In this document: positions 1 to 64,000 of the stretch, piece after piece | Layout: every line of letters starts with the position of its first letter | How positions within the stretch are numbered: position 1 is the first letter of the stretch | IMG/VR virus record: IMGVR_UViG_3300021978_000001 | Location: 96,001-160,000 of that record | Direction: 5' to 3' (one strand) | DNA from: a virus | Taxonomy: Duplodnaviria > Caudoviricetes | Length of the DNA stretch: 64,000 nucleotides | Notes under the pieces: model-generated | What the model was told of the DNA's origin: nothing | Database searches by the model: none | The model's input: the letters and a program-made list of their open reading frames with translations, nothing else | Program-made: the position numbers and the translations under genes

Positions 1-242
1 TCCAGGACACCGACCGCCTCACACCACTGCTCGGGCGTCTCGGGGACTTGTCCATACTCGTTAGCATAGAACGCGCTCGCTTGAGATACGAGGTAAGGCG
101 CGGGTGTCCCGGGACAGAGCTTGAGCATGCGGCGCGCGCAGATCTGGAAATACTCGCGGCAATCCCCCATACCGACGATGGCTGGGTTGTTACGAGGCTC
201 GTGGCGGACGGATTCGAGGAGGGTCTGATAACGGGTAGGCAT
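1..242 (-). CDS. hypothetical protein, runs off window edge
   Basis: ATG at 242 with GGAG RBS and upstream promoter motif; open frame MPTRYQTLLESVRHE... to position 1 (not in ORF track). Confidence 0.55.
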   Translation of the reverse strand, partial: MPTRYQTLLESVRHEPRNNPAIVGMGDCREYFQICARRMLKLCPGTPAPYLVSQASAFYANEYGQVPETPEQWCEAVGVL

Positions 243-272
243 GATGTGGTCTCCCTTGTGTGTTAAACGCTA

Positions 273-298
273 CACGTAAGGTATACCACAAAAGGAGA
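273..298 (-). promoter_or_regulatory. phage promoter motif TTTACG-N17-TATACC with extended TGTGG
   Basis: One of about 13 copies of TTTAC(G/A)-N12-TGTGG-TA upstream of minus-strand genes. Confidence 0.6.
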
Positions 299-392
299 GG
301 GGCGTAAATAAAAAGGCCCCACCTGCACCCACGCAGGTAAGGCCCCTCCAAGTCAGGACGTGCCCGACTCAGGCCATAATCTAAGCACGTGA

Positions 393-710
393 TCAGTTCA
401 AGGAAGGCATCTGGCGCATCATCGAGTCATCTTCGTCGAGCATCTGCGCGAACATTTCATAAGCGTCGTCGATGTGCCCGAGGTTCTCCTCAGAGAGAAA
501 CTTGTGCGTCTTGTGTTTCCCATCAGGTCCGATAGTGAGCAGCTCGTTCTTGTTCGGGAGGCACTGGAGCGCTACACCAGGGGGGACCATCACGAGACGT
601 TCATACTCGGGTCCGAGGTCTTCGAGAGGAATCACGACCAAATCCCTGGAAGTGTTCTCCCACACAGGATGCTCGATGTCCTTGATAAAGCGCCATTGCA
701 CAGGTGTCAT
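393..710 (-). CDS. hypothetical protein
   Basis: ORF track, tight packing with neighbours. Confidence 0.6.
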   Translation of the reverse strand: MTPVQWRFIKDIEHPVWENTSRDLVVIPLEDLGPEYERLVMVPPGVALQCLPNKNELLTIGPDGKHKTHKFLSEENLGHIDDAYEMFAQMLDEDDSMMRQMPSLN

Positions 711-712
711 GG

Positions 713-1465
713 TTACTCCAGGTAAGTGCGCGCCTCCGTGTCTGTCAAGACCTGGAGGCTATACGTGTGTAGCTTGTGGCGTGGTTCGATAACCTCGATC
801 CCCTCATCGGTATGCTCGACCACTGCCAGGTGTGTATCTTCCATCAGGAGATAGCTGCTCAAAGGCACAGCCTCGGGAGGGATACTTCGATCCCCTCGTG
901 TGTACCTCCAATCAGAAAGGATATAAGCCTGTTTTGAGTCTTCCTCGAACGCGCGCACGAGCTTGTATCTCGATTGCCCGATCACCACCGCCTCCGGGTC
1001 CTTCTCAGGGAAGCCCACGCTCGTGGCGCTCAAGGTTACCATACCTTCGTCAAAGAGCGAGTAAAAGGGGCGAGAGTAGAACTTGGGCGGGGGGTGCGGC
1101 AAGGGTTGCTTCCCATCCAGGAGCCTCGCCAGGAGTGATGAATGGTCTGCATCCACGAAGAAGGAGTACCAGGACTTGGGCCACGTGTCCTCTGGGGCAC
1201 GGTCCCGCAAGGCAAACTCATAGGTGCGGCATTCGAGCCAGGAACACACCGCGTTGACAAGCTGACCTGCCTCATCCGGTGTGAAGGGTTCGAGGTCTGC
1301 GAGCCTTTCGATCTCGCCTGCTGCCATCACCTCGCGTGCATGATCCAGCGCATCCATCAATGCCTCGCGTAACTCCTCTTGCGGGGGGAAAGGAGTGAGA
1401 GCATCCATCGCGCTCGCATACATCACTTGTTGCAAGGCTTTCAGGGCGTTACTTGCCTGTCTCAT
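713..1465 (-). CDS. hypothetical protein
   Basis: Long ORF; start moved to the ATG with GAGGA RBS to avoid overlap with the upstream gene. Confidence 0.65.
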   Translation of the reverse strand: MRQASNALKALQQVMYASAMDALTPFPPQEELREALMDALDHAREVMAAGEIERLADLEPFTPDEAGQLVNAVCSWLECRTYEFALRDRAPEDTWPKSWYSFFVDADHSSLLARLLDGKQPLPHPPPKFYSRPFYSLFDEGMVTLSATSVGFPEKDPEAVVIGQSRYKLVRAFEEDSKQAYILSDWRYTRGDRSIPPEAVPLSSYLLMEDTHLAVVEHTDEGIEVIEPRHKLHTYSLQVLTDTEARTYLE

Positions 1466-1496
1466 CGAAGTCCTCATGTCGGTTATGAGTTGGAGG

Positions 1497-2594
1497 TTAT
1501 AGGGTCGCATCCATCGGAATGTATTCGCCTTCGCTTTCCGGGTTGGCGCGCATCTTCGCCAGATACTTTCGGTACGCCTCGACACGTTGCTCGCATCGAG
1601 AAGCAGCCTGCTTTTCGATGTAGTAATCTTGTGTGCTCATGTAGTCGTGGTCTTTCCCATCATCCACAGGGAGGTTGATATGCCAGGGCACCTCTCCCAT
1701 CAACACGAGACGCTCACCAAAACGACCCCACAGGTACGACGCACACTCTCGACACTTGAGCCGGATTGAAGCCTCAGAGCCACGCGTTGCTGCCAGATGC
1801 AATGCCTCCCAGCCCGCAGACAACCAATCATCCTCCACGTCGTCAGGCATCATCCAGATGTTGCACGGCTTGGAGAAGGGGTAGACACGGAGCCAGCCGT
1901 CTGGCAAGGGGAGCGGGCGGGGCTGCGTGTCATACCAGGAACTCAGACCGATCCCATAGTAACGTTCCGAGGTGTCCTTGACGTGTTGGATGAGGGTATC
2001 ATCATCCGGGATGCCCGCGATAGTCGAGGGTCGCCACCACAAACGTTCGAGGTTGCACCAGGTTTCCAAGGTCTTCTCGATCATCGAGGAAACCTTATTT
2101 CCTTCCCTCTCGTCATGCTCTCTCATGGCTGCCTCGTGCCGCACGTACTCCTCTCGAAGCTGGCGCGAACCCTCCACCACATCTTCCATCGCGATCAGGG
2201 AGACGTCTCTGGGGACAAGCTGGCCATCGAGCCACTCGATACCATTGCCCAGGGTAAAGAAGAGGTGGTCGAGGACGCTCCATCGCGTGGGGCTGATTCC
2301 GGGGTATGCGCGAAAGCTGTACTGCATCTTCCACTCGACCGTGAACGGCTTTTTCTGTTGCAATACGATCCAACGTCGCCCAAGCTCGAAGGCTTCTGCT
2401 CTCGTAGAAGCGTACCCCGCCGTATAGTGCTCGACCGAGCCTTGCCCGTAACAATCAGGGGGATCTTCTTTCGACCCCCAATGGTAGGTGTACCCTTTGG
2501 GATAGGACACTTCGATGTAGCAACGATAGTGGTCCTCGCTGTAGTCTTCGGTGTGTATCGTGTAACGCCCGTGCTTTTCTGATTCAGTGGCCAT
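1497..2594 (-). CDS. hypothetical protein
   Basis: 365-aa ORF, GGAG RBS before MATESE. Confidence 0.7.
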   Translation of the reverse strand: MATESEKHGRYTIHTEDYSEDHYRCYIEVSYPKGYTYHWGSKEDPPDCYGQGSVEHYTAGYASTRAEAFELGRRWIVLQQKKPFTVEWKMQYSFRAYPGISPTRWSVLDHLFFTLGNGIEWLDGQLVPRDVSLIAMEDVVEGSRQLREEYVRHEAAMREHDEREGNKVSSMIEKTLETWCNLERLWWRPSTIAGIPDDDTLIQHVKDTSERYYGIGLSSWYDTQPRPLPLPDGWLRVYPFSKPCNIWMMPDDVEDDWLSAGWEALHLAATRGSEASIRLKCRECASYLWGRFGERLVLMGEVPWHINLPVDDGKDHDYMSTQDYYIEKQAASRCEQRVEAYRKYLAKMRANPESEGEYIPMDATL

Positions 2595-2640
2595 GGCTCC
2601 CCCTTGCATAGTCTAGTGAGGCGAGGAAATGGAAAACAGG

Positions 2641-2916
2641 TCAAGACTTGGGCGACAGCGCGAACTGTATGCCGGTCCTGTCTGGGTTCATATCGGTCTG
2701 AACCTCGACATGCCACTCCAAACCTTCGAGGTAAGCCTTGAGCGCGTCTACGTCAGATTGATAGATGCCGGTGAGGTACAGGGGAAACTCTGTACTTGCT
2801 TCGATCACCAGCTCCAACTCGCGCATGTAACGGTCGATGGTCTCTTGCTCTTGTCGTTTGGCTTCCGCACGCTTTTGTGCGTGGACCGCTGCAACGTCAT
2901 CGGGTGTCCAGGGCAT
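2641..2916 (-). CDS. hypothetical protein
   Basis: GAGG RBS and upstream promoter motif at about 2966-2990. Confidence 0.6.
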   Translation of the reverse strand: MPWTPDDVAAVHAQKRAEAKRQEQETIDRYMRELELVIEASTEFPLYLTGIYQSDVDALKAYLEGLEWHVEVQTDMNPDRTGIQFALSPKS

Positions 2917-3012
2917 AAAAAACCTCCTCATGTTGTCGTGTCGTCTTCGAGTGACTGTCCACTCTTGTTACCACAACATAAGGAGGCTGTAAACCTAAAA
3001 ATCAGCGGCCCA

Positions 3013-3708
3013 TCAAGGCGTGCTTTGCGATGCGTCTTGCGCATCTGCATTCGAGGTGTTGTTCGCGTTCGCGAGGCGGTCGGTCTCCTGCTTCACCTCC
3101 TCATCGGAGATGTTGTAGCCGCCACCCTTACGCCACGCACGCACGGCGCTGGAGTTGGCGCTGTAGAGCGCGCGAGCACCATCACTGCTCGCCTCATAGT
3201 TCGCGGAGAAATTGATGTTGAGGTCTTGCGCAGCGGCGTGTGCATCCATGTTCGCAGCAAGGAAGACAAACTTCCAGTTGTACTTGTCCTGCTGGTGCTC
3301 GATCATCTCGCTCACCTGCTGCTGCGTGTATTCCCTGGACGAGTTCTCCGCACCGTCCGTGATGATCACGACCATCACACGACCAGGACGCTCTGCTTCC
3401 TCCATGGCGCGGTAACGCTCTCCCATGGAGTCGATCGCGCCTCCCACCGCATCGTAAAGCGCCGTACCCCCCGAGCAGCGATAAAGCGCTTCGGTCAACG
3501 GCTCAAGCGCCTGCACATCGCTCAAAGGGTACAGCTCGGTTACCTCCGTGTTGAACGTGATCACACCCAGACTACAGTCATCCGCGTCTTCCTCTTGCTG
3601 CTCCGAGAGGAAGCTGTTGAACCCTTCGATGGCATCAATCTTGATGCGGTTCATCGAACCTGAAGCATCGAGCACACACATGATCTCGGTCTTGTTCTCG
3701 TTTGGCAT
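3013..3708 (-). CDS. von Willebrand factor A (vWA) domain protein
   Basis: MIDAS motif VLDASGSM, GGTALYDA, VVIITDGAEN. Confidence 0.9.
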   Translation of the reverse strand: MPNENKTEIMCVLDASGSMNRIKIDAIEGFNSFLSEQQEEDADDCSLGVITFNTEVTELYPLSDVQALEPLTEALYRCSGGTALYDAVGGAIDSMGERYRAMEEAERPGRVMVVIITDGAENSSREYTQQQVSEMIEHQQDKYNWKFVFLAANMDAHAAAQDLNINFSANYEASSDGARALYSANSSAVRAWRKGGGYNISDEEVKQETDRLANANNTSNADAQDASQSTP

Positions 3709-3840
3709 GTAGACTCCTTTGTGGTTGTACAAGTACGATCTGCCATAAAAAAGGGCACCTCCCCTATGGGGGTGCCCATCGGTCAGCTCAGTGTACCCGA
3801 GCCGCGCGCTCACGTCTATATGTGTTTTGTGTTTTGAGAG

Positions 3841-3929
3841 AAGAGGGTAGGGGACTCGAACCCCTGTACCGCACTCAAGCGATGCCTCACCGTTCCAAGG
3901 TGGCCGTTTACCAACTCACGCAACCCTCC
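3841..3929 (-). tRNA. tRNA-Ser(GGA)
   Basis: Cloverleaf with long variable arm, loop TTGGAAC, T-loop TTCGAGT. Confidence 0.8.
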
Positions 3930-3979
3930 GCGTGAGATTGAAAACCCACAACATAGCGGTGATATTCCTGGTGCGAGGC

Positions 3980-4216
3980 TTACTGGCTACGTGACTTGAG
4001 ATCACGATACGCCGCGAGCGCATCACGAAGGCCCATGGTGTGGTTTCCCGACCCAGGTTTCGAGGTATACAACTCGAAGCCATTGCGACACACCGCGTAG
4101 AAGGGCAAGCGTTCCTTGATGTACTCGCACCGCCAGACCTCTTCCCCGTCTTCAAGCGTTTGAATCCGGGTGGCGTAAAGGTCATCGCGCTCATTGATCT
4201 TCCTGGCAACTTGCAT
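3980..4216 (-). CDS. hypothetical protein
   Basis: ORF with RBS and upstream TTGACG promoter. Confidence 0.5.
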   Translation of the reverse strand: MQVARKINERDDLYATRIQTLEDGEEVWRCEYIKERLPFYAVCRNGFELYTSKPGSGNHTMGLRDALAAYRDLKSRSQ

Positions 4217-4293
4217 GGGTTATCCCTCTTGTGATGCTGAGTTGGCGTGCTACATTGAGATACAGCTATAGATACCCCAACACACTGTTACCG

Positions 4294-4668
4294 TCAAGAT
4301 TTATCTTCGAGCGAAGACGCCTCCTGCGCGGCGTTTGCGAGGCGCTGCGCCTGGGAAAGCTCGACGCGCACCTGTTGGTACTGATTGTCTCGACGGCGCC
4401 AGAGCCACGCAGGGATGCCTGTATATTGGAACAGGCGCAGGCACACTTCGTCACTCAACACAGCTTCCCCCGCGAGGATGCGCTTGATGTACGCGAGTTC
4501 GATATGCGTCTTGGTGGCGAACTGCTCCTGGGTGATGTATGTCTTCTGCAAATATTCATGCAGCATGTCACCCGGGCACTGGACATGCTCGTTTTTATAG
4601 GTGCGCTCCCGATCACGATCATCATGATTGGCGAACCCACTTGCATCCACATTCTTTTCGCGTGCCAT
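4294..4668 (-). CDS. HigA-like XRE/HTH antitoxin
   Basis: PGDML.EYL...ITQEQFA...HTH...LRL...TG.PA.LW...NQY pattern of the HigA family. Confidence 0.75.
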   Translation of the reverse strand: MAREKNVDASGFANHDDRDRERTYKNEHVQCPGDMLHEYLQKTYITQEQFATKTHIELAYIKRILAGEAVLSDEVCLRLFQYTGIPAWLWRRRDNQYQQVRVELSQAQRLANAAQEASSLEDKS

Positions 4669-4669
4669 A

Positions 4670-5446
4670 TTACTTCCTCTTGGTCAGGGTAGATAACTCT
4701 TCTGGAGTAAACAACGGAGTGAGCCCGAGGTCTTCGCGAGTCCACATGCAGACAGTGTGGTAGTCTTCACAGATCTCCTCTTCAGGAGCGAGCCACCCCC
4801 ACACGTGACAGGAAGCGTGACTCCACATGACATCGAGACCTGGTGCGTTATGGTAAAACCACTGAAACATCTCGGTCCGGGACTCCGCGCCACAGAACTC
4901 CTGTTCGACCTGCTCGATGACTTCCATAATCGAAACGGTCTCACCCTCGAACTCGATAGAGACGCCATCTGCTGGTTTCTCAGCGAGCAAGAGCACCAGA
5001 CGCAGCTCACCCTCGCCATCCTCTGCGATCGTAAATTCACGTCGGATCGCGAGCACACGCTCACCCAATACCTCGAAGAACCTCGCCGCCAGTTGACGGT
5101 CCGCGCCTTCGTATCCCGAATGAGCCCATTCGATTTGAGCATAACGGAGTTGAGATGAAAGCACCACCAAAGTGTTCATCGACACGCGATGAAAGATGCC
5201 CTGGTCATCCACGATATGAAACCGATTGGTGGTCTCGTCATGCATCCAGACCATACCTTCACTAAGCTCGACATCACGCACAGACAACCTCCTCTTCGGG
5301 CCGGGAATCAACTCGGGCTTGAGCGCCCCCAGGCGACGCATACGATGCTCCTGTAGTGTCGCGTGAGCATAGATCATCGCCAGAAGCAAAAAGATCCCCA
5401 CGCCACCTGTCATCACGCCCATAAGGAAGGCAATATTCACGGCCAA
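4670..5446 (-). CDS. hypothetical protein with N-terminal TM helix
   Basis: Hydrophobic N-terminus, 258 aa. Confidence 0.65.
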   Translation of the reverse strand: MAVNIAFLMGVMTGGVGIFLLLAMIYAHATLQEHRMRRLGALKPELIPGPKRRLSVRDVELSEGMVWMHDETTNRFHIVDDQGIFHRVSMNTLVVLSSQLRYAQIEWAHSGYEGADRQLAARFFEVLGERVLAIRREFTIAEDGEGELRLVLLLAEKPADGVSIEFEGETVSIMEVIEQVEQEFCGAESRTEMFQWFYHNAPGLDVMWSHASCHVWGWLAPEEEICEDYHTVCMWTREDLGLTPLFTPEELSTLTKRK

Positions 5447-5472
5447 ACTCCCACTTCATTCCGGGTTGCTTC

Positions 5473-5745
5473 CTAACTGCGGTTCAGCGGATCATCCACG
5501 ACCGGGATGAACTTCTTGTGCAGGTCACGCTCGATAAGCAAGCGCAACACATCCGTCGCGCAGGACATCGCCGCCCATACATCCTCGGATGTAAGCTGCG
5601 GCATCTCTTCCAGGATTTGTTCGAGTGTCCAACCACTGGAAAGCAGCGACAGGATGAACTCCACGCTAACGCGCGTCCCCTGAATCGTCGGACGGCCATT
5701 CAACACAGCCTTATTCGATACAATACGCTTTCGCCAGTCTTGCAC
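5473..5745 (-). CDS. DUF433 family antitoxin-like protein
   Basis: IVSNKAVLNGRPTIQGTRVSVEFILSLLSSGWTLEQILEEMPQLT.EDV is a typical DUF433 pattern. Confidence 0.9.
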   Translation of the reverse strand: MQDWRKRIVSNKAVLNGRPTIQGTRVSVEFILSLLSSGWTLEQILEEMPQLTSEDVWAAMSCATDVLRLLIERDLHKKFIPVVDDPLNRS

Positions 5746-5823
5746 GTTCCACCTCGCAAATGCAACAGGAGCACACTGTCTCTGGCTAAAGCTAGAATAC
5801 CGTAGACGGGGTAAGTGGTAAAG

Positions 5824-6366
5824 TCAAGAGGTTTCTTTGGGGGGAGAAGGCGCCGTCAAGCCCATCAGATCACGACAAGTGTCACAAGCGACAAACATCC
5901 ACGATCCCCGATGCGCGCGGGAGCCATGCTGTCCGCACCATTCGCACATACAACGCGACGCTTGTTCCGCCATCAGGACGGCCCCATCGAGGCGGTCCGT
6001 GCTGTTCATCGTATAGATGCGCAGTGACCCGAGCTTGCTCTTGATGGTCGTGATCTCGAAGTCCTGCATCGGATTCTCGGGGTACTTCTCGAAGTAGGCG
6101 TTGACCCAGGTGTAGGGGTGCTGTGTCAAGTCATAACCATCTTCGAGCATACCCTCGCGGAGCTTGACGTTCTCTTGCCACCGACCATAAGCGTGATCCG
6201 CGATGGCGAGATAGCTCTCGACAAGCGGGAGCCACCCAAGCGGGGCGTACACACCCGTATCTTCCCCGAGCAGATGCGCATACTTCTCTTCGAGACGCTC
6301 GCGCCACTCCAACGCCTTTGCCTCACATTCCTGTCTAAACGCTTTCCTCTCTTCGGGCTCTTGCAT
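5824..6366 (-). CDS. hypothetical protein with C-terminal Cys motifs
   Basis: KSKLGSLRIY...CEWCG...CDTC. Confidence 0.65.
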   Translation of the reverse strand: MQEPEERKAFRQECEAKALEWRERLEEKYAHLLGEDTGVYAPLGWLPLVESYLAIADHAYGRWQENVKLREGMLEDGYDLTQHPYTWVNAYFEKYPENPMQDFEITTIKSKLGSLRIYTMNSTDRLDGAVLMAEQASRCMCEWCGQHGSRAHRGSWMFVACDTCRDLMGLTAPSPPKETS

Positions 6367-6385
6367 AGCTTATCCTCTGAGTCTG

Positions 6386-6781
6386 TTATAGGTACCAATC
6401 GACGGGAGGTAGGCCGGTCTTCTGATTGAGCGTGCCATCCCTGGGCACCCAGGCCCACTCGGGGTCCACTGTAGCAGCCGACACGCTCAAGATAAAGCCT
6501 GTGGGTGAATCTGTATCCGTTGTGACATCAGAAACAAACGCGAGGCTCTCCAGCATGCGAATGTAGTATTGGAAGTAAGGCTTGTACAGCTCCGATGCCT
6601 GGCTCTCATAGCTTTTCAGGAGATAGAGCGCATCACCATAACGAAGTCGGGGAGGATAGTTGGATGCTTCCTGCACCTGACCGATCACCTTGAGGAGATA
6701 GTCCACCTTGGCGCGCGCTTCCCGTAGCTTCTCCTCTTTGTCATGTTCTTTCTTCCAGGCACGAAAGGTGTTCTCGATCAC
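6386..6781 (-). CDS. hypothetical protein
   Basis: Start overlaps the upstream stop. Confidence 0.6.
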   Translation of the reverse strand: MIENTFRAWKKEHDKEEKLREARAKVDYLLKVIGQVQEASNYPPRLRYGDALYLLKSYESQASELYKPYFQYYIRMLESLAFVSDVTTDTDSPTGFILSVSAATVDPEWAWVPRDGTLNQKTGLPPVDWYL

Positions 6782-7032
6782 GTCTCTATGCTCCTATCTA
6801 TCATCTCATCCCAGGCATCGTCGAGACTTTTGCGATGCTCTTTCGCGCGTCGCAGGCTTCGCCTTGCTTGCTTCTCGCCAAGAAGATCCAGGCGTATGGC
6901 TGCCAGGAAATCAAAATCCGCTGCCGCCCGAAGACGCTCCTCGCGCGCCAACTGCTCTCGCGCCTGCACGGCACGTTTCTCCTGTTCTTCAGGGAGATTG
7001 AAGCGCCACTTCTTGAAGAGGTTGATGATCAT
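6778..7032 (-). CDS. hypothetical coiled-coil protein
   Basis: ATGA overlap with upstream gene. Confidence 0.55.
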   Translation of the reverse strand: MIINLFKKWRFNLPEEQEKRAVQAREQLAREERLRAAADFDFLAAIRLDLLGEKQARRSLRRAKEHRKSLDDAWDEMIDRSIET

Positions 7033-7355
7033 GGCGAGTCCCCAAGGCTCTCTTCGCTCTGTGTCTGCTCGGCATGCGTCAGGATGCGCAACATCTCCTC
7101 TCGTGAGAGCAGGTTCCTGGCGGCGCCCACGAAGTTGTTGGCGTCTTGCCAGGAGGTCTTGAGCTTGCCGTACAAGACCTGGAGATCCTTGTTCACAATG
7201 AGGAGCGAGAAGCGACCCAACCCTATGTCGAGCTGTTTGCCACGCACGTCCACGTAATACCCCACATTGTGCGCACCGAAGCACACCTGCAAGGTCGCGC
7301 CCGCCGTACTCGCATCTGCTGGAGCGGGTTTTGGCTTACCGAAACAACGCCACAT
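7029..7355 (-). CDS. hypothetical protein
   Basis: AGGAGG RBS; TTGACA promoter upstream. Confidence 0.6.
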   Translation of the reverse strand: MWRCFGKPKPAPADASTAGATLQVCFGAHNVGYYVDVRGKQLDIGLGRFSLLIVNKDLQVLYGKLKTSWQDANNFVGAARNLLSREEMLRILTHAEQTQSEESLGDSP

Positions 7356-7441
7356 GATTCCTCCTATGAAAAAACCTCCATGCCCATCATCGAACATGGA
7401 GGTTCCTTTCTACCTCAAAAGAAGTAACCCTGTCAAGTGTA

Positions 7442-8416
7442 TCAGGGTTTGAAGCTCTTGAACTTCTCGTGCACATAGTAAAAGTGCTCTCGCAAGGCTT
7501 CGCTCGGTACCCCTTGTAAGATGCCCATGAGATTCTGGAAGCCTTCATGCGGGAGCATCTCCGCCTGGAAACGCGAGACAGGCGGCGCATAGGTCATCGC
7601 CTGTATACGCGCACGTTCCTGGGCACGCTCGCGCGACGCAGGAGTACGGTGATGGAACGTGCGCACCTCTTCGGCCTCTTTGAGGTAGAACAACCCTCCA
7701 CGCACATTAACCCACCAGGGGAACCGTCTGGTCGTGAAAGAATACCCCCGGCTCGGGGTTTGCCAGGGTCTCACATACACCACACCTCCCAGAGGTGAGA
7801 CGTATGAGATGGTGCTGTCGATCTGTTGAAAGCACACCACTTCGCCCGCTTTCCCCCCTTCTGGACCCTTCGGGGTGTCATCGGGATGGTGGGTCCAGTC
7901 GATGTTCATCTGCATCATATACAGGAGACGGGTGGCGTCTTCCCGCTCAAGCGTCACCCCCTTCGAGGAGGTCACGGCCTTGTAACAGTGGTACGGGTCA
8001 TCCGTTCCATACGCAGGAACCAGGCACACCGCCCACACAAGCTCGGGCTCTTCTGCGGTCGCGAACATCGCCCACTCGCGCTCCATAGCCTTGGCCCACA
8101 GTGACGTGACTGTCCAATCCAGCAACGCATACAGCGGATCACAAGGCGAGGTGTACGCCACAAACAAGGCATCTGTGAGGGACTGGAGCGTCTCTGCGGC
8201 AAGCTCAGGCGATTCACGGCGCAGGGTAGGGTAGTACCAGTCCCAGTGCTCTGTGCGGTCAGGGTGGAGCCAGGGGAGCGCTGTGAGCGCAGAATACGCA
8301 CGAGCATAGCAACTGGGATATTGCTGCTGGGTAGAAGATCGCAGCTCACCGAGCAACGTGGCGTACACCCTGGCCAGGTGCGGATACCCTTCGAGCGTTC
8401 GGTGGTCGAGTTCCAT
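7442..8416 (-). CDS. hypothetical protein
   Basis: 324-aa ORF, TGATG coupling to the radical SAM gene. Confidence 0.7.
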   Translation of the reverse strand: MELDHRTLEGYPHLARVYATLLGELRSSTQQQYPSCYARAYSALTALPWLHPDRTEHWDWYYPTLRRESPELAAETLQSLTDALFVAYTSPCDPLYALLDWTVTSLWAKAMEREWAMFATAEEPELVWAVCLVPAYGTDDPYHCYKAVTSSKGVTLEREDATRLLYMMQMNIDWTHHPDDTPKGPEGGKAGEVVCFQQIDSTISYVSPLGGVVYVRPWQTPSRGYSFTTRRFPWWVNVRGGLFYLKEAEEVRTFHHRTPASRERAQERARIQAMTYAPPVSRFQAEMLPHEGFQNLMGILQGVPSEALREHFYYVHEKFKSFKP

Positions 8417-9891
8417 CACACACACTCCAAATACACAGTCGGTTCATACACGCGCATCTTATCCCATGCCTCTTGCATGCGTTCCTGCACATCGAACCAA
8501 CGTCCGTTCGTGTCTGCGAGGGGCACGCTGTATTCAGCGGGCGCGTAAGATGAGGGGCGAAGCTCCATCTCCATCAAATCGAGGTAACCCGAACGTGACC
8601 CTTCGAGCGTGTAGAAGTAAGTGTCGAGGTTGTTGGCGCGCAGCCCCTCTTCCCACGCCTTGGCGAGCTGGGTGTCGATCCCGAGGTACCTCCAGGGGCC
8701 ACTATCGCGCCACCCTGCGGTCTCGACAGACGTGATGATGCGCTCGTACAAGCCCGTCATATCATGCGTCTCGAAGTCTTTACCAAAGCCCACAGGCTTG
8801 TACCCGAGCAAGAGCACTTCGAGCTTGTGCTCTTGTGCGCGAGCCACGATCTCCACGATGTCATCGAGAGGCATCGTCCCCACCACCACATGCAAACGGA
8901 TCGAAGGTGCTCCAGGGAAGGTAGGCCGCGCTGCTGCGACCTTGAAGACTTCCTCCGGGCTGTGGCAAGAGAACCCCACGGCGCGGATGTGGCAGCCGAT
9001 GTCTGGCCCGAGGGAACGCAACCATGCCAGATTCCGCGTCGTCAAGCTCACGTTGAGGTTGGCCTTGCGCGCTTCATCGATAAACGTGTTGAGCCCTGGA
9101 TGCAACGTCGGCTCTCCCCCTCCCAGGGCCACCTCGAAGACACCCCATCTCGCGAGAGAGCGCGCCCACGAATGACGGAAGAGATCCGCATGTGAGCCAT
9201 CCATCGTCGAGCTTTGAGAACAGAACGCACACCCGAACGGGCAGTATTGGTTGATCTTGATGTCGAGAAGCTCGGGCACGGGCGCGCGCTCTCGCGGCTT
9301 CGGGTTCTTCTCGAAGCTGATCGTGACCTTGTTCCCGAACACAGGATCGAAGGTGACCCACCAGTCCCCCTCCTGACGCGCGTACACCACCCTGCTGAAG
9401 TGTTTCTCCATATCAAAGCGCTGCACGCTCCAATCACTGGTGCTCGTTTCTGCCTGTTCTCGGAGCGGATGGGTACCGCCGTTATCGTTCCCTCCGAGGA
9501 TCACAACATCTTCGCGCCCAAAGTAAGCTGCGACCGCACGCGCGAAGCCTTCATGCACATGCCCCGTGCTCATGTCACGAGGGAGATTCCACATGCTCTG
9601 GTGGTCGATAAAACCATCAGGGTCATAGGGGATACCCGTGATGCCTTCGACGGCTTGCGGCTTGATCCAGGCGGGCACATCCAACGCGTTGGCGAGGATC
9701 TGGTTGAAGTAGCGGAGCTTGTCTTCGGTTTCGGTCAAGGTGAATTGATCCCACCCAAACTGCTGGAGCCCCATATCCGGGGCGACAGGAGAGATACCTT
9801 GCTCTTGCGCGGACCCAGGCAACACGAGGATCGAGTGTGTGGAGGATGAGTTACTGGCGTGTCCCAGCCGGATGTTGTCTACGTGAATCAT
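8416..9891 (-). CDS. radical SAM protein
   Basis: CxxxCxxC (YCPFGCAFCSQ), ALGGGEPTLHP; N-terminal RLGHASNSSSTHS. Confidence 0.9.
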   Translation of the reverse strand: MIHVDNIRLGHASNSSSTHSILVLPGSAQEQGISPVAPDMGLQQFGWDQFTLTETEDKLRYFNQILANALDVPAWIKPQAVEGITGIPYDPDGFIDHQSMWNLPRDMSTGHVHEGFARAVAAYFGREDVVILGGNDNGGTHPLREQAETSTSDWSVQRFDMEKHFSRVVYARQEGDWWVTFDPVFGNKVTISFEKNPKPRERAPVPELLDIKINQYCPFGCAFCSQSSTMDGSHADLFRHSWARSLARWGVFEVALGGGEPTLHPGLNTFIDEARKANLNVSLTTRNLAWLRSLGPDIGCHIRAVGFSCHSPEEVFKVAAARPTFPGAPSIRLHVVVGTMPLDDIVEIVARAQEHKLEVLLLGYKPVGFGKDFETHDMTGLYERIITSVETAGWRDSGPWRYLGIDTQLAKAWEEGLRANNLDTYFYTLEGSRSGYLDLMEMELRPSSYAPAEYSVPLADTNGRWFDVQERMQEAWDKMRVYEPTVYLECV

Positions 9892-10340
9892 GTGTCTTCT
9901 ACCTCTTCTGTTTCTTCGGCTGGCTCTTTGGCTACAGAGCGTCCTATCTTTTCTTTCCACGCCTTCAAGCGCACGAGCATTATCTCGTTTTGCAAGGTAC
10001 GCAGCTCTTTCAAGTGCGTGACCAACTCTTCGAGGCTCATGGGCATCTCGGATGAAGGCGGCCCGCACAACCCACATGTGCTAACCCCATAGCGCAAGCG
10101 GCACATCTGCTGGTAACGCTTGGTCCACCGTTTGGTGTCTTCACCTTCCCACTCAAGACCATGCGCGACCCAGTAGTAGCGCAACGTCAAGAGATACGCA
10201 GCCTCGACCTCTTGAGGCGTGATGCCGTGCATATGGGGGCGTTCTTCCATCGAGTCGAGGTGCGCTTTCATCTCGCGGATGACCGCGAGTAACGCCTCTG
10301 CTGAATCGACGGCGCTAAAGTCCCATGTGAGTATGTCCAT
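9888..10340 (-). CDS. hypothetical protein
   Basis: ORF with TTGACT-N18-TATGCT promoter upstream. Confidence 0.6.
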   Translation of the reverse strand: MDILTWDFSAVDSAEALLAVIREMKAHLDSMEERPHMHGITPQEVEAAYLLTLRYYWVAHGLEWEGEDTKRWTKRYQQMCRLRYGVSTCGLCGPPSSEMPMSLEELVTHLKELRTLQNEIMLVRLKAWKEKIGRSVAKEPAEETEEVEDT

Positions 10341-10409
10341 ACAACGGTCTCCAGGTTCAGGTTATCGAACCCGGAGAGCATACCTTGACGTCATGAGAAG
10401 AGTCAAGCC

Positions 10410-10754
10410 TTACATCCACTGCGGCCCTGTATCGCCACGTAGACGCGAGAGACACGCGCAGGCGAAGTCCCTGGCCTCGGTATCGGCAGAACCGAAGATG
10501 ACGTTCTCTGGAGCGTGGAGCGCGTCGAACAGAATGTTCCGTGCCTCTCCAGGCGTCTCCGCGTTGGCCGCCTCATCCATCGCTTTGGTCAAGCGACAGG
10601 CGACAGCCTCCCAGCCTTCCTTGATGGTGAACAGGGACCAGTATTCGTGCGCGACAAACTCGCGCTTTCCGGTGTGGTCACACAAAACCTCGAACCCTTC
10701 CATCACGCGGTCGCGAAAGAAGGGGTGGGCGATCTCTTGTCGGGTCATGGCCAT
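10410..10754 (-). CDS. hypothetical protein
   Basis: ORF track, packing. Confidence 0.6.
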   Translation of the reverse strand: MAMTRQEIAHPFFRDRVMEGFEVLCDHTGKREFVAHEYWSLFTIKEGWEAVACRLTKAMDEAANAETPGEARNILFDALHAPENVIFGSADTEARDFACACLSRLRGDTGPQWM

Positions 10755-10757
10755 GGT

Positions 10758-11045
10758 TCACTTCTCCTCAAGGCATTGGTCCACGAACTGCTTGCAGCGC
10801 TTGAGGCTTCCGGGGTAGTGCTCGCGGCGCTGTTGAATCATGCGCACTTTCCAGTCCCCGTCTGCGAGGCGGTTGATGCGCTGCTCGCGGTAGTACCAGT
10901 AGGTGGTGCCGTTGGTGTAGGTCACCTTGACCGTGCCTGCGCTCATGCGGAGCGTGACCTGGCCCTGTTCGAGCTGGCGCTCGATGGTGTTCGCGATATG
11001 TTGAGGAAGGTGCTCGGTGTACTTTGGTGCGATTTGGTCCGTCAT
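10758..11045 (-). CDS. hypothetical protein
   Basis: RBS plus own promoter at 11101-11130. Confidence 0.6.
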   Translation of the reverse strand: MTDQIAPKYTEHLPQHIANTIERQLEQGQVTLRMSAGTVKVTYTNGTTYWYYREQRINRLADGDWKVRMIQQRREHYPGSLKRCKQFVDQCLEEK

Positions 11046-11204
11046 GGTGTCCCTCTCTATCGTGTCGTGCTGTTTCGTTGTCGTCTTGTCCGTACACTTA
11101 CTGATACCACAAGGGTAAGGTACCGTAAAAACTTTCTTCAAGATTTCTCGAAGAAAGTCCTTACAGCCCCGTGAGAGAGAGGCTACATGCGGGTGAGAGG
11201 TGCC

Positions 11205-11480
11205 TCACTTTTTGGGGTCGAGGTCATCGGGGCAGGGAAACACCACCTGATGCCAGGGGTAAATCACCGCCTCCACGTCGGGGTCTCCGACTCCGAGCGC
11301 CTTGCCAAGCTCCGAGAGCTTCCCGCGAAGGTGCATGATATTTGGGCTCAGGATGAGGACCGAGATGCCTCGGGTCCAGCCCCCCTCGCGCAAGGGGGAG
11401 TTGGCGGGCAGGTCGATGAACTTCACTGCCTCGCGGGGAGCGTCGATGTAGGTGTCGAGGAGGTCGTCAATGTAGGCCAT
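11205..11480 (-). CDS. hypothetical protein
   Basis: RBS AAGGAAGTGATACCATG. Confidence 0.6.
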   Translation of the reverse strand: MAYIDDLLDTYIDAPREAVKFIDLPANSPLREGGWTRGISVLILSPNIMHLRGKLSELGKALGVGDPDVEAVIYPWHQVVFPCPDDLDPKK

Positions 11481-11484
11481 GGTA

Positions 11485-11655
11485 TCACTTCCTTGCTTTG
11501 CGAGTCATGCAACGTGCGGCAAATTCAGCTTCCTCTCGCGACCTGTAGGTCACGACGCCCCCTTGTGGCATCCTCAAGGGTTGCCCGTTCTTCTCGACCC
11601 AGTGGGTCTCGCGAGTCTTGACGTCAGGGTGCGTTCCGCTCTTGGCTTTATACAT
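11485..11655 (-). CDS. small hypothetical protein (56 aa, MYKAKSGTHPDV...)
   Basis: Below ORF-track cutoff; same AGGAAGTGATACCATG leader as the next gene. Confidence 0.5.
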   Translation of the reverse strand: MYKAKSGTHPDVKTRETHWVEKNGQPLRMPQGGVVTYRSREEAEFAARCMTRKARK

Positions 11656-11702
11656 GGTATCACTTCCTTATCTAAGGTTGGGTTGGTGTGTCCGCGAGGC
11701 TC

Positions 11703-11912
11703 TCAGAGGATCTCCATGTACCACTCGTAAGAGGTCTCGCCGTGGAAGTAGACGTGGGTAACTCCGTTGGGGTCAATCTCGGCAGCTTCGCAGGCTGCCT
11801 TGACGATGGCTCGCGCTTCTGCCCTTGTCGCTTTCGCGTCACACTCGACCGCGATCTTCCAACCTTCGTCATACACTTCGCACTCGATGCCGTTCACTTT
11901 AACTTCCGTCAT
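11703..11912 (-). CDS. hypothetical protein
   Basis: GAGG RBS; own promoter at 11971-12002. Confidence 0.55.
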   Translation of the reverse strand: MTEVKVNGIECEVYDEGWKIAVECDAKATRAEARAIVKAACEAAEIDPNGVTHVYFHGETSYEWYMEIL

Positions 11913-12082
11913 GATGTCCCTCATATCGTTTCGTGCCGTGGTGTGTTGTCGTCTTCCGTTCCGTACATTTACTGATACCACAAGGCATGAGGGGCGTAAA
12001 AACTTTCTCGAAGAAAAAACGAAGAAAGCTCTTACGCCGCCAGGACAGGTAGGCGACATACGGTCGAGAGGGTCTGACGTTT

Positions 12083-12610
12083 TTACACGAGCGAACGGAA
12101 CGTCAGGTTGATACGAGGCTCGGTCACTCTCTTGCGCGCGGGCAAGGAATGCTCCCAGGTGCGCTGCATGCCTCTCGGCATCACGAGCAAGCTCCCGTGA
12201 GTCAAGGTGAGATCGGTCTGCTCGCTGCGGTCCTTACGGCGCAGCTTGAAGTCACGCGCGGCGCCAAAGGACAGGGACGCGATGACGGCATCCTCCCCGA
12301 ACAGCTCCTCATCATCCGCATGCCACCCGATCTTGTCGGAGCCATCACGGTAAAGGTTCGCGAGCACCGTGGGGAGTCGCTCTCCTACGTGCGCCTGGAC
12401 CGCCTCCTGTAGCTCCAGGAGCAAGGGGGGAAGTTCGCGCGCCTCCCAGGTCAGGTTGGAGTACGTGTAGTCTACAGGGCCGTACCACGCGGTCAGGCGA
12501 GGTTGTGGGTAGCGCTTGCCATAGACCGTGACCGAGCGTTGCTCGAAGTCGATGGCGTCTCGGAGCTGGTCGAGGCTCACGTCGGTGAAGTTTTCGATGA
12601 ACTCGTGCAT
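12083..12610 (-). CDS. alkB: AlkB-family 2OG-Fe(II) dioxygenase
   Basis: QPRLTAWYG, NLYRDGSDKIGWHADDE, IASLSFG, WEH, RINLTFR. Confidence 0.92.
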   Translation of the reverse strand: MHEFIENFTDVSLDQLRDAIDFEQRSVTVYGKRYPQPRLTAWYGPVDYTYSNLTWEARELPPLLLELQEAVQAHVGERLPTVLANLYRDGSDKIGWHADDEELFGEDAVIASLSFGAARDFKLRRKDRSEQTDLTLTHGSLLVMPRGMQRTWEHSLPARKRVTEPRINLTFRSLV

Positions 12611-12692
12611 GGGAATACCTCTTGTCGTGTCAGTCTGTGTTTTCATCATCGTGCACTTGCTGATACCACAAGGATTAGGAGGTGTAAAACTC

Positions 12693-12941
12693 TCATCGGG
12701 GTGAAGGGAACACGTACTCATCCCCTGGCGCATGGTGAACGTGCTCATCCTCGGGGAAGTGTTTGTGAGCACCGAGCCAGGGCACGTACTGGAGGGCGCC
12801 TTCGTCGTCTTCGAGTTCGTAATAGAGCTTGCCTGTCACATCAATCATCGGCGCCATGACCTCGCGGGTCTCGGTTTCGACGATCATGTGGGTCCGGTTC
12901 CACGCGTAGCCCCGGACCATGTGGTATTTGGAAAACGTCAT
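12693..12941 (-). CDS. hypothetical protein
   Basis: ORF track. Confidence 0.5.
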   Translation of the reverse strand: MTFSKYHMVRGYAWNRTHMIVETETREVMAPMIDVTGKLYYELEDDEGALQYVPWLGAHKHFPEDEHVHHAPGDEYVFPSPR

Positions 12942-12995
12942 CTCATGCCTCTCCAGGTGTGTAGGCTGTTTGGGGGGTGCCTTTCTGACAACCTT

Positions 12996-13712
12996 TTAGT
13001 TAGTAGGGGCGTAGAACTCCGGCATCCCCTCGACGGTGTACCCGAGCGGGACGTACACGTCTGACAGGAGCGTGTCGAGGGCTTCCTTGAAATAAGACGC
13101 GAGAGGCGGCCCTCCAATCACATTCAAGCCCAACTCTTCTCCCTCCTCATTCAAGGCAGTGAGAGACTCGTGGTGCTCTCGAATCAGGCGCGCGAAGCCT
13201 TCCTGCACCTCATCATACGTCAGAGCCTCTTCGAGCATGCACTCGAAGTCTCGAATAAGCTCTTGCACGACCGTGGCGATACGCGCGCCATGGGCGGCGG
13301 CGTGCGGCTTGAAAGTCTTGGGTTTGCCCTGAAGCTCCGCAGTGAGGATGAGTACCCACAACGGGTTGAGAGACAGCGCCAGCGTGAGCGCGACCATGGC
13401 ATTGGGTGGCGCCAGCGTGTCATGGAACGCATTCAGAATGTCAAAGCCCAGTTCCGTATCCGACAGCTCTACCACGCTCTCGGGGATCTGCATATGCGTC
13501 GCGGTAGGCAAGTTTGGCGCGAGGCTCTGGAGAAGCGCGACCGCGCGCACCCATCCGCAGACAGGTTGAAAATCCAGCTCCATGGTGAGCTTCAGCGCTT
13601 GCCGGTCTGAAATGACCCAGGACTTTTCGGTTTCGAGCTTGCGCCCTGCGAGCAGGCGCGCGGCCTTGATAAGATCTTGTGGCATGATTGACTCCGTTGT
13701 CGTGTGTGCCAT
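12996..13712 (-). CDS. hypothetical protein
   Basis: ORF with upstream promoter motif at 13723-13750. Confidence 0.65.
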   Translation of the reverse strand: MAHTTTESIMPQDLIKAARLLAGRKLETEKSWVISDRQALKLTMELDFQPVCGWVRAVALLQSLAPNLPTATHMQIPESVVELSDTELGFDILNAFHDTLAPPNAMVALTLALSLNPLWVLILTAELQGKPKTFKPHAAAHGARIATVVQELIRDFECMLEEALTYDEVQEGFARLIREHHESLTALNEEGEELGLNVIGGPPLASYFKEALDTLLSDVYVPLGYTVEGMPEFYAPTN

Positions 13713-13760
13713 TGGAGTCTCTTGTTACCACAAGCGCTAGAAGGTGTAAAGACAGAAAGC

Positions 13761-14051
13761 TCAAGACGGATAACGAAACTCACGCACATTATCCCAATAC
13801 GTCTCTTGCGAGTACCGGATCACGCGATGAGAAACCCCGTATTCACTCTGAAGAACCTCGATCACTGCCAACAGCTTCCAGGCACCTATCCCTTCACAGC
13901 TCGCCATGGCATACATATCCCCGCGCCACACCCCACCACTTGCCCTGATGATCTGGAGAAAGTGCAGCGCTTGTGCGTGGATCATGTTCTGAGGCCACTT
14001 GCGTGCCTTGTTTACGGTACGCAGCTCATCATGGAACGCATTAATCAACAT
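13761..14051 (-). CDS. hypothetical protein
   Basis: ORF track; starts MLINAF like two genes at 46-47 kb. Confidence 0.55.
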   Translation of the reverse strand: MLINAFHDELRTVNKARKWPQNMIHAQALHFLQIIRASGGVWRGDMYAMASCEGIGAWKLLAVIEVLQSEYGVSHRVIRYSQETYWDNVREFRYPS

Positions 14052-14062
14052 AGAGCACCTCG

Positions 14063-14143
14063 ATATTCATTATAATGCATATCAAGACCTTTCGAGCTAC
14101 TTTCGAGACCCGAATTGCACAGAATATGCATTATAATGAATAT
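14063..14143. repeat. perfect 20-bp AT-rich inverted repeat with 41-bp spacer
   Basis: ATATTCATTATAATGCATAT (14063-14082) and its reverse complement (14124-14143). Confidence 0.9.
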
Positions 14144-14145
14144 GG

Positions 14146-14400
14146 TCACAGGATAGTGTAGCCCTGCTCGGTGAGCCACGCGCGCAACGCGGTAACGTCC
14201 CGGTCGGGGAAGGGGCTGAGACGCACGGTCCGGCCATCTTCGAGCGTGGCCGTCGCCAGGACGTGACTATACCCTGGAAACAGATCACCGACCGCGTATG
14301 CTCCGAGATCCGGGAGCACGAAGCAACTCTGCTGTCGTGGCGGCGTCGCGTACACGGCATGAACGCGGTTTCCCGCTGTGACTCGCATAAAATGATACAT
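14146..14400 (-). CDS. hypothetical protein directly downstream of the CRISPR array
   Basis: GGAG RBS just after the terminal degenerate repeat; 84 aa. Confidence 0.6.
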   Translation of the reverse strand: MYHFMRVTAGNRVHAVYATPPRQQSCFVLPDLGAYAVGDLFPGYSHVLATATLEDGRTVRLSPFPDRDVTALRAWLTEQGYTIL

Positions 14401-14407
14401 CTCTTTT

Positions 14408-14730
14408 CTCCTAAGCCCCGCATGCGCGGGGAACCTGGTTTGTGCTATCTGGCACGGCGGGCCATCCCCGCATACGCGGGGAACACTCTCTCTTGTCGTC
14501 TCAGTCAACGCCAGGTGTGGGGCCATCCCCGCATACGCGGGGAACACTGCGTGTAGAGTGAGCCCCTCTCTTCCCAAACGGGACCATCCCCGCATGCGCG
14601 GGGAATACGCGAATCAAAATCGAGGTCAAGCCCTTCTTGGCGGACCATCCCCGCATGCGCGGGGAACACTGCGCTTCCTTGTCTTTCTCGTCCTTCGAGC
14701 GCGGACCATCCCCGCATGCGCGGGGAACAC
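14408..14730 (-). CRISPR. orphan type I-E-like mini-array: 5 full repeats plus 1 degenerate, four 33-nt spacers and one 23-nt spacer
   Basis: Repeat GTGTTCCCCGCGCATGCGGGGATGGTCC at 14459, 14520, 14581, 14642, 14703 (61-nt period); leader and TTGACA promoter at 14731-14840; no cas genes in window. Confidence 0.95.
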
Positions 14731-14803
14731 TCTGAGACATCTTGTCACAGTTCAGCACGCCGATGACCTCGAACAACACCCATTCCCGAGTGTCAGAGAC
14801 AGA

Positions 14804-14840
14804 AATACCCTACTTGATGGGTGATGTCAAGTAGGGTATT
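14804..14840. promoter_or_regulatory. palindromic promoter/operator of the CRISPR array
   Basis: 14-bp arms AATACCCTACTTGA / TCAAGTAGGGTATT, 9-bp spacer; contains TTGACA-N17-TATTTC on the minus strand. Confidence 0.75.
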
Positions 14841-14876
14841 GAGGATCAGCGCAGGTATTCTTTACTGAGGTACTCC

Positions 14877-16577
14877 TTACTGAGGACCGCGCAGGACATC
14901 GGTGCCGCCGAAGTTATTGACCGAGAACGTCACAGGGTCACCGACCTTCCATTGCTCATAGGTCTCCAGGGATACCTCGAACTCTCTGGAGTACCCATGT
15001 TCAGGCTTGAACGCCTTCGGGTCCTTATCATACCCGAGGGTGACGTAGTAGCTCCCCTTTGTACGCGTGCGCTCGTGGACACCAGGGGACGCCTCGGGCC
15101 AACGGGGCTCGTTGGTACCGCTCAGGTTGTACGTCCCCGCAGAAGCCCAACGCTGCGTCTTGTACTGGCACCAGGGGCGTGTCACGGAGCGCTCGCACAT
15201 GCGGTCCACCACGTCGTGGTCATGGATAGGCTCCTGGTGCGACTTCGTGCATGTCGAGTCTTCCATGGTGTAGGTGATGTCCGTGCACGTCGTGTTCTCC
15301 CAGGTGCGCACGCGCTTACGGCACGTCGAATCCACCATCTTGGTGCAATAGGTAGTCACGCAAGAGCGCTTGGCCGATCCGTTGGATTTGCGCTTCGTCG
15401 AGCACTTCTCTCCACAGGCCACGCGCTCCGCCTTGCGACAGGACACCATCTTGGTCTCCCAGATCGGCTTCTTGCATGGCTTGACCTTCTCGTGTCGGAC
15501 ACGCTTTTTACACGGCTCCTCGGTGACCACGGTCTTCATGTGGCGGCATGCCACCTCACGCTGGCCACACACATACTGCTCGTTGTGGTGATGCTTGGGC
15601 GCGCATGACACGATATGCACACCCGCGCGCTCACCTGTGCCTTTCGTGGGCGGCACCTCGGGGATCTCTCGGATGTTCTCTTGCCAGTCTTCCTTGTACA
15701 CGTTCTCCCAACGCTCGACGTACAACGTGCGCTCCCAACGCATGGCTTCGACGTTGCCGTCCACCTCGTGTGAGGTACATCCCCACCGCAAGAACAGGAT
15801 GAGCCCCGAGATCATGCCTCCCCAGAAGAGGACGAACATCACCCGGTGAGGGATGTACCGAACCTGTGACGTGGACTTCGGCGCCACGGGTTCGATCCGT
15901 GGGATCTTCATCTCGGGCGGATCTTCGGGTGTCTCGTGCGCTTCTGCCTCCTGCGCTTCTGCCTCCTGCGCGTCAGCATTCTGAGCATCATACTCGACCG
16001 AACTCGGGAGGTCGGTATCTTCCCACTCGGGGCGCGCTTCATGCGTCTCTTCTTTCATCTGCGCCTTGAACGCAGAGCGCCCTTCTTGTGCGCGTTCGAG
16101 CTGACTCGCATGCGCATCGTCCATGTCAAAGGACAGCCCTTGCGCCGCGCGCATTCCGGCATACTCACCAAACTGTTCCACAAGGAACGCAGACACGCCC
16201 TGGTCCCCGTCCATGTAAGCCTGGAAGGTCTCGTAATCGAGCGCGTCTCTCAGGTCATCATCGGAAGCTCCACGGCTCGCATGACAATGATGACACTCGC
16301 GCTCATCGGCGTAGTTATCCGCCTGACAGTTGGTGCAGAACCAGCTCGCCCCGAGGTCCCCGAAGCGCGCTTCCTCTTCAGGCGTGAACGCGCGCTCCTC
16401 GTGGTTCCACTCATCCCAGGACTCATCATCACCCGGGAGATAGGCGTTATCGAACTCGACGAAGGTTCTTGTATGGCCACACTCCGGGCACGAACGGTGG
16501 CGCGGGCTACAGGGTATCCCTTGCAGTCCGCAGTCCGTACAATCCCAGAGCATCCAATAGGAGGTATCTCTACTCAT
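14877..16577 (-). CDS. membrane protein: N-terminal Zn ribbons, one TM helix, Cys-rich C-terminal domain
   Basis: WDCTDC..CPECG, WFCTNC..CHHC; TM VMFVLFWGGMISGLILFL; about 16 Cys in the C-terminal part. Confidence 0.75.
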   Translation of the reverse strand: MSRDTSYWMLWDCTDCGLQGIPCSPRHRSCPECGHTRTFVEFDNAYLPGDDESWDEWNHEERAFTPEEEARFGDLGASWFCTNCQADNYADERECHHCHASRGASDDDLRDALDYETFQAYMDGDQGVSAFLVEQFGEYAGMRAAQGLSFDMDDAHASQLERAQEGRSAFKAQMKEETHEARPEWEDTDLPSSVEYDAQNADAQEAEAQEAEAHETPEDPPEMKIPRIEPVAPKSTSQVRYIPHRVMFVLFWGGMISGLILFLRWGCTSHEVDGNVEAMRWERTLYVERWENVYKEDWQENIREIPEVPPTKGTGERAGVHIVSCAPKHHHNEQYVCGQREVACRHMKTVVTEEPCKKRVRHEKVKPCKKPIWETKMVSCRKAERVACGEKCSTKRKSNGSAKRSCVTTYCTKMVDSTCRKRVRTWENTTCTDITYTMEDSTCTKSHQEPIHDHDVVDRMCERSVTRPWCQYKTQRWASAGTYNLSGTNEPRWPEASPGVHERTRTKGSYYVTLGYDKDPKAFKPEHGYSREFEVSLETYEQWKVGDPVTFSVNNFGGTDVLRGPQ

Positions 16578-16945
16578 GTGTCTTCCTTGTGATAAAGGCA
16601 CTTGCTCAGTGCGTGCGGATGCCTCAACCAATCCTCAGAACCCACCATGCACTGCACATGGTAGTGGTACGCGGTCGAGTCATCTTCCGGGTGCGTGTAC
16701 GTGCCGCTCAGGTGCCACAGGAGCGTGCTGTCCTTCTCGTGGGATACACGCTCAAGGATCTTGTGGTTGGCGATCCCGAGGCTCCCGAGATACCCGAGCG
16801 CGTCGAACACACCATCGAAGGTACCGAGCCACGCGGTAGGCGCTTCAGGCGTCCCGAGATAGAGCTGCCACACCATGGGGGTTTGCTTCAAGTAGCGTTC
16901 CCAGGCGAGCGCCTCTTCACGGGTTCGTTCCGTCTTTTCGCTCAT
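16574..16945 (-). CDS. hypothetical protein
   Basis: Stop/start overlaps on both sides. Confidence 0.6.
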   Translation of the reverse strand: MSEKTERTREEALAWERYLKQTPMVWQLYLGTPEAPTAWLGTFDGVFDALGYLGSLGIANHKILERVSHEKDSTLLWHLSGTYTHPEDDSTAYHYHVQCMVGSEDWLRHPHALSKCLYHKEDT

Positions 16946-17385
16946 CACATCTCCGGCAAGCGTCCGATACGGCACGCGTTGAGGGTCAAGACCCCCTGCG
17001 TATCGTTTCGTTGGATATGGAAGTAAAACGCGGTCGCGAGCAAGCCTTCCTCGACCTGCTCGTACTCCATGTCATACATCGACATGGCGCCGTAGGTCAA
17101 GTAACACGCCTCGACCACATCGAAGAACCCTTCGCTTGCCTTGACGATCTCTCCTGTGGGGTCTCCTGAACCGCCGCGCGCTACCGCCACCCAGAGCCAA
17201 TGCGGGCGTTGCAACCCTGGCTTGGGTTCACGCGGCTCTCCTACATGGTCCTCGAAGAAAGCCTGCACGCTGACGCCCTCGAACTCGTCGAGTTCATCGG
17301 GTTCGAGACCTTGTGTAATGGTCGGGTCCAGCTCCACGATCGGGAGCTGTTCGATTCGGAACTGCTTTTTGGGGTCACGGATCAT
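16945..17385 (-). CDS. hypothetical protein
   Basis: GGAG RBS, upstream promoter motif at 17422-17450. Confidence 0.6.
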   Translation of the reverse strand: MIRDPKKQFRIEQLPIVELDPTITQGLEPDELDEFEGVSVQAFFEDHVGEPREPKPGLQRPHWLWVAVARGGSGDPTGEIVKASEGFFDVVEACYLTYGAMSMYDMEYEQVEEGLLATAFYFHIQRNDTQGVLTLNACRIGRLPEM

Positions 17386-17453
17386 GGTCGATCTCCTGTC
17401 GTGTTGTTTCGTCACCACAAGTATCTACCATATTTGACGGGAGGCGTAAAGAC

Positions 17454-18155
17454 TTATCTCCAGACGCAGTGCTTGTAGGTATCGAACACCAGGTTCCCGG
17501 CGAGGGTGGTATCCTTACGCGGACTCTTGGCGCGCACCACACCCTTGAGCGTGATCTGGTCTACCGCGTAAGGCGCCAGGTCGATCGAACCGTTTACATT
17601 GAGCGCAGTCGTGACTCCAGCCTGGTCGATGTCAGAACCCCAGGCAACACGGTAGTCAGGCAAGCCCTTCTGCGCGATGTCGAGTGTTGCCCAGGAAAGA
17701 AAGGACAGATCACCACCCTCTGCATACAGGATAGCGTGCTTGAGGTGGATGTGATCTGCGTTGCGGAACGCGCGTGGGAGGTAGAACTTGTCCGTAAACT
17801 CGATGGTCGAATACACCCCCTGGAGCTTCACCGATTCGATCTCTTCCGGGTTCACCTTGTGGATGACCTCCTCGTACACACACTGCTCGGTTTTAGGTGC
17901 CGTGCCCATATCAGCATCAAGGCTCATATCAGGAGACGTCAGAACCCATCCAGCGTCACGCTCAGGGTCTTCATGCTCTCGTGGAGGGGGTAGAGTAGGC
18001 GCGTAGGACACGCGACCCGTAGAATCAGGCTCCGTAACCTCTGGAGGTGCGATCGTTTCGGCGTCAGGAGCGCCTTTGTCTGCGCGGGACCATCCACACC
18101 CCACCACAAAGGCCATCAAGATGGCGATCATCGTCAACGGGGCGAGGTGGTTCAT
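17454..18155 (-). CDS. putative lipoprotein
   Basis: Signal peptide with lipobox-like FVVG-C. Confidence 0.65.
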   Translation of the reverse strand: MNHLAPLTMIAILMAFVVGCGWSRADKGAPDAETIAPPEVTEPDSTGRVSYAPTLPPPREHEDPERDAGWVLTSPDMSLDADMGTAPKTEQCVYEEVIHKVNPEEIESVKLQGVYSTIEFTDKFYLPRAFRNADHIHLKHAILYAEGGDLSFLSWATLDIAQKGLPDYRVAWGSDIDQAGVTTALNVNGSIDLAPYAVDQITLKGVVRAKSPRKDTTLAGNLVFDTYKHCVWR

Positions 18156-18202
18156 GGCATCCTCCTTTCGTTATGTGCCACAAAACACGGATCATAAACA
18201 GG

Positions 18203-18937
18203 TTATGTGGCCCAATCATCTTCTGGCAAGGCCATCTCCCACACGAGCGAAGCATCCTCACACAGGGGGTTCACCCGGTAGTGCTCACCACGTACTTCAA
18301 TCACACCCTCATCCACGAGTTCATCGAGACAGGTCCAGGCACCATAGCGTTCAGTGAGGTCGAAGTTGAACGCGAGGCGAAGCTCTTGCAACGGGTAAGG
18401 CTTCCACAGATCACAATCCACGAGCCCCGACGTCAGGAGATCCTGCGCGCCCTTGCCCACCGTGATCGTCCCCCCATCGGTGTGCCATGGGCCGTGATCA
18501 TAGTAGTAGTCATGGATGTTCTGGCGAATGCGCGCGTCCACGTCCTCTTGTGGCACAGGGGTGGGTGGGAGGCGCTCGAAATGCTCTGCCAGGACGAAAG
18601 GTGGCAAGAGCTGCGCCACAGGGTCCAGGGTCTCTTCGAGCTGTGGGGGATGCACCCCTTTACGCGTGATCTCCTCGATCAACACACACGGGGTGAGCTT
18701 GTACCATTCCTTACCGCCGTCACCACGCCAGGGAGTGAGCAGCCTGTGCATACGCTGCTCTTGCTCCCAGGTTCCGGGCCACCACGTCACCACACGCAGC
18801 TTGTCATAGTTGGAACCTTGCATGTCCCGACGCCGGTGTTCTCCCGAGCGCCCCGTGTGCCCCAACTTGTATCGCCAGGTCTCCCCGGCGCGGATAAGAT
18901 ATATCACTTCCAACCTCCTCACCCCTGTTCTACGCAA
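18203..18937 (-). CDS. T5orf172/GIY-YIG-like domain protein
   Basis: VIYLIR..YKLG.T...R..DMQGSN..KL.V...E.RMH.LL...R...EWY. Confidence 0.75.
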   Translation of the reverse strand: MRRTGVRRLEVIYLIRAGETWRYKLGHTGRSGEHRRRDMQGSNYDKLRVVTWWPGTWEQEQRMHRLLTPWRGDGGKEWYKLTPCVLIEEITRKGVHPPQLEETLDPVAQLLPPFVLAEHFERLPPTPVPQEDVDARIRQNIHDYYYDHGPWHTDGGTITVGKGAQDLLTSGLVDCDLWKPYPLQELRLAFNFDLTERYGAWTCLDELVDEGVIEVRGEHYRVNPLCEDASLVWEMALPEDDWAT

Positions 18938-18956
18938 AGAAGGCGGGACGCGTTCG

Positions 18957-19805
18957 TCACCCCTTGTAAAGGCGAAGCCTGCGCGTCAAGGGGTCGAGGT
19001 CTTCTGGATAATGAGGACCGATCGCGAGCGCGGTCACGGTAGGCTCATCGAACACCGTGCGCCCTTCATCCTCGATCAAGGCTACACGCAGCCCTTTCGC
19101 GACCGCTTTCGCATGCAAGTTGCGGAGCGCCTCTTCACTCTTGACGCCCACCACGATCTTGGCATACGAGCCTTCGCGCCATGCGACATCCTCCGCGCGC
19201 ATGTTCATCTGGAGCTGGCCATGCCCCGCGTGCGGTCCTGCGGTGTTCCCGCTCCCCTGGACGGCACCCTGGAGGAACGCTTCGAGAGACGCATGCGCGG
19301 CTTGCGCGGCTGCTTTCCCGGGGGGCATCTCCAGGTCCTTTCGCAAGACGATCACTTGTTTGGGCTCACCTTTGACCTCGCGCGCGGGCTTTGCTTCGGG
19401 CGCGGGGTTACGTCGAGCTTGCGCCATGGCATCAGCAGACACATTTTTCATGCACAGGTGCGAGGTGAGCCCTCCCAGGAGTCTCCCTGCTTCGTTGGTA
19501 TGCGTACACACCGTCCCTACCACCCTGGCGGGCTTGGTCAGGGAAGCGAACTTCTGCCCCTCTACGGGTTCTGTGCAGTCGTTCCACGACCCTTCGAGCG
19601 CGACAAGGTACACCCCCGCGCCCGCCCATGTACCATCGACCATCTTGAGCGCGCCCTTGATGTAAATGAGGTACTGCAAGGCGCTCTCCAACGTGGGCCA
19701 CACCGAACCTCCCACATCTTTATAGAAGGGCGTATGCTTCCATTGCTCGTATTGCGGGAGGTTTCCAATCGTGTAGGCTTGCTTGCCCGGCCATGTGTCT
19801 TCCAT
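18957..19805 (-). CDS. unknown N-terminal domain fused to Pth2-type peptidyl-tRNA hydrolase
   Basis: KQVIVLRKDLEMPPGKAAAQAAHAS...AKIVV...IEDEGRT...TALAIGP. Confidence 0.85.
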   Translation of the reverse strand: MEDTWPGKQAYTIGNLPQYEQWKHTPFYKDVGGSVWPTLESALQYLIYIKGALKMVDGTWAGAGVYLVALEGSWNDCTEPVEGQKFASLTKPARVVGTVCTHTNEAGRLLGGLTSHLCMKNVSADAMAQARRNPAPEAKPAREVKGEPKQVIVLRKDLEMPPGKAAAQAAHASLEAFLQGAVQGSGNTAGPHAGHGQLQMNMRAEDVAWREGSYAKIVVGVKSEEALRNLHAKAVAKGLRVALIEDEGRTVFDEPTVTALAIGPHYPEDLDPLTRRLRLYKG

Positions 19806-19846
19806 TTACTTGTTCTCCTCTATAAAACTCAGACGTTGTGTGCAGT

Positions 19847-20539
19847 TCACGTGCAGGAAGTCCAGGTCCCTCTCTTGACGCGGCGCGCGCGAGATGATGC
19901 CGCGAGATCTCGCAAGACTGTCGAGATCGCGGACCTGGGGTTACTATAGCACGACGCGTAATGAGGCACACGCTCGAACAGCTCCCTGGTCGTGACCTCC
20001 TCGTGGCCCTTCAGTTGGGCCTCGACCCAGGCAAGCAAGAGCTTGTAATGCGTGTGATACTCCTGAGCCCCACTCGGGTACCCCGCGAGAACGTCCCTGT
20101 TCTCATCACACAGCAGGAGCTTCCTGGTGTTTCGATGCAGGTATCTGTCATCGAGGCGCTCCGCTTCGATGTGTGTCGTGAAACCTTCACCATTGAAACT
20201 CATCAGACCTTGCTTGGTCCAGCGACCCCCCTTGTAAGCCTCGTCCCACTTTTTGATGGTCGCTTCGCGCGGTGTCGCGATCGTGGCACCCCAGATCTCA
20301 TCTGCGACGTGGTAGATGTCGAGCTTCCACGCCTGACGTCTCAAGGTTTTATCCGAGCGTCGCTTCATCTCGACCGCCACCACATACTCGGGGCAGTTGC
20401 AGGGACCTGTATGCCCCACGTGGTCGATGAAGATACTCTTCCCAAACATGGCTACCTCGCCATGCACGCACAACCCGCGCGCTCGCAGGTGTGCAATAAC
20501 ATGGGGCGATAGCTCCAACTCTGTTGTCAACTTGGTCAT
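19847..20539 (-). CDS. putative PD-(D/E)XK nuclease-like protein
   Basis: EV...IDHVG...AVEMK pattern; weak. Confidence 0.5.
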   Translation of the reverse strand: MTKLTTELELSPHVIAHLRARGLCVHGEVAMFGKSIFIDHVGHTGPCNCPEYVVAVEMKRRSDKTLRRQAWKLDIYHVADEIWGATIATPREATIKKWDEAYKGGRWTKQGLMSFNGEGFTTHIEAERLDDRYLHRNTRKLLLCDENRDVLAGYPSGAQEYHTHYKLLLAWVEAQLKGHEEVTTRELFERVPHYASCYSNPRSAISTVLRDLAASSRARRVKRGTWTSCT

Positions 20540-20622
20540 GCGCTCTCCTTTCGCGTAAGCCGTTTATACCACATGTTATAAGAGGTGTATAGTGCAGTAC
20601 ACGTTATGTCGCGAGAAAGGAG

Positions 20623-20913
20623 GTGTGCATGTGGCGTACAACGTTGGTTTTGGGAGTCCTGACGTTCTTCTGTGTTGGCGTGATCTGGTGGTGGCTTCCG
20701 ATCAAGGAAGGCTCTGCACCGCAAGAGGAAGAGGTGATCACGTTTAGCCCCGCGCAGCTCGTGCCCAAATACTCCGATGAGTACCTGGAGTATTGCGCGG
20801 ACCCCGCACCGGATGGCGCGCTCATGTCCATGGTCAATGGCACCTGGGTCGAGGGTGATCCCGACTTCTGCATGGGCGAGAAGAGCGAAGCCGAGATCTT
20901 CGGGTACCGCTAA
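20623..20913 (+). CDS. small membrane-anchored protein (rare plus-strand gene)
   Basis: AGGAGG RBS, N-terminal TM helix, divergent from 19847-20539. Confidence 0.65.
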   Translation: MCMWRTTLVLGVLTFFCVGVIWWWLPIKEGSAPQEEEVITFSPAQLVPKYSDEYLEYCADPAPDGALMSMVNGTWVEGDPDFCMGEKSEAEIFGYR

Positions 20914-21375
20914 TCACTCGTCCATAAAGGGGTTACCCAGAACACGGTTAAGGTCTGCTTCCTGTCGCCGTATCATAGTCTTGAGTTCATCCTGGGTGAG
21001 TTGTTCGACCACCTTCGAGTGTAACAACATCAGCACGGCATACAGCCCACACGCCGTTTCCTTCCAATGCGGACATTCAGTCAAGCATCCCTCTGTATAA
21101 GGACCCCGACCGGATGGCACATGATCGAAGCGTACCACAAAAAGGTCGTCTGGACGCTTGATCACGCGGCAGCTATACACCATCGTGTCCGCGAGATCCA
21201 AACTGTCGAGCATGGTCGGAAAGTACCTGCGGCTGCATGGGATACCCCGATGCGCGGGCCAATGCTCATGCCCCCATGCCGCGAGAAAAGCGTGCAGGTT
21301 ATTGACGTAGCGCACCAGGTCTGGGTGCTTCTCCATGGTGAGAAACGCCTGGAAGCTCTCAGACCGGGTTATCAT
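20914..21375 (-). CDS. hypothetical protein
   Basis: ORF track; start inferred. Confidence 0.55.
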   Translation of the reverse strand: MITRSESFQAFLTMEKHPDLVRYVNNLHAFLAAWGHEHWPAHRGIPCSRRYFPTMLDSLDLADTMVYSCRVIKRPDDLFVVRFDHVPSGRGPYTEGCLTECPHWKETACGLYAVLMLLHSKVVEQLTQDELKTMIRRQEADLNRVLGNPFMDE

Positions 21376-22369
21376 CACTGTCCTCCCCGCTCGCGTCTTG
21401 TGCTGTAAGGTTATGCAAGCCCCAGACAGACGATGCCACGACCGCTTCGATGAAGTCTCCCGAGGTGTCCCCAGGTTCTTCCTCTTCTTCCGAGGTGTCC
21501 AACGTGATGCCCATCTCTCGCAGCAGGTGTGCATTCTGACGCAGCAAGTTTATCGCTTGCTCTCGGGTCGCTTCCCTGGCCTCACGCATGCGATCTGGGA
21601 TCACGTAACCCTCGGGGCGCTCTCCATCACTCGCGGGAACTGCTACACCATCACGAATCACAACCCCCGTTGTACTGTAGACCGCAGGGTCGATGTCATC
21701 ACTTGAGTACGTCGTTGGTACAGTCGTTGGCACAGTCCCGAGAGACCCCGCGAAGATCTCACCACAAGGGTTCTGGTCGATGCGTCCGGGGCGGGTGACC
21801 TCCCACCGAGGCCCCTGATCACGTGGACCCCACGCACGCTCATCCTCTGGAAGCTCTGTAGCATTCCTGTCCAGAAAACCATCGCGCATGATGGAAGCAA
21901 GCCAGCGCTGGAATTGGGTATGATTTATGGTAGACGCGTTCGCGTTGGTCTTGAACTCCGCTACCATGGTGGGGGCCGCGTGAACCTCGGAGCGATCATC
22001 GAGCTTCAAACGAGGAGCCTCCCCTTCATTCATGCATAGGTGCAAGAGACGCAGCTCTTCAAGAAGATACGCCCCCACACGTTGCCATGTCGCATGGTTT
22101 CCGAAATAAGTGATGTGGCCGCAATCTCTCCGCGCCACCAGCACAGAGTCGTACATCACCGTCAATACGCGCGCACCTTCGATGCACGCGGGTCTCTCCT
22201 GTGCTTCTCCCATGATGCAAGCACCCAGGGGGTAGATAAGAGGCTGGCCTTCCTCCTGTTCCACAAAGGCCGCCGCTGCCTCGAAGAGATGCATGGTATG
22301 TTGCACTTGAATGGGATGTGCCTGGACATGCGCGAGAGCTTGCCAGGATGCGGAACGTATCAGTGTCAT
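21359..22369 (-). CDS. hypothetical protein
   Basis: 336-aa ORF, ATGA overlap. Confidence 0.65.
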   Translation of the reverse strand: MTLIRSASWQALAHVQAHPIQVQHTMHLFEAAAAFVEQEEGQPLIYPLGACIMGEAQERPACIEGARVLTVMYDSVLVARRDCGHITYFGNHATWQRVGAYLLEELRLLHLCMNEGEAPRLKLDDRSEVHAAPTMVAEFKTNANASTINHTQFQRWLASIMRDGFLDRNATELPEDERAWGPRDQGPRWEVTRPGRIDQNPCGEIFAGSLGTVPTTVPTTYSSDDIDPAVYSTTGVVIRDGVAVPASDGERPEGYVIPDRMREAREATREQAINLLRQNAHLLREMGITLDTSEEEEEPGDTSGDFIEAVVASSVWGLHNLTAQDASGEDSDDNPV

Positions 22370-22887
22370 GCTATCTCCTCACCGTTATCTCGTGTACGCA
22401 AGACCATGGCGGCACGAAACACGGGCTTGTAGTCTCCCTTATTAAACACAGGAGGCTCCTGAGCGCGTGTGGGCGCTTCTGAGCGCTTCGTTTTCGTGAG
22501 CGTGACTCGGAGCTGCGTAGGGCTTAAACGTTCAACAGGGGGGCCACACGGAAACCTGCGGTGGTGTCTCGACAGCTCCGTGAGAAAGTATTGCGCCAAC
22601 TCTTTCCAGTGATACTCGATCCTGCAATAGAACGCGCGGCTTTTCCCGGGAGAAGCATCGAGACCTACAGGCACACCAGCCCTCCACACGATCTTGTGAG
22701 CGTGCTTGAGAAACGAAGGAAGCACCGTCTCGCCCTCTCGTCTCGCCGGATATGTAGGCTCCACACCCTCGGGTAGCTCCACGAACATCATCAAAGCATC
22801 GAACAAGTGCTTGATATGCTTTACATGCTCGGGGTGATTCTCAGCATAGGCCAGGGCAAGCATTTCATCGGAGCGCGTGAGCGTCAT
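22366..22887 (-). CDS. hypothetical protein
   Basis: ATGA overlaps. Confidence 0.65.
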   Translation of the reverse strand: MTLTRSDEMLALAYAENHPEHVKHIKHLFDALMMFVELPEGVEPTYPARREGETVLPSFLKHAHKIVWRAGVPVGLDASPGKSRAFYCRIEYHWKELAQYFLTELSRHHRRFPCGPPVERLSPTQLRVTLTKTKRSEAPTRAQEPPVFNKGDYKPVFRAAMVLRTRDNGEEIA

Positions 22888-23993
22888 TTGGACCCCTTCT
22901 CTTTCATACGCGCGGTCCAGTCCTGATACTTGCGCAGGTTCTTCTGCATGTCTTCGCAGCCTTCGAGCGCCCTGGCGACGATTTGAAGCGTCTCCTCACA
23001 CTTCGCATCGAAATCCTCCGAGGCTTGGATGCGGTATCGAGTTGCCCAGGTGAACGCGTCAGGCCAGTGCAGCATGCAACGCGTCCAACCATCCCAAACC
23101 TGATCACACACTGCAATCGCTTCTGCCTCGGTCTCACGCCGCGCCGCGTTGTTCGCGGTGGTATAGCCCGAAGCGCGCGCGGCGGTGTCGAGATGCAGGA
23201 TCAGATCATATCCCTCCCGCCAGTCCTCACTGCTACGGTACAGGGGGCAGTAATCAGATTCCTCGTAACGAAAAATGTGCTTCCAGAACTGCGGGGCCAC
23301 GTAAGAAAGGATGTCAGGGATCGAGCGGTCCAGGAGAATCACCGTCGGTCCCGGAAACGGCATCCTCGTGGTTTGCTCTTCGAGCGTCGTTTGCATCTTG
23401 AGCAGGGAACGCTCGAACTTGATCAATCCTTCATGCGTCGAAAGCATCTCTCCGATAGGGAACCCGGACTCCACGAGCGCGGTGACCGTCTCCGGGACCA
23501 CGACAGCATGAAAGCCCATATCCTGGATCATCTCGGTAAGGTAAGGGATCAACGTGCTCTTGCCGCTCCCTGGACCCCCCGTCAATGCGATCGTGTACGT
23601 CTGGAACACGTCCTGGCGCCAGCACACGAAATTCGAGAGCTTCTGGTCGAGGTCGAGGCGCACAAGGGGCGTGTCCACATGTGAGACCTCTTCGTAGACT
23701 TCGACGTAAGGCCCACCCTCCTCTTCCCCGACCGCCATGACCCTGAACTCACCGTAACGATTACTCCCGGGATCGTAAGACCCCAGGAGTTTGGGTAAGG
23801 GCGCCTCTCCCCAGGCATAGTCGCTGCCATCTTCCTGGAGGGGCATGTAACGCAAGGTCATCCCGGGTCGCAGCGCCTTCAGTGCTTGCGTGAGGTCATC
23901 TGACAGACGAAAAGGGGCAGGCCACGTGGACTCACGCTCCTGCAAATCAGCAAAGGACACTTCTTTTTGCTCGGGCGTGTCGGACATGTGCAC
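22884..23993 (-). CDS. P-loop NTPase (NadR/Ttd14 AAA_28-like) with extra N-terminal domain
   Basis: IALTGGPGSGKST, VVVPETVT, ILLDRS. Confidence 0.8.
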   Translation of the reverse strand: MHMSDTPEQKEVSFADLQERESTWPAPFRLSDDLTQALKALRPGMTLRYMPLQEDGSDYAWGEAPLPKLLGSYDPGSNRYGEFRVMAVGEEEGGPYVEVYEEVSHVDTPLVRLDLDQKLSNFVCWRQDVFQTYTIALTGGPGSGKSTLIPYLTEMIQDMGFHAVVVPETVTALVESGFPIGEMLSTHEGLIKFERSLLKMQTTLEEQTTRMPFPGPTVILLDRSIPDILSYVAPQFWKHIFRYEESDYCPLYRSSEDWREGYDLILHLDTAARASGYTTANNAARRETEAEAIAVCDQVWDGWTRCMLHWPDAFTWATRYRIQASEDFDAKCEETLQIVARALEGCEDMQKNLRKYQDWTARMKEKGSK

Positions 23994-24038
23994 CTCTTGA
24001 GACTGACACTAAGAATGAATGCGAACCCTGAAGGAAAG

Positions 24039-24110
24039 TGACCGTGGGGGGAATCGAACCCCCAACCATGGCTTTTAGAGAGCCTTGCTCTGCCGTTGAG
24101 CTACACGGTC
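24039..24110 (-). tRNA. amber suppressor tRNA (anticodon CTA)
   Basis: Full cloverleaf GACCGTG/CACGGTC, D-stem GCTC/GAGC, loop CTCTAAA, T-arm GGGGG-TTCGATT-CCCCC. Confidence 0.85.
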
Positions 24111-24213
24111 ATGTGTGATGGAAGGTGTCTTCTAGTGTTTGCCGGACCAGAAGCAAGCGTATAAGCCAAAGCAAAGTACGATTCACCTTCCACCACAAAG
24201 GTGGAGACAGATA

Positions 24214-24241
24214 GGTACATCCCCGCAGGTGCGGGGAGCCT
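24214..24241 (-). CRISPR. solitary, diverged I-E-like repeat
   Basis: AGGCTCCCCGCACCTGCGGGGATGTACC; CCCCGC-N4-GCGGGG hairpin in the same register as the array repeat. Confidence 0.6.
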
Positions 24242-24459
24242 CCAACCTGATTCCTGTCCCGGCATCTCCGGCTTCCCTGGACAGGATGAACGTACCTTAC
24301 CCCAATGTTGGGAGCGTTGTCAAGCTGACCTACGCATTTTACTGTACCAACCCGAGTTTTTTCAGTTGGTGGCCTTGTGTCGCGGCCAACGCGTCTCGTT
24401 CCTCGGGGGTCATGCGCGCCCAAAAGCCTCGACCCTGATCCTTGAACTCGTGCATGGGG

Positions 24460-24936
24460 TCATGCACTTCCTCTCAATGCAATGGCGAGCTTCTCAAGCT
24501 CTTCCTTGTCTATACTGTATCCTCGACCCGTGTACTTGATGAGCGTCTTGAGTGCGCCTACCGGACTCCACACCTCACCTGCTATCACGAGTCGCTTCTC
24601 TCTTCGGTCTCGCACCGCATCGACACACGACGCGACCAGGTTCCCTTCACGGTCCCGGGCCACCTGCATACACCGAAACAACGTCTTCGCGAACCAGGCA
24701 TCGAGTGCCATGGGTGCGATGACATCGACCGCGAGCGCGTTCTCTTTCTGGTAAGTCGCGCGCCAACGTTTGCTGTTGGCGAGCACATACCCTTCATGCT
24801 CCAGGAGTCTCGCGAGGTGATTCAAGGCGGTCTCCGAGGTCGGTAACACGTCAATGTCCCGGGCATCCTCGAAATCCAGATAGCTCCCCACGACCACGCA
24901 CCCCACAGGGAGCACGAACGGTACTGTATTCTCCAT
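24460..24936 (-). CDS. putative nucleotidyltransferase-fold protein
   Basis: VVGS...DID motif near the N-terminus. Confidence 0.55.
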   Translation of the reverse strand: MENTVPFVLPVGCVVVGSYLDFEDARDIDVLPTSETALNHLARLLEHEGYVLANSKRWRATYQKENALAVDVIAPMALDAWFAKTLFRCMQVARDREGNLVASCVDAVRDRREKRLVIAGEVWSPVGALKTLIKYTGRGYSIDKEELEKLAIALRGSA

Positions 24937-24959
24937 CGAGAACCTCTCACTACAAAAAA

Positions 24960-24998
24960 GGGTACCTTACTTGATGTCTCCTGTCAAGTAAGGTACCC
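24960..24998. promoter_or_regulatory. palindromic promoter/operator, second copy
   Basis: 15-bp arms GGGTACCTTACTTGA / TCAAGTAAGGTACCC, 9-bp spacer; TTGACA on the minus strand. Confidence 0.75.
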
Positions 24999-25048
24999 GC
25001 ATCCCCATGATTGCTTTCACAGGGAGTTACATATAGACAGGGTAGCGA

Positions 25049-25693
25049 TCACACACCCACCTCGATCTTCTCGGGCACTTCCGCAGCCTCAGTCTCCGCC
25101 TGGAGCTTCTCCGCCTGAGCCTTTGCGGCTTCGCGCTCACGGCGCGCCTTGTAGCGTGCGTCGCGAGCATCGACGCGCTCGCGATGGATCTTGGGGAACG
25201 TCGCGACGGTCGCCTTGGCGTCCTCGACCCACGCTTCCCAGTCCGCCTCGATGCGCGCCTTCTCCGCCTCCAGGATCTCAAGGCGCTGCTTCCAGAACAC
25301 ATGGTGCGTCCCCGGACCCCAAGGTGAGGGCTTGTAGGCGTCGATGTAGTGCTTGACGCGCGCCATCACGATCCCGAACCCCACCTCATGGGTGATGTCC
25401 TGCCCGGGGTGAGCGTAAGCGATCATATCCGAGAACTTACGACCGCGCAAGAACCCGTAAGCCAGGTACATGTGGCGCAAGCGCTCGCGGATGTTCCCCA
25501 CCTCCTTGAAGGACGCACCACATCCGTAGCGACGCTTGTGCTCGCGCTGGAAGGCTGCCCAGCATGCGATCTCGCTCTGGAAGGCGCGCATGTTCACGAA
25601 GTAGTAGCGACCCTTCAGGGTACACGCTTCTGCGCGCAAGGTCTTGTTGTCGAGGTAGTTCGAGGTTTCGGTCTGTTCGGTTTCTTTCGTCAT
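25049..25693 (-). CDS. hypothetical protein (YLAYGFLRGR motif)
   Basis: 214-aa ORF downstream of the Pth2-like gene. Confidence 0.7.
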   Translation of the reverse strand: MTKETEQTETSNYLDNKTLRAEACTLKGRYYFVNMRAFQSEIACWAAFQREHKRRYGCGASFKEVGNIRERLRHMYLAYGFLRGRKFSDMIAYAHPGQDITHEVGFGIVMARVKHYIDAYKPSPWGPGTHHVFWKQRLEILEAEKARIEADWEAWVEDAKATVATFPKIHRERVDARDARYKARREREAAKAQAEKLQAETEAAEVPEKIEVGV

Positions 25694-25760
25694 GGTATCT
25701 GTATCCTTTGGTGTGTTCTTCACGTTCTCTCTTCACTTCTCCTGTACGCTCGGGTCAGGA

Positions 25761-26123
25761 TCACGAAGGGGGAGGGCGCGAAGACAGCGCCAAGGGCAGC
25801 TCACGTACCAGATCACGCACGACCTCATCACACGGTTCTCCGCAAAGAGGGCGCAAGGCTACAGCCGTCAGCGCTCCCTCATAGAAGGGCTCGTGGAATG
25901 CTTTGTGCGGGATGTCTTCGGTACGGAGCGTTTGGACCGCATCTGCGAGGGTCGCAGGGTCCGCAGCAAGCAACACAATACGATTCGAGATCTCGTGCCA
26001 ACACTGAACATGCTCTGGATAGTCGAGCGTGAACTCGATCGCAGCATGCAGCGCTTGAGAGGCTTGCTGTCCCGGAGACAGGTCGTCCCGGGTGATGACG
26101 TAGAATTTAGCGTTCTACAACAT
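25761..26123 (-). CDS. Pth2-like peptidyl-tRNA hydrolase with in-frame TAG at codon 3
   Basis: AGGAG-N7-ATG TTG TAG AAC GCT AAA TTC TAC GTC ATC ACC CGG GAC GAC CTG = ML*NAKFYVITRDDLSPGQQASQALHAAIEF, in frame with track ORF 25761-25976. Confidence 0.75.
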
Positions 26124-26192
26124 GTCAAAGCTCCTGTGTGGGTAAGAGCAACACACCATGCGTTGCTTCATGTGAAAGACTATGCACACAAA

Positions 26193-26218
26193 AAAAGGAG
26201 CCGTCAAGCTCCTTTTTA
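26193..26218. terminator. intrinsic terminator overlapping a TTGACG promoter
   Basis: AAAAAGGAGC-cgtcaa-GCTCCTTTTT. Confidence 0.7.
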
Positions 26219-26236
26219 CGTTCGAGGTGTTTTTTA

Positions 26237-26515
26237 TCACCTCATGTTCGAGATGTCCACAACCTTGCCGCGAGGTTCAGGGTCATCACCAGGGGTCAAG
26301 CGCTCGACCATGAAGCCCGCCATCGCACCACCACCGAGGCGAATCTCATCTCCTCGATTCTTGAGGTTCTTGAAGTCCTCTCGGGTCATGTCCTCATTGG
26401 CGTCGATCAATTCATCGAGTCCGCCGCGCCAGACCATCTCCATCTGGACGTTGCCCCAGTTGTCCTCGAAGATGTCGAAAACTTGCACTTCAAAGTTCGT
26501 CGTTGCGTCCGTCAT
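26237..26515 (-). CDS. hypothetical protein
   Basis: Own promoter motif at 26570-26600. Confidence 0.6.
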   Translation of the reverse strand: MTDATTNFEVQVFDIFEDNWGNVQMEMVWRGGLDELIDANEDMTREDFKNLKNRGDEIRLGGGAMAGFMVERLTPGDDPEPRGKVVDISNMR

Positions 26516-26600
26516 GGTATCCCTCTCTTATCGTGATCATTCAGTGTTGGTGTCTTGTCCGTACACTTCCTGATACCACAAGGGTTAGGGCGCGTAAAAG

Positions 26601-27308
26601 TCAGTTCGATAAAAACTGATCTTTTTGTCGAACGATCTCGCGCGCGATATGCACCGCGAACGCCACCGGCTTGATCACCTTGCACCCATAACGGGGCGAT
26701 TCGGAGAGCATCTCAGGGTCGTACTCATTGAGGCACTCATAGAACTTGTCCTCGCTGTCGATCGCGTGCCACAGCTCGAACCAATCAGGCTCGGAAAGCT
26801 CCTCCTCTTCGTCCAACTCCTCGCCCTCTTCGAGATCATCGAGCAGTTCCTTGTGTGCGGCAACCTCGTGATCCCACCAATCCAGGATGTCATGCGCGGC
26901 GAGCTGTCCGTCATATGCATAGGGAGAGCGCACGGGGTTGTTCCCACAGTGATACTTCTCTTCGAGGTAGCGACCCCATGCATGCTGGTCGATGAAGCGC
27001 GCGGCATCCCAGACATCCGTGCCGCGATACCGGAAACGCATGCAGCCAAACGACCAGGTATCGACGTAGATGTAGCCGTTCTTGATGTAGAACTCGCTTC
27101 CGGTCGAGAGAGATCCCTGTGAGAGCGTGATCACGGTCCCGTATGGGCCTTCCTTGACCTTGGTGATGGGGTACTCGCCTTGAAAGGTCGGGAGCACTTC
27201 AGCGTCCGCGTGCGAGCGCAGGCGGGTGAGGTATTCATTCTCGGACATACATAACTCCTGAACGCAGATGAAACGTAAAAACGGCGTGTCGAACAAGGGG
27301 TGGGTCAT
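26601..27308 (-). CDS. hypothetical protein
   Basis: 235-aa ORF with GGAGG RBS. Confidence 0.65.
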   Translation of the reverse strand: MTHPLFDTPFLRFICVQELCMSENEYLTRLRSHADAEVLPTFQGEYPITKVKEGPYGTVITLSQGSLSTGSEFYIKNGYIYVDTWSFGCMRFRYRGTDVWDAARFIDQHAWGRYLEEKYHCGNNPVRSPYAYDGQLAAHDILDWWDHEVAAHKELLDDLEEGEELDEEEELSEPDWFELWHAIDSEDKFYECLNEYDPEMLSESPRYGCKVIKPVAFAVHIAREIVRQKDQFLSN

Positions 27309-27374
27309 GGATAAAGCCTCCAGGAATTTCTGCCTGGCTTCGCCTTACACGCAGAGTGGCTACGTGTAAGGTAT

Positions 27375-27485
27375 AGGAGGTTGCACGGGATTGAACCGTG
27401 CTATCGCTCATGTCAGCCCGAAGGCACCACGCGCGAATTATCCGAGAACCATAAACCCGGCATTTCGACACGCCGTTTGGTCTCC
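27375..27485 (-). ncRNA. tRNA-like structured RNA of unknown class
   Basis: Ends in T-arm CACGG-TTCAATC-CCGTG then ACCTCC; several hairpins including GCC-TTCG-GGC; no standard cloverleaf. Confidence 0.4.
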
Positions 27486-27514
27486 TGAATGTCGATGTGG
27501 TTGCATGCGAGGCG

Positions 27515-27542
27515 GGACCATCCCCTCATACGAGGGGAACAT
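27515..27542 (-). CRISPR. solitary I-E-like repeat with compensatory stem change
   Basis: ATGTTCCCCTCGTATGAGGGGATGGTCC (CCCCTC/GAGGGG stem). Confidence 0.8.
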
Positions 27543-27578
27543 ATTTCTCGCACCATTCGCAATGGAGACCGTTCTCAG

Positions 27579-27650
27579 TGGAGCTTGAGAGACTCGAACT
27601 CTCAATTCAACCTTGCAAAAGTCGTGTGATCCCAGTTTCACCAAAGCCCC
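27579..27650 (-). tRNA. tRNA-Ala(TGC)
   Basis: Cloverleaf, G3:U70. Confidence 0.9.
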
Positions 27651-27654
27651 AAAA

Positions 27655-27737
27655 GAAGTGAGGGTGGTCAAGGTGGTGCATATGGGGGTCCTTGTTTGCT
27701 ATAAGATAACCCATGTGCGGCATACCACCCCCACTTC
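27655..27737 (-). ncRNA. hairpin cassette copy 1, near-empty
   Basis: GGTATGCCGCACATGGGTTATC-about 15 nt-ACCCCCATATGCACCACCTTG within an outer stem. Confidence 0.6.
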
Positions 27738-27762
27738 TGACATCTTCCTGGGAAGAAGATAG

Positions 27763-27835
27763 TGGAGCCAGGGGGTCTCGAACCCCCGACCTCGACGCTG
27801 CCAGCGTCGCGCTCTCCCAACTGAGCTATGGCCCC
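27763..27835 (-). tRNA. tRNA-Ala(GGC)
   Basis: Canonical cloverleaf. Confidence 0.95.
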
Positions 27836-27855
27836 GTTCGTACTATGAACGCCCC

Positions 27856-28218
27856 TCAACCGAGGGTCATTTCCCCATCACAGAGTTCGTCGATCAGCGC
27901 ATCGAGTTCCAGGGGGACTTTGCCCTCATAGAACTCGATGCGCCTTTCCTGACCGACAGCATCTCTCCACACCACCTGGTATCTCATACCATCACAGATA
28001 GAGAAACCAGGTGGAATCGGAATCTTGGGGTCGATAGGTGGAGGAAGGGTGAGAGTTTCGAGGCCCTCACCCTGGTCCAATATACCTTCCAACCGTTCAA
28101 GCATCTGGAGAGATGCAGGAGAGAGGTTCGTCTTGAGCGAAGAAAAGGTCTGCTTCAAGAGAGGAAACAACCCGCCTTCGCGGATGTACTGCACTTGAAG
28201 ATGCTTGTCTTTGCTCAT
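27856..28218 (-). CDS. hypothetical protein
   Basis: ORF between RNA genes. Confidence 0.5.
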   Translation of the reverse strand: MSKDKHLQVQYIREGGLFPLLKQTFSSLKTNLSPASLQMLERLEGILDQGEGLETLTLPPPIDPKIPIPPGFSICDGMRYQVVWRDAVGQERRIEFYEGKVPLELDALIDELCDGEMTLG

Positions 28219-28240
28219 CAGTTGAACCTCGCTATGTAAA

Positions 28241-28379
28241 TCTGAGCCGAACAAGGTGTGGATCTGGGGGTTTAGCGTGCTACCATTACACTACCCTGGG
28301 GGTTAACCCAGGGCCGGGACTCGAACCCGGACCGCCTGATTTGCATTCAGATAACCCATCTCCGGCATCTCGGCTCAGA
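28241..28379 (-). tRNA. circularly permuted tRNA-Cys(GCA) (28275-28350) inside hairpin cassette
   Basis: Order: anticodon arm, T arm, CCCTGGG, TTAACC, CCCAGGG, D arm; U73; joining restores C27-G43. Confidence 0.8.
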
Positions 28380-28407
28380 ACTGTGCTCTCTCTTGTTACG
28401 AGAGAAG

Positions 28408-28736
28408 ATCAAAGGTGTGTCCACCAAGGCTGCACCCGAGTAAGGGTATATAGGTGGCATCGTTGTGTGGCCGCCGTCTACGCGCCAACTCGTGGCCTAT
28501 CGCCGTGGAGAAGGTTCGCGCACCGGGCTGGCGGGCGCCCTCATGATCGAGATTGCTCTCGACCTTAGCCTTGAGCCTTCGTGGGGAAGGGACTCTCAAG
28601 GGAGGGTGAGCTTGGCCTGACAGGTGTAACCTCGATAGGAGACTACCCCGTTTCGCTAGACCCCTCACGGGGATTCACTACCTTCGGACCGTTATTGGGA
28701 TAACCCACCTACGGCAGCTCAGGCACAGCTCTTGAT
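28408..28736 (-). ncRNA. hairpin cassette enclosing an about 249-nt structured RNA (28451-28699)
   Basis: GCTGCCGTAGGTGGGTTATC 5' arm, TATACCC 3' arm; GNRA hairpins inside. Confidence 0.6.
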
Positions 28737-28825
28737 GAACACACCTTTGGAGACCTCGGAGCTTCCGAGCGCGCACCACCCCGCTAAAGATAAAGCGGCT
28801 CGGTGCTCCGAGATCCCAAAGAAAA

Positions 28826-28891
28826 GTCACGGTCAAAGTGATGTATATGGAATATTCTATCTCCGATAATCCATACACGGCATACCGTAAC
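28826..28891 (-). ncRNA. hairpin cassette, near-empty copy
   Basis: GTTACGGT-ATGCCG-TGTATGGATTATC-short loop-TATTCCATATACA-TCACTTTG-ACCGTGAC. Confidence 0.55.
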
Positions 28892-28892
28892 A

Positions 28893-28973
28893 AGCGAGCG
28901 ACGGGACTCGAACCCGCATGCGTTAAAGCGACAGCTTGGAAGGCTGTTGTCCGACCAGTTGGACCTCACTCGC
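28893..28973 (-). tRNA. tRNA-Gly(TCC) with unusually long variable region
   Basis: ACAGC-CTTCCAA-GCTGT, U73, 13-nt variable region. Confidence 0.8.
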
Positions 28974-29172
28974 GCATACTCGTCTCTCCGAGCTGTCACC
29001 CGGTCTGTCCCAGGTTCGTCATGCGTCACACTCTCGGGCCGCATCGCCGCACGAGGGGATCTTCAGATCGCGTGACCCCTCGTGAATCACATGCGACCTC
29101 CGGCGTCTGGTCTCGCCGGGCCACGGGATTGTGCACGCGCATCTGCGCGGATGGAATCCTCGGGCGTCAGGT

Positions 29173-29315
29173 ATTGCGTGGTCAAACGGAGCGTAACAGG
29201 AGTGTTGACTCGTGCTCTGCCGGTTGAGCTAGAAGTGCCACTCGTCATGACACAACCCGGGACTCGAACCCGGAACCACAAGTTTGGATAACCCTATCAC
29301 TGCATACCACGCAAT
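29173..29315 (-). tRNA. degenerate circularly permuted tRNA (Gly/His-like) in hairpin cassette
   Basis: T arm precedes D arm; acceptor has 2 mismatches; anticodon loop would be non-standard. Confidence 0.55.
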
Positions 29316-29437
29316 CATGGTCCTTCTCCCTAAGATCTCCCTGAGAAGAAGGTTTGGGTTGGATGAACCTCTCACTGACACCTTGATCGACCGAAATTGA
29401 CGACAACGACAGACAAGAGGATGAGAGGTTCATCCAG

Positions 29438-29512
29438 CGACTCCTACGGGATTTGAACCCGTGGTCTCCTGCGTGACAGGCAGGCGTCCACTCCAGACTG
29501 GACCGAGGAGCC
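29438..29512 (-). tRNA. tRNA-Asp(GTC)
   Basis: Canonical cloverleaf, G73. Confidence 0.93.
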
Positions 29513-29589
29513 GAAAGTGCTCTATCCGAGCGCTTTTGTATGATACCATGGAAACCTTATCCTGGAAACCAAGGTAGCGTCAAGTACCA

Positions 29590-29661
29590 ATCCGGGAGCA
29601 GGGCTCGAACCTGCATTGCGAGGATCAAAACCTCGTGTCCTGCCAATTAGACGATCCCGGA
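29590..29661 (-). tRNA. tRNA-Gln(TTG)
   Basis: Canonical cloverleaf. Confidence 0.93.
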
Positions 29662-29720
29662 GTAATCGTGGCCCAAGCACTGCTTCGTGCAGTGAACATC
29701 CCGAGTGCTTGAGCCACGAT

Positions 29721-29924
29721 TCACGCATGTTCGGTGCCCGTGGCTTCCTCGATAAACGAGGAAATCACATGACGTTGAACCACCGCGTGGGGTGTCGCTT
29801 GTGACTGTGACCACACCTCGATAGTGCTCATCGAAACCTCGAAACGATCGGCAAGCTCTCTGCTGCTATGCAATTCTCGCAAGTAATGCAAGGCGAACAG
29901 GAAGAGTTTATGCGTCTCATTCAT
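29721..29924 (-). CDS. small HTH protein
   Basis: SSRELADRFEVSMSTIEVW helix-turn-helix pattern. Confidence 0.6.
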   Translation of the reverse strand: MNETHKLFLFALHYLRELHSSRELADRFEVSMSTIEVWSQSQATPHAVVQRHVISSFIEEATGTEHA

Positions 29925-30007
29925 CGAAACCTCGATCAGTGTCGTGTCGAGTGCAGGGTCCGAAGTCAGCGAACACCGCTTCTCCCTGCACGAGCAGGGA
30001 AGATAGA

Positions 30008-30152
30008 GTACACCGGATAAGGGATGAGAGTGGATGTTTTTGGCGCTTTACCACTAAGCTACACAGCCGTAAACGATGGCTGTGGGTTGGAATCGAACCA
30101 ACCGATCTCCCCGTTAAGAGCGGATAACCCACGGCTCTTCAGCCCGATGTAC
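30008..30152 (-). tRNA. circularly permuted tRNA-Lys(CTT) (30042-30123) inside hairpin cassette
   Basis: CCG-CTCTTAA-CGGGG, T arm, CACAGCC-A-TCGTTTAC-GGCTGTG, D arm, GCC; joining gives a perfect 5-bp anticodon stem. Confidence 0.85.
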
Positions 30153-30154
30153 AG

Positions 30155-30227
30155 TACCACAGGTGGGGGTCGAACCCACAACATCCTGGTTTTGAACCAA
30201 GCGCCTCTTCCATTGGGCCACTGTGGC
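30155..30227 (-). tRNA. tRNA-Leu(CAA), short variable loop
   Basis: CTTGG-TTCAAAA-CCAGG; 5-nt variable region. Confidence 0.75.
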
Positions 30228-30421
30228 AGGCGGAGTTGCATACGTCAAGGGTTTTCTGCTGGGCAGGATCGCCACCGTCGTGGATGGATCTGCCTGACCT
30301 TTACACCTATGCAACAACCCTGGAGTTCCCATCTCTCCGGTCTCTACGCGTCGTCACGCACCCTGTAGGAGCTACCCCACAAGATACAGCCTCGTGACGT
30401 GTGAGGCTACGCGCTGGGAAA

Positions 30422-30494
30422 TCGACATGCCAGGACTCGAACCTGGACCACCTCTTTCGTAGAGAGGCACTCTATCCAATTAAGTTACACGTCG
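30422..30494 (-). tRNA. tRNA-Arg(ACG)
   Basis: Canonical cloverleaf. Confidence 0.92.
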
Positions 30495-30609
30495 AGAATG
30501 CCTCCCAGTGTACGGTGTCGAGCACACCGAGAGGACTTTTCACTGTGGTCGTCGAGCGATCTCAGTGAGAGCGTTATGCCACACCTTACGAGAAGGTGTC
30601 AAGACAATT

Positions 30610-30825
30610 TCATTTTTTCTTGAGGTCAGCGTCGGTGAGGCTCTTTTTCTGCCAAGCCGCCTCTTCCTCTTTAGCGCATCGCTTGCTGTACCGCCACGCG
30701 ATGGCATGGTCAATACGATCAAGCTCCTCACGCTCCTCGACGGTCAAGGTGCCTTGTGCTTCGAGCGCACGTTGTTGAGCTTTGAGCCTTTCGATGTGTT
30801 TCCGATCTGCATCTTCATCAGTCAT
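30610..30825 (-). CDS. hypothetical protein
   Basis: GAGG RBS, helical composition. Confidence 0.5.
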   Translation of the reverse strand: MTDEDADRKHIERLKAQQRALEAQGTLTVEEREELDRIDHAIAWRYSKRCAKEEEAAWQKKSLTDADLKKK

Positions 30826-30944
30826 GCTTACCTCGTCTGAAAAGTACCCTGCCGTAAGTTCGCTTCTCATGCGCCCTCGTCTTAAAGGCGCACAGAATAC
30901 CCCTCCCCAGAGGTAAAGTTTAGAATGATGAACCCGACAGGGTA

Positions 30945-31017
30945 TAGCGGGTGAGGGAATCGAACCCCCAACTGTAGGTCATGAGCCTACCGAGATATAC
31001 CGTTTCTCCAACCCGCA
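30945..31017 (-). tRNA. tRNA-Met(CAT), 1:72 mismatch (initiator-like)
   Basis: GTAGG-CTCATGA-CCTAC. Confidence 0.88.
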
Positions 31018-31051
31018 ACAAATGAGTGTGCTGTTCCTGTGCCCCGGCGCC

Positions 31052-31195
31052 GGACCATCCCCGCATACGCGGGGAACACGCTCCACAACACACTCGGGCG
31101 CCTGGGTATACCCACGACGCAGATCCGCTTGACGGTGGAGCGACAGGCGGAAGTGGTACGGCAAGGCGAACCATCCCCGCGCACGCGGGGAACAT
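31052..31195 (-). CRISPR. two I-E-like repeats (31052-31079, 31168-31195) separated by 88 nt, between tRNA-Ile and tRNA-Met
   Basis: Near-identical to the array repeat. Confidence 0.85.
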
Positions 31196-31235
31196 GGACC
31201 TCACGGATGCATCGACGCGAGATCTCACCATACCA

Positions 31236-31309
31236 TAGCTGGACGCGGACTCGAACCGCGAACCTCAGCCTTATCAAGACTGCGCTCTAACCTGTTGAGC
31301 TATCCAGCT
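31236..31309 (-). tRNA. tRNA-Ile(GAT)
   Basis: Canonical cloverleaf. Confidence 0.93.
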
Positions 31310-31313
31310 TCAA

Positions 31314-31387
31314 GTGCTTGCCCCTGGACTCGCACCAGGATCTCTCGCGTGATGGCGAGCAGGTTACATACGGCTACCATGGATACC
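31314..31387 (-). pseudogene. degenerate tRNA-like sequence
   Basis: CCTGG-TGCGAGT-CCAGG T-arm, 6-nt anticodon loop, poor acceptor pairing. Confidence 0.45.
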
Positions 31388-31406
31388 TTGACCCCAGACA
31401 AGCAAG

Positions 31407-31555
31407 TGTACATGAATCGAACAAGGTAGTGAGCAAGGGGTTTTTACGAGTGCTACCGTTACACCACATGTCCGGGTGGACATGCTGGGACTCGAACCCA
31501 GACCACGCGCTCCGCTGGCGATAACCCTTATCTCGGTCATCTCGATTCATGTACA
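31407..31555 (-). tRNA. circularly permuted tRNA-Arg(GCG) (31447-31520) inside hairpin cassette
   Basis: CGC-CAGCGGA-GCGCG, T arm, CATGTCC-ACCC-GGACATG, D arm, TCG; joining gives a perfect CGCGC/GCGCG stem. Confidence 0.8.
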
Positions 31556-31556
31556 G

Positions 31557-31630
31557 TAGGGCTGACAGGAGTCGAACCTGCGACCATCTCCGTGTAAGGA
31601 AGCTGCTCTGACCAACTGAGCTACAGCCCT
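31557..31630 (-). tRNA. tRNA-Val(TAC)
   Basis: Canonical cloverleaf. Confidence 0.9.
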
Positions 31631-31666
31631 GTGATGTGCTTGCTCGGATAAGGGAAGTGGCGAGCG

Positions 31667-31757
31667 GCGCCATCCCCGCATGCGCGGGGAACACTAAATC
31701 TGAACAAACACAAGCAGAGCGCCCGAGATGAACCATCCCAGCATATGCAGGGAAATC
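31667..31757 (-). CRISPR. repeat-spacer-repeat unit (31667-31694 and degenerate 31730-31757, 35-nt spacer) upstream of tRNA-Val
   Basis: GTGTTCCCCGCGCATGCGGGGATGGCGC plus a degenerate copy. Confidence 0.75.
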
Positions 31758-31839
31758 AACGTATGCCTTTCGCGCTCTGTGGTGAAAGGTAGCTGGGTAC
31801 CGTTGACTCTCCCGTAGGAGCGGCCCCTGCTTGCCTCTC

Positions 31840-31960
31840 ACGCTTTGTTATGCGTGCGTTCCTATTCACTTGTCAAAGATCTTGAGTCGTTGGCGTTGTG
31901 CGTTGCACCGTCGCCGTGACATCAACCGTTATGCCTTGTTCAAATCATGCTGTCAAGCAT
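31840..31960 (-). promoter_or_regulatory. tandem TTGACA...CATAAC promoters heading the tRNA/ncRNA cluster
   Basis: TTGACA-N17-CATAAC near 31928-31956 and TTGACA-N18-CATAAC near 31846-31875. Confidence 0.6.
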
Positions 31961-32009
31961 TTTCTTCCTGAACCGGGCAAAAAGTTCGATCGGAGTGCAT
32001 CCGATCCAG

Positions 32010-32086
32010 AGCAGCCAGTGGGAATCGAACCCACAACCTCCTCGGGACCATCACCACAGATGTGGTGAAAATTGAGCCATGGCTGC
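32010..32086 (-). ncRNA. tRNA-CRISPR repeat chimera
   Basis: Acceptor GCAGCCA/TGGCTGC and intact T arm; the D/anticodon region is a 28-nt repeat variant at 32045-32072. Confidence 0.75.
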
Positions 32087-32165
32087 TTGCTCGTGAAGGG
32101 CGTTGCCGTTCACGAGAGACACAACTAGGTGACGTGGAGAGTTATTCCACACCACCACGCGCGTG

Positions 32166-32771
32166 TCAAACGTTCTGTGGGAATTGAGCCAGGAGATCCT
32201 GATCCTGACCTGCAACACGCTGAACAGGGATGGCCGTAAACGTGGACCGCAGGCTCGCCGCGTAAGGCGTCTCGACCAGGAATTGGTATGCAGGCGCACA
32301 CTTGATCGACTTCTGATCGCCCACACGTTGGCATTCGATCACGATGTCCTTTCCGACGCGGTTGGTGACCGAGGCGACACGCTCGACCTTCCCGACCTGC
32401 AACCCCGCACCCATCACGCGATCATCCGTCACGACCTTGCGCGCGATCTTGGTGACGTAGAACAACCCTTCAGCGTCGAGGAAGAGCGCCGCCATGCGGT
32501 CCTCGAAAGCGCTCTTACAGGAACTCTTGCGGTGATGGGAAAACGCACATTCGAGCTTGCGCAAACCATACACCACACCAAAGCCATCACCTTGGTGCGC
32601 GTACTTGACGAGGATGGCGCACGCTTCCTGAATAGCCTTGCGGGTCTCTCCCGCCGAAGAGGAGACCCACGCGTCTACTTGCGTGGCAAGGGTATGTGCC
32701 TGGAGAAAGTAGGAGAGCGCGGTTTGGGGAACGATGATCGCGGACATGATAGACACCTCGTGGTCAGTCAA
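32166..32771 (-). CDS. hypothetical protein
   Basis: Promoter motif at 32808-32836. Confidence 0.6.
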   Translation of the reverse strand: MTDHEVSIMSAIIVPQTALSYFLQAHTLATQVDAWVSSSAGETRKAIQEACAILVKYAHQGDGFGVVYGLRKLECAFSHHRKSSCKSAFEDRMAALFLDAEGLFYVTKIARKVVTDDRVMGAGLQVGKVERVASVTNRVGKDIVIECQRVGDQKSIKCAPAYQFLVETPYAASLRSTFTAIPVQRVAGQDQDLLAQFPQNV

Positions 32772-32841
32772 AGATTGAGTGCGCGTTGCTCGCGCCGACA
32801 GATCTGTATACCACGAAGTAGGGTAGGCGTAAAAGGGAAAA

Positions 32842-33342
32842 TCAATTCAAGTGCGCAGATACCGCAAAAAGGTCCACGTGGAAAAACGAACGAAGATTTT
32901 CCGTGAACGCTTCGAGTTCGGCCTCGACCCCCGCCAGGGTCGCCTCGCTCGGTGTCATGATCGGAATGCGCAAGTGGATGTGCACATGCGGCATCTCACG
33001 CAGCTCGTCCCACACCAGGCTCTCGATGTAGGGTAGACCACGCCCGAGGAAATCCCCGTGAGCCTGGCAAAACGAGCGCAAGGTTTGCTCCAGCTCCAAC
33101 ACCGAGATGTCCGGCTCCCAACACACAGGGCGCGTTGAAGGTTCGTCGAGGGAATGGTAAGGTGTGCCCTCGTAAGTCGTGCGTTTGACGCGAGGCTTGG
33201 AAGGGGCAGGAAGGTTTTCGTAATACTCTGGAGGGAAGGGAATCGGCTGCGGGAGCATGGGCGTGAAGGCTTCGTCAGCTTCCTCAAGCGCGTCGCTCTC
33301 CTCCGTTGAGAGAATAGGGGGCTGGTGATCATGCTCGGACAT
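32842..33342 (-). CDS. hypothetical protein
   Basis: ORF track. Confidence 0.6.
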   Translation of the reverse strand: MSEHDHQPPILSTEESDALEEADEAFTPMLPQPIPFPPEYYENLPAPSKPRVKRTTYEGTPYHSLDEPSTRPVCWEPDISVLELEQTLRSFCQAHGDFLGRGLPYIESLVWDELREMPHVHIHLRIPIMTPSEATLAGVEAELEAFTENLRSFFHVDLFAVSAHLN

Positions 33343-33357
33343 GAGGAAGCTCTATAG

Positions 33358-33654
33358 TCAATGCTCCTCAAGGAACTCCACGACATGCTCAAGGAGCTTT
33401 TCGCGACCACCAGGGGAGAGGTTCACATGATCGAGACGCCAGAGCCTTAGACGTTCCGTAGGCGTCAACAGCTCCTTGAGCGTCTCTTCCTGAAGGACAT
33501 GCTCCAGGGCAGCATCAAAGACTTTGGAGAGCCCACGGATGTCTTCATCATAGAGAGGCAACGTGCTCTCCCCGAAGAACTCCTTGAGCGTCTCTTTGTG
33601 GGCACACTGGAGCCGCTCACGCCACTGCTGATACAAACGCTCTCGATGACTCAT
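33358..33654 (-). CDS. hypothetical protein
   Basis: ORF with RBS. Confidence 0.6.
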   Translation of the reverse strand: MSHRERLYQQWRERLQCAHKETLKEFFGESTLPLYDEDIRGLSKVFDAALEHVLQEETLKELLTPTERLRLWRLDHVNLSPGGREKLLEHVVEFLEEH

Positions 33655-33687
33655 CTTACTTCCTTGCCTTAGCGTCTTGCCTTGTCA

Positions 33688-34671
33688 TCAAGGCGTGACG
33701 GGATCTCCGAGGTCTGTTGCCCAGGGATGCAGGTAGCCCCGCAAAATGAACGTGAACACCTCTTCTGGCGCGCCTCCGAGGAACCGCCTACCATAAGGCG
33801 TCAGGAGGTTTGGCCACTCGCGCATGAACCGTTGATCGAAGTTGATGAACTGCCCATAGTCTGGTCCATCCTGTGGGATGACAATCGCAAGAGGCATCCT
33901 ACGCGAGCTGTAATCCCCTGCAATAGGGAAATGCGCATCATCAATGCCTGTGATCGCTCCGAAGAACCCGGGATACTGCTCGCCCTGGTAAGGACCATCC
34001 AGTTTCTCGGGAGCAAAGACCCACTGGTACGTCCTGCTCGCAGAAGGCACCCCGCTCGTGATCACGCCAGGATCGAACGCCGCGACACCTTGTGTTTGCC
34101 AGGTAAACTCGGGCGTCACCGCGAGCGGAGTCCTGGTCAAATCGAAGCAGTTCTCCGAGAACGCCCACATGCTCGGATAAACCGTACCTGAAGAGACCAT
34201 GAAGATCAACTCGGGGTAGTCATCATTCTCGATCAGATACAGGTTCAAGGTACCCGCGCCTGTATCGTAATCGTCGATGGTCTTCATGGGCGTCGAATCG
34301 GTCGGAAAGAACGCGGCATCAGCAGAGGGATCGAGCCCCCCGACAAACGAAGCAGCATATCCTCCGCCGTTGGCGTACCCGAAGCTAAGAGCGCCGTTCC
34401 CTTCGGTGTCATTGGTCACCCGAGCGCTCACCTCGATCTGGTCCGCGTAGCTTTGCTGGTAACCATTCGGAATCGCCACGAGGATCTCGTGAGCCCCTTG
34501 CGTCAACACGAAGTAGTTGTTCTCCGTGTTGCCTGTACCAAACGACTCCAGCGCGGAGACCGTCCATGTGGTGAGGTTCGTTGCAAAGAAGTTTTGCATG
34601 AACGTCCCCTCACCATTGGTGGTACCTGCGCCATACGGATCTCGCGTTGTCGTGTATCCAATACGTGGCAT
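33688..34671 (-). CDS. putative virion structural protein
   Basis: Beta-rich G/T/P/D composition, coupled to downstream-facing structural ORFs. Confidence 0.6.
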   Translation of the reverse strand: MPRIGYTTTRDPYGAGTTNGEGTFMQNFFATNLTTWTVSALESFGTGNTENNYFVLTQGAHEILVAIPNGYQQSYADQIEVSARVTNDTEGNGALSFGYANGGGYAASFVGGLDPSADAAFFPTDSTPMKTIDDYDTGAGTLNLYLIENDDYPELIFMVSSGTVYPSMWAFSENCFDLTRTPLAVTPEFTWQTQGVAAFDPGVITSGVPSASRTYQWVFAPEKLDGPYQGEQYPGFFGAITGIDDAHFPIAGDYSSRRMPLAIVIPQDGPDYGQFINFDQRFMREWPNLLTPYGRRFLGGAPEEVFTFILRGYLHPWATDLGDPVTP

Positions 34672-35753
34672 CAGGGGAGTCCTGTAGGATCAGGGTAAGG
34701 GAACGACGGTTGATTGAGCGCATAGGGGAAGCAGAGCTGATCGTGGAGCTTGATGAACAAGCCACCATCGAACTGGGTATAGAGCTGACGCTCCGTCGCA
34801 CCCATCACGCGCACCACATCCGAATCCAGGTAACCCTTGTAGTACGTCGCGGAAGCGAGCGTCACGACATCCCAGGGGTAGCGTCCGTCCTCGAAGGGCA
34901 CGTTGAATTGCGTGAAATCCTGGTCGAAGTTGTCTTCCATGAGAAGCACCACACCGCCGTCATCCATCACGTAGTGCGTATCCGCGATAAGAGCAGCCGA
35001 AGTATTAAACCCGATACCAAACGACCCTGTGGTGAAGGTGTCTCCAGCACGATAAGGCACGACCACCTCACCGAGACCCATGATCCCACCGATCACATTC
35101 ACCTCTCCGAGCGACATGTAGGCAACCACGAAAGGCTTCACATCATCGAAGATGTACACCATACGTGAGCCCAAAACCTGGTTCGATGTACCCCCATATG
35201 CACCATCCGCGACGTAGCCATACACCGACCCTGCCGAGATAAACGCTGCGATGCCCGAAACCCATGGGTTTACCGCAGGCGTATCGAGGTCCCCACCAGG
35301 GAGCGAGCCATCAGCGTTCAAGCCTGCGCCATAAGGACTGACCGTGCCCCCTGTGGGGTGATAATGGATCGACACACCACCATCGGTGCCGAAGGTCGTA
35401 CCTCCGTCGATGTTGCGGTAGAAATCAGAGATCGTACCCGAGAACATATCCTCGTGCTCGGTCTCCGAGGTGCTGATCGCATACCCAGGGTAGGTGAACA
35501 ACCAGGCTGGACCCACGCGTGACGAAGGCGCGCCCCCATCCATCAGGAACACGATGAAGCCATATCCCTTATAGTTGGAACGACCCGGCCAACGGAACAC
35601 ATCCGAGACTTGCCAGTTGGTCTGGTTGGTATCAGGATCGAGCACATCACGGAAACGATCACGAATACGCACGACCTCGACGTCTGCGTCCGCATCACTC
35701 GAACAACGGCTGTTCGGGTCCCAAAGTCCAATGTCCACAAGATAACGCGCCAT
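34671..35753 (-). CDS. putative virion structural protein
   Basis: Beta-rich, TGATG coupling. Confidence 0.6.
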   Translation of the reverse strand: MARYLVDIGLWDPNSRCSSDADADVEVVRIRDRFRDVLDPDTNQTNWQVSDVFRWPGRSNYKGYGFIVFLMDGGAPSSRVGPAWLFTYPGYAISTSETEHEDMFSGTISDFYRNIDGGTTFGTDGGVSIHYHPTGGTVSPYGAGLNADGSLPGGDLDTPAVNPWVSGIAAFISAGSVYGYVADGAYGGTSNQVLGSRMVYIFDDVKPFVVAYMSLGEVNVIGGIMGLGEVVVPYRAGDTFTTGSFGIGFNTSAALIADTHYVMDDGGVVLLMEDNFDQDFTQFNVPFEDGRYPWDVVTLASATYYKGYLDSDVVRVMGATERQLYTQFDGGLFIKLHDQLCFPYALNQPSFPYPDPTGLP

Positions 35754-35809
35754 GGTATCCTCATCTTTGATGTGACAACGTTTGCCAAAGACACCAGGCT
35801 ACAAACAGA

Positions 35810-36325
35810 TTACGGGATCAACGTTACCGTAAGCTCATCCCGAAGCTCGAACGCGTTCGAGTCTGGAGAACCATCAGGCGTTACCTCCTCCACAGGTGTC
35901 AACACCACCGTATCGCGAGGCGAAAAGAACCTCGGATGGGACAGCGTATCGGTGTTCGCAGGGGTGCTCTCCAGGTACACGATCGGGAGGGAGTTGAACC
36001 CATAAAGCACGTTCAGATCTCCCTGAATCGTGATCGGGCCATCAGGGGAGTTATCCGCGAACAGGTTGAAGTTATCCGCCTTGTTGTCGAGCACCAGAAA
36101 CGAAGCCTCACCATTGACCAGGGTCTTCTGGTTGTCGATCAAGGTAAACGTCCCATCCTCGTCCGCGTCGAACAGGAGATCGAGATCTGCGCTGGTCAGC
36201 TCGACCACGGTCGTGTTGTCATCCGTGATCACGTTCCCGAGCGCATCGAGCGCGCGCACGATCACCGTGAAGGTCTCTCCTACTTGCACCGAGGAGGGCA
36301 CCAGGACTTGAAAGCTGTCAATCAT
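35810..36325 (-). CDS. Ig-like structural protein
   Basis: Paralogous to the C-terminus of 36670-40494 plus 36337-36660. Confidence 0.7.
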   Translation of the reverse strand: MIDSFQVLVPSSVQVGETFTVIVRALDALGNVITDDNTTVVELTSADLDLLFDADEDGTFTLIDNQKTLVNGEASFLVLDNKADNFNLFADNSPDGPITIQGDLNVLYGFNSLPIVYLESTPANTDTLSHPRFFSPRDTVVLTPVEEVTPDGSPDSNAFELRDELTVTLIP

Positions 36326-36336
36326 GGTCGTGTCTC

Positions 36337-36660
36337 TTAGATGATGGTCACGGTGAGTTCATCCCGAAGCTCGAACGCGTTCGAGTCCGGGGAACCATCA
36401 GGCGTCGCTTCATCGACAGGCGTGAACACCACCGTATCTCTCGCCTCGAAGAACCTTGGGTGGTCGAGCGTCTCGGTGTCGATCGGCGTACTGTCCTCAT
36501 ACCGCAACGCGGCCCCTGCGACTCGCTGGAAGGTCCTGGAGTCTGTGGAGGGGGTACCCCCGGGGGCAACCGCTGCGGTGACCACCAGGTTGCCGTTGGA
36601 GGCATCACGCGCGCGAATCGTTACCTCCCCCTGAACCAATGTCTTTACATTATCAGGCAT
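36337..36660 (-). CDS. structural protein paralogous to the C-terminal half of 35810-36325
   Basis: Shared HPRFF..RDTVV.TPV.E.TPDGSPDSNAFELRDELTVT; about 110-bp DNA repeat. Confidence 0.7.
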   Translation of the reverse strand: MPDNVKTLVQGEVTIRARDASNGNLVVTAAVAPGGTPSTDSRTFQRVAGAALRYEDSTPIDTETLDHPRFFEARDTVVFTPVDEATPDGSPDSNAFELRDELTVTII

Positions 36661-36669
36661 AACTACCTC

Positions 36670-39600
36670 TCAAGGTTCATCGAAGATGCCGTCATTGTCC
36701 CCATCGAACTCGATGTCATCATCCGAGGTCAGGAGCACCTGCGTCGTATTATCCGTCTTGACCGTCTTCCCGGTCACATCACGCGCCTGCACGCGGACAT
36801 CAAACTCATCCCCCGCCTGAATCCCCTCGGGGGCTGAAAGCTCGAAGTAAGAGACCGGCCCGAGCGCTTCGAGATAATGAGATTGAATCGTCACGGGGTC
36901 GAGCGCGCGGTCATAAATCGCGAGGTTCGCCACCGCGCCCTGCATCCCCTGCCCCACGCCGATCGAGAAGGGAAGCTGGACATCACCTGTGTAGGGCGTC
37001 GAAGCCACGACCTCACTGTCAATGTAAGCGCGCATCCAGGAGCCGTCATACGTGAGCACGATGTGGTAGAACTCTCCGATCTCACGATCAGGCAAGAGCA
37101 AGGTCTTCTGTCCCGTGCCCGTGGTCAAGGTCCACTGATACACCGTCGCATTGTTTGCTACCGTGAGGATGTCCGGGATGATCGCGGTCGCGGTATCAAA
37201 CCTCACGCGCGCCCACAGCTCAAGGGTAAATCCATTTGTGATCAAACCCGCGAGCGCATTGGTCGGTACGCGGACGTACCCCGCATCCACGTTAGCAGCA
37301 TTCTCCAGGTCCTTGGCGAGCGGTCCCAGGATATTGCGTGGTGCGTTCCCGAGGTAGGTGCCGTTGATCTGGAGCGGTCGCACATCATACGCCACCACAC
37401 CGCTCGCCTCGTTGAGCGGGTAGTACACCAACGGGGTATCATCGTAGACAAGCGCGGGATAGAACTGCCCGAAGACGCTCACGGTCACTTGTGAGGTGTC
37501 AGGGTTCGCGAAGGTATCCTCGATCGTATAATCGAACGTCGAGACTCCCAGGAAGGAAGTCGCGGGGGTAAACTGCAAGACGTTGTTTGGCCCTGCCCCC
37601 ACGATCGTGACCGCGCCTTCTGTGGGATTCGGCGCCACGAAACTCACCACCGTGAGGTCATCACCCTCGGGGTCTGTCGCATCTGCCAGGACATCGACCA
37701 CGGTCGCGCGCTCGAAGACGGTAGGCTGAAACACCGCCGCCGCTTGAGGAGGCTGGTTTGCCTCGATCGTCACTGTGACCGTGGCGGTGTCCTTGAGACC
37801 AAACTCATCCGAGATCTCATAGTCGAACGTGTCCACGAAAGGCGTGGGCAACAAGGGGTGCACGTAGGTGATGAAATCGTCGTAGACATCACCCGGGGTA
37901 CCCGCGTTGTTGATCGCGACCGTGCCCCCAAACTGACTCGTAGCATCCGCGTCCGAGATGAAGATCTGATCCCCATCCGGGTCACTGTCATTGACCCTCG
38001 GGTCCACGTTCAAGACCTGACCTTCTGCGACCGTCGCGGCGAAGTTATTCGCCACAGGGCGTTGGTTGGCGCCTACCTGGACACTGACTTGCGCGGACTC
38101 CACCTGGCCATACGAATCACGCGTGGTGCATGTCACGAGGAATGTCCCCACCCCTGTGAATTGATATACTCCAGACGCCGCCGTCGAGGTACCATCACCG
38201 CCAAAGTCCCAGAAGTATTCGTAGGACTTGTCAAAGCCGCTCTGCGCCGTGACCGTCGCAGAATACGAGATCTGCTCCGTGACGGGCAACACGAGGGGCG
38301 TCACCGAGATCGCCAGCTCGTAGCTCACCGCGACCTGAATCGTGTAGTCCCGTTGATTGCCGAAGGTGTCCTCGATCGTATACGAGAACGATGCAATGCC
38401 CACAAAGCCCGGCGAAGGCGTGAAGAGCAACGTATCATCCGTGAGATCACCAGGCGTGCCATTCTCGACGCGCGTAACCGTTCCGCCCGATGCGGGTTGA
38501 GTAAACGACACCAGCGAGATGGCCTCGCCTTCGGGATCACTCGCGAGTGCCAGCGGGTCCACCTCACGCGGTGTATCGAGCGGGGTCGAGACACGAAGGT
38601 TCGCGGCGCTCGGGCCAAAGTTGTTCACCGTGACGGTCACGGTACCTGTGTCAGTGCGCGTCCCGTCTTCGAGCGTGTACGTGAACGAAGTCGTCCCGGC
38701 AAAGCCTACATCCGCCGTGTACGTGATCGTGTTGTCTGCTTCGAGCACGACCGTCCCTTCTCCCACGGGCGGTTGTGTCACCGCTGTCACATCAAGGGGA
38801 TCAGGAAACGGCGTGGTGTCATTGGCGAGGACATTGATGTTGGTTGTCCCCTCGAACGGACATACCGCGTTGTCTGCGATGGCCGCGAACGCTTCCTGTT
38901 GCACGAGGATCGAGATCGACGCAGACGCGAAGAGACCATCCTCATCCTGGACCTGGTAAACGAACGTATCGGTCCCCAGGAAATCCGTGGGAGGAGTATA
39001 CTGCACCTGATTTGCGATAATAACCGCAGAGCCTCCCTGGTCCGTAGGCGTCTGCACATCGGTCAAGGTGAGCAGTTGGCTTGGGGGATCGGGGCGGTCA
39101 TTGGCTTGCGGAGAAAACGTCAGTGGCGTATTCGGCTCTGTCGTTCTGAAATCATTGACGGCCTGGATAGGCTGCTTGGGCGCGACCACCACCGTGACCA
39201 GAGCTTCATCCGTGGCTCCCGCGCCGTTGGTGATCTCGTAGGTGAAGGTGTCTTCGGCATCCTGAAAGTCATCGTCAGGCGTGTAGAGAAACGTCGCTGC
39301 CTCTCCTGCACCCTGAATCACCACAGTACCATTCGCAGGCTGCGTGAACGCACTGATCGACCCTGAGCCCCCAGGAGGGAAGCTGTCGTTGGCCAGCACT
39401 GTCAACGTTCGTGGGGTCTGGTAGGTCGTGGTATACAGATCATTGAACGCCACGAGATCCGGCACAGGGTCCACATTCACCGTCGCGAACGGCGTCGAGC
39501 GATTCGCAGTTCCATCAGTCACGAAGCCCACCGGCTGGAAGATGCCAACCTCGGTGTACTGATAGGTCGTACTGTTCGCGAGCTGCGGGCCAATCGAGGG

Positions 39601-40494
39601 GATGAACCCATCCGGGCTGAACGAATACTGGAGCGTGTCGTTATCGGGATCGGTGGCCGTGATCTCGAAGGTCACCGTCTCACCCTCGAAGATATTCAGG
39701 GTGCTCGACGGGCCGATGCCATTGGCGGTCGCGTTCTGAATCTCGGGGGGACGATTGTTGTTGGTGTTGAACGTCGAGCGCTGCTCACCATCAACCTCCA
39801 CGCCGTCCCCATACAATGCCACCTCGTCGATCAAACCATCGAAGCGCTGTGCGTTGTTGTACGCACCAACCTGAACATTCTCTGTACCGAGCGCGGGCGC
39901 AGGTGCGTTCGCGACCACAACCCCTTGCTCCCCGTTCAAGAAGACCGCGTTGGTCGTACCATCCCAGTTCCCCAGGACGTAGTAGTACGTGTTGGGCGTG
40001 ATCACCGAGGGACTGAAGGCGAGCTTGGCAGCAGCGGAGTCATTGTACCAGAATTTGATGCGACCATCAGGCAACAGGGAGAGCTGGAAGTTGTTAGCGC
40101 CCACGTTGTCTCCGCGCGACACCAACGTCTCCTCAGAGACGGGGAGCGCATCGACCTTGATCCAACATTCGACCGCGAATTGACTGAATGCCTGGTTGAG
40201 TGCGGCATTCGCGGTCACGTTAACAAAGCCATCGACACCATCGAGTTCGATCGCCGTGTCGAGCTGATCATTGGTCAGCGGGCTCTCGGCTTCGAGCGTG
40301 ATCCCTTGAGCAGTGAAGGTTCCGTTCGTTCCGTTCGGGGAGGAATCGAACGCCGTCAGCCCCTCAGTTTCCTGGAAACGAAGGTACATCAACGGATTGT
40401 CCCGCAACACAAAGGACGAGTAACGCAACCCACCCGGAACGAGTCGGTTGAAGTCAAACACCAGGTTGGGGTTCAGGTTGTTGAAATCGGCCAT
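36670..40494 (-). CDS. large tail-fibre/adhesin-like protein: LamG, multiple Ig/cadherin-like and PKD repeats, LamG
   Basis: LamG motifs (YLRFQET, FAVECW, FDGLIDEVALY; YYPLNE, FTLELW, FYHIVLTYDG) flanking repeated A.ND...NVLAND...F.Y.I.D units. Confidence 0.85.
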   Translation of the reverse strand: MADFNNLNPNLVFDFNRLVPGGLRYSSFVLRDNPLMYLRFQETEGLTAFDSSPNGTNGTFTAQGITLEAESPLTNDQLDTAIELDGVDGFVNVTANAALNQAFSQFAVECWIKVDALPVSEETLVSRGDNVGANNFQLSLLPDGRIKFWYNDSAAAKLAFSPSVITPNTYYYVLGNWDGTTNAVFLNGEQGVVVANAPAPALGTENVQVGAYNNAQRFDGLIDEVALYGDGVEVDGEQRSTFNTNNNRPPEIQNATANGIGPSSTLNIFEGETVTFEITATDPDNDTLQYSFSPDGFIPSIGPQLANSTTYQYTEVGIFQPVGFVTDGTANRSTPFATVNVDPVPDLVAFNDLYTTTYQTPRTLTVLANDSFPPGGSGSISAFTQPANGTVVIQGAGEAATFLYTPDDDFQDAEDTFTYEITNGAGATDEALVTVVVAPKQPIQAVNDFRTTEPNTPLTFSPQANDRPDPPSQLLTLTDVQTPTDQGGSAVIIANQVQYTPPTDFLGTDTFVYQVQDEDGLFASASISILVQQEAFAAIADNAVCPFEGTTNINVLANDTTPFPDPLDVTAVTQPPVGEGTVVLEADNTITYTADVGFAGTTSFTYTLEDGTRTDTGTVTVTVNNFGPSAANLRVSTPLDTPREVDPLALASDPEGEAISLVSFTQPASGGTVTRVENGTPGDLTDDTLLFTPSPGFVGIASFSYTIEDTFGNQRDYTIQVAVSYELAISVTPLVLPVTEQISYSATVTAQSGFDKSYEYFWDFGGDGTSTAASGVYQFTGVGTFLVTCTTRDSYGQVESAQVSVQVGANQRPVANNFAATVAEGQVLNVDPRVNDSDPDGDQIFISDADATSQFGGTVAINNAGTPGDVYDDFITYVHPLLPTPFVDTFDYEISDEFGLKDTATVTVTIEANQPPQAAAVFQPTVFERATVVDVLADATDPEGDDLTVVSFVAPNPTEGAVTIVGAGPNNVLQFTPATSFLGVSTFDYTIEDTFANPDTSQVTVSVFGQFYPALVYDDTPLVYYPLNEASGVVAYDVRPLQINGTYLGNAPRNILGPLAKDLENAANVDAGYVRVPTNALAGLITNGFTLELWARVRFDTATAIIPDILTVANNATVYQWTLTTGTGQKTLLLPDREIGEFYHIVLTYDGSWMRAYIDSEVVASTPYTGDVQLPFSIGVGQGMQGAVANLAIYDRALDPVTIQSHYLEALGPVSYFELSAPEGIQAGDEFDVRVQARDVTGKTVKTDNTTQVLLTSDDDIEFDGDNDGIFDEP

Positions 40495-40519
40495 GGCACC
40501 ATCTCGGGTGGAAAGGGTC

Positions 40520-41029
40520 TCACGCCCCTGTGAATATAGATGCACTATGGAGCGCGAGCACTACCGAAGCGAGGACAATCGAGAAGCCCATGAGCCGGAA
40601 CCACCACACTGACCAACCAAGCGTCTCCGAGGCTCGCATGAGGTCTGACCGAGGGGTGATAGCAATAGAGTTCGTGATCATATCCACCACACCACCCCCC
40701 ATAAGCACGAGCCACAACAAGAGCAGGTAACCCTGCAACCCGAGCACAACACCCACCGGCAAGAGCACACAAGCAAGGAGGCTCGGAAGGCGTGGTGCGC
40801 ACAGGATCGCGACGCGTTGCCACTTCGTGGGTGGGCGGATCATGTAGTAGCGCGTATGCGCCCACTGGAACCCGCCAGGGATACGGCGAGGGCGCAAGTC
40901 AATCGTGTAATGCACCACACCGACCAGACGGTCTGCGGTCCACACATGCGAATACTCGTGCACGAAAGCCCACAACAAGTAGACCAACGGTGCGAGATAG
41001 AAAAGATGCAAGAGAAGCCAGGGGGACAT
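40520..41029 (-). CDS. membrane protein, possible HExxH peptidase
   Basis: FVHEYSH plus several TM segments. Confidence 0.6.
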   Translation of the reverse strand: MSPWLLLHLFYLAPLVYLLWAFVHEYSHVWTADRLVGVVHYTIDLRPRRIPGGFQWAHTRYYMIRPPTKWQRVAILCAPRLPSLLACVLLPVGVVLGLQGYLLLLWLVLMGGGVVDMITNSIAITPRSDLMRASETLGWSVWWFRLMGFSIVLASVVLALHSASIFTGA

Positions 41030-41087
41030 ACGCGCCTCCTTGTAAGGTCGTCCATAGGACAAGGTTTACAAGGAGGCTATGCGAGAG

Positions 41088-41312
41088 TCACTGGAGCGTG
41101 ACCTCATCGACCAGCGTGATTTGCATGGTCAGACGGTAGGGGATCGTGAGCGCGATATGGCAATGGGCACACAAGCAGTAAAACTCGTTGGTCTCGTTGA
41201 TCTCGGGGTACGAAAGATGTTGCTCGCTGAAATCAATCTCGAAGTCTTGTTTGCACACAGGACACGTCACTGTGCGCTGCTCATCGAGGTATACGCGTTT
41301 GCCAAGTTCCAT
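41088..41312 (-). CDS. small Zn-ribbon protein
   Basis: CPVC...CAHC. Confidence 0.6.
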   Translation of the reverse strand: MELGKRVYLDEQRTVTCPVCKQDFEIDFSEQHLSYPEINETNEFYCLCAHCHIALTIPYRLTMQITLVDEVTLQ

Positions 41313-41389
41313 GAGGTTCTCCTTGTGATACAGGTGAAGTGAACGAACCATTCACACTTCCTATACCACAAGAAAGACTTGACGTAAAC

Positions 41390-41908
41390 TCAAAGTCGGC
41401 ATACCTGCCAGTGCAAGGGAGATGCCTCGAACAAACGCGCGGCGCCTTCCTCATCGTAAACAGGGTCCCGCTCCCAACCCAACCCACCGAGACCACACCC
41501 TACAGGGACCGTCACGTAATGATCGTATTCGAGACCATCCTTGACCAGGAGGCGCTGGAGCTGCAAGAGCGCCTTTTCGATCGCCTCATACGACGCATGC
41601 TGTGTCCCTGGCATACTAGCACGTGTCGCGTAGCGGTGTTGCGTGATCGCATTGACCACCGTGAGCTGTGGTGTCACTGGCACGAGTTGCACATCCCCGA
41701 CAAACATCTCGCGGAGCTTTTGGTTGGTGACCCCATCGAAGAGCTGTTGGTAGACGCGAAAGGCTTTCGGCCAGCGCTGCTTGACGATCTTTGCCACGCC
41801 CGCGCCCATAACACCTTGGGCGTTGCAGCCATGCATGAAGAGGATGTTCCCCTCCAATCCATTCATGTACTCGAAGACATCGGTGTTCTCGTGCAGCGTA
41901 AAAGGCAT
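41390..41908 (-). CDS. macrodomain (ADP-ribose processing) protein
   Basis: HGCNAQGVMGAGVAK...VVNAITQ...VPVGCGLGGLGW. Confidence 0.88.
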   Translation of the reverse strand: MPFTLHENTDVFEYMNGLEGNILFMHGCNAQGVMGAGVAKIVKQRWPKAFRVYQQLFDGVTNQKLREMFVGDVQLVPVTPQLTVVNAITQHRYATRASMPGTQHASYEAIEKALLQLQRLLVKDGLEYDHYVTVPVGCGLGGLGWERDPVYDEEGAARLFEASPLHWQVCRL

Positions 41909-42109
41909 GGCCTCTCCTCTCCGTATGTAAGCCGGGGCTTTCTGTGTAGTAAGACAGCTCAAAGCAAAATATCCTATCCTATATCAGTGATGACAAGGGA
42001 TAGGATATTTTGTTGTGTACGATGGAAGTTGTGTACCACACGAACCTCGCAACGCCCATATATCGTGCACAGATTACAGTTGTGATGCATAGGTTGTCAA
42101 GAAGAAAAA

Positions 42110-42185
42110 TCGTGGTGGTGGGGGTCGAACCCACGACGGACCGGCTTTATGAGAGCCGCGCTCTAGCCATCTGAGCTACACCACG
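42110..42185 (-). tRNA. tRNA with CAT anticodon (Met or Ile2)
   Basis: CGGCT-CTCATAA-AGCCG. Confidence 0.9.
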
Positions 42186-42199
42186 TCGGGAACTGGGGT

Positions 42200-42751
42200 T
42201 CAAGAAGAGAGCTTCCTGAGTCGTCTTACGAACGACCCCCAGGGTGCCCATAATTCCCTCGGTGCCACATAAAAATCAGTCGTGAACCCGCGCAAGCGAT
42301 CATGTCGCTTCTCGATACCCCAATGCTCCTGGGTCCCGCTGGACAAAACCATGACCTGGTGTGTGAACTGACTGACGCAGATCACAGCAGCAGGGCGCGG
42401 GTTCTTCGCATCCCAACCGGACACTGTATCGACGAAGATATGCTCGTAGGGAAAGTCACGAGGCGTGCGGAACATCACCTTGCGTGATTTGACCTCGAAG
42501 CTCAATTCGCGCTCCCAGGGATTCCCCTGATCATCCACGCTAGGGAGCTTCACGATCACATCCGAGTCTTCGAGGTATTCAGGAGCTTCGCTGACATGCT
42601 CGCGGAGCGTTTGCTTGGGCGTGTCCGCGTCAAAGCCCTCACGCCGCAAAAGCCCTGCAATGTAGCGCTCCCAGCGATGCCCCTCCGCGCATTCACGCAA
42701 GAACAGCTCATCGTTCTCGAACCAATCAGGTTGTTCCGCTGAATCCGACAT
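42200..42751 (-). CDS. putative PD-(D/E)XK nuclease-like protein
   Basis: E...DSDVIV...FEVKSR. Confidence 0.6.
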   Translation of the reverse strand: MSDSAEQPDWFENDELFLRECAEGHRWERYIAGLLRREGFDADTPKQTLREHVSEAPEYLEDSDVIVKLPSVDDQGNPWERELSFEVKSRKVMFRTPRDFPYEHIFVDTVSGWDAKNPRPAAVICVSQFTHQVMVLSSGTQEHWGIEKRHDRLRGFTTDFYVAPRELWAPWGSFVRRLRKLSS

Positions 42752-43140
42752 CAGGACTCCCCGTCCTGTTGGCCCGATTGACCAGAGGACGCGCGACGAC
42801 CGAGGAGATCACGCTCGCGAATCAAGAGGTACTTGGCGCCCTCAAGTTCGATTTCGGTGCCGGAGCGCGGGCGGAACAGCACCACATCCCCAGCCTTGGT
42901 CATGAGCGGATCGTACTTGGGACCACAAGGCACCTCGATGACCGTCGAAGCGGACTCTTCGTAACGGATCTTCTGGCCTTCACGCTGGTGACCAGGACCC
43001 ACGGCGAGCACTTCCCCGAAGTACGCGGCGTTGGGGTCTTCCGTGATATTCACGACGAGACCTGAAGCAGTAGAGGTCTCGGGATCAGGGCGTTCGACCA
43101 GGACGTAATCGTGCATCGGCTCGAAGTTCAACTCAGACAT
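42751..43140 (-). CDS. groES: co-chaperonin GroES
   Basis: FEPMHDYVLV...TASGLVV...GEVLAVGPG...GDVVLF...GTEIELEG.KYLLIRE.DLLG. Confidence 0.92.
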   Translation of the reverse strand: MSELNFEPMHDYVLVERPDPETSTASGLVVNITEDPNAAYFGEVLAVGPGHQREGQKIRYEESASTVIEVPCGPKYDPLMTKAGDVVLFRPRSGTEIELEGAKYLLIRERDLLGRRASSGQSGQQDGES

Positions 43141-43155
43141 CTCTTCCTTCCTTTG

Positions 43156-43467
43156 TTAGTTCTGTTGGTTCTTGCGAGCGAGCGCGCTAGACAGGGCGCA
43201 CGCCGTTTCAGGGTAAGTCCCACCAAGCGTTTCCTGCATCACAAACAGGTCCTCGCGTCGGATACCAACACCGTTGTCCTGTCCTGCACAGGTGTCACGA
43301 GCGCGAGCCTTTTCCAACTCGACCTGGAGAGCTTTCGCATGATCACGAATACCAGGACTGATCGCGTCCCCGAGCATGAAAAACACATCCTCGAACGCGT
43401 TGGGATCATCGACGATGATATTGACAAGCGTCTGGAGCTGATTGTGCGTTTTGGAATCCATCATCAA
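43156..43467 (-). CDS. hypothetical protein
   Basis: ORF track. Confidence 0.55.
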   Translation of the reverse strand: MMMDSKTHNQLQTLVNIIVDDPNAFEDVFFMLGDAISPGIRDHAKALQVELEKARARDTCAGQDNGVGIRREDLFVMQETLGGTYPETACALSSALARKNQQN

Positions 43468-43488
43468 AGCCTCTTGGTGGGTGTCGGA

Positions 43489-43743
43489 CTATAACAGCTC
43501 GACCTCTTCAGGTAAACACATCGAAGCGGTACCTGTCAAGTCAAAGCGTATGGTAGGCAAGATCGCACCATCATGGTAGTGCCCCACGTATACCACCGTA
43601 CCCGTATCCCCGGCCAACGCATGTACCCACCCCGACTCTCCAGGGGAGGCCAGGGGGTCAATAGGCACATCCTGCTCTACAATCGCACAGACAGCACGCA
43701 CACGCTGTCCCTCTTCCCACGCTCGCATATTCGTCTCTCTCAT
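43489..43743 (-). CDS. hypothetical protein (SH3-like)
   Basis: GQRVRA...GDTGTVVYV. Confidence 0.55.
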   Translation of the reverse strand: MRETNMRAWEEGQRVRAVCAIVEQDVPIDPLASPGESGWVHALAGDTGTVVYVGHYHDGAILPTIRFDLTGTASMCLPEEVELL

Positions 43744-43806
43744 CCGTTGGGTAAATCTATAAGACCAGGATAAGAATAATGCGAAAAGCCGTCAAGAAAG
43801 AAGTGG

Positions 43807-44283
43807 TCATACCAGGCGCCATTTCTGAAGAAACAGAAGATCGTCTTGCCTCATCAAGACCACAAACGGGTCCCGCATATAGCACATCATAACATGCGTC
43901 TCCCAGCACTGCACCTCGTGACCACAGTGCAGCTCCATGGATTGCCCATGGGTATCCATCCAGGTATTCACCACGTAGGGCATAAACGAGTTGATGATGG
44001 ACTGGGACTCCGCGTAAGGGCACAGGATATGCGTGACCGCGAGATCCTCAAGCATCTTCACCGTGTCAGGAGCATACGTGAGGAAATCACCCATGCAAGG
44101 CGCCTCGCCTTGTGTCCGGTATAGAGCATCGACAACTTGAGACAGGGGCGAGATCTCGGGGTCCAACCCATGTTGCATCTTGAGACGACACTCGAAGGTC
44201 CCGAAGTAATTCTCGATGGCCACTACAAGGCCCTCCAACGTAGCAAGAACTGAGGCTCCTCTTTCGTACCCGTGCGCTGGCAA
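43807..44283 (-). CDS. hypothetical protein (true start probably GTG near 44222)
   Basis: ORF track; overlaps next gene. Confidence 0.5.
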   Translation of the reverse strand: MPAHGYERGASVLATLEGLVVAIENYFGTFECRLKMQHGLDPEISPLSQVVDALYRTQGEAPCMGDFLTYAPDTVKMLEDLAVTHILCPYAESQSIINSFMPYVVNTWMDTHGQSMELHCGHEVQCWETHVMMCYMRDPFVVLMRQDDLLFLQKWRLV

Positions 44284-44732
44284 TAGCTGCGCCAGACCTT
44301 TTCTTTCCAGGAAGCGATCTCGATGTCATCGAGGTCGCCCTCATGCTGTCCCACGCACCCGATGGCGGTTCCGAAGAAGACAGTGTTCTCATCGTCGGGA
44401 TACAAGAAGCGGAGCTTCATACCAGGAAAGAGTTCTTCATCCTGTGCATTATCAAGGAAGTTGTCCTTGTACACCCTGCCATCAGGAACTCCGAGGTTTT
44501 CACGCAGGCTTGTCTGTAGGAGGGAGGGGAAAGGAGCCAGATCGAGGTAGATCTTGACCTTGGCGATCGACATTCCACAGAAGGAACAGAAACGTTCGGC
44601 GTCAGTGGGTGTCCGCTCGGGGAGCACACAGACGGCCTTACCACATCGCTTGATGTGGTGGTGTACTTCCTCACACCAGTGCAGTTTCAGGGGGATGCCT
44701 GCATAGACCAGGGCGCTGTATCGGGTACTCAT
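44223..44732 (-). CDS. hypothetical protein with Zn-ribbon
   Basis: CGK...CSFCG. Confidence 0.6.
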   Translation of the reverse strand: MSTRYSALVYAGIPLKLHWCEEVHHHIKRCGKAVCVLPERTPTDAERFCSFCGMSIAKVKIYLDLAPFPSLLQTSLRENLGVPDGRVYKDNFLDNAQDEELFPGMKLRFLYPDDENTVFFGTAIGCVGQHEGDLDDIEIASWKEKVWRSYCQRTGTKEEPQFLLRWRAL

Positions 44733-44750
44733 GATCGACTCTACGGGAAG

Positions 44751-44823
44751 CCGGGGCGACAGGACTCGAACCTGCGACCTCTTGATTCGGAATCAAGTGC
44801 TCATCCAACTGAGCTACGCCCCG
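44751..44823 (-). tRNA. tRNA-Arg(CCG)
   Basis: Canonical cloverleaf. Confidence 0.93.
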
Positions 44824-44826
44824 AAG

Positions 44827-44900
44827 CGAGGGTGGCAGGACTCGAACCCGCACCGCCGTGGTTAGAAGCCACGCATCCTATCCGGTTGGACCACACCCTC
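44827..44900 (-). tRNA. tRNA-Arg(TCT)
   Basis: Canonical cloverleaf. Confidence 0.93.
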
Positions 44901-44925
44901 GGGATAGAAACGCGGCGCGATTGCT

Positions 44926-45657
44926 TTACATTTCCCCGCTGCCACCACACGCGCGACAGGGGCTTACTTCGACGAGACCAACATACTTGCCACTGCCCTT
45001 GCAATCCCCACATCGCTGGTAAGTGGAGGGGATGAGTTCGGAAGTCTCCGGGAGAGAGGGAAACACCACCTTATTCACCAACCCATAAGGGTCAACCGCC
45101 AAAGCGTAGCGTCCCGTTCTACCTAGCGCGTGAGAGGCATACATCCAACCCATAGCCCTGGAGCCTAGATCATTGCCAAAAGGTGTACCGTTGAGATGCA
45201 CCACATACGCTACATTGTGAGGACACTCGATGGCCAGATGTCGTTCCACATCGAGCGAGATGCCCTGAGCTTCCAATTCAGAGCGCAACCCTTCGGACAA
45301 GATGATCGCATGGTCAGCATGAGCCGTCAGGTGTGCGAGGATATTGTCAGGTTCCCACTCCCATGCATCTCGTCCACGTTGGTTAGCCACCACTTGAAAG
45401 CACCCTTCCATCACTCCCTCAGAGAGAAGCGACTTCAGCATATGCGGTCTTTCTCTAAATGGGCGGTCACGGTCCGGCGCCAGGTAGGGCGCGTCACGCA
45501 AGGTCAACTGCAACTCCTGGATACCATTACAATCCATGTGAAGGTGGCAACCATTGGCATCACATGTCACCAACGCCTCGGGATAAGGCGACTTCACAGA
45601 AACGATGATGTCAGCGGACAGAGTGAAACACGTTTTTCCGTTAAGCAAAGAACCCAT
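44926..45657 (-). CDS. hypothetical protein with C-terminal DnaJ-like Zn finger
   Basis: CGDCKGSGKYVGLVEVSPCRACGGSG. Confidence 0.65.
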   Translation of the reverse strand: MGSLLNGKTCFTLSADIIVSVKSPYPEALVTCDANGCHLHMDCNGIQELQLTLRDAPYLAPDRDRPFRERPHMLKSLLSEGVMEGCFQVVANQRGRDAWEWEPDNILAHLTAHADHAIILSEGLRSELEAQGISLDVERHLAIECPHNVAYVVHLNGTPFGNDLGSRAMGWMYASHALGRTGRYALAVDPYGLVNKVVFPSLPETSELIPSTYQRCGDCKGSGKYVGLVEVSPCRACGGSGEM

Positions 45658-45716
45658 ACCAGAACCTCTCGTGTGGTTTGTTCATGAGACACAAGAGGCT
45701 ATAACACTAGGTAGGA

Positions 45717-46235
45717 TCATTCGTCAAGTAAATAAAGGATAGAAGACTGCTGCGGCGCGGTGAGGTCTCGGTTTTTTGTACAGACAAGAGCAAACCCACG
45801 AAGAGGTGTGGGGAGGTCCACCTTGACCAGCCACAAGGCGGCGCCCCACCATGTACCCTCGGTATATCGAGAAGCAGGCGCTTGGGAGGCGTGGAGGCTC
45901 TCAAGACAGGGAGCGGCAGCGCCTATGTGCACACCAATCGTGCTCTCCTCACACCAGGAACAGCTCATAATGACATGAGTAACGCGCTGGTCATGTTGCT
46001 CCACATCGGAAAAGAGGTCCGCCAGCATGCCCAGACCGGCTGTATAACGGAAGCGGTCTGCTGAACGAATATGAGAAGGAAGGTTAGGAGTGAAAGAGAA
46101 GGGACGCGCGCGCGTCTCCCGGGTCTGGTTGAGCGCATGCACACAGTCTGTCAGCACAGAAGGGAGCCAGGTGTCCAAGGCTTGTCCGAGGCGAATGATC
46201 TTCGCCTCCTCTTCGGTCACCCAATACAAGGGCAT
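45717..46235 (-). CDS. hypothetical protein
   Basis: ORF with GGAG RBS. Confidence 0.55.
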   Translation of the reverse strand: MPLYWVTEEEAKIIRLGQALDTWLPSVLTDCVHALNQTRETRARPFSFTPNLPSHIRSADRFRYTAGLGMLADLFSDVEQHDQRVTHVIMSCSWCEESTIGVHIGAAAPCLESLHASQAPASRYTEGTWWGAALWLVKVDLPTPLRGFALVCTKNRDLTAPQQSSILYLLDE

Positions 46236-46266
46236 AACTCTACTCCTGTACGTTACTCAGGAAAAG

Positions 46267-46341
46267 GGTGACTGACGGGGATCGAACCCGCGACCTCTGG
46301 TACCACAAACCAGCGCTCTAACCAACTGAGCTACAGCCACC
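46267..46341 (-). tRNA. tRNA-His(GTG)
   Basis: G-1:C73, loop TTGTGGT. Confidence 0.93.
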
Positions 46342-46372
46342 ATGTGATCAGACAATACCGACCATCGAGACT

Positions 46373-46828
46373 TTATGCCTCATCTTCGAGAGCCGGACCT
46401 TCGAGAAGTTGAACAAAAGCGTCCCAATCATTCACGTCGCGCTTGTGCTTCTGGATAAGCGTGGCGGTCCTGGCCCGCTCACGCGGCGACACAAGAGACG
46501 CAGGGTGAGCACCTCTCCATTTCCTCACGACCAGATGCATGGGGATCGTGAACCACAGATACTCTTCCGAGTCCTGCGAGAATTGAACAGAGAATCCAAT
46601 TCTGTTCCAACCAGGGTGATCAGCCGACAGGAGGATATAAGGTGCAGTCGGATGACAAGTGTAGATACCCTCGAATAGCTCTAATACCGAAGTGCATAAC
46701 ACCTCATGAGCGTCCATGAACGGAAGACCCAGGCCCGGATCAATGGACAACCCTTCCCTGGCCGCCCGACACCGTACCTGCACGTCAGATGCATCTGCAT
46801 CCCAATAGCGAAACGCGTTGATAAGCAT
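46373..46828 (-). CDS. hypothetical protein, paralogue pair member
   Basis: MLINAFR...ELF.G.YTC...RIGF.VQ.S. Confidence 0.65.
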   Translation of the reverse strand: MLINAFRYWDADASDVQVRCRAAREGLSIDPGLGLPFMDAHEVLCTSVLELFEGIYTCHPTAPYILLSADHPGWNRIGFSVQFSQDSEEYLWFTIPMHLVVRKWRGAHPASLVSPRERARTATLIQKHKRDVNDWDAFVQLLEGPALEDEA

Positions 46829-47271
46829 CAGGTAGTCTCCTCTGGGTTCTCCAACCCCAACATCCTCGCGAACAGCACCCAGGAGTTGTGATTCTTCTTA
46901 TGCTCCAAGATCATCTGCGCAAACTGTTGACGTCCATCTGCCGTGCGAAACTGCACCGCGCGTCCATGACCCCAAGCCTTGAGCACGGTGAGAGGCACCT
47001 GAAACGTCATCTCGTGATCTTGTGTATGAGAGAGCTGTACGTGAAAACCGATGCGACGTGCGCGCGGATCATCACGCGACTCGACACTCACAAAGTGCCC
47101 ATCCTGGCACGTATAGACGCCCTGGAACAACTCGTGCATCGCCTGACAAACGATAGTGACGCCTGATCCTTCACGATTCAGGGCAAAGTAATCCGGGTGC
47201 CAGCGATGCGGAGTGTTTTCGTGAGCATACTCTTCGGGGTAGCCCCACCGACGAAACGCGTTGATAAGCAT
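46828..47271 (-). CDS. hypothetical protein, paralogue pair member
   Basis: MLINAFR...ELF.G.YTC...RIGF.VQ.S. Confidence 0.65.
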   Translation of the reverse strand: MLINAFRRWGYPEEYAHENTPHRWHPDYFALNREGSGVTIVCQAMHELFQGVYTCQDGHFVSVESRDDPRARRIGFHVQLSHTQDHEMTFQVPLTVLKAWGHGRAVQFRTADGRQQFAQMILEHKKNHNSWVLFARMLGLENPEETT

Positions 47272-47330
47272 GCAGGAACCCTGTGCTATTGGACCTTGTA
47301 ATACTGGACCGTGTGATCTGTGATTTAGAG

Positions 47331-47404
47331 AGGTGAAGGTGGGAGTCGAACCCACAACAAACCAGGGTTGCAATCTGGCGCCCCGCCACCGGGACATCTT
47401 CACC
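47331..47404 (-). tRNA. tRNA-Cys(GCA)
   Basis: Loop TTGCAAC, U73; atypical D arm. Confidence 0.75.
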
Positions 47405-47437
47405 TCAGCATGGCGTGATCAGGAAAACCAGCCAAAG

Positions 47438-47510
47438 TATCGCCACGGGGACTCGAACCCCGACCTTGAACGTGAAAGGCTCATGTCCTGACCAGTTAGA
47501 CGATGGCGAC
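47438..47510 (-). tRNA. tRNA-Glu(TTC)
   Basis: Canonical cloverleaf. Confidence 0.9.
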
Positions 47511-47541
47511 GTCGAGGTCTACAACACGAGCAAAGCCACCC

Positions 47542-47949
47542 TCATTCCCCCGCGTCGGGGGATGTGCCCTTGATCTTGACGGGGCGAAGCTCCAAGGTCG
47601 TATGCACATAGGGTCTGTAATCGAAAGGCGCAAGGCTCGTGTTCGGAGTCTGCACCATGAGACGCAGGGTAGGTGTCTTTCCAGGGTCCGATAAAGCATG
47701 ATCACACAGCTCGCGCAACTTCCTTGCATCAAACCCTACCTCATCCCAGGCAGAAGAGTCTGTCCTGGATACAAACGCGTTCGCGGTAAAGAACACCCGC
47801 ACGTCTTTCCCTTCCATTTCAGGAATCGCACAACGATCTCGGAGTCGATTGAGATACGCTTCGAGCGCCTCGAACGCAGACCACCACACCTCACAGGGAT
47901 ATGCAGGGTGTTTGGGTTGAATAAACGCTTCGACGAGCCAGGCCATCAT
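47542..47949 (-). CDS. hypothetical protein
   Basis: ATGA overlap. Confidence 0.55.
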   Translation of the reverse strand: MMAWLVEAFIQPKHPAYPCEVWWSAFEALEAYLNRLRDRCAIPEMEGKDVRVFFTANAFVSRTDSSAWDEVGFDARKLRELCDHALSDPGKTPTLRLMVQTPNTSLAPFDYRPYVHTTLELRPVKIKGTSPDAGE

Positions 47950-48257
47950 GCTTTTCCCCGATCGTCTGTGTCTTCTGTATGGAGCGTGCGACTCGTGCGG
48001 CCCTGGTACCAATCCTCAAGGATCATGTATGTGAACCCACCGACCAGCATGGGCATCGTCAAGGTGACCGCACATGCCGTAGCAACGCTCTCGCCCGCAT
48101 CGAGACACTTGGCCTTGATATGAGGGCGCAAGGGCTTGGGAGAAATCGCTGCGGCGCCTATGGCCATGAGCTTCGAGGTCTCCTGGATGAGGTAGGGGAC
48201 CGTGGTGTAGAACTTCTCCGAGAAGGCCGTATCATCGAAGGGTGACCTGAACTTCAT
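47946..48257 (-). CDS. small hydrophobic hypothetical protein
   Basis: Overlapping chain of three small membrane-like ORFs. Confidence 0.55.
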   Translation of the reverse strand: MKFRSPFDDTAFSEKFYTTVPYLIQETSKLMAIGAAAISPKPLRPHIKAKCLDAGESVATACAVTLTMPMLVGGFTYMILEDWYQGRTSRTLHTEDTDDRGKA

Positions 48258-48616
48258 AATTCTTCCTGATTTGCAGGGTTAGGGTTGCGAGGGCTTCGGA
48301 TACGATCACGCTCGCGTCTATGACGGTTGCCGATCTTGTCAAGCACTGTAGCATACCCGTACATCCCGACCCCCACAGGGATCATCGTGGCACAGTACAC
48401 CGACAAGGCCAGTCCCGTCCCTAGACCGAGCGCCGCGAAATCCACGACATACCCGAACTCATCTTTGGTGGCCTTGTTGAAACCATAAGCGGCCATCGCA
48501 AAACCGCGTTGGATGCAGAAGGGTACAAACGAAGTGACCGCATCGAGCGGTCCGTTCGCCTCTTTGGGAGAAGGAAAGAAGACAAGCATGAACACCTCTC
48601 GTGATGAACAGTTCAA
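48254..48616 (-). CDS. small membrane protein
   Basis: Hydrophobic segment; overlap coupling. Confidence 0.55.
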   Translation of the reverse strand: MNCSSREVFMLVFFPSPKEANGPLDAVTSFVPFCIQRGFAMAAYGFNKATKDEFGYVVDFAALGLGTGLALSVYCATMIPVGVGMYGYATVLDKIGNRHRRERDRIRSPRNPNPANQEEL

Positions 48617-48867
48617 TCACGTACTGCGTCATACACCATCACTGCGGTCATCGCAGGAAAGGCACAGACACCGTATGCTATCACAGAGAGGGTACCTCCC
48701 ACAAACGAAACCGTAAAGCCCAGTGCCTCTCCTACGATAGGCACTGGGTCGAGCTGTTTGGCAGCGGCCTTGCTCACGCTCCCGATCACCCAGGAAGGCG
48801 CAGGTGCAATGTGATCGAGATAGAAACGCAGACCTGCATCCACGCAATCGTCCAACTTCTCTGCCAT
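48613..48867 (-). CDS. small membrane protein
   Basis: Hydrophobic C-terminus; GGAG RBS. Confidence 0.55.
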   Translation of the reverse strand: MAEKLDDCVDAGLRFYLDHIAPAPSWVIGSVSKAAAKQLDPVPIVGEALGFTVSFVGGTLSVIAYGVCAFPAMTAVMVYDAVRD

Positions 48868-48895
48868 AGCTCTTTACTCCTCATGGATATGCTGC

Positions 48896-50431
48896 TTACG
48901 CGCCCGCATCACGAGTGATGGTCGCGCCACCAAGCGAGTTATCTACCGTGCCACCATACACCGTACCACCCAGGACGTTGACCGTCGCGGCGCCGTTGAC
49001 GATGAGCCCTCCCATGATCTCACAACCACGGAAGTTTACGGTGCCATCGGTATCCAGGGTCACCGATCCCACAAAGACGACCCCGTTGAAGTCCGCGTTC
49101 CCATCTGTGATGACTGTATCACCGCGCACGGTGCCCCCGTTCACAGTAAGGGTCGTCCCTTCCTTGGTGAGATCATTACACTGCAAGGTATCGACAACGA
49201 AGCGGTTACCCCCAAAGATCGTGAGGTTGCCCCCAACGTTCAAGTGCTGGAAGCGCACGGGATAGTTGGGGCTATCCATCTTGAAGTAACGGAAGAACGC
49301 ATCACGATGAACATCAAGTCGCTGCGGGCTGAACAACGCAGTGCTGTTCCCCGCGTGCCCATCAAAAGCAAGGGTACCTGGAATCACACGAGGGCCTGAA
49401 TCCAGCAACCCCCAACCCGAATTTGACGATGCAGGTCCGAGAGTTGCGTCGTTTTTATTTGCAATCACCCAAACATCACGATCGCTGGCATCTACCGTCG
49501 AAGCGATCTGGCACTCAGCATCCCAATCCACACGAGACTCTGCAAAGGCAAAGCCCTTGGCCTGAGGAATCACCGTCACATCCTTCCCAAAGTAAGCGGA
49601 ATCCACGCTCTGGAACCAGACGTTACGCAAGAGGCACGCATCGATCTCCAGATCTTCTACATCCTCCCCGAGCACGCCAAAGGCATACAGCTCGTTCGGG
49701 TAAAGGTTGCGCAGATAAACCTCTTCTACTGGAGACAGCGAATCATCGGTGAACACCGTGAAGTCTTCTCCCGTGTACGTGTAAACGCCATCTCCATCCA
49801 CATCCCAAGTAGGCCCGCCTGCGGTATACCAGGCAAAGGCTTCTGCCTGTGTTGCGTTGGTGATCAGTATCGCCGTAAACAGGTTGAAGGTGCTCTTGTG
49901 TACGGGAAGCTCGGCACCGATCACGCGGGTATTGGAGCGGTTTACCACCAAAACCGAATCCTCCAGCGTATCTCCGTAAACAGGTGACCACCCATTGTTC
50001 ACACTGAGAGGGGGACCCACATCGACGACCTGCTTACCAATCACCACTTCAAGCGTGATCACAGGGTCGAGCACCTCTCTACCCCAGTCGATTGCAGCTT
50101 GCGGGTGAGCAAACAGGGTATTCAAGGGGTCGAGGACCGCAGCTTCGTTATCCCCCAACATCTTGTCCACGTTCACGCGGACCACATTGTACATGTTGGA
50201 GTCTTGCTCCTGGACGGTCAGGAAGCCCGCTTCGAGGAAGCCACGCAGGGTACCCTGAGAGTAGGAGTAGTACACCACAGGATCGTTGAGGTCGAACGCG
50301 ACGCTCTCACCAGGTGCAATATAACGCGGCGTCTCAGGGTTCGCGTCCTTTTGCTCGTCATCGCGATCGAGATCATTGACATAGAGAGTAGAATCAACCG
50401 TGGACGTGTGCTTTACAAGAATCATCGACAT
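48896..50431 (-). CDS. putative virion protein with C-terminal beta-helix-like repeats
   Basis: 511 aa; G/V/T/N-rich periodic C-terminus. Confidence 0.65.
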   Translation of the reverse strand: MSMILVKHTSTVDSTLYVNDLDRDDEQKDANPETPRYIAPGESVAFDLNDPVVYYSYSQGTLRGFLEAGFLTVQEQDSNMYNVVRVNVDKMLGDNEAAVLDPLNTLFAHPQAAIDWGREVLDPVITLEVVIGKQVVDVGPPLSVNNGWSPVYGDTLEDSVLVVNRSNTRVIGAELPVHKSTFNLFTAILITNATQAEAFAWYTAGGPTWDVDGDGVYTYTGEDFTVFTDDSLSPVEEVYLRNLYPNELYAFGVLGEDVEDLEIDACLLRNVWFQSVDSAYFGKDVTVIPQAKGFAFAESRVDWDAECQIASTVDASDRDVWVIANKNDATLGPASSNSGWGLLDSGPRVIPGTLAFDGHAGNSTALFSPQRLDVHRDAFFRYFKMDSPNYPVRFQHLNVGGNLTIFGGNRFVVDTLQCNDLTKEGTTLTVNGGTVRGDTVITDGNADFNGVVFVGSVTLDTDGTVNFRGCEIMGGLIVNGAATVNVLGGTVYGGTVDNSLGGATITRDAGA

Positions 50432-50571
50432 GATGGTGCCTCATTTGGGAAGTAGGAAGGACATCAACTCCCACCTTTACACCACTGCGACTATATAAAT
50501 AAAAAAAGCCCGGCGAAGCGTGTAGCTTCAGTGCAAGACCAAAACCAAACGCATCACCGGGCGGGTTAGAA

Positions 50572-50643
50572 TCTGGATGGCAGGAATCGAACCTGCGTGG
50601 ACGTGCTCCCAAAGCACGTGGACAACCATTATCCCACATCCAG
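50572..50643 (-). tRNA. tRNA-Pro(TGG)
   Basis: Canonical cloverleaf. Confidence 0.9.
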
Positions 50644-50801
50644 TTATGTGGTCGCGGACACTGCCTGTTGATTCAGGTGCTCGACCAGGTTCGATCGCAG
50701 TGAGGTTAGAAGCCTGTGCGCGTCGTCTTTGCCAAGAGTTGAAGAGTGATGAAGTCCTCAACGTGGCCCCGGTCATCACTCCGGGACTCCAGATCCGCGA
50801 G

Positions 50802-50875
50802 TCGGGATAACAGGATTTGAACCTGCGACCTCTGGTCCCCCAGACCAGCGCGCTGCCAAGCTGCGCCATATCCCG
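50802..50875 (-). tRNA. tRNA-Pro(GGG)
   Basis: Canonical cloverleaf. Confidence 0.92.
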
Positions 50876-50906
50876 ATCGAGAGGTACAACCACCTCTCAT
50901 AGTCGT

Positions 50907-51584
50907 CTATTCCGCGTCCGCCGCAAGAAGTCCCAGCACGCGCGATAGCATGACAGCTTCAGGTATACGCACCTGATTGAACATCCTGAGCCAGAGGTGC
51001 ATGTATCCTTCGGCATGCAACGCGATAAGAAGTGCTGCCAGTGCCGCTTGCTTCGGGAGCTGATAACCTTCCTCATGCTCCACGAAGACTTCACGCAACC
51101 AGATCTCAGCGTCATGCATCGTCAAGTCACCTGATTGCAAGGCTTGACGAAGCTCAGACACATACTCAGAACGCTGGAGCGCCACCAGGATGCCGCGCGG
51201 CGAAGAAAGGTAGATGAAGGTGCTCGTGAGATCGTTGAGGCTCTCACAAGCCGCGTCAAGACGTTGCAAGCACTTTGGGGTCTCATAGCCGAGACGCCTT
51301 CGGTGCTGTGTGTTGATGGGAAAAGGCGTAAGCTCTTCCAAGGCTACGGAACGTCCGAGCCTCTCCTCGAAACATCCCAGGCAAATGATACCTCCCAGAC
51401 GGTCCGCAGGTTGCATGACTTCGAGCCACAGGTCATTGCGGACCATGAACTCGTCTTCGATCTCGGTATCTCGCTGACACACCTGACAACAGAACACATA
51501 CTCGTCATCCTCACCTGCATCACGTCGCCAAACACCAGGTCGGACGCGCTCCCAACCCTGAGCTTCTCTTTCTTCTGCACGCAT
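50907..51584 (-). CDS. hypothetical protein with N-terminal Zn-finger-like motif
   Basis: CQVC..FMV...LW...G.ICLGCFEERLGR. Confidence 0.65.
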   Translation of the reverse strand: MRAEEREAQGWERVRPGVWRRDAGEDDEYVFCCQVCQRDTEIEDEFMVRNDLWLEVMQPADRLGGIICLGCFEERLGRSVALEELTPFPINTQHRRRLGYETPKCLQRLDAACESLNDLTSTFIYLSSPRGILVALQRSEYVSELRQALQSGDLTMHDAEIWLREVFVEHEEGYQLPKQAALAALLIALHAEGYMHLWLRMFNQVRIPEAVMLSRVLGLLAADAE

Positions 51585-51658
51585 CGCTTACCTCCGAGCG
51601 TCGGTTCCCTCATGTTATAGAGGATGCATACCACAAAAGCAAGACCGTGTAAAAGGAG

Positions 51659-52102
51659 TTATTCGGTATCGAGATCTGGATTGAGATCAGTCTCGGGGAG
51701 GGACTCGACCGTGAAGAGGCGACGCCCGATAGAGTGATAGTCCATGCGCCTACGAAGGGGCTCGACCATGCGCTCTGCAATATGCTCACGTCCATGGTGA
51801 TTCGCGATCATGCGACTTAACCAGCTCTGCCATTCATGATCGCGACGCTCTGCTTGAGGCAATGTGCCGATGCCTTGCGCGAGCGCGTCTCCGAGCACGG
51901 TGCGCACGTACACATCCCGAACGTAATGCCTATGCCGTGACATCGCAGGAGAGTCGAAAGGCTCATCGCTGTCGAGCCAGATCGCCTCATCCAAAATACC
52001 CGCAAGCGTCAGAGCTTGATCCCACAAGCCTCGGTTCATCATCGAACGCAGATCCCCGAAAGTCAGCGCACGCACGTCTTCGGCTGACCAGAGGTCACTC
52101 AT
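51659..52102 (-). CDS. hypothetical protein
   Basis: ORF track, adjusted start. Confidence 0.6.
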   Translation of the reverse strand: MSDLWSAEDVRALTFGDLRSMMNRGLWDQALTLAGILDEAIWLDSDEPFDSPAMSRHRHYVRDVYVRTVLGDALAQGIGTLPQAERRDHEWQSWLSRMIANHHGREHIAERMVEPLRRRMDYHSIGRRLFTVESLPETDLNPDLDTE

Positions 52103-52775
52103 CGCTTCCGTCGCTTTCCGTAATCTCGAAGAGAGGAGCAAAGACGCGATGAAACTTAACTGGTTGCTCTTGTAGGGACTGCTTCGTGACTTGGCGTAGA
52201 CGATCGGCCTCCCTCATTTCAGCGTTGGCGCGAATGCGTTGCTGCACGGTGAGCACTTCTGAGGGAGCAGGGATGCAAACCGCGTCGGGATACCTCTCGG
52301 AGCGCCAACGTGCGAGCGCCTCGCGCAACCCAGTGACGTAATCCTCCATATCCTCGGGAGAAACGTTCGTCACGCAAGAGGTGCTTGGGATACGCGAAGT
52401 CGTCACGTTCTTACACGTCACGTTCTCAGCAAGCCAACACTTGCGCGCTTTCTGTTGCCTTTCCACGTAGGAAAGCTCCTTGCTTGCTTTCTCGCTGGTC
52501 TCATCGTTGACTTCCGCACACGTATCCGAGAGCTTCGCAGAGAAAGCCTTTGTGGCCTCGGTCGCACCCGAAAACGAAAAACCCCAGCATTCCATGGCAC
52601 GTGTTGCGATCTCTAGCGATAAACGCCTGACCGCTTCAGGGTTTGAGACCTTGCCCTCACCTTCGCAACCCGTGCAAGGATTCTCGACGGTCACCAAGCC
52701 CACATACTTACCCTGACCATCGCAACGGTCACAACGTTTATACAGATCCTCAAGCTCCCAACTACCCTTACCCAT
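52095..52775 (-). CDS. hypothetical protein with N-terminal DnaJ-like Zn finger
   Basis: CDRCDGQGKYVGLVTVENPCTGCEGEG. Confidence 0.65.
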   Translation of the reverse strand: MGKGSWELEDLYKRCDRCDGQGKYVGLVTVENPCTGCEGEGKVSNPEAVRRLSLEIATRAMECWGFSFSGATEATKAFSAKLSDTCAEVNDETSEKASKELSYVERQQKARKCWLAENVTCKNVTTSRIPSTSCVTNVSPEDMEDYVTGLREALARWRSERYPDAVCIPAPSEVLTVQQRIRANAEMREADRLRQVTKQSLQEQPVKFHRVFAPLFEITESDGSDE

Positions 52776-52805
52776 AACTATCCTCCGCGTTTCATGTGAT
52801 CAAAA

Positions 52806-52896
52806 AGAGCCGGGTGGGACTCGAACCCACGACATACCGCTTAAAAGGCGGATAGGACCATCCCCGCATGTGCGAGGAACAATAGCCCCACCCGGC
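52806..52896 (-). ncRNA. tRNA-Lys(TTT)-CRISPR repeat chimera
   Basis: Repeat TTGTTCCTCGCACATGCGGGGATGGTCC (52855-52882) in place of the D arm, followed by CCGC-CTTTTAA-GCGG, T arm and acceptor 3' strand. Confidence 0.75.
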
Positions 52897-52922
52897 AGCG
52901 TGCCTCACAAAGAGGCACCACC

Positions 52923-53315
52923 TTAGATGCTCGTTTCTGTGCTTCGCTCAAGGCGCCAGGGGTGATTGTCCCTGCGCAACAGAGGATACCCTGTCCCCGC
53001 TTCATCCTGCAACCAGAAGTGAGCATAAGGCACAGACACCATGTCGAACGTCAACCAAAGCGGACCCGACACAGGTTCTTCGCCCGTTGCCTCGTGGCGT
53101 GAAATCCCGCATTCGAGATCCCGTCGCGCCTTGATGCCCATACGCCCGAGGTCTGTCGAGGCTGTGCGGGCCAGCCAGATCACTGCAAGATCCTGTGCGT
53201 CTTCGAGTGTGGCACATTCTCCCAGCGCGTGAACAGGACGATGCCGCTTGCGCTCGGAGCGCTTGGCGCCCTCGGTCGTGTCACGGCGGGAGAGATCGAC
53301 GATGTGATACTTCAT
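52923..53315 (-). CDS. hypothetical protein
   Basis: ORF track. Confidence 0.55.
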   Translation of the reverse strand: MKYHIVDLSRRDTTEGAKRSERKRHRPVHALGECATLEDAQDLAVIWLARTASTDLGRMGIKARRDLECGISRHEATGEEPVSGPLWLTFDMVSVPYAHFWLQDEAGTGYPLLRRDNHPWRLERSTETSI

Positions 53316-53582
53316 GGTGATGTTGTGCTAGAAGGTGAGAAAAGTGAGCGCGCTCCTCGCCGCAATTTCAAGGTGCATACACACCAGGAAACCTGTAGAC
53401 CGCTTCAAGGTCGTCGGAAGCCACACCGGCGTACTGTCGATCAAACAAGTAACGCAGGCTATCTAGGAGAACCAGGTTACTCACCTGGGGGCTTTCCCGA
53501 CGAGGAGCAAACGCTCGGTGTCTCCTGATCAATGGAGACACTACCTGTATACCAGAAGAGGCGCAGACCGTAAAAGGAAAGT

Positions 53583-53909
53583 TCAACCTTTCTTGAAAAA
53601 ACCTGCGAACATGCTCGCGTGTGCCAGGTTCTTCCCCACGAGCGTCACCTCGCGTGGATCTCCCCCACGGTCCACATCGCGATCATCGTAGAGACAGATC
53701 AGGGCCTCTTCCATGCTCTCGATCACACCGAGCTGGTCGAGCGTCTCGCGATCCTTGCCCGTGCGATACGCGAAGCTCACGAACATGCCGTCATCCTCGA
53801 ACTCACACGAGACCACAGCGGCGGGCCAGAGCGTGCGCACGAAGGCGACCCACTCGCGGACCGTGTAGTCTCTCGGGTCTGAGATGACGTAATCGAAGCC
53901 TCCGATCAT
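53583..53909 (-). CDS. hypothetical protein
   Basis: ATGA overlap. Confidence 0.6.
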   Translation of the reverse strand: MIGGFDYVISDPRDYTVREWVAFVRTLWPAAVVSCEFEDDGMFVSFAYRTGKDRETLDQLGVIESMEEALICLYDDRDVDRGGDPREVTLVGKNLAHASMFAGFFKKG

Positions 53910-54475
53910 TCCTCTTCTCCGTGTAACTCATCCCATAACTCGGGGAGCTGTCGATTCAGTTCGTAATGCATGAGCGCCTCGCGCCCCGCCAGGGTGATGT
54001 ACTGGAAGTTGTCGTTTCGGATCTCACTCAACCCCGCCTGGAGCAGCTCACCCACCACATGGTGGATAGGCTTGAGCGGGAACCCCGCCGCCGCGTTGTA
54101 GAACGCCCACTGCCCATCCTCATAGACATGAACATGCTGCTTGTGCTCCGTCTCCTCGACGAGGGCACACAGCGTCTCGCTATCCAAGCCTCCATGCTGA
54201 TAAAGGAAGCCAAGGACCTTGTAATGTACAGGGAGAGGATCACGAAGCCCGTCTTGTCCCTCGGGTTTGGACTCGTCTTGAGGCTCGATCAAGGTCATAT
54301 CTCCCGCGTCCGCAGGAGGATCGTCATTGGGATCGAGCAGCGTGAGCTTACCCTTGTCCCAGTTGAGCTGGCGGACACGCTTCACGAAGCGCTGGCGCGT
54401 CCTGGGCATGTAAATCCCCATCCCCACCGCGACAAGGAAGATCAGCAATACGGCACATGCCAGGATAGGCGTCAC
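53906..54475 (-). CDS. hypothetical membrane-anchored protein
   Basis: N-terminal TM helix. Confidence 0.6.
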   Translation of the reverse strand: MTPILACAVLLIFLVAVGMGIYMPRTRQRFVKRVRQLNWDKGKLTLLDPNDDPPADAGDMTLIEPQDESKPEGQDGLRDPLPVHYKVLGFLYQHGGLDSETLCALVEETEHKQHVHVYEDGQWAFYNAAAGFPLKPIHHVVGELLQAGLSEIRNDNFQYITLAGREALMHYELNRQLPELWDELHGEEE

Positions 54476-54490
54476 GATCGCACCTCTAAA

Positions 54491-54946
54491 TCAGAACGAG
54501 CACTCAAAGCGATAATGCTTGACCTCACCCTCATGACTGACAAAGGTACAGAACGTACCTGACGCTGCTTCAGCTCCGAAATACGCGAGGTATACCTCCG
54601 CATCACCGTAACCATCCTCCTCATAAAAGCGGTTCTTCAGTTCCACATAAGGGTCTCCGCTTTTGCGATCTGGGTCCGATGAGGGCACCAGGATCAAGGT
54701 GTTGCGCCCCAAACGCCTTATCCAAGCGTATTGCGCGACCGAAACCAGAATCAGATAAGGAGGACAGCTTCGGATTTCTTCGAGAAACCCAGAGAGCGTC
54801 ACCAACTCAGGAAGCGCCTCGGGATTTTCGGCAGTCATCAAAAGACGAGCAAACTCCAGATCGGAGTACACCCTCCCTTGCGCGTTCTCTACGTTGGACT
54901 TGTGTAGCTGAAAATGGTTCATATTGAACTCCTGTAATATGCCCAC
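54491..54946 (-). CDS. hypothetical protein
   Basis: ORF track. Confidence 0.6.
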   Translation of the reverse strand: MGILQEFNMNHFQLHKSNVENAQGRVYSDLEFARLLMTAENPEALPELVTLSGFLEEIRSCPPYLILVSVAQYAWIRRLGRNTLILVPSSDPDRKSGDPYVELKNRFYEEDGYGDAEVYLAYFGAEAASGTFCTFVSHEGEVKHYRFECSF

Positions 54947-54965
54947 CCTTCCGAGGGGCGATGTA

Positions 54966-55040
54966 TGGGCTAGGTGGGAATCGAACCCACAACCTTCGGA
55001 TTAAGAATCCGCTGCTCTGACCTAATTGAGCTACCAGCCC
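54966..55040 (-). tRNA. tRNA-Lys(CTT)
   Basis: Canonical cloverleaf. Confidence 0.93.
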
Positions 55041-55141
55041 TCGGGGAAATGTACCATACCAATCGGCATGGCGTCAAGCGGTATCGAACTTATAAGCAAC
55101 CTCATTAACCAGCAAGGTTAACTCATAGTAAGAGGTTCGAG

Positions 55142-55762
55142 ATGCCAAGCAAAAACAATACACAACATGTCGCTGAATGGCGCCGTCGCACAAAAGAGAA
55201 AGCAACCATCTACAAAGGAGGCGCTTGTATCGTGTGCAACTACAATCGTTGCCCCGCAGCAATGGATTTTCACCATCTGGATGAGGCTCAAAAATCCTTT
55301 TCGATAAGTCGCTCCGGCTTGTGCCGGGCCTGGCTCACCACAAAGGCCGAACTCGACAAGTGCGTCTTGCTTTGTAACCGCTGTCACGCCGAACATCACC
55401 ATGGTGATTTAGACTTGAGCGAACACCTCCACAAATCACCAACCATCGAAGAGGGAGATCAGGCGCTCCGTGACGCAGGGTATGACCCTTATTATGCCCT
55501 TGGCATGAAAGTCAGCTTCCACGAAGGGACTCTTCATGTGGCCCCAAAAGGGCCGAACACCTGTGTGGACTGCTCGGTGAGCATCACGAAGGGTTCTACC
55601 CGATGTCGAACATGCGCAAGCTACAAGCAACCCACAAAGATCACCTGGCCTTCCATCAGCGAATTGAAAAGCCGCCTCGCTTCTACCTCTTACAGCGCGC
55701 TCGCGCGTGAGTTGGGAGTGAGTGACAATGCTATACGCAAGCGTCTCAAGAATCATCAGTAG
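55142..55762 (+). CDS. free-standing HNH homing endonuclease with C-terminal HTH
   Basis: GGACIVCNY...MDFHH...ELDKCVLLCNRCHAEHH; SYSALARELGVSDNAIRKRL; antisense between two tRNA genes. Confidence 0.88.
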   Translation: MPSKNNTQHVAEWRRRTKEKATIYKGGACIVCNYNRCPAAMDFHHLDEAQKSFSISRSGLCRAWLTTKAELDKCVLLCNRCHAEHHHGDLDLSEHLHKSPTIEEGDQALRDAGYDPYYALGMKVSFHEGTLHVAPKGPNTCVDCSVSITKGSTRCRTCASYKQPTKITWPSISELKSRLASTSYSALARELGVSDNAIRKRLKNHQ

Positions 55763-55835
55763 CTCTGGGAGCAGGACTCGAACCTGCAACCTCTGTGTTA
55801 ACGGCACAGCACTCTACCAGTTGAGTTATCCCAGA
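55763..55835 (-). tRNA. tRNA-Asn(GTT)
   Basis: CTGTG-CCGTTAA-CACAG. Confidence 0.9.
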
Positions 55836-55843
55836 ATAAAACA

Positions 55844-55926
55844 TGCGCCGGGCAGGACTCGAACCTGCACGCTCCTAAGAGACCTGATTTACAGTCAGGG
55901 GGGCCAGCCGATTGCCCAACCGACGC
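55844..55926 (-). tRNA. tRNA-Tyr(GTA)
   Basis: Long variable arm, loop CTGTAAA. Confidence 0.92.
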
Positions 55927-56478
55927 TCAAGCGCTAACCACGTTGCTCGCGACGTTACCCGCGACCTCGCTCTCTTCCTGAGCAGGCGCCACATGTTGCC
56001 GAATGACCTCGATCAATCGAACCTGTGATGCCGTCAGGATGCGGTTGTCCTCCAGGTACTTGAGGATGACCCGCGTCGATTCCTTGTAGGACTCGGTGGG
56101 CGCATCCATCACATTGGAGAGACGATCTGCGAGCTTGATGGTTAACGCATACTTGCTCATCGCGGCCATCTTCTTGCAGAGATACGGCGTCTTGCCAATC
56201 TCCTTGATCTCCTCCGGGTCACTCGTCAACTCCGCCACGAGTTGCGCCACGAGGGGTGTAAACTCCCTCGCGAGTTCCTCGATCGTCGTATCCGTGTCCT
56301 CGACCGTATCGTGGAGCAGGCACGCGGCCATCAGCTCCTCGATGCGTTTCGAGGTCTTGTGCTCCTGGAGAAGAAACGCCACGGTGGTGGGATGCACGAC
56401 ATAGGGCAAGCCTGTGACCTTGCGTACCTGGCCATCGTGACGTTCTGCTGCGAATTGAAGCGCTTTGAGCAAGAGCAT
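55927..56478 (-). CDS. stand-alone HD-domain (SpoT/Mesh1-like) hydrolase
   Basis: AAERHDGQVRK...PYVVHP...LLHDTVEDT...LT...KLADRLSN. Confidence 0.88.
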   Translation of the reverse strand: MLLLKALQFAAERHDGQVRKVTGLPYVVHPTTVAFLLQEHKTSKRIEELMAACLLHDTVEDTDTTIEELAREFTPLVAQLVAELTSDPEEIKEIGKTPYLCKKMAAMSKYALTIKLADRLSNVMDAPTESYKESTRVILKYLEDNRILTASQVRLIEVIRQHVAPAQEESEVAGNVASNVVSA

Positions 56479-56596
56479 GTCTTATCCTCCGTTGAAAGGG
56501 TTCAAGACCTGCTCTCGATGCGTCAGGTCCACCTACATTCATAGGTGTACCGTATTACTATTAACTTGTCAAAGAACATTCTTACAAAGAATGCAG

Positions 56597-56668
56597 TGCC
56601 CTCTCGGGGAGTCGAACCCCGTCCTCAAGCTCTTCAGGCAAGCGCTCTTCCAGTTAAGCTAAGAGGGC
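56597..56668 (-). tRNA. tRNA-Phe(GAA), weak anticodon stem
   Basis: Loop CTGAAGA; two stem mismatches. Confidence 0.75.
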
Positions 56669-56905
56669 ATGAAAAAACCCGGGCCACCTTGTTCCTCTTC
56701 TGTAGAGAGGTTGGGGTGGCCCGGGTCTAAACACGCTGTGCAACATCGTACAACAAGGCGTCAGGAGATCGGGCCTCCCGTAAAGTATACCTTATTGTAT
56801 TTATAGCTGCGCATGACTTGTGTTCCTTCCTTTGCAGGATACGTTCGTGAATCGAAAGGTATAACGCGCCCTACCCAGGGTCTATTCCGTGGACTCGAAC
56901 TTTTT

Positions 56906-57640
56906 TCAGTCTGTCGAATCTTCAGACGTATCTTCGGGCGTGTCTTCGGGTAAGGGCATGTCCGCGACCGCGTTGCAGTGCATGACGTAACCAAGCTCCC
57001 AACGCGCGGCATCTGCCGTGGCCCCGTGGCCCGACAACCAACCAGACTTCGCGACGTAGCACTGGTCTTCCTCGCTCCACCCGCACTCATGGTCGCCCAG
57101 CATCTCGATGTACTCGGGGCGGACCGAGGTTTTGGGGAAGCATTGCGAGTCACCACAGAAGTCGCAGGATTCCATCAGCTCGAACCACGCCACACGACGA
57201 CGCACCTCCCAGGCATCCGGTCCTGTGAGCGAGATGAGGCTTGCAGGGAAATTCTCCGCCTGCGCGCGGAACGCGATCTCTTCGCCGGGCACCTCAGAGA
57301 CATCGACACCGATCTCATCCGCCAGCGCGTCGAGGTAGTCATCGGAGACCATCTCACGGGTGAGCTGCGGACCGAGATACGTGAAGCGCCATCCCGTATA
57401 CAGCTCGCCGTTCTCCAGCTCCTTGTCTTCCAGGTGCTCGTACCACATGTGAACAGGGCGGACCCACAGCGTGTCCAGCTCATCGAAAGGGCGGTAAGCC
57501 ACCAGGGGCGTCTGGTCTTCGCTGTGCTTGCCTACCCCCTCGCTCCAGTAGAGCTGCCCCTTGAAGTGGCGGTAGTAACCGCGTGGGATATTCTCGGGAC
57601 ATTGCGGGGTCAACTCATCAAGTGCCTTGTACTCGGTCAT
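56906..57640 (-). CDS. DUF1653-like N-terminal domain protein
   Basis: YYRHFKG.LY...HSE...LVAYRP...WVRP..MW.E. Confidence 0.75.
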   Translation of the reverse strand: MTEYKALDELTPQCPENIPRGYYRHFKGQLYWSEGVGKHSEDQTPLVAYRPFDELDTLWVRPVHMWYEHLEDKELENGELYTGWRFTYLGPQLTREMVSDDYLDALADEIGVDVSEVPGEEIAFRAQAENFPASLISLTGPDAWEVRRRVAWFELMESCDFCGDSQCFPKTSVRPEYIEMLGDHECGWSEEDQCYVAKSGWLSGHGATADAARWELGYVMHCNAVADMPLPEDTPEDTSEDSTD

Positions 57641-57669
57641 GATCTTCCTCTTTTCCTCTGTCAGGGTCG

Positions 57670-58092
57670 TCACTCTTTCCAATCGTCGTAGAACTCGAAC
57701 GTGTAGTACATGTTCCCTTCGGGGTCGTAGACGGGCGCCGGGTCGAAGATCACGCGATACAAGCCCGCGAGCTGTACCAGATCCTCCAGGGTGTTGATCT
57801 CCACGTAATGCGTCCCATGTGACTCGGGCCACTCGTGCAGTCTGCGTGGGTTTCCCGTGGCAGGATCAGGTGTCTCCTCGACATCACCCTTTTTGGCCCA
57901 CTGTTTGTAGTAGGTGCTGTTCGGCCTGTAGGGTCTGAAGTCCCCGAACTTGGAAACGCCATACACATCATAGTAGTAACACCCCGCAGGGAGCGCGTGA
58001 CGCTCCAGGGGCAGGCTGTCCAGATGCTCGAACGACGCTGCGGTGGGCGTGCCAGAGAGAATGAGACGGACGGGGGGCTTGGATGCAGACAT
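57670..58092 (-). CDS. hypothetical protein
   Basis: GAGG RBS. Confidence 0.6.
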   Translation of the reverse strand: MSASKPPVRLILSGTPTAASFEHLDSLPLERHALPAGCYYYDVYGVSKFGDFRPYRPNSTYYKQWAKKGDVEETPDPATGNPRRLHEWPESHGTHYVEINTLEDLVQLAGLYRVIFDPAPVYDPEGNMYYTFEFYDDWKE

Positions 58093-58101
58093 GGGGCCAC
58101 C

Positions 58102-58527
58102 TCACGTAAAGGGCGCAGAGAATGAAACAGGGTGGTAGACCTCTCCGTCTGGCCCATAAAGGCGCACGAACCAGAAGTCCACCGAAGTGTAAGGGGGCAT
58201 ATTGGACATGAAGGTCTCGAAGTCTTCGACCTTGCTATACAAAAAGCTATGCCGAGAGGAGGGTGAGGCAATCACATAAGGAATCCCCCACTGCTCACAG
58301 ATCTCGATCTTGCGACCTTCCTTTTCCGCCTCTTCAACCCAACGACGGTAAAGGCGTACCGACTTCGCATCGGCATCTTCGCGATAACCCGAACCCGCAT
58401 GATAGTCCTTGCGGGTCAGCGTCGAAAGGTCCAGCTTCTCGACCGGGAACGGCCAGGGCACATCCCCTGCATAGTCCTTCCAATATTCGGGTCCTTCCTC
58501 GGAATCAAAGTACACGTAAAACATCAC
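58102..58527 (-). CDS. hypothetical protein
   Basis: GAGG RBS. Confidence 0.6.
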   Translation of the reverse strand: MMFYVYFDSEEGPEYWKDYAGDVPWPFPVEKLDLSTLTRKDYHAGSGYREDADAKSVRLYRRWVEEAEKEGRKIEICEQWGIPYVIASPSSRHSFLYSKVEDFETFMSNMPPYTSVDFWFVRLYGPDGEVYHPVSFSAPFT

Positions 58528-58569
58528 TGCCTCTTGTTCGTTATGCGGATTCGTTATGCGGGGTGCGGC

Positions 58570-59073
58570 TTATTCACCGGGTTCCTTGACCCTACCGAGG
58601 GGGCGATCGACAACGCGTCGGATTGCACGTGTCTCCTCATTCTCGGCTTTGTTCGCCTGGATCTCAGGGCTGAAATCCAGGGCACGGTTCCCGCCCGCGA
58701 GGAACGCCTCCAGAGGGTCCCATCCCAGGACCTCGATCGAGTAGGGTCCTCCCGGTTCACCCTTGGTCACATCGAAGACGTGCAAATCAGGGTCTTGTTG
58801 AGGGGTCACCTGAACCTCGGTCCCGTCCTCATCAGAGGTCCAGATGTGCGTCCCTGGCGTGGGTCCAGGCGCCCATGTCGCGCCCGGGAAACCGAAGTCG
58901 ATCTCGGGAGGAAGGGGCTTGCACTGGTCGATCGCGCGCATCAAGGATACGAACTTGGCATCATCCCAGTCAATGTCAGGGTTGGTGAATGCCACGAAGC
59001 GTTTGAAGTGATCGAACTGCTCGGGCGTGGGGAGCTTGGCTTGTTTGGTCATGATGTACCTCTTTGGGGTCAA
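58570..59073 (-). CDS. hypothetical protein
   Basis: TTGACA promoter upstream. Confidence 0.6.
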   Translation of the reverse strand: MTPKRYIMTKQAKLPTPEQFDHFKRFVAFTNPDIDWDDAKFVSLMRAIDQCKPLPPEIDFGFPGATWAPGPTPGTHIWTSDEDGTEVQVTPQQDPDLHVFDVTKGEPGGPYSIEVLGWDPLEAFLAGGNRALDFSPEIQANKAENEETRAIRRVVDRPLGRVKEPGE

Positions 59074-59114
59074 TGTAGGTCACAGGGGACCCTACCCCAA
59101 AGAGGTACAAGGTG

Positions 59115-59423
59115 TCAAGTGAGCGGGAAGTATTTTGCCGAGTCGCGAAGTGTCCCCAGCAAATCCAGGAAGCAAGCGAACAGCGTCACCTGAAACACAC
59201 AGGTCTGCATCGCCTTCCCCGCCTCCGTCTCCAGGTCTTCGCGCTCGAACGTGACACCATAGAGAAGATGCGTGACCTCGGTGGCACCCGAATCGAAGGC
59301 TTCCTCGGGGCTGCTGTAGAGACCATTCTCGCACAGATAGTAACGATGCAAGCCGTGGCTCGTCCCCGTAAGAAGGAACACTTGCTGGGGGGTGTAGCGA
59401 TCGAGGTTTGCTTGCTTGAACAT
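59115..59423 (-). CDS. hypothetical protein
   Basis: GGAG RBS, promoter motif at 59465-59493. Confidence 0.6.
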   Translation of the reverse strand: MFKQANLDRYTPQQVFLLTGTSHGLHRYYLCENGLYSSPEEAFDSGATEVTHLLYGVTFEREDLETEAGKAMQTCVFQVTLFACFLDLLGTLRDSAKYFPLT

Positions 59424-59507
59424 GAGACTCTCCTTCCCATAGGGGGTTTAAAGGTTGCCTCTTTGTCTACCACAAGCCTGGTGGGGTGTAAAAGGAAAGT
59501 GCGTTTT

Positions 59508-59843
59508 TTACTCGAAAAGATCAGGATCGAACGACGGGACATCACGCTCTACGGGGCCGATCCTGCGCCAGCCCAGGCCCGCGCGCGAGGTAGGAGGGAG
59601 GCGTTGATCACCGGGTTCCATGGTTACTTGACGGTAGGGCATCGAAGCGAACCCATCCGAGGTGACTTCGGCGTACTCACCAGGAAGGCGCGGGACTTCA
59701 CCAGGCTTTTGCACGAGCCATACATTCTCTTCAGTCATGATCGCTTCGAGCGCATCATTCTCCATATGTTCGAGCCATGCCCAACGCGCGACATAGACGC
59801 ACACGAGCGCGAGAATCATCAACAAAAAGATCAAGCCTGTCAT
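59508..59843 (-). CDS. small membrane-anchored protein
   Basis: N-terminal TM helix; ATGA overlap. Confidence 0.6.
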   Translation of the reverse strand: MTGLIFLLMILALVCVYVARWAWLEHMENDALEAIMTEENVWLVQKPGEVPRLPGEYAEVTSDGFASMPYRQVTMEPGDQRLPPTSRAGLGWRRIGPVERDVPSFDPDLFE

Positions 59844-60925
59844 GAGAGCACCTCGTGCGCCTCGGAGATTTGACGAAAGGCTTGCGCTTCGAGCTTGTCT
59901 TGCGATACTGCTTCCAGCTCATACGCGCATGCCAGCAACTCCTCACTCCCAATACCCTGCTCATCGGTCAACAATTCCAGAACCTTGAGAGGCATTTGAG
60001 CGCTCCCATTGTGGATACCGCTCAGGGCACCTGCAAGCGCCGCGATGGAATCCACATCACCCCCAGGCAGGAGCGCGCACTGAATCGTTGCCCAGAAGTT
60101 GTACGGCGTCTTCAGGAAAGCATACAATGCCCACAAGGTACTCGATACACAGTACGGACTGATACCAGGCCAACCCTCTGTATCCGATTGGACCTCTTCC
60201 AGGAGATACTGCATGCACCTGTGATCACTGTCGAGCATCTCCCTGACGTCCTTGCGAAGATACCCTGCCACTTTACGCAAATGTGCAGCCATCTCCTCGT
60301 CCTCATCCTCGATGTGCACCGAGAGACGCTGCATAAATTGATACGCGCTCATGTCCACGTCGAGCAGCACACGCGAAGCGTAAAAGCTCGCAAGCCCCAC
60401 GACCACAGAGCATATTTGAGACACATGGGAAGCATGCGTAATCACCGATTGCAGCTTCGACGCCGCAGCAACCTCTTCACTCGACCCGTACACGAGGCCC
60501 ATCCAGGTCGCGCGTGTACATGCGCCGTTCCCTGCCGAGTACAGATCTCCCGAGTCTCGCCACGAGCTACCCGCAGAGAGACGACCCAACGCAGTATGCG
60601 TGGTACCACCCATGCCCGAAAGCTGATCACGTCGGTACAAGTCCAGGAGACGGTCGGCATAGTCCTGTACGTCGAAATGAGCACCCGTCGAAACCAGAGA
60701 CAGCGCGAGCTGGTACATGAACTGTGTGTCGTCCGTGTAATGCCCAAAAGGTCTCTCACCGTAGAAGGTAGGTGGTGCGTCATCGAACTCCAGTGGACGC
60801 ACATAAGCCTCGACATATGCGCGCGCAACATGGGCAGGTTGCTTCTCGACAGGAGCACCTACAGCGTCTCCCACCGCACAACCCAACATGCACCCCTGGT
60901 AAGTGCCTGGTTTCTTGTCGGTCAT
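59840..60925 (-). CDS. ADP-ribosylglycohydrolase (DraG/ARH family)
   Basis: GCAVGDAVG, YTDDTQ, GNGA, GGDVDSIAALAGALSG. Confidence 0.92.
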   Translation of the reverse strand: MTDKKPGTYQGCMLGCAVGDAVGAPVEKQPAHVARAYVEAYVRPLEFDDAPPTFYGERPFGHYTDDTQFMYQLALSLVSTGAHFDVQDYADRLLDLYRRDQLSGMGGTTHTALGRLSAGSSWRDSGDLYSAGNGACTRATWMGLVYGSSEEVAAASKLQSVITHASHVSQICSVVVGLASFYASRVLLDVDMSAYQFMQRLSVHIEDEDEEMAAHLRKVAGYLRKDVREMLDSDHRCMQYLLEEVQSDTEGWPGISPYCVSSTLWALYAFLKTPYNFWATIQCALLPGGDVDSIAALAGALSGIHNGSAQMPLKVLELLTDEQGIGSEELLACAYELEAVSQDKLEAQAFRQISEAHEVLS

Positions 60926-61254
60926 GAACATGACTCTTTGTCCGAAAGAAGTGCAGCCAGAGACATGCGCATGACCTCCTGGAGAGCTTTCTCGAAGGCG
61001 CGCCAATCATAGGTGATGTCAAGCTCCCCGTCCGAATCTTCCGACACCTCCACGACGATCTCAGGGAAGTACGGGATCATGGTCAAGGCGAGGTGGTGCG
61101 CCCACTCGACACCTCCAACACGATCGGGCAAGCGCTTCGCACCCAGGCCCGCGCCAAAAATCTGGATAAGCCACTCCTGTGCAGAAGCAGGCAACCCCTC
61201 GTCCTCGAAGGATGCCCGAAGCCAGGCATGGATCTGTTCTTTTCGAGAAGACAT
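60922..61254 (-). CDS. hypothetical protein
   Basis: ATGA overlap. Confidence 0.6.
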   Translation of the reverse strand: MSSRKEQIHAWLRASFEDEGLPASAQEWLIQIFGAGLGAKRLPDRVGGVEWAHHLALTMIPYFPEIVVEVSEDSDGELDITYDWRAFEKALQEVMRMSLAALLSDKESCS

Positions 61255-61264
61255 GGTTTTGACC

Positions 61265-61594
61265 TCAAGGTTGGAGCTGTTGTACGAGGACCACGGCGCC
61301 ACGCGTTGCATTCGACCAACGCATCATCGGAGACGCGTGATCAGACAACAGATGTTCTCCGTGTTGAAAGGACCACGCGTACACCTGGTGCCCTTCTACA
61401 CGCAACATAAGTCCATATGCACGCAAGTAGTTTTCCAACTCCCGACGCGTTCGCCACACAAACCTCGAATCCTCGGGCCAGGCAAGATCTCTCAAGCGCC
61501 AATGCCTCTCGCGGCCCCACGCTCCCATACGCCAAAACATCCACGATGTCACATAATACAACAACCGCCATGACCAGAGTTTCACGCATTGCAT
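61265..61594 (-). CDS. hypothetical protein
   Basis: GGAGG RBS. Confidence 0.5.
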   Translation of the reverse strand: MQCVKLWSWRLLYYVTSWMFWRMGAWGRERHWRLRDLAWPEDSRFVWRTRRELENYLRAYGLMLRVEGHQVYAWSFQHGEHLLSDHASPMMRWSNATRGAVVLVQQLQP

Positions 61595-61644
61595 GACCTC
61601 CCCCTGGGCACCTAGACACTCTGTCTGCTATATCAATGAAGTAT

Positions 61645-62382
61645 TCAAGGAGCGAGCAAGTTCAAGGGCTCCCCTGGTGATTCGATGTCGTAAGCGTCGG
61701 TATCAATGATGTGACAAAGGAGATCCTGGTACCCCCCGAGAGCATGCTCTTTCGTGAGGCCCATCCTGCGCAGGGTTGCCCAGACGTGCTTCTCCTCCCT
61801 CGAATAGGGATTCACGCTGCCTCGCGTGATGAGACCTTGCTCGGCATAGTGGCGCGCCGCTAACAGCGTCAGATACACGTAGATCACGAGGTCCTGCGGG
61901 CTTAGATGCTCACTGAAGGTGTCCGAGTAATAGTCCGTATACGCATAACCAACGAGCGTCGCACGGGTGCGTTGATACTCATCTATCATGCGTGGGTTGA
62001 AGTGGAAGTAAGTGTCGATAGCCTCGCGAATCTCCTCCTCGGTTAATGCCATACGCTGCTTGTGAGACATGTTCAAGAACCGAGGAAAGTACCTGTAGAC
62101 CTGGTGGAAGATCTCGACCTCGCTCATCTCGCTCGGGTCAGTGACGCACCACCCACGCGTGGCTTTGTAGTGCAAGACCGTCGAATTGTACCGCTCCCAT
62201 GACTCCTCAGTCACGAAGCTCATTTTGAGCTTGTAGCGCATGGTGGAGGGAGAGCCATCGTAGCGAGTACCCCTGTGCATGTACAACGTCTCAGTCTGGT
62301 AGCCCTTGTTCCAACCCAGGGAATCGACCCCCACAGGGTCCCAGCAGAAGACATGATCACGAGGCGCTTCGATAAGCATCAA
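61645..62382 (-). CDS. hypothetical protein
   Basis: 245-aa ORF. Confidence 0.65.
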   Translation of the reverse strand: MMLIEAPRDHVFCWDPVGVDSLGWNKGYQTETLYMHRGTRYDGSPSTMRYKLKMSFVTEESWERYNSTVLHYKATRGWCVTDPSEMSEVEIFHQVYRYFPRFLNMSHKQRMALTEEEIREAIDTYFHFNPRMIDEYQRTRATLVGYAYTDYYSDTFSEHLSPQDLVIYVYLTLLAARHYAEQGLITRGSVNPYSREEKHVWATLRRMGLTKEHALGGYQDLLCHIIDTDAYDIESPGEPLNLLAP

Positions 62383-62861
62383 GAGTCCCCCTGAGAGTTG
62401 AGAGTCCAGGACACCTGTATATCACGCTGCACCCACTCCCCTGAAGGGTCCTCGAACTCCACCAGCCCGACCCGACGCCCCTGCGCGCAATCGGGGTCCT
62501 CATGCGCCTCCTCCCTGATCCAGTTGTTCACGATATGCGCGCCCTCTTTCCAGCAAGGGAAAGACTTTCCGGGGAAATACGCGAAGAACCACCACCCGCC
62601 CGCCAACTTGCGAAAGGGTGCGCTCAATGCGAGGATTTCCGCGAGGCACTCAAACACCACCGACAGCATAAACAAAGGGAGTACGACAATCAACCCCACC
62701 AACACCCCCAGTGCATACCGAATAACCTGTGGCAGCACGCGCGAATCGGTCATCCAATCCATGAGCGCAGACGCTAGGTTTACTGGGATGTACTCCATAT
62801 ACCTCAAACCATGATACAGCTTGAGATACATGTTCCGGGATTCTTTCTTCTCCTCTGCCAT
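62379..62861 (-). CDS. hypothetical membrane protein
   Basis: Central hydrophobic segment. Confidence 0.6.
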   Translation of the reverse strand: MAEEKKESRNMYLKLYHGLRYMEYIPVNLASALMDWMTDSRVLPQVIRYALGVLVGLIVVLPLFMLSVVFECLAEILALSAPFRKLAGGWWFFAYFPGKSFPCWKEGAHIVNNWIREEAHEDPDCAQGRRVGLVEFEDPSGEWVQRDIQVSWTLNSQGDS

Positions 62862-62863
62862 GC

Positions 62864-63136
62864 TTATTCGTGCTCCCGGGCTGTTTTGTGTTGGAGGCGT
62901 ACTTGCGACAACAACACGCGCTTGCGTTGTGACACCACATGCGTTCGGACCATGTAGTGTCCCTCACGCATGCGCTGCTGCGCGCGTAAGAAGCGCTGGT
63001 AAACATCCTCGGGAGCTTGAGACTCTTGGTCGGGCGCCGGTACTATCGTCGTGTTCATTAGACTTCCTCGTATTCGTTCGTACCACGTTCGGTTGTGCAG
63101 GCTACCACAGGGAAAGGGTTGCGTCCAGAAGGTCAT
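62864..63136 (-). CDS. hypothetical protein
   Basis: ATGA overlap with orn. Confidence 0.45.
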   Translation of the reverse strand: MTFWTQPFPCGSLHNRTWYERIRGSLMNTTIVPAPDQESQAPEDVYQRFLRAQQRMREGHYMVRTHVVSQRKRVLLSQVRLQHKTAREHE

Positions 63137-63687
63137 ACCTTGAAATAGTGATCTCGGAAAAAAGACAGCTCTCGTATGGTGTTACGCAAGTCCCCCAACA
63201 CCCTGTGATCTGGGTCTTTCTCGTGTTCGAGGATAGGCAGTCCCCACACCTTGCACGTCTCTCGCATCGAAGAGACGTCGATGTTCCTGAAATGGAAGAG
63301 GCTGTTGAGCCTGGGCATCTTCTCCTGGATGAACTGGCGATCGAAATGCACCGAGGACCCTCCCATGCAATACAACCCTAGCCTCGCCTCGGGGTCAGGC
63401 TTGAGCAAGGGTTGGTAGAGCGTACAGATCTCTTCCTCCACTTCCGCCATCGTCTGCGTCGCTTCGAGGCTTGCCTGAGTCAAGCCGCTCTCTGCATGCA
63501 CCCGGATACACCATTCATCCATGGCGTCCAGCACCTCTTTCGGGTGGTGAATCACCCAGGAACGCGCGGATTGCTCCTGGAGATCATCGTCTGTGATCAC
63601 GATCCCAATCTCCAGGATCGGGATCTCATGAATGGGGCGGTTGGTCGGGAGATCCCCCGTCTCAATATCCACGAAGACAAACATCAC
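63133..63687 (-). CDS. orn: oligoribonuclease (DEDDh)
   Basis: VDIETG, ILEIG.VITD, MDEWC..H..SGL, FDRQF, RNIDVSS, HR.LGD. Confidence 0.92.
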   Translation of the reverse strand: MMFVFVDIETGDLPTNRPIHEIPILEIGIVITDDDLQEQSARSWVIHHPKEVLDAMDEWCIRVHAESGLTQASLEATQTMAEVEEEICTLYQPLLKPDPEARLGLYCMGGSSVHFDRQFIQEKMPRLNSLFHFRNIDVSSMRETCKVWGLPILEHEKDPDHRVLGDLRNTIRELSFFRDHYFKV

Positions 63688-64000
63688 GCCTCCTCTTCAG
63701 GTAGAGCGGAAACGTAAGCCATCTCCTCCAGCTTGTGATCGACCAGAGAGATGAGCTGCGCGCGCGCGTGATCCAGATTGTCGTTGACAATGATGGCGTC
63801 GAAAGCGTCCCACGTCGAATACATCTCCTCCTGCGCAGTCTCGATGCGCTTGAGCGCTTCCTCCTGTGTACGGTCTTTGAGCAAGCGATCCTGGAGCGTC
63901 TGCTTATTGGGGGGCAACAAGAGCACCGCGAAGATCTCGACCCCTGCATACTTCCCTCGTGGGAAGCTGCGTGTGGTAGGGAAACGATACTTGCGAAACT
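63684..64000 (-). CDS. gmk: guanylate kinase, C-terminal part (runs off window)
   Basis: IFAVLLLPP...L.DRL...E...KRIETA.EE...FDAIIVNDNLD.A. Confidence 0.8.
   Translation of the reverse strand, partial: FRKYRFPTTRSFPRGKYAGVEIFAVLLLPPNKQTLQDRLLKDRTQEEALKRIETAQEEMYSTWDAFDAIIVNDNLDHARAQLISLVDHKLEEMAYVSALPEEEA

Follow-up and report, generated by a model that had tools for sequence, protein, structure and literature searches.

A solitary type I-E CRISPR repeat upstream of a phage tRNA-Met gene: an apparent recent graft into a native tRNA leader

The window analysed here, a 64,000-nt stretch of DNA, is taken from a phage record in IMG/VR that measures 437,490 bp and has terminal repeats; it spans bases 96001-160000 of this record. 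The phage codes for a type I-E set consisting of a Cas8e-Cas11 fusion, Cas5e, Cas6e, Cas7e and Cas3 (profile scores of 94 bits for PF08798, 170 for PF09344, 131 for PF09704, 55 for PF09481, 31 for PF09485 and 109 for PF18019). The cas genes contain no internal stops, and Cas1 was looked for in the phage genome and not found. The I-E repeat of this phage is 29 nt long and comprises a GC-rich hairpin of 6-7 bp with a 4-nt loop, followed by an 8-nt 3' part, ATGGTCCG, which becomes the 5' handle of the guide. Repeats of this family number about 70 in the genome and lie without exception on a single strand, with some ten arrays among them; the array period is 61 nt, and 37 of the 52 inter-repeat gaps measured genome-wide are 32 nt long (33 nt in another four). 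Variant spacers, sharing 17 identical bases and then diverging, are present in two arrays located outside the window (genome 25917-25948 and 28873-28904), which suggests repeated targeting of the same sequence while the target evolves.

The phage has 33 tRNA genes, all on one strand, at 99.8-174.4 kb of the record, and all clear solitary repeats of the genome fall inside this tRNA region. Two of them lie between tRNA-Ile and tRNA-Met. The features relevant to this locus, and an array used for reference, are as follows (window coordinates):

14408..14730, minus strand: reference CRISPR array of five repeats and a degenerate terminal one, with 32-nt spacers
30944..31018, minus strand: tRNA-Met (CAU) as called by ARAGORN; the Rfam ends are 30945-31017
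31019..31050, minus strand: putative 'spacer', which is the tRNA-Met 5' leader; 32 nt, or 33 nt if the tRNA starts at 31017
31051..31079, minus strand: repeat B, a solitary type I-E repeat, GTGTTCCCCGCGTATGCGGGGATGGTCCG, matching the array consensus at 28/29 positions
31080..31166, minus strand: interval between repeats A and B, 87 nt of native intergenic RNA
31154..31235, minus strand: tRNA-like element hosting repeat A, with an acceptor-like stem UGGUAUGG/CCGUACCA; intact and repeat-free in the sister strains L033 and L034
31167..31195, minus strand: repeat A, a solitary I-E repeat, ATGTTCCCCGCGTGCGCGGGGATGGTTCG, with five mismatches and an intact hairpin

Read 5' to 3' on the minus strand, the order is tRNA-Ile (31309-31236), 40 nt, repeat A, 87 nt, repeat B, 32 nt and tRNA-Met. 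The repeat search pattern gave six matches and none in 100 shuffles, therefore the repeats are not due to chance. The repeat originally placed at 31052-31079 is real; taken as a 29-nt unit it occupies 31051-31079 and differs from the array repeats of the window by 0-1 mismatch. It carries the canonical 8-nt handle of the arrays and is a lone repeat copy in a viral genome, the same genome that provides the cognate Cas6e and Cascade genes. The distance of 34 nt to tRNA-Met given in the original prediction holds if the repeat is counted as 28 nt (33/34 nt), but with 29-nt repeats the gap is 32 nt (ARAGORN) or 33 nt (Rfam). It is indeed a gap of spacer length, although the array spacers, which had been put at 33 nt, come to 32 nt when measured between 29-nt repeats. 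The 'spacer' string quoted at that time is found in the sequence. No repeat follows on the downstream side, where tRNA-Met begins 32-33 nt on, so that the handle plus 32/33 nt stops exactly at the predicted 5' end of the tRNA. The perfect match of the leader is its own DNA, which has no PAM. tRNA-Met itself has a U1-U72 mismatch and a U-1 able to pair with A73, both conserved in L033, L034 and the more distant L028, and lacks the three G-C pairs of the bacterial initiator anticodon stem.

A consensus scan found no promoter belonging to the repeat B unit; the nearest conserved TTGACA...CATAAC is about 850 nt upstream. This promoter-like motif (TTGACA-17 nt-CATAAC, window 31956-31928, minus strand) comes after a terminator-like hairpin at 32006-31988, and no change of the TTGACA box is seen as far out as the distant sisters L028 and L032. 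As the second hexamer ends in C, the motif does not pass the consensus scan. The motif is the probable start of the operon holding the grafts.

Close relatives of the phage were reached through a neighbouring 327-aa protein, from the cluster to which it belongs at 90% identity. They include L033 (a 22.7-kb Logan contig) and L034-L036 (three runs), while L028 and L032 are more distant. The interval from tRNA-Ile to tRNA-Met is homologous throughout in L033 and L034, and repeats A and B are both absent from L033 and L034-L036. The identity of individual segments to the strain studied here is as follows:

tRNA-Ile: 74/74 in L033, 70/74 in L034
block at repeat A: 12/54 in L033, 14/54 in L034
block at repeat B: 10/35 in L033, 10/35 in L034
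leader (the 'spacer'): 30/32 in L033, 29/32 in L034
tRNA-Met: 74/75 in L033, 75/75 in L034

At site B both relatives carry an unrelated block of 30-31 nt between flanks which are 94-100% identical. The 32-nt sequence itself is retained at the same locus in these repeat-less strains, so the supposed spacer is the native tRNA-Met leader. Judging from the orthologous alleles, the 32 nt preceding tRNA-Met is an ordinary leader and not captured foreign DNA, and the earlier reading of it as a spacer was abandoned. The possibility that the native blocks of L033 and L034 are decayed repeats was ruled out by shuffle tests: p was 0.33-0.94 in seven of the eight comparisons with the repeat, and the remaining value of 0.04 is uncorrected for eight tests, hence there is no significant likeness.

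Contigs of four other studies have the two one-base insertions of L033 at 31081/31082. As these insertions go with the repeat-less allele of L033, the contigs presumably carry this allele as well. One of them is almost identical to our strain in the remaining flanks, and the X6 mismatch and gap counts fit a replaced block alone. The repeat B graft is thus seen in this strain only, with four other metagenomic populations likely to have the repeat-less allele; the grafted allele comes from a single assembly.

Predicted folds suggest what has been replaced. In L033 the leader forms a long stem, with GAGUGUGUUG (corresponding to 31095-31086 here) as one strand, CAGCACACUC from within the leader as the other, and a small hairpin as its cap. 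This native cap shows one compensatory change between L033 (ACCC/GGGT) and L034 (ACTC/GAGT). The outer stem (31024-31033 / 31086-31095) is present in both predicted folds, and in our strain its cap is the CRISPR hairpin. The direction of change at site B was judged from the majority allele and from covariation in the native hairpin, since neither of the distant sisters, L028 and L032, can be aligned at this site to serve as an outgroup. From these comparisons we infer that repeat B is young and strain-specific, and that it took the place of a small native hairpin.

The upstream repeat was also proposed initially, at 31168-31195, with an 88-nt insert between the two. The repeat is there (31167-31195) and the spacing is 87 nt, but the 'insert' is native sequence: it is identical to L033 at 80 of 81 alignable positions, has a 28-nt deletion relative to L033 and L034, and only its last six bases (TGGAGC, 31080-31085) are non-native. 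A stem between GCTCCAC (31135-31141) and GTGGAGC (31080-31086) had been suggested for this insert. Both halves are present, yet their pairing does not appear in the minimum-free-energy fold and the 3' half is strain-specific junction sequence, so the stem was discarded as a meaningful element.

According to the predicted folds, repeat A takes the place of the anticodon-like arm and the T-arm of a tRNA-like cloverleaf, whose acceptor stem survives. The counterpart of this element in L033 (L033:4707-4815, corresponding to window 31154-31235) folds as a cloverleaf directly after tRNA-Ile. It has a long hairpin at the D-arm position and a 4-nt 'anticodon' loop. ARAGORN makes no tRNA call for L033:4707-4815, and Rfam gives only a sub-threshold match to the tRNA-like mascRNA family.

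Repeats A and B are not isolated cases: in this phage and its close relatives, the tRNA/Y-RNA operon has at least 12 grafts, the sites of which are strain-specific. This strain and L034 together have 12 independent solitary copies (13 if L032 is included), every one of them in the sense orientation relative to the operon (p ~2e-4 for a random strand). Wherever an ungrafted allele is available, the alteration is confined to the upstream side and the native sequence 3' of the repeat is intact. A repeat occupies the place of an inner arm, between outer helices that are retained, in tRNA-Trp and tRNA-Gly(gcc) of this strain, as well as in tRNA-Gly(tcc) and two Y-RNA modules of L034. The L034 grafts involve a different repeat variant and different sites. 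In the window, the further repeats with defined positions are:

31666..31694, minus strand: repeat 35 nt upstream of tRNA-Val (31556-31630), with an altered handle, ATGGCGCC
31729..31757, minus strand: degenerate repeat in a former tRNA-Trp, filling the part from the anticodon to the T-loop; the acceptor stem is kept
52806-52895, minus strand: tRNA-Lys(UUU)-like gene, the D-arm region of which holds an I-E repeat (52854-52882)

tRNA-Trp is intact in L033, L034, L028 and L032; no tRNA-Trp is present in the genome-wide tRNA list of this phage, and window 31700-31775 (minus strand) is a hybrid. The tRNA-Lys(UUU) hybrid keeps its acceptor stem, anticodon arm (loop CTTTTAA) and T-arm, has a weak Rfam tRNA match (30.5 bits), and no other tRNA-Lys(UUU) was found in the genome. 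Its layout is like that of the other grafts, with no ungrafted allele to compare. Two more solitary repeats are located inside a former tRNA-Gly(gcc) and about 102 nt before an amber-suppressor tRNA. Another is found 35 nt after tRNA-Ala(tgc), and native sequence picks up exactly past it. This tRNA-Ala(tgc) (window 27514-27650, minus strand) is strongly diverged from the copy of the sister strains; about 110 nt downstream of it are exchanged for the repeat-bearing block, which shows a compensatory stem variant (CCCCTC/GAGGGG). At L034:13050-13530, an ORF-carrying insertion of about 480 nt lies between the conserved tRNA-Val leader and tRNA-Val, with a short duplication of the leader end.

Counted to the 5' end of the next tRNA, the grafts lie at distances of 0, 32, 35, 47 and 102 nt. 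In the case of tRNA-Val, the 35 nt following the repeat is again the native leader. With distances of 0, 35, 47 and 102 nt elsewhere, neither the spacing nor the coupling to RNase P can be regarded as a conserved design, and this part of the original prediction does not hold. Altogether, its geometry and the presence of the phage's own Cas6e stood, while the identity of the spacer and the insert and a conserved RNase P coupling did not.

The sequence context of the graft sites is PAM-like. The native triplets which precede the retained downstream sequence are AAC, GAG, AGC, AAT, TAG, AAT, AAG, GAG and AAG. A canonical I-E PAM is present in four of these nine ungrafted alleles, a proportion to be compared with a background of 0.08 (p ~0.002), the PAM set being that of E. 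coli I-E (AAG, GAG, ATG, AGG), which may differ from the one used by this system. In eight of the nine triplets A occupies position -2 (p 6e-5 in a post hoc test), with two of the nine located in T-loops, where A is conserved anyway. At site B the ungrafted allele has TAG, which is outside the four canonical E. coli PAMs. A guide from repeat B would match L033 at 30/32 positions, with mismatches at 9 and 32, and would find TAG at the PAM position in L033 and CCG, belonging to the repeat, in its own genome. Guide pairing is disrupted in all ungrafted alleles with a canonical PAM and mostly perfect in the non-canonical ones (one-sided Fisher p ~0.04). We do not lean on this pattern: at the tRNA-Trp site it is the grafted allele that acquired the mismatch, so the pattern is accounted for equally well by decay of older grafts and by escape.

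No match was found between the array spacers of this phage and the sister tRNA loci, or between 27 spacers from the cas loci of sister strains and this genome. Similarly, 120 bacterial loci with the same repeat contain no spacer matching the tRNA cluster of this genome. As no present-day spacer matches the cluster, no donor array unit was found. The arrangement itself was also searched for elsewhere. INPHARED phages gave nothing with the region as a query, and chance-level matches only with the repeat plus leader. In IMG/VR, 13 contigs have the repeat core; none of them is related and none has tRNAs in the stretch examined. The pattern of a repeat, 80-105 nt and a T-loop had no matches in IMG/VR, where a related-locus search with three proteins returned no close relatives. 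Among JGI metagenome contigs there were no matches to a repeat followed after 30-45 nt by the tRNA-Met start, nor to the leader plus the tRNA-Met start.

We consider it moderately probable that the unit results from a recent repeat graft by capture at a protospacer-like site, with release of a handle-plus-leader RNA by Cas6e and RNase P. According to this account, the phage's own I-E repeat together with about six foreign bases would have taken the place of the apical hairpin of a conserved stem-loop upstream of tRNA-Met. The repeat could have been captured from a CRISPR array by recombination or repair of the protospacer-like site against a matching array unit. Capture at such a site would explain both the PAM-side boundary and the upstream-only replacement, and it would destroy the PAM. 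As the unit would be transcribed together with the tRNAs, cleavage by Cas6e is expected at the 3' base of the hairpin and cleavage by RNase P at the tRNA 5' end, presumably giving a 40-41-nt RNA made up of the AUGGUCCG handle and the leader. Production of this RNA is biochemically plausible, and it would have the same format as a minimal I-E guide. Rival strains would offer the one good target, their ungrafted allele, as the phage's own copy has the repeat where the PAM would be. Guide function of the repeat B unit is put forward here as a hypothesis, and the RNA may be either a Cascade-loaded guide or a by-product. In the predicted structure, the 3' part of the leader pairs with a segment upstream of the repeat, which could hinder Cascade loading.

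A bolder possibility, which we regard as unlikely, is that the graft acts as a guide gene against the rivals' ungrafted allele and spreads like a natural CRISPR homing drive. The guide released by Cas6e and RNase P would direct Cascade-Cas3 to co-infecting relatives having a PAM before the same leader, while the carrier would be protected because the repeat sits at the former PAM. The attacked genome would acquire the repeat when repaired with the carrier as template, and grafts would thus spread through the conserved tRNA operon. If this is true, the unit would be the first natural guide RNA with a 3' end made by tRNA processing.

The grafts could alternatively be neutral scars or selfish copy errors, generated by hairpin-to-hairpin template switching or gene conversion from array repeats and devoid of function, with any Cas6e cutting incidental or mildly harmful. 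Every graft replaces a native hairpin or a tRNA arm, as expected from such an origin, and tRNA-Trp, tRNA-Gly(gcc) and tRNA-Lys(UUU) were destroyed in the process. Several grafts are decaying (5-8 mismatches), their occurrence is strain-specific, and at two sites the repeat end, GGTTCG, shares microhomology with the T-loop sequence GGTTCGA. On the other hand, accidental copying leaves the uniformly sense orientation, the enrichment at canonical PAM triplets and the maintenance of graft hairpins through compensatory variants without explanation, so we find this possibility rather unlikely. The orientation, together with a gap which equals the modal spacer length exactly and the canonical handle of repeat B, would agree with an evolved design, namely a gene dedicated to guide production, with RNase P standing in for the downstream repeat and the 32-33-nt spacing being selected. 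Hairpin-less guides do work: I-E Cascade recognises its targets with a guide lacking the 3' handle and without Cas6e (PMC4499155), and in type I-B, guides released by RNase P and tRNase Z are active, the 3' handle being dispensable (PMC4326828, Maier et al. 2015). A dedicated design nevertheless seems quite improbable given that the 32 nt is native leader, the position of the graft was set by a pre-existing hairpin, the unit is found in one strain only, and the handle of the tRNA-Val unit is altered. Moreover, among about five distances one of 32 nt would occur by chance in some 10-20% of cases.

It is very doubtful that the grafts are decoys of the Racr/SRU type, in which repeat hairpins placed in tRNA-type scaffolds or leaders would sequester the Cas6e or Cas7 of an I-E system belonging to a host or a rival. 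Solitary viral repeats are known to inhibit I-E, I-F, I-C and V-A systems (PMC10651486), the same repeat family is widespread in bacteria, and several grafts keep the tRNA acceptor stem around the hairpin, which makes a good scaffold for a stable small RNA. However, the repeat is identical to the array repeats of a phage which has the cognate Cascade and Cas3 aboard, so that a decoy would poison the phage's own system. Besides, the unit is placed inside an operon and has no promoter of its own in the consensus scan, tRNA is not mentioned anywhere in the report on viral repeats (PMC10651486), and the PAM-like context of the sites would be left unexplained. The account preferred here, capture at a protospacer-like site, covers this context.

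Solitary CRISPR repeats in viruses are known, and their origin is, to our knowledge, mostly a matter of conjecture. The strains compared here are natural ones, and at the same loci some have a graft and others the ungrafted allele. Such allele pairs show directly that repeats were dropped into conserved structured-RNA genes, always in the sense orientation and with the downstream native sequence kept, and that the graft boundaries coincide with PAM-like triplets more often than expected. This provides a testable system for studying how solitary repeats arise and whether a phage with its own Cascade can use its own genome as a source of guides against sibling strains. The case also calls for caution, as a spacer-length gap beside a tRNA can simply be the tRNA leader.

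Several known systems resemble the repeat B unit in part. CreA/CreR-type units of cas loci (10.1101/2023.03.03.530964) and their phage versions (10.1101/2024.10.29.618823) likewise consist of a single, often degenerate repeat and a guide-like segment. They make a crRNA-like RNA without a full array, and the guides of these units show partial pairing to cas or toxin gene promoters (10.1101/2023.03.03.530964, 10.1101/2024.10.29.618823), whereas a search of the phage genome with the leader gave no match besides the leader itself at E < 0.05. The original prediction referred to the Racr or solitary repeat units of phages and plasmids (Camara-Wilpert et al. 2023, PMC10651486), with which the unit shares a lone repeat outside an array and an intact hairpin that a Cas6 enzyme should bind and cleave. 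The anti-CRISPR analogy fits poorly because the repeat is the phage's own, with the matching Cascade and Cas3 in the phage. Racr units differ from repeat B, which belongs to the phage's own complete type I-E interference system, is located inside a tRNA operon, has no promoter of its own in the consensus scan, and is followed by native sequence of guide length.

The virus-borne mini-arrays (Medvedeva et al. 2019, PMC6858448) would be comparable in aiming at siblings, though not in their build; they are viral repeat-plus-guide units matching related viruses, while the carrier's own locus is altered and thereby escapes targeting. Mini-array targets lie close to the mini-arrays, and the viruses involved share a habitat (PMC6858448). 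These mini-arrays have a leader, two flanking repeats and acquired spacers and use host Cas proteins (PMC6858448), whereas the unit described here has one repeat, a 'spacer' that is orthologous native sequence, and the Cas proteins of the phage itself. Self-protection would also differ from that of mini-arrays (PMC6858448), coming from the repeat at the PAM position. The release of the guide, in turn, would resemble that of icrRNAs with t-elements (PMC4326828) and of tRNA-gRNA arrays, where the guide abuts a tRNA or tRNA-like structure and RNase P sets one end. As with icrRNA (PMC4326828), the repeat B unit would give a guide without a 3' handle. The icrRNAs are laboratory constructs with both ends made by tRNA enzymes (PMC4326828), while the repeat B unit is natural, and its 5' end would be made by Cas6e and only its 3' end by RNase P.

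Follow-up and report, generated by a model that had tools for sequence, protein, structure and literature searches.

A probable YrlA-type Y RNA gene with a tRNA-like middle lies in the tRNA array of a Ro60-encoding giant phage

Introduction

What might be encoded by a locus in which the 3′ half of a tRNA precedes its 5′ half? This question is raised by a minus-strand element, here designated E1 (31555-31407), in the tRNA array of a phage whose complete genome has 437,490 bp and terminal repeats. Coordinates refer to the window, the 64,000-nucleotide stretch of this genome that was analysed, unless they are given as genome positions. The original prediction viewed E1 as a permuted tRNA-Arg(GCG) gene whose product could persist as a covalently closed tRNA mimic, for instance as a decoy for anticodon nucleases or tRNA-sensing defences. 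Circularly permuted tRNA genes occur in red and green algae and in Thermofilum. Their transcripts are matured through a bulge-helix-bulge junction, a splicing endonuclease and a ligase into ordinary decoding tRNAs.

YrlA is a tRNA-mimicking Y RNA that is bound by bacterial and phage Ro60 (PMC4201824; bioRxiv 10.1101/312249). Its architecture consists of a stem, YUAY, a stem-loop, a T-arm, a closed acceptor, a D-arm and the closing strand of the stem (PMC4201824; bioRxiv 10.1101/312249), with the YUAY motif upstream of the V stem-loop (PMC4201824). Most YrlAs are found within 4 kb of Ro60 and on the same strand (PMC4201824). Among jumbo phages, TROVE proteins are reported from a small subset only (PMC7824862).

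Results

Anatomy of E1

Direct reading of the sequence agreed letter for letter with the minus-strand sequence originally given for E1, including the A33 in the hairpin loop and the 4-nt ACCC loop that closes the acceptor stem (Table 1). The tRNA-like domain is ordered as (V), T-arm, closed acceptor-like stem and D-arm, and all seven pairs of the acceptor stem are of the Watson-Crick type. The nucleotides responsible for tertiary contacts in tRNAs are present as well: a UUCGAGU T-loop, GG in the D-loop, U8, and A15 with U48. The last U of the variable loop is able to make the Levitt pair A15:U48 with the D-loop; covariation of this pair has been noted in YrlA (PMC4201824). When the two halves were rejoined in silico, the predicted CGCGC/GCGCG stem of 5 bp was obtained and ARAGORN returned a clean Arg(gcg) cloverleaf. 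The native E1 sequence received no tRNA call from either ARAGORN or the Rfam tRNA model.

Three features had not been part of the first account: a 14-bp outer helix, the adjacency to a tRNA gene, and five clustered elements with the same scaffold. The outer helix encloses the whole of E1; it is present in both the MFE and the centroid folds and is recognizable as an exact inverted repeat. E1 begins 1-2 nt past the 3′ end of tRNA-Val(UAC) (31556/7-31630). The fold energy of E1 had a z score of −4.0 relative to 200 shuffled sequences, none of which folded as well (0/200). The YUAY of E1 is UUAU (31524-31521) inside the conserved GGGUUAUC, and its counterpart in the sister element E2 aligns to the YrlA consensus CUAc within GgaaCUAc. 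On the other side of the tRNA-like domain, UAAAAACCCC comes directly after the post-D-arm bridge CG.

A close variant of E1 was found in two marine metagenomes from different studies, on a single contig in each. It carries ten substitutions and one 2-nt insertion, all within 31426-31465 (positions 9, 16 and 26 and the internal loop of the trailer), while every stem, the CAGCGGA loop and the ACCC loop are unchanged. The one metatranscriptome of the source sample, kept as contigs, gave no coverage of the locus.

Table 1 Features of E1 and related elements. Positions are those of the window unless an accession is given.
Feature	Position	Strand	Details
Outer helix, 5′ strand, GUACAUGAAUCGAG	31541..31554	-	Pairs with 31408-31421; family equivalent (helix 1) covaries
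Ro60-site-like leader	31528..31540	-	Bulge AUGAC 31540-31536, CGAG 31535-31532, then AUAA
Conserved GGGUUAUC	31520..31527	-	Contains YUAY; GGG(U) pairs with (A)CCC 31441-31437
Anticodon-arm look-alike	31506..31520	-	CGC, loop CAGCGGA 31517-31511, GCG, bridge CG 31507-31506
Variable loop and T-arm	31485..31505	-	UGGU 31505-31502; CUGGG-UUCGAGU-CCCAG 31501-31485; from sequence, Rfam YrlA and our model
Closed acceptor stem ('AS' arm)	31467..31484	-	CAUGUCC 31484-31478, ACCC 31477-31474, GGACAUG 31473-31467
U8-G9, D-arm, U26 and bridge	31447..31466	-	GUGU-AACGGUA-GCAC 31464-31450; CG 31448-31447 pairs with 31507-31506
Trailer	31422..31446	-	UAAAAA, CCCC, UUGCUCACUAC, CUUG; equals the family AAAACAUCC...ACUUG block
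Outer helix, 3′ strand, UUCGAUUCAUGUAC	31408..31421	-	MFE and centroid folds; inverted repeat
E4, sister YrlA copy	30000..30156	-	Loop CUCUUAA; 89.7 bits, E 9e-24 (our model); directly after tRNA-Leu
E2, sister YrlA copy	28234..28385	-	Loop AUGCAAA, closing loop UUAACC; 81.2 bits (our model)
E3, sister copy with degenerate acceptor stem	29165..29319	-	42.6 bits, E 2e-10, full length; 10-bp outer helix AUUGCGUGGU/ACCACGCAAU
E5, scaffold-only copy, YrlB-like, no tRNA module	27651..27747	-	E1-type leader, GGGUUAUC, trailer; 15-bp outer helix
RNA copies of phage Phosso	PV764938.1 19136-19301, 24170-24333, 24407-24572		Our model

Relationship to YrlA and co-occurrence with Ro60

A loose-pattern DNA scan of IMG/VR returned more than 119 stretches, many of them in contigs of 300-490 kb with 2-4 copies each. 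A search for related loci by the Ro60 protein gave two loci, and the DNA pattern scan was the productive route. Our covariance model (R1) was built from 32 aligned elements of other phage contigs and contains no sequence from the window. In this alignment, 93.4% of the cells pair, compared to 68.9% in shuffled alignments and 37-47% when the partners were slid, and the covariation score was 0.68 as opposed to at most 0.16 in the controls. Compensatory changes were seen at 5/7 pairs of the outer helix (helix 1) and at all seven pairs of the acceptor stem (helix 6); the D-arm (helix 7) covaries, and the inner helix (helix 2) is 89% paired across the family.

E1 matched this model over its full length with 81.8 bits (E 1.6e-21), a score that lies between those of its full-length sister copies E4 and E2 (Table 1). 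The same model recognized YrlAs next to Ro60 genes. The YrlA of mycobacteriophage Cali, directly upstream of Ro60, was matched over its full length with 73.9 bits; in Gordonia phage Cashline, the RNA (68.8 bits) precedes the Ro-like gene by 24 nt, and Streptomyces phage Phredrick has one of 78.9 bits on the upstream side of its Ro60 gene. Ordinary tRNAs matched the core of the model only, with 37.5 bits or less. Rfam at its gathering thresholds reported only tRNAs in the window. The Rfam YrlA model RF02553 aligned with E1 (24.8 bits) and E2 (32.3 bits) over their full length below its gathering threshold of 69 bits, a range in which its matches were non-specific in control genomes; the Ro60-adjacent Cali YrlA itself reached only 36.1 bits, in the same range as E1 and E2. 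By eye, the Cali YrlA shares the scaffold of the family, with GCCGAGAG, GGUUACC, a hairpin with a 7-nt loop, and ...CACCAUGU. A blastn search of the region against cultured phages gave tRNA cross-matches only.

The phage encodes a Ro60 ortholog of 583 amino acids (genome positions 295160-296911) with a TROVE domain (2.8e-41) and a vWA_Ro60 domain (3.4e-60). This open reading frame is about 42% identical to the Ro-like proteins of mycobacteriophages, and its top-scoring match is in the 469-kb Sinorhizobium phage Phosso. It lies about 168 kb from E1 and on the opposite strand. E1 is therefore outside the placement that is usual, if not strictly defining, for YrlA, namely on the same strand within about 4 kb of Ro60. 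Among ten other phage contigs with these RNA elements, TROVE was found in all eight that are at least 90% complete, and the two element-carrying contigs without it are fragments (60% and 76% complete).

Phosso itself carries three full-length copies of the RNA, scoring 112, 95 and 66 bits with our model, in unannotated gaps. They are about 200-270 kb from the Phosso gene for Ro60, whose product is XYS97555.1, depending on the direction taken round the circular map. Because Phosso has the same arrangement as the phage studied here, the remote multi-copy layout is typical of this group of giant phages. Giant phages with Ro60 thus have several YrlA-type RNAs that are unannotated and remote from the Ro60 gene, and that escape both searches of the Ro60 neighbourhood and the Rfam threshold. 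In the best Phosso copy (112 bits), the D-arm is of the Glu type, the loop triplet is CUC and the closing loop contains ACCA.

Given the model scores, the Ro60 gene of this phage and the presence of Ro60 in its relatives, E1 is assigned to the YrlA family of Y RNAs rather than to permuted tRNA genes. The observed features, that is, the sequence anatomy, the family-wide covariation, the homology to Ro60-adjacent YrlAs and the co-occurrence with Ro60, are best explained as a whole by a YrlA-type Y RNA gene with a tRNA-like middle and a stem of the Ro60-site type, a reading to which we assign a probability of about 0.88. The YrlA class has been known since 2014, and E1 is an unannotated member of it in a Ro60-encoding giant phage. 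The part of the original prediction that stood is the tRNA mimic with a loop-capped acceptor end.

Additional copies and their shared scaffold

The scaffold of E1, GGGUUAUC followed by ...CACNACCUUG, recurs in the tRNA array in six clustered minus-strand copies, E1 and five others. These copies follow one grammar: their outer helices are unrelated in sequence, the leader ends in GGGUUAUC, and a cargo separates it from a trailer of the form UAAA(A)CCCC...CACNACCUUG. There are nine exact occurrences of GGGUUAUC in the window as compared to 1.0 expected, and six of the nine are clustered on the strand of E1. Four copies (E1-E4) contain the back-to-front tRNA module and all four are unannotated; further copies consist of the scaffold only. 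Since the grammar recurs, even in a copy without a tRNA module, the flanks of E1 are a conserved scaffold and not spacer. When the halves of E4 were rejoined, ARAGORN found a cloverleaf in it as well.

The tRNA-Cys(gca) that ARAGORN called at 28306-28380 on the minus strand was rejected as a miscall that joins the Y-RNA leader of E2 to the hairpin and T-arm of E2. This segment scored 20.7 bits with the Rfam tRNA model versus 81.2 bits with the Y-RNA model. Its annotation as tRNA-Cys is corrected here because it is a Y RNA.

The scaffold-only copy E5 matched RF01656 with 28.9 bits, and its match to our model was full-length but weak (11.7 bits). We take RF01656 to be a model of nematode stem-bulge RNA, a Y-RNA homolog. 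A scaffold-like element at 28826-28892 (minus strand) also matched RF01656, with 34.2 bits. Another copy of the scaffold, at 28408-28736 (minus strand), encloses a much larger cargo that is not a tRNA and contains GGUCCGAAGGUAGUGA (especially around 28690-28675), presumably almost the same sequence as the 5′ strand by which vertebrate Y RNAs bind Ro60.

E1 (31555-31547) and E4 (30152-30144), both on the minus strand, open with CUGUACAU, which directly follows the discriminator base of tRNA-Val in the case of E1 and of tRNA-Leu in that of E4. Such a shared start behind tRNAs suggests that the tRNAs and the Y RNAs may be co-transcribed and separated at a common processing junction. Between tRNA and Y-RNA genes of the minus strand there are also solitary hairpins GUUCCCCGCG...CGGGGAUGG, at about 31700-31668, 31190-31165, 31085-31055 and 27540-27515; on one of them, a weak match to the Rfam CRISPR-DR28 model was seen (31668-31691).

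The terminal stem as a candidate Ro60-binding site

In the family, the consensus CGGGC-C-GA on the 5′ side pairs with ACUUGCCCG on the 3′ side, which leaves a bulged C followed by a G·U and an A-U pair. The short form of the two strands is GGGC-C-GA / UUGCCC. The G·U next to the bulged C is present in 31/32 elements and the A-U in 23/32. The vertebrate Ro60 site, GGUCCGA with a bulged helix, has the same geometry as this stem (Chen et al., PMC4201824), and the bacterial Ro60-binding motif is GNCGAAN0-1G near the 5′ end (PMC4201824). The exact GNCGAAN0-1G string was absent from E1, where AUCGAGAUG and GACCGAG come closest to it and CUUG is the 3′ partner. E1 thus has a looser version of the family stem, in which GACCGAG faces CUUG with the 5-nt AUGAC bulge. 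The leader CGAG can pair with CUUG (31425-31422), and the register of the pairing in E1 is ambiguous.

The acceptor stem and its closing loop

The closing loops of the acceptor stem range from 4 to 39 nt in the family. N-CCA starts 16 of 43 of these loops, while about 1.6% would be expected, and two loops are GAAA. The N-CCA loops track the encoding of CCA by neighbouring tRNA genes (75% versus 43%). In the window, CCA is encoded by none of the 25 tRNAs and by none of three Y-RNA closing loops. A CCA-adding enzyme is missing from the phage, and any CCA repair would depend on that of the host.

The YrlA of M. smegmatis has a 7-bp acceptor stem, is cleaved by RNase P and gains CCA in vivo, while that of S. 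Typhimurium is not cleaved (PMC4201824); Chen et al. considered the 7-bp acceptor stem to be the determinant of RNase P cleavage (PMC4201824). Since E1 has a stem of the same length as M. smegmatis YrlA, it could be cleaved and repaired with CCA in the same way. The pattern of N-CCA loops and the M. smegmatis precedent make RNase P cleavage of E1 plausible but unproven.

In its specific form, this possibility holds that RNase P cuts 5′ of the acceptor G1 and that trimming and repair turn the ACCC end into CCA, which would give a two-piece and possibly chargeable Y RNA. While the 7-bp stem shared with the cleaved and CCA-gaining M. smegmatis YrlA and the N-CCA loops of relatives are consistent with it, the ACCC loop of E1 has only 4 nt, which leaves a single nucleotide as the "leader" 5′ of the cleavage site. 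The original prediction had raised the concern that this loop may be too short for RNase P. The GAAA loops of two relatives fit the GNRA tetraloop pattern, which suggests that some members stay closed. Considering also the uncut S. Typhimurium YrlA and a phage devoid of a CCA-adding enzyme, we regard a two-piece E1 as possible and hold it only tentatively.

The anticodon-arm look-alike and tRNA identity

The anticodon-arm look-alike of E1 occupies the place of the V stem-loop of YrlA. Across the family, the hairpin after GGGUUAU and the 1-3 bases past the D-arm form a perfect composite stem of 5 bp in 28 of 59 fully parsed elements. When the post-D segments were exchanged among elements as a control, there were 10.3 ± 2.1 perfect composite stems, with a maximum of 16. 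The two bridge pairs (helix 4) change compensatorily. The position of the nick varies among copies (3+2, 4+1, 2+3) with the total of 5 bp preserved. The family hairpin has a 7-nt loop with U33 in 32/43, R37 in 38/43 and A38 in 33/43 elements, and the A33 of E1 is a minority state. The composite scheme also fits, by eye, the YrlAs located beside Ro60 in Cali and Cashline. Judging from sequence, the hairpin and the two bridging pairs of phage YrlA-type RNAs may constitute a nicked but complete anticodon arm throughout the family, which would be a modest addition to what is known. The structure paper on S. Typhimurium describes YrlA as lacking an anticodon loop (bioRxiv 10.1101/312249). A complete anticodon-arm look-alike and a CCA encoded in the closing loop would refine the published picture of YrlA as having neither an anticodon loop nor a free CCA end.

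A broader proposal is that phage YrlAs are mimics of whole tRNAs, with a nicked complete anticodon arm and a closing loop that follows the local convention for tRNA 3′ ends, opened by the RNase P and CCA machinery into molecules of two pieces that might be chargeable and are held by Ro60. We consider this proposal unlikely at present. If it were true, giant phages would be retaining several paralogs in their tRNA arrays as a means of engaging, or diverting, enzymes that recognise the anticodon arm and the acceptor end, including host defences that target tRNAs, and the V stem-loop would be the distal part of an anticodon arm rather than a variable arm.

The relationship of the modules to specific tRNAs was examined as well. 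Recent descent of E1, E2 and E4 from the phage's own tRNAs was rejected, as their identities of 0.60-0.68 are those of any pair of tRNAs here, and the three elements are no closer to the cognate tRNAs of the phage than to others. Isoacceptor-specific mimicry in the overall sequence was also rejected: with the loop masked, the top-1 class matched in 1 of 42 modules versus 2.1 ± 1.4 under the null, and the top-3 classes included a match in 6 versus 5.5. One Glu-type sub-lineage looks class-like by eye only. The tRNA-Arg(GCG) identity originally assigned to E1 is thus nominal. E1 is no closer to the phage tRNA-Arg, the loop-masked bodies do not follow the implied class, and because the triplet shows no detectable identity signal, the name is only a label.

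These results bear on the suggestion that E1, alone or together with Ro60, acts as a decoy for, or a sensor of, host anticodon nucleases or other defences that target tRNAs. The hallmarks of an anticodon loop that the family keeps on a complete 5-bp composite stem are consistent with such a role, as are the location of the copies inside phage tRNA arrays and the grouping of TROVE proteins with RNA-repair systems that answer RNase effectors in an overview of jumbo phages (PMC7824862). Nevertheless, E1 has A33 and not U33, the loop-masked bodies show no resemblance to tRNAs of the class that the triplet implies, and E1 is no nearer to the tRNA-Arg of the phage than to its other tRNAs. We therefore find a decoy function rather improbable.

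Discussion

E1 resembles YrlA (RF02553; PMC4201824; bioRxiv 10.1101/312249): both have a terminal stem, YUAY, a V stem-loop, a T-arm, a loop-closed acceptor-like stem and a D-arm. Both also have the nucleotides for tRNA tertiary pairs and Ro60 in the same genome, and the Ro60-site motif of the YrlA terminal stem has a near match in E1. E1 differs from YrlA in its placement, inside a tRNA array and about 168 kb away from Ro60, which is encoded on the opposite strand, and in being one of four tRNA-module copies that are accompanied by scaffold-only copies. Its acceptor stem has the full 7 bp, a length found also in M. smegmatis YrlA (PMC4201824), and is closed by only 4 nt. While YrlA is described as being without an anticodon loop in the S. 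Typhimurium work, the V hairpin of E1 and the two bridges make up an anticodon-arm look-alike of 5 bp with a 7-nt loop. In addition, a bulged Ro-site helix of the vertebrate kind can be recognized, with both of its strands, in the E1 family, a further difference from YrlA.

Among phage Y-like RNAs, Yrl1 and Yrl2 of Thermus phage phiLo were shown to bind Ro60 and the host PNPase (PMC12135203). They share with E1 a CGA(A) motif in a stem-bulge-stem and a phage Ro60 partner, which for E1 is presumed. Unlike E1, they lie just upstream of Ro60, and the accessible text describes them as stem-bulge-stem Y RNAs only, with the term "tRNA-like" not occurring in it (PMC12135203).

For E1, we infer transcription, binding by Ro60, any cleavage of the acceptor loop and a biological role from its sequence and its relatives. 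We propose that E1 would be transcribed with the tRNA operon from the minus strand, directly behind tRNA-Val. Its 5′ and 3′ ends would pair to form a long stem with a bulged-helix site of the kind bound by Ro60; the partner of E1 is presumably the ortholog that the phage itself encodes about 168 kb away. The central part would fold into an L-shaped look-alike of a tRNA, composed of the T-arm, the D-arm, the 7-bp loop-closed acceptor stem and the hairpin, with the hairpin stacking on the two bridging pairs and so imitating an anticodon arm in its entirety. Judging by Y RNAs that have been characterised, E1 may tether or gate Ro60 and offer a tRNA-shaped module to tRNA-binding proteins. As Phosso is culturable, Ro60 binding, processing by RNase P and CCA addition, and a role against host defences are all open to bench testing.

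How does this account compare with a genuine circularly permuted tRNA-Arg(GCG) gene, in which the flanks are removed, the halves are ligated via a circle and the loop is opened to give a decoding tRNA? Such genes and E1 are alike in that the 3′ half is encoded ahead of the 5′ half, as in algae and archaea, with a short linker between the acceptor strands, and the rejoined halves of E1 form a perfect cloverleaf according to ARAGORN. The flanks of E1, however, are a conserved and covarying Y-RNA stem of the Ro60 type that is also found around copies without a tRNA module, the element is homologous to YrlAs located beside Ro60, and the phage encodes Ro60. The junction of the halves is situated in a three-way junction inside a stem, and no bulge-helix-bulge (3-nt bulge, 4-bp helix, 3-nt bulge) was visible there by eye. 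Neither RtcB nor an Rnl2-type ligase is encoded in the complete phage genome. The covalently closed circle that had been envisaged is unsupported. E1 is also unlikely to act as an ordinary decoding tRNA, as had been anticipated, since it has A33 and the phage already possesses a tRNA-Arg(ACG). Under the ICG rule, a modified ACG anticodon would already read the codons that are read by GCG. We consider a permuted gene exceedingly improbable. A false lead is thereby removed, as nothing found in this phage points to tRNA gene permutation or to circularised RNA.

Scarcely credible, too, is a functionless relic of a tandem tRNA duplication or of a tRNA-tRNA junction, which would accord with two tRNA-tRNA junctions in the window that match the model core at 25-37 bits and with the dimeric-tRNA origin proposed for YrlA (bioRxiv 10.1101/312249), but not with full-length conservation and compensatory changes over dozens of phage genomes, a marine variant with no change in any stem and elements strictly associated with Ro60.

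The two junctions are an Arg-Arg pair with 2 nt between the tRNAs (44795-44871, minus strand, 37.5 bits) and a Tyr-Asn pair with 8 nt between them (55808-55875, minus strand, 24.7 bits). Closely spaced tRNA junctions that match the core of the Y-RNA model illustrate how YrlA could have arisen from dimeric tRNAs, as has been proposed. At 52747-52864 on the minus strand, the same core was matched in part (25.8 bits), beside a borderline Rfam tRNA match of 30.5 bits (52806-52864). The latter segment received no call from ARAGORN and may be a degenerate tRNA or a tRNA-like element.

Follow-up and report, generated by a model that had tools for sequence, protein, structure and literature searches.

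When a phage that encodes its own type I-E CRISPR effector also carries two of its repeats directly ahead of a tRNA gene, the question arises whether these repeats supply guide RNAs or owe their position to something else. Here, this question was addressed for tRNA-Val(TAC) of a virus of the class Caudoviricetes. The DNA analysed, a stretch of 64,000 nt (the window), spans bases 96001 to 160000 of one virus record of 437,490 bp (IMGVR_UViG_3300021978_000001), which has direct terminal repeats and was rated complete by CheckV. Coordinates refer to the window unless marked as genome positions.

The repeat unit ahead of tRNA-Val

The phage uses a 29-nt type I-E repeat, present in about 70 copies in about 12 short arrays, on the minus strand throughout and mostly with a period of 61 nt. 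Several of these arrays sit between the cas genes. For a weight matrix, 56 canonical repeats were taken from the phage genome; they themselves scored 33.3 to 48.9 bits. The canonical array within the window served as the reference (Table 1). In a whole-genome scan with this matrix, 74 scanned segments of the minus strand exceeded 10 bits; on the plus strand, used as the control, none exceeded 10 bits and one exceeded 6 bits. A consensus search gave 8 matches in the window versus 0 in 100 shuffles of the window. Both repeats ahead of tRNA-Val are true relatives of the phage's repeat family, far beyond chance.

The unit has the makings of an array: two direct repeats of the cognate family on one strand (one of which folds weakly), a spacer of array-typical length (spacer A), and cognate processing and effector genes in the same genome. 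The mini-CRISPR array fused to the tRNA gene is real and statistically secure. The first-pass annotation had read this place as a repeat, a spacer, a second repeat and a spacer-length segment followed by tRNA-Val, and this order was recovered on the minus strand. Its two lengths, 35 nt for the spacer and 36 nt before the tRNA, each proved to be one too many. Among the spacers of the phage's arrays, 32 nt is the modal length (n = 38), with 33 nt (n = 4), 34 nt (n = 3, including spacer A), 29 nt (n = 2), and 36 nt (n = 1) making up the rest; the 34 nt from repeat to repeat and the 35 nt from repeat to tRNA both lie inside this 29- to 36-nt range. The adjoining tRNA-Val is the only one listed among the 26 tRNAs of the window, and the seven tRNAs outside the window are those for Leu, Ser, and Thr.

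Table 1. Coordinates of the tRNA-linked repeats, their surroundings and the reference features (window positions unless marked as genome)
Feature	Position	Strand	Remark
Degenerate type I-E repeat	31757-31729	-	weight matrix 20.6 bits; 8/29 positions off consensus
Spacer A	31728-31695	-	34 nt, between both repeats
Near-perfect (good) type I-E repeat	31694-31666	-	weight matrix 40.3 bits
Segment B	31665-31631	-	35 nt, spacer-length; equals the 5' leader of tRNA-Val
tRNA-Val(TAC)	31630-31556	-	ARAGORN; Rfam tRNA 64.8 bits
Leader, P2 to first repeat	31758..31846	-	~85-89 nt; predicted long irregular hairpin
Promoter-like motif P2	31847..31876	-	TTGACA, 18 nt, CATAAC; promoter function putative
Promoter-like motif P1	31928..31956	-	TTGACA, 17 nt, CATAAC; promoter function putative
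Terminator-like hairpin and T run	31988..32006	-	consensus scan; closes the preceding small unit
tRNA-like chimera with repeat-like hairpin	32086-32009	-	preceding small unit
Sister unit of the same operon	31051..31195	-	repeat 31195-31167, 87 nt, repeat 31079-31051, 32 nt, tRNA-Met; 41.5 and 49.0 bits
Repeat 35 nt downstream of tRNA-Ala(TGC)	27514..27542	-	33.8 bits; compensated stem CCCCTC/GAGGGG
Terminator-like hairpin	27475-27458	-	38 nt after the tRNA-Ala repeat
Canonical array with the same repeat	14408..14730	-	five full repeats and a degenerate last one; 61-nt period; own leader
Cse1-Cse2 (Cas8e-Cas11) fusion, Cas5e, Cas6e, Cas7e, Cas3	genome 13651-22339		

The two repeats are unequally conserved. 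The first 25 nt of the good repeat are identical to the repeat of the main array, and its last four nucleotides are CGCC instead of TCCG. Three of these four handle positions are off consensus, and the same CGCC ending occurs in one canonical repeat (genome 13286-13314). In the degenerate repeat, both partners of stem pair 9-18 are changed, leaving a T.T mismatch, and the 5'-handle part ATGGTTCA is well kept. Hairpin energies were -17.4 kcal/mol for the good repeat versus -8.6 kcal/mol for the degenerate one, and in a 287-nt transcript the predicted pairing probability of the Cas6e hairpin was ~1.0 and ~0.13, respectively. About half of the terminal repeats of canonical arrays are handle-mutated and about half are intact, so handle retention cannot serve as an argument. 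The tRNA-proximal repeat has 0 changes in 25 core nucleotides versus 8 in 29 for the upstream copy. This inequality suggests that the proximal copy has been maintained, the chance of it under neutrality being roughly 3e-4 if both repeats arrived together.

A predicted route from transcript to guide RNA

Two promoter-like motifs precede the unit (P1 and P2 in Table 1). The underlying pattern TTGACA-N17-19-ATAAC occurs four times genome-wide versus 0.28 times expected from base composition, and all four copies (at 32169, 31956, 31876, and 30602) are found where the tRNA cluster has its head (30573-32169), on the strand that carries the tRNAs. Possibly, the small-RNA operon has a promoter class of its own, marked by this pattern. 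The unit had been annotated as the first cargo after tandem promoters and, for that reason, as presumably highly expressed. Its place in the order stands, with two motif copies ahead of it; high expression is a presumption. The -10 element (CATAAC) was not called in a sigma-70 scan and lacks the conserved final T.

The leaders of the canonical arrays are of two types, ending in ...gtgacaagatgtctcaga or ...actgaacatttgaaga. Neither type was found in the leader of the tRNA-Val unit, and the same was true of the other tRNA-linked repeats. With the weight matrix, no cryptic extra repeats were detected in the unit's leader or in the 87-nt gap of the tRNA-Met unit. A leader of ~100 nt ending in actgaacatttgaaga is common to five arrays; canonical arrays outside the window are located at genome 13164-31211 and 405003-408652.

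The unit lies ~100 kb from the cas genes. Cas1 and type I-E Cas2 were sought in the phage genome and neither was found, by searches that matched both in control genomes. Cas8e and Cas11 are fused, with a Cse2 (Cas11) domain at the C-terminal end of the Cas8e gene product. Cas6e retains the His aligned with His20 of E. coli CasE as well as the C-terminal Gly-rich loop, and the protein is predicted to be catalytically competent. With the catalytic His present, processing at the good repeat is plausible.

The reading that we favor, at a probability of roughly 45%, is that of a two-repeat mini-array at the head of a phage tRNA/small-RNA operon, which is co-transcribed with tRNA-Val and processed by two enzymes. 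The course that we infer, from transcription through both cuts and Cascade loading to a target, would start at the duplicated TTGACA...CATAAC motif and run through the degenerate repeat, spacer A, the good repeat, and segment B into tRNA-Val. Type I-E Cas6e cleaves at the 3' base of the repeat stem; by this rule, the phage Cas6e would bind the hairpin of the good repeat and cut between 31674 and 31673. Host RNase P would cut at the 5' end of tRNA-Val (31631/31630) and thereby define the 3' end of segment B. The spacing is that of a guide ended by RNase P, with 35 nt from the repeat end (31666) to position 1 of tRNA-Val (31630) and putative cleavage at the latter.

Two products could result. 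The first would be a 43-nt RNA (31673-31631) composed of the 8-nt crRNA 5' handle AUGGCGCC and 35 nt, with no 3' hairpin. The second would require that the degenerate repeat be cut too, and would be a 63-nt crRNA of canonical build (31736-31674) containing spacer A. Given the broken stem of the degenerate repeat and the low predicted probability of its hairpin, this 63-nt crRNA may never gain its 5' handle. Both products could load into the phage's type I-E Cascade-Cas3, which operates without Cas1 and Cas2. By analogy with viral mini-arrays, related phages would be the likeliest targets. Overall, the unit is a plausible source of guides.

A guide that lacks the 3' hairpin is made plausible by published precedents. 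According to one report, type I-B and type I-E interference can do without Cas6 and without the 3' hairpin; for E. coli Cascade, a 5' handle, a spacer, and a single nucleotide of the 3' handle suffice, and it works in the absence of Cas6e (PMC4499155). In Haloferax, an icrRNA was cut out of a laboratory construct by RNase P and tRNase Z (Maier et al. 2015, PMC4326828), and crRNAs excised by these tRNA-processing enzymes were active. Like the icrRNA and polycistronic tRNA-gRNA arrays, the unit has a guide-length RNA abutting a tRNA, so that tRNA enzymes can set an end. Those engineered guides are laboratory constructs, whereas the tRNA-Val unit would be a natural one, known here from its sequence. 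It also differs from them in that tRNA processing would supply just one end, the 3' end, with Cas6e still needed for the 5' handle.

A repeat placed just downstream of promoter-like motifs could serve another purpose. Viral solitary repeat units, or Racr (Camara-Wilpert et al. 2023, PMC10651486), likewise consist of a phage CRISPR repeat outside an array and beside a predicted promoter. A strongly transcribed repeat of this kind could soak up Cas6e, Cas5e, or Cas7e of a type I-E system of the host or of a rival phage, and the repeat pattern is indeed frequent in bacterial type I-E arrays, mostly actinobacterial ones. We regard such a decoy as highly improbable. The type I-E effector of the phage is complete, and about 50 of its spacers use the same repeat; a decoy would thus poison the phage's own system. 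In addition, the unit is not solitary, having two repeats 34 nt apart and a cognate type I-E effector in the phage, and the exact 28-nt repeat was present in none of the genomes of the reference set. The repeat was also considered as a clue to the host, which was not decisive: its pattern is common in Actinobacteria and its exact 28-mer occurs in no reference genome.

In six Streptomyces phages from GenBank (Piccadilly, Ignacio, Vondra, Cumberbatch, Eastland, and HFrancette), a 24-nt exact match to the repeat core was observed at sites with no annotated feature (e.g., OL455886.1, 34716-34739). These matches in small actinophages are possible solitary repeat units. Among 39 other viral contigs with solitary matches to the repeat pattern, none had a match adjoining a tRNA.

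Repeats at other tRNA genes

The mini-array read as a dual-processed guide source can be compared with the other repeats of the phage that stand apart from arrays. Eight repeats lie outside the canonical arrays, and all eight are inside or within ~100 nt of a tRNA or tRNA-like gene, a distance at which only 2% of the genome lies from any of the 33 tRNAs. At three loci, the distances are of guide length: 35 nt at tRNA-Val, 32 nt at tRNA-Met, and 38 nt, up to the terminator hairpin, at tRNA-Ala. Repeats of the family have covarying stem positions (CCCCGC/GCGGGG, CCCCAC/GTGGGG, and CCCCTC/GAGGGG), and several of the non-array repeats retain the hairpin through compensatory stem changes. The tRNA-Ala repeat and its hairpin (27458-27542) resemble in layout a unit-sized crRNA ended by transcription termination.

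Several further elements were observed near tRNA genes. A weak but real relative of the repeat (24213-24241, minus strand, 17.2 bits; the control strand had none above 10 bits) lies ~100 nt upstream of a suppressor tRNA with the anticodon CTA (24038-24110). A very stable 18-bp hairpin (29664-29721, minus strand; z = -5.8) ends 2 nt before tRNA-Gln and contains a CAAGCAC motif that also precedes tRNA-Val and tRNA-Ile. Directly after tRNA-Val, a weak match to the Rfam family YrlA (Y RNA-like) was obtained at 31420-31528 on the minus strand, its 24.8 bits being below the threshold of 69 bits. The two arms of a perfect 14-nt inverted repeat (31407-31420 and 31542-31555) enclose this match.

The association with tRNAs might also reflect RNA processing with no guide role at all. 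The repeat hairpins would then be sites at which Cas6e cuts or binds to separate, trim, or stabilize tRNA and Y-RNA precursors; one effect would be to take the ~170-nt 5' leader off pre-tRNA-Val and leave a 5'-OH end. Such a role would fit the presence of repeats on either side of tRNAs, upstream of tRNA-Val and tRNA-Met and downstream of tRNA-Ile and tRNA-Ala, given that a repeat downstream of a tRNA cannot yield a 5'-handled guide from the RNA between them. It would also fit the good hairpin, very stable in its context, and the predicted competence of the phage Cas6e. However, RNase P alone removes any 5' leader, so that Cas6e is not needed for tRNA-Val, and most tRNAs of the cluster have no repeat. 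A literature search turned up no precedent for such a role of Cas6e. We consider punctuation of the transcript distinctly unlikely.

Targets and origin of the two segments

Protospacers for spacer A and segment B were searched for as the first-pass annotation had proposed, and no target was found for either in the phage's own genome or in GenBank phages, nor was a match to spacer A obtained in IMG/VR with every sixth base left free. Relatives of the phage were also sought. None were found among viral contigs queried with the adjacent ORF, an AAA protein, and Cas7e; among metagenome contigs aligned with the adjacent ORF; among GenBank phages searched by blastn; or through protein look-ups of spurious ORFs across the unit. 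Exact patterns of tRNA-Val and of the tRNA-Lys chimera had no other match in viral or metagenome contigs. Variants of the adjacent ORF, which lies at 32166-32747, do occur with 98 to 99% identity, only in Logan assemblies.

Segment B has a resemblance nearer at hand. It shares with the tRNA-Ile leader the ordered blocks TGCTTGT, GCTCGCCA, and GCAAGCAC, and the last of these stands 4 to 5 nt before both tRNA-Val and tRNA-Ile. The chained alignment of segment B with this leader gave a p value of ~0.018 against dinucleotide shuffles; pairwise similarities among the Val, Met, and Ile flanks gave p values of 0.04 to 0.5, and only the chained Val-Ile comparison reached ~0.018. Because of the shared blocks and the equal distance of GCAAGCAC from the two tRNAs, segment B may be a native leader. 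The comparison is suggestive of a tRNA leader-type sequence and not a captured spacer.

Two other properties of the segments were considered and set aside. In the minimum-free-energy fold, spacer A and segment B form a helix of 11 plus 3 bp. Equally good pairing was reached by ~25% of pairs of real spacers and by 7.6% of shuffles, so this helix was not significant; a like helix at the tRNA-Met unit was not significant either. Self-regulation in the manner of CreA was sought with seeds of 9 to 11 nt and blastn-short, and only chance-level matches were obtained, none at a nearby promoter. The only 13-nt seed match, that of segment B, falls within a long open reading frame (genome 415194). Like CreA and cr-like RNAs (PMC8501985; Shmakov et al. 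2023, PMC10120712), the unit has a degenerate repeat and a second repeat flanking a spacer-like segment of non-standard length. Unlike CreA, it is not beside the cas genes and has no partial seed match to a nearby promoter.

The native look of segment B bears on a neutral account of the unit, by which recombination placed a fragment (repeat-spacer-repeat) of one of the phage's many arrays in the non-coding leader of tRNA-Val. This graft or relic might still be cut by Cas6e, but the products would guide nothing, and the 35 nt would be the tRNA's own leader, consistent with the resemblance to the tRNA-Ile leader. The missing targets of spacer A and segment B, the decayed upstream repeat, and the lack of a canonical array leader agree with this account, as does the tRNA cluster itself, a large non-coding tract that tolerates insertions. 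In the absence of Cas1 and Cas2, moreover, repeats can move only via recombination. Several observations are harder to reconcile with a relic: the 25-nt core of the proximal repeat is perfect whereas the other repeat, at a distance of 63 nt, has decayed, three separate loci have distances of guide length, every non-array repeat is at a tRNA or tRNA-like gene, and compensatory stem changes have kept the hairpin in several of them. On balance, we find the neutral account somewhat unlikely.

Two spacers in different arrays outside the window (genome 28873-28904 and 25917-25948) have a run of 17 identical nucleotides in common, a hint of inter-array duplication or recombination in this Cas1/Cas2-less system.

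Recombination might also be the very means by which this Cas1/Cas2-less system gains guides. A repeat would be grafted beside conserved sequences of the tRNA cluster, with RNase P supplying the 3' end of the crRNA. With the 43-nt product as guide, Cascade-Cas3 would attack competing sister phages at their tRNA-Val leader, which has no graft. In the phage itself, the repeat occupies the PAM position and would thereby shield the phage's copy. Such an origin of guides strikes us as unlikely.

The dual-processed mini-array has its closest natural counterparts in viral CRISPR mini-arrays, which contain one or two spacers (Faure et al. 2019; Medvedeva et al. 2019; reviewed in PMC11656645) and mostly target related viruses (PMC11656645). 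In common with these, the tRNA-Val unit is phage-borne, has two repeats and one spacer outside a large array and downstream of a promoter-like element, and would be expected to act in virus-virus conflict. Viral mini-arrays borrow the Cas proteins of the host, whereas this phage brings its own Cascade-Cas3. The unit further differs from them in lying inside a tRNA operon, its last repeat being followed by a tRNA instead of a trailer, and in that no target in a related virus was found for it.

Viral mini-arrays and engineered tRNA-flanked guides are each already known; a natural combination of repeat, guide-length RNA, and tRNA in one transcript did not turn up in the literature searched. Even if its products do not load into Cascade, the unit clearly documents that array fragments recombine into operons of non-coding RNA. 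If they do load, tRNA processing can stand in for a downstream repeat in nature, and a phage CRISPR system that has no acquisition can still gain guides. Should these guides prove to be made by recombination, the unit would be a natural counterpart of engineered tRNA-guide arrays. With loading, the tRNA clusters of phages would also be a battleground among related huge phages.

Follow-up and report, generated by a model that had tools for sequence, protein, structure and literature searches.

A phage tRNA-Gly gene with its core replaced by a single type I-E CRISPR repeat unit

Viral CRISPR repeats and the phage examined here

Solitary CRISPR repeats and mini-arrays are already known from viruses, and their origin is mostly guesswork. 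Medvedeva et al. reportedly described, in 2019, virus-borne mini-CRISPR arrays in conflicts between related viruses, and in the same year Varble et al. are said to have reported, in a Nat Microbiol paper listed among the references of PMC9071438, recombination between CRISPR spacers and phage protospacers, in that case at staphylococcal type III and type II loci and in connection with CRISPR-locus transduction. tRNAs have also been combined with guides: engineered polycistronic tRNA-gRNA arrays and the Cas6-independent crRNAs obtained from 't-elements' in Haloferax are man-made and keep the tRNA outside the guide, and in tRNA-flanked guide designs the guide ends are set via RNase P and tRNase Z. 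CRISPR-Cas systems without Cas1 and Cas2 have been found in huge phages (Al-Shayeb et al., 2020; PMC7162821), and viral solitary repeat units have been described as RNA anti-CRISPRs, or Racrs (Camara-Wilpert et al., 2023; PMC10651486); a review (PMC6546412) contains the term 'tRNA-like'.

The locus that we describe here, c1, resembles a Racr in being a lone phage CRISPR repeat outside arrays, with a hairpin that a Cas6-family protein is predicted to bind, and differs from it in lying inside a tRNA frame, in fitting the phage's own Cas6e and Cascade and in having a PAM-like junction. With viral mini-array and huge-phage systems the phage shares effector genes, many short arrays and the absence of an adaptation module and, like the guides of viral mini-arrays, the putative guide of c1 matches a near relative and not the host. 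Unlike those guides, its 'spacer' would be the phage's own former gene sequence, still in place and next to one repeat only, and its 3' end would come from tRNA features or a terminator. Engineered tRNA-guides and c1 have in common a tRNA-like structure that defines (putatively, in c1) the guide ends; in c1, however, the guide position is the 3' half of the tRNA itself and Cas6e would make the 5' end, and we regard the engineered tRNA-gRNA arrays and the Haloferax t-element crRNAs as functional analogues only.

The window, the 64,000-nucleotide stretch of DNA that was analysed, belongs to a complete 437,490-bp virus record with terminal repeats from a hydrothermal-vent metagenome, and relatives of the phage occur in marine and seawater runs. 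The phage encodes the type I-E effectors Cas3, Cas7e, Cas6e, Cas5e and a Cse1-Cse2 fusion, and we found neither Cas1 nor Cas2 anywhere in the 437-kb genome. Its cas locus (genome positions 12501-32500) reads Cas3, Cas7e, array, Cas6e, array, Cas5e, Cse1-Cse2 fusion, array, the Cas7e being unusually long (496 aa). The genome holds 61 repeats, in about 12 mini-arrays and many solitary units. On the minus strand the repeat of the arrays, 28 nt long and separated by spacers of 33 nt, reads GTGTTCCCCGCGCATGCGGGGATGGTCC, a consensus drawn from the window array listed here and ~60 other genome repeats on the strand of c1; repeats of this type are widespread in bacterial arrays, across many bacterial phyla.

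14459..14730, minus strand: reference CRISPR mini-array of the window, five repeats, 33-nt spacers

tRNA calls in the phage number 33 and fall mostly within the window, and solitary repeats lie amid these tRNA genes, on the tRNA strand, with upper coordinates 24241, 27542, 31079, 31195, 31694, 31757 and 52882. An earlier reading of c1, made without database searches (hereafter the sequence-only reading), had assumed a host Cas6e; since the phage encodes one, at genome positions 17075-17713 on the minus strand, the relevant Cas6e is the phage's own and not only a host's.

A tRNA-Gly(GCC) gene converted by one repeat unit

c1 occupies positions 32086 to 32010 of the window on the minus strand, where a CRISPR-repeat-like 28-mer lies between the retained acceptor stem and T arm of a tRNA. 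Its parts and immediate surroundings are as follows, L018 being a close relative of the phage.

32010..32086, minus strand: c1, chimeric RNA gene derived from tRNA-Gly(GCC), with acceptor stem, repeat hairpin and T arm (from the orthologous site in L018)
32080..32086, minus strand: acceptor 5' strand GCAGCCA, same as in the intact sister tRNA (alignment)
32079..32073, minus strand: UG and D-stem 5' strand GCUC-A, same as in the intact sister tRNA (alignment)
32045..32072, minus strand: 28-nt unit like a type I-E repeat (covariance model, 30.2 bits, E 5e-7)
32067..32062 pairing with 32057..32052, minus strand: repeat stem, with loop at 32061..32058 (pair statistics)
32051..32045, minus strand: handle AUGGUCC
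between 32052 and 32051, minus strand: putative Cas6e cut site (by analogy with known Cas6e cleavage)
32010..32044, minus strand: tail, the tRNA-Gly(GCC) 3' part, in the putative spacer position (identity with L018 over 34 nt)
32034..32018, minus strand: T arm GUGGG-UUCGAUU-CCCAC
32017..32011, minus strand: acceptor 3' strand UGGCUGC, followed by discriminator U at 32010
32141..32169, minus strand: promoter-like TTGACA-N17-AATAAC, ~55 nt upstream of c1 (consensus scan; kept in 7/7 relatives)
31978..32006, minus strand: intrinsic-terminator-like hairpin and U run directly 3' of c1 (consensus scan)

The 28-nt unit carries TTC, and of the array repeat it has retained the stem (6 bp), the loop (4 nt) and the tail ATGGTCC, 19 of 28 positions being the same; both this count and the sequence of c1 had been given correctly by the sequence-only reading. 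Two of its stem pairs have changed on both sides: pair 7-20, from C-G to A-U, which is unique among the 61 genome repeats, and pair 10-17, from G-C to A-U, which 11 of the 61 show as well. We trained a covariance model on 45 distinct repeats of the phage genome, c1 excluded; it aligned with c1 over its full length on the array strand at 30.2 bits (E 5e-7), compared with 42-50 bits for true repeats and 13 bits for the best non-repeat noise in the window, and the copies of the c1 repeat in the relatives L022 and L019 scored 34.8 and 23.8 bits respectively. Across the repeat family (60 distinct repeats from the phage and its relatives), 99.7% of stem cells are paired and three of the six pairs show both-side changes, the observed covariation score being reached by none of 500 shuffles. 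The resemblance of c1 to the repeat is well past chance, and its insert is a structurally intact member of the phage repeat family. No further repeat occurs within 300 nt on either side, the nearest being at 31757, so that c1 does not form an array. Its presence in independent assemblies from at least three studies shows, moreover, that c1 is not an assembly artefact.

The ORF that immediately precedes c1 led us, through its protein cluster at 90% identity, to close relatives. At the c1 site L018 has, between flanks nearly identical to those in the window, a canonical 72-nt tRNA-Gly(GCC) that shares with c1 the acceptor stem, the D-stem 5' strand, the anticodon-stem 3' strand CGAGG, the variable loop and the T arm. 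The 22 nt of this tRNA-Gly(GCC) that extend from the D loop to the anticodon loop have been swapped for a 27-nt repeat unit in the window, in L019-L021 and L023 (all from one study) and in L022 (from another). At the syntenic site of L010 and L014, which are more distantly related (~55% protein identity), tRNA-Gly is followed by tRNA-Trp and tRNA-Val, and the intact tRNA is therefore the ancestral state. c1 is a converted phage tRNA-Gly(GCC) gene, its core replaced by one type I-E repeat unit, and with an intact allele at the same site in L018 the earlier idea of a designed mimic gives way to that of a recent conversion.

The tail of c1 runs through the anticodon-stem 3' strand CGAGG, the variable loop AGGUU, the T arm, the acceptor 3' strand and the discriminator, and is identical at 34 of 34 positions to the intact tRNA-Gly(GCC) of L018, in which AAC directly precedes it; this identity and the PAM-like signature at 13 comparable junctions (see below) lend indirect support to the suggestion, made in the sequence-only reading, of a guide directed at the tRNA genes of rival elements. 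Repeat position 3, the loop, handle position 23 and the sequence right behind the handle vary among the three c1 haplotypes. No change is seen in the 12 bases of the stem or at any of the 44 end positions that derive from the tRNA, which gives, in small numbers, 0/44 variable sites in the tRNA-derived ends versus 4/33 in the insert and junction. The L019 group has U changed to G at handle position 23, a position invariant in all 61 repeats of the window phage genome. The anatomy proposed in the sequence-only reading (a repeat set between tRNA ends at the D/anticodon position, stem changes that compensate each other, and ~35 nt of tail) was right.

The Rfam tRNA model (RF00005) aligned with the acceptor stem and T arm of c1 only, skipping 36 nt (30.0 bits; cut-off 29). 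Like a tRNA, c1 has a 7-bp acceptor stem and a T arm with its UUCGAUU T-loop, both identical to those of the L018 tRNA-Gly(GCC), together with a discriminator base and a tRNA promoter and terminator context; unlike a tRNA, it has neither a D arm nor an anticodon arm with a 7-nt loop, as judged from the Rfam alignment and the comparison with L018, and therefore cannot decode. The 'tRNA-Gln(ctg)' called here by ARAGORN, with the anticodon at position 28, is an artefact, this anticodon sitting in the 4-nt repeat loop, and a weak Rfam match to Plastid-ycf2 on the plus strand at c1 corresponds to the reverse complement of the tRNA-like ends and is spurious.

The genome as a whole has four motifs of the form TTGACA-N17/18-NATAAC, every one of them in the tRNA cluster and on its minus strand (30602, 31876, 31956 and 32169), and they likely represent a promoter type dedicated to small RNA genes. 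The terminator-like hairpin after c1 has a 25-nt insertion in its loop in some relatives. Because c1 keeps the tRNA promoter, terminator, acceptor stem and T arm, its RNA should be made and have its ends trimmed in tRNA-like fashion. Elsewhere in the cluster, the phage tRNA-Lys(CUU) (window 54966-55040) has 22 nt of variable loop and T arm identical to those of c1/tRNA-Gly(GCC), as well as the same D-arm start, GCTCAATT, a likeness that points to paralogy or gene conversion among cluster tRNAs.

Conversions in the tRNA cluster and their junctions

Other genes of the cluster have been converted as well. tRNA-Gly(UCC) is converted in L019 and L022, with different repeat variants and junctions, and intact in the window and L018; tRNA-Trp(CCA) is converted in L022 (with the T arm kept) and in the window, and intact in L018 and L019; tRNA-Lys(UUU) is converted in the window (c2) and intact in the relatives L144 and L145; and a tRNA-like element between tRNA-Ile and tRNA-Met is converted in the window and repeat-free in L018, L019 and L022. 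Comparison of the alleles shows these conversions to be independent and lineage-specific. The corresponding features of the window, with two further solitary repeats, are listed below.

31667..31757, minus strand: two-repeat mini-array in place of tRNA-Trp(CCA) (intact in L018 and L019)
31168..31195, minus strand: solitary repeat replacing most of the tRNA-like element in the tRNA-Ile/tRNA-Met interval
31052..31079, minus strand: solitary repeat 33 nt upstream of tRNA-Met
27515..27542, minus strand: solitary repeat 35 nt downstream of tRNA-Ala(UGC)
52806..52897, minus strand: c2, second chimera, tRNA-Lys(UUU) derivative (intact in L144 and L145)

The Trp mini-array of the window consists of a decayed repeat (31757..31730), a 35-nt 'spacer' and a second repeat (31694..31667), the 'spacer' being the tRNA-Trp 3' end plus downstream DNA; this chimera has a stem mismatch, has had its T arm deleted and is decaying. 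In c2, a repeat at 52882..52855 stands in place of the acceptor 5' strand and D arm, and what remains of tRNA-Lys(UUU) is its anticodon arm, T arm and 3' end. Repeat-free alleles of the element at 31168..31195 read ...TTCAAAT, followed by the retained CCTTGCCGTACC. Predicted folds of the three c1 haplotypes and of the Gly(UCC) and Trp chimeras have the 7-bp acceptor stem, the repeat hairpin and the T arm, whereas c2, unlike these, prefers a long outer stem.

The L018/L144 lineage has a cluster without solitary repeats, save one conserved weak unit near a suppressor tRNA. This tRNA, of the amber-suppressor type (CUA; 24038-24110, minus strand), lies ~100 nt downstream of a diverged repeat-like hairpin (24214-24241) that is kept in all relatives, including the otherwise repeat-free L018. 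Solitary repeat-like hairpins also occur in the tRNA clusters of distant relatives with ~55% protein identity (L014, 14013-14040; L015, 4355-4373), and the association of solitary repeats with tRNA clusters is thus old in the clade. Five viral contigs contain the phage's repeat too, without tRNAs in its vicinity.

Several other non-canonical tRNA-like elements are found on the minus strand (28242-28375, 29210-29281, 30045-30102 and 31420-31528, and also at 27400); they comprise T-arm hairpins outside called tRNAs, have a GGGTTATC motif in common and match the Rfam YrlA (Y RNA-like) model at 24-32 bits, which is sub-threshold. Between the Trp locus and tRNA-Val an extra ORF of ~600 nt is present in L019 (11106-11673) and L022 (2900-3450) and absent in the window and L018. 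For annotation, the cluster counsels caution, as a CRISPR chimera can underlie a weak tRNA call in a phage tRNA cluster.

We compared repeat-bearing with repeat-free alleles in a census of 13 conversion events. At all 13 junctions the repeat is complete at its 3' edge, native sequence resuming 0 or 1 nt beyond the 28-mer; the 5' edges are ragged, carry 0-21 nt of foreign sequence and go with deletions of variable extent. In the Trp chimera of L022 the foreign sequence before the repeat amounts to 21 nt. The three bases that precede the retained sequence in the repeat-free alleles are AAC for c1, AAC for c2, AAG twice and AAT twice, the remaining triplets being GAG (twice), TAG, GAT, AGC (twice) and AGT. 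Thus AA occupies positions -3/-2 in 6/13 junctions, versus a background of 4.5% (P 1.1e-5), and A occupies position -2 in 10/13 (P 3e-5). The base at -1 is G in five, C in five, T in three and A in none, the same preference as is seen in the first base of the phage's 33-nt spacers (G20, C16, T8, A1). St-Cascade, of type I-E, has an AAN PAM with other dinucleotides tolerated (PMC10281945), and GAG and TAG are interfering PAMs in the E. coli I-E system (PMC6568314). The AA excess at the junctions agrees with a type I-E AAN PAM, the putative PAM of this system and, by the system's own rules, the native sequence beside each solitary repeat has the look of an earlier protospacer in which the repeat has taken the place of the PAM side. 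Counting against the PAM reading, AAC is not among the top I-E PAMs.

How the chimera may have arisen and what its RNA may do

The reading that we favour, with a probability of roughly 0.5, is that c1 arose by protospacer-to-spacer conversion and now encodes an RNA predicted to be Cas6e-cleavable, tRNA-scaffolded and crRNA-like. As to origin, c1 is probably a CRISPR escape scar. A host or sister-phage array with a spacer against the tRNA-Gly 3' half would have recombined with the phage via the 33-bp spacer homology, with an exact crossover on one side and illegitimate joining on the other; this would have deleted the PAM, so that the phage escaped targeting, and left a solitary repeat in the tRNA gene. 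Non-coding tRNA DNA would tolerate such insertions, which would explain the build-up of scars in the tRNA cluster. Array-phage joining of the kind reportedly seen by Varble et al., exact at the spacer/protospacer, fits the exact 3' and ragged 5' edges of the chimeras; unlike in that case, what we see is a small scar fixed in phage genomes, with no donor array found. The sequence-only reading of c1 as a crRNA mimic or guide stands as regards anatomy; an escape or recombination scar, which it did not consider, fits the junctions at least equally well.

A donor array, or a spacer matching the tRNA cluster, was sought among phage spacers, bacterial loci and viral contigs and was not found. Of the phage's 45 array spacers, compared with the phage genome itself and with every relative retrieved, none but the Trp-derived 'spacer' gave a match, and 120 bacterial loci with this repeat gave tRNA-to-tRNA similarity to the phage only, and neither a host spacer nor a host assignment. 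Scans of viral contigs with the 20-nt foreign flank of the Trp chimera, and for the repeat joined to the tRNA-Gly tail, revealed no donor array, and the CACCAC/GTGGTG stem of c1 was absent from all arrays sampled. Nor did viral contigs yield related loci with the neighbouring ORF and Cas7e as queries, or any hit in a pattern scan for a c1-like handle plus T arm; the same pattern in metagenome contigs picked out two AT-rich tRNAs, which are unrelated.

Under the favoured reading, the c1 hairpin would be bound by the phage's own Cas6e and cut 3' of the stem, between 32052 and 32051, giving a product with the 8-nt handle AUGGUCCC and 34 nt of the tRNA 3' half. This RNA would resemble a crRNA but lack a second repeat, and its match would be the intact sister allele and not the locus it comes from: the post-handle sequence agrees with the L018 allele at 34/34 positions beside AAC, taken as the PAM on the strength of the junctions. 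c1 has no 3' repeat hairpin, only a terminator hairpin, unrelated to the repeat, lying downstream and, without a second repeat, the 3' end must be made by other RNases. We infer recombination with an array, Cas6e cleavage and Cascade loading. That the RNA is used as a guide against sister phages is a real possibility though short of an even chance. The T arm and acceptor helix hold the tail fast in the predicted fold, a possible obstacle to Cascade loading. Tails of sister chimeras range over 27-41 nt, versus 32-33 expected, and this range, the handle mutation of the L019 group and the decaying Trp chimera argue against strict guide selection.

A stronger version of the guide reading, which we consider improbable, is that a phage without Cas1 and Cas2 creates guides by putting repeats inside its own genes, c1 being a sister-killing one-repeat crRNA. 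In that event the tRNA frame would give promoter, stability and 3'-end maturation and Cas6e the 5' handle, and Cascade-Cas3 would hit sisters with the intact tRNA allele, the converted allele being immune with its PAM gone. Such an RNA would combine tRNA and crRNA in a natural hybrid and act as a poison-antidote weapon with allele specificity.

We also think it unlikely that c1 is a decoy of the Racr type, in which the tRNA frame would give a single repeat hairpin a stable and highly expressed support, with an irrelevant tail, and the hairpin would absorb Cas6e or seed a dead-end Cascade of the type I-E system of a host or rival phage. The phage runs its own I-E system with the same repeat family, so that a decoy would poison this system too, and a pure decoy gives no reason to expect the PAM-like signature of the 13 junctions. 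Racrs are nevertheless an established class, although the paper describing them has no mention of tRNA (PMC10651486), and a decoy would accord with a solitary viral repeat that comes, by consensus scans, with a promoter-like site and a terminator-like hairpin of its own, with compensatory changes that preserve the stem and with the occurrence of this repeat type in so many bacterial arrays. Tail lengths of 27-41 nt likewise suit an unimportant tail, and all chimeras have a foldable scaffold of acceptor stem and T arm, c2 preferring its long outer stem.

Neutral wreckage, in which illegitimate recombination in a dispensable, repeat-rich tRNA cluster would have left functionless, decaying hybrids, is similarly doubtful. 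Repeats and tRNAs have short motifs in common (GTTC, TGGTC), and microhomologies are possible (GTTC at the 5' junction of c2; GGGATGG versus GGGCCGG), but wreckage leaves unexplained the exact 3' edges and the excess of AAN/GAG in the ancestral alleles (P ~1e-5), as well as a base at -1 that mirrors the first spacer base of real arrays. The lineage-specific positions and fast turnover of solitary repeats, the decay of the window Trp chimera and the mutated c1 handle of the L019 group all point towards it, and internal replacement would keep both tRNA ends automatically; the double compensatory change that keeps the c1 stem, and the contrast, in small numbers, of 0/44 with 4/33 variable sites between tRNA ends and insert plus junction, do not.

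Last, that c1 is an unusual working tRNA, such as a decoder without D or anticodon arm or a primer-like tRNA, is highly improbable, and a decoding role is effectively refuted: its Rfam score is just over the threshold (30.0 versus 29) and it retains an intact acceptor stem, T arm and discriminator U, but c1 has neither anticodon arm nor D arm, the anticodon proposed by ARAGORN falls inside the 4-nt repeat loop, and the L018 orthologue identifies the 22 nt that were lost.

This phage clade provides before and after alleles for at least 13 events, with exact junctions at PAM-like sites and repeated tRNA loss. It now becomes testable whether phages escape from CRISPR by capturing a repeat of the attacking array, whether such scars turn into guides or decoys for phage-borne Cascade, and whether a tRNA frame can stand in for the second repeat in crRNA maturation. 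The chimeras seem to document, and may even serve in, a CRISPR conflict centred on phage tRNA genes.

Among isolate phages, Megablast gave no match to the c1 region, and one phage array gave only repeat-to-repeat matches, in Streptomyces phages, and no real target beside which to read a PAM. These phages (Eklok, AxeJC, Ignacio and others, ~37 kb) carry two adjacent, unannotated I-E-like repeat units near the genome end, which may be mini-arrays or solitary repeats.
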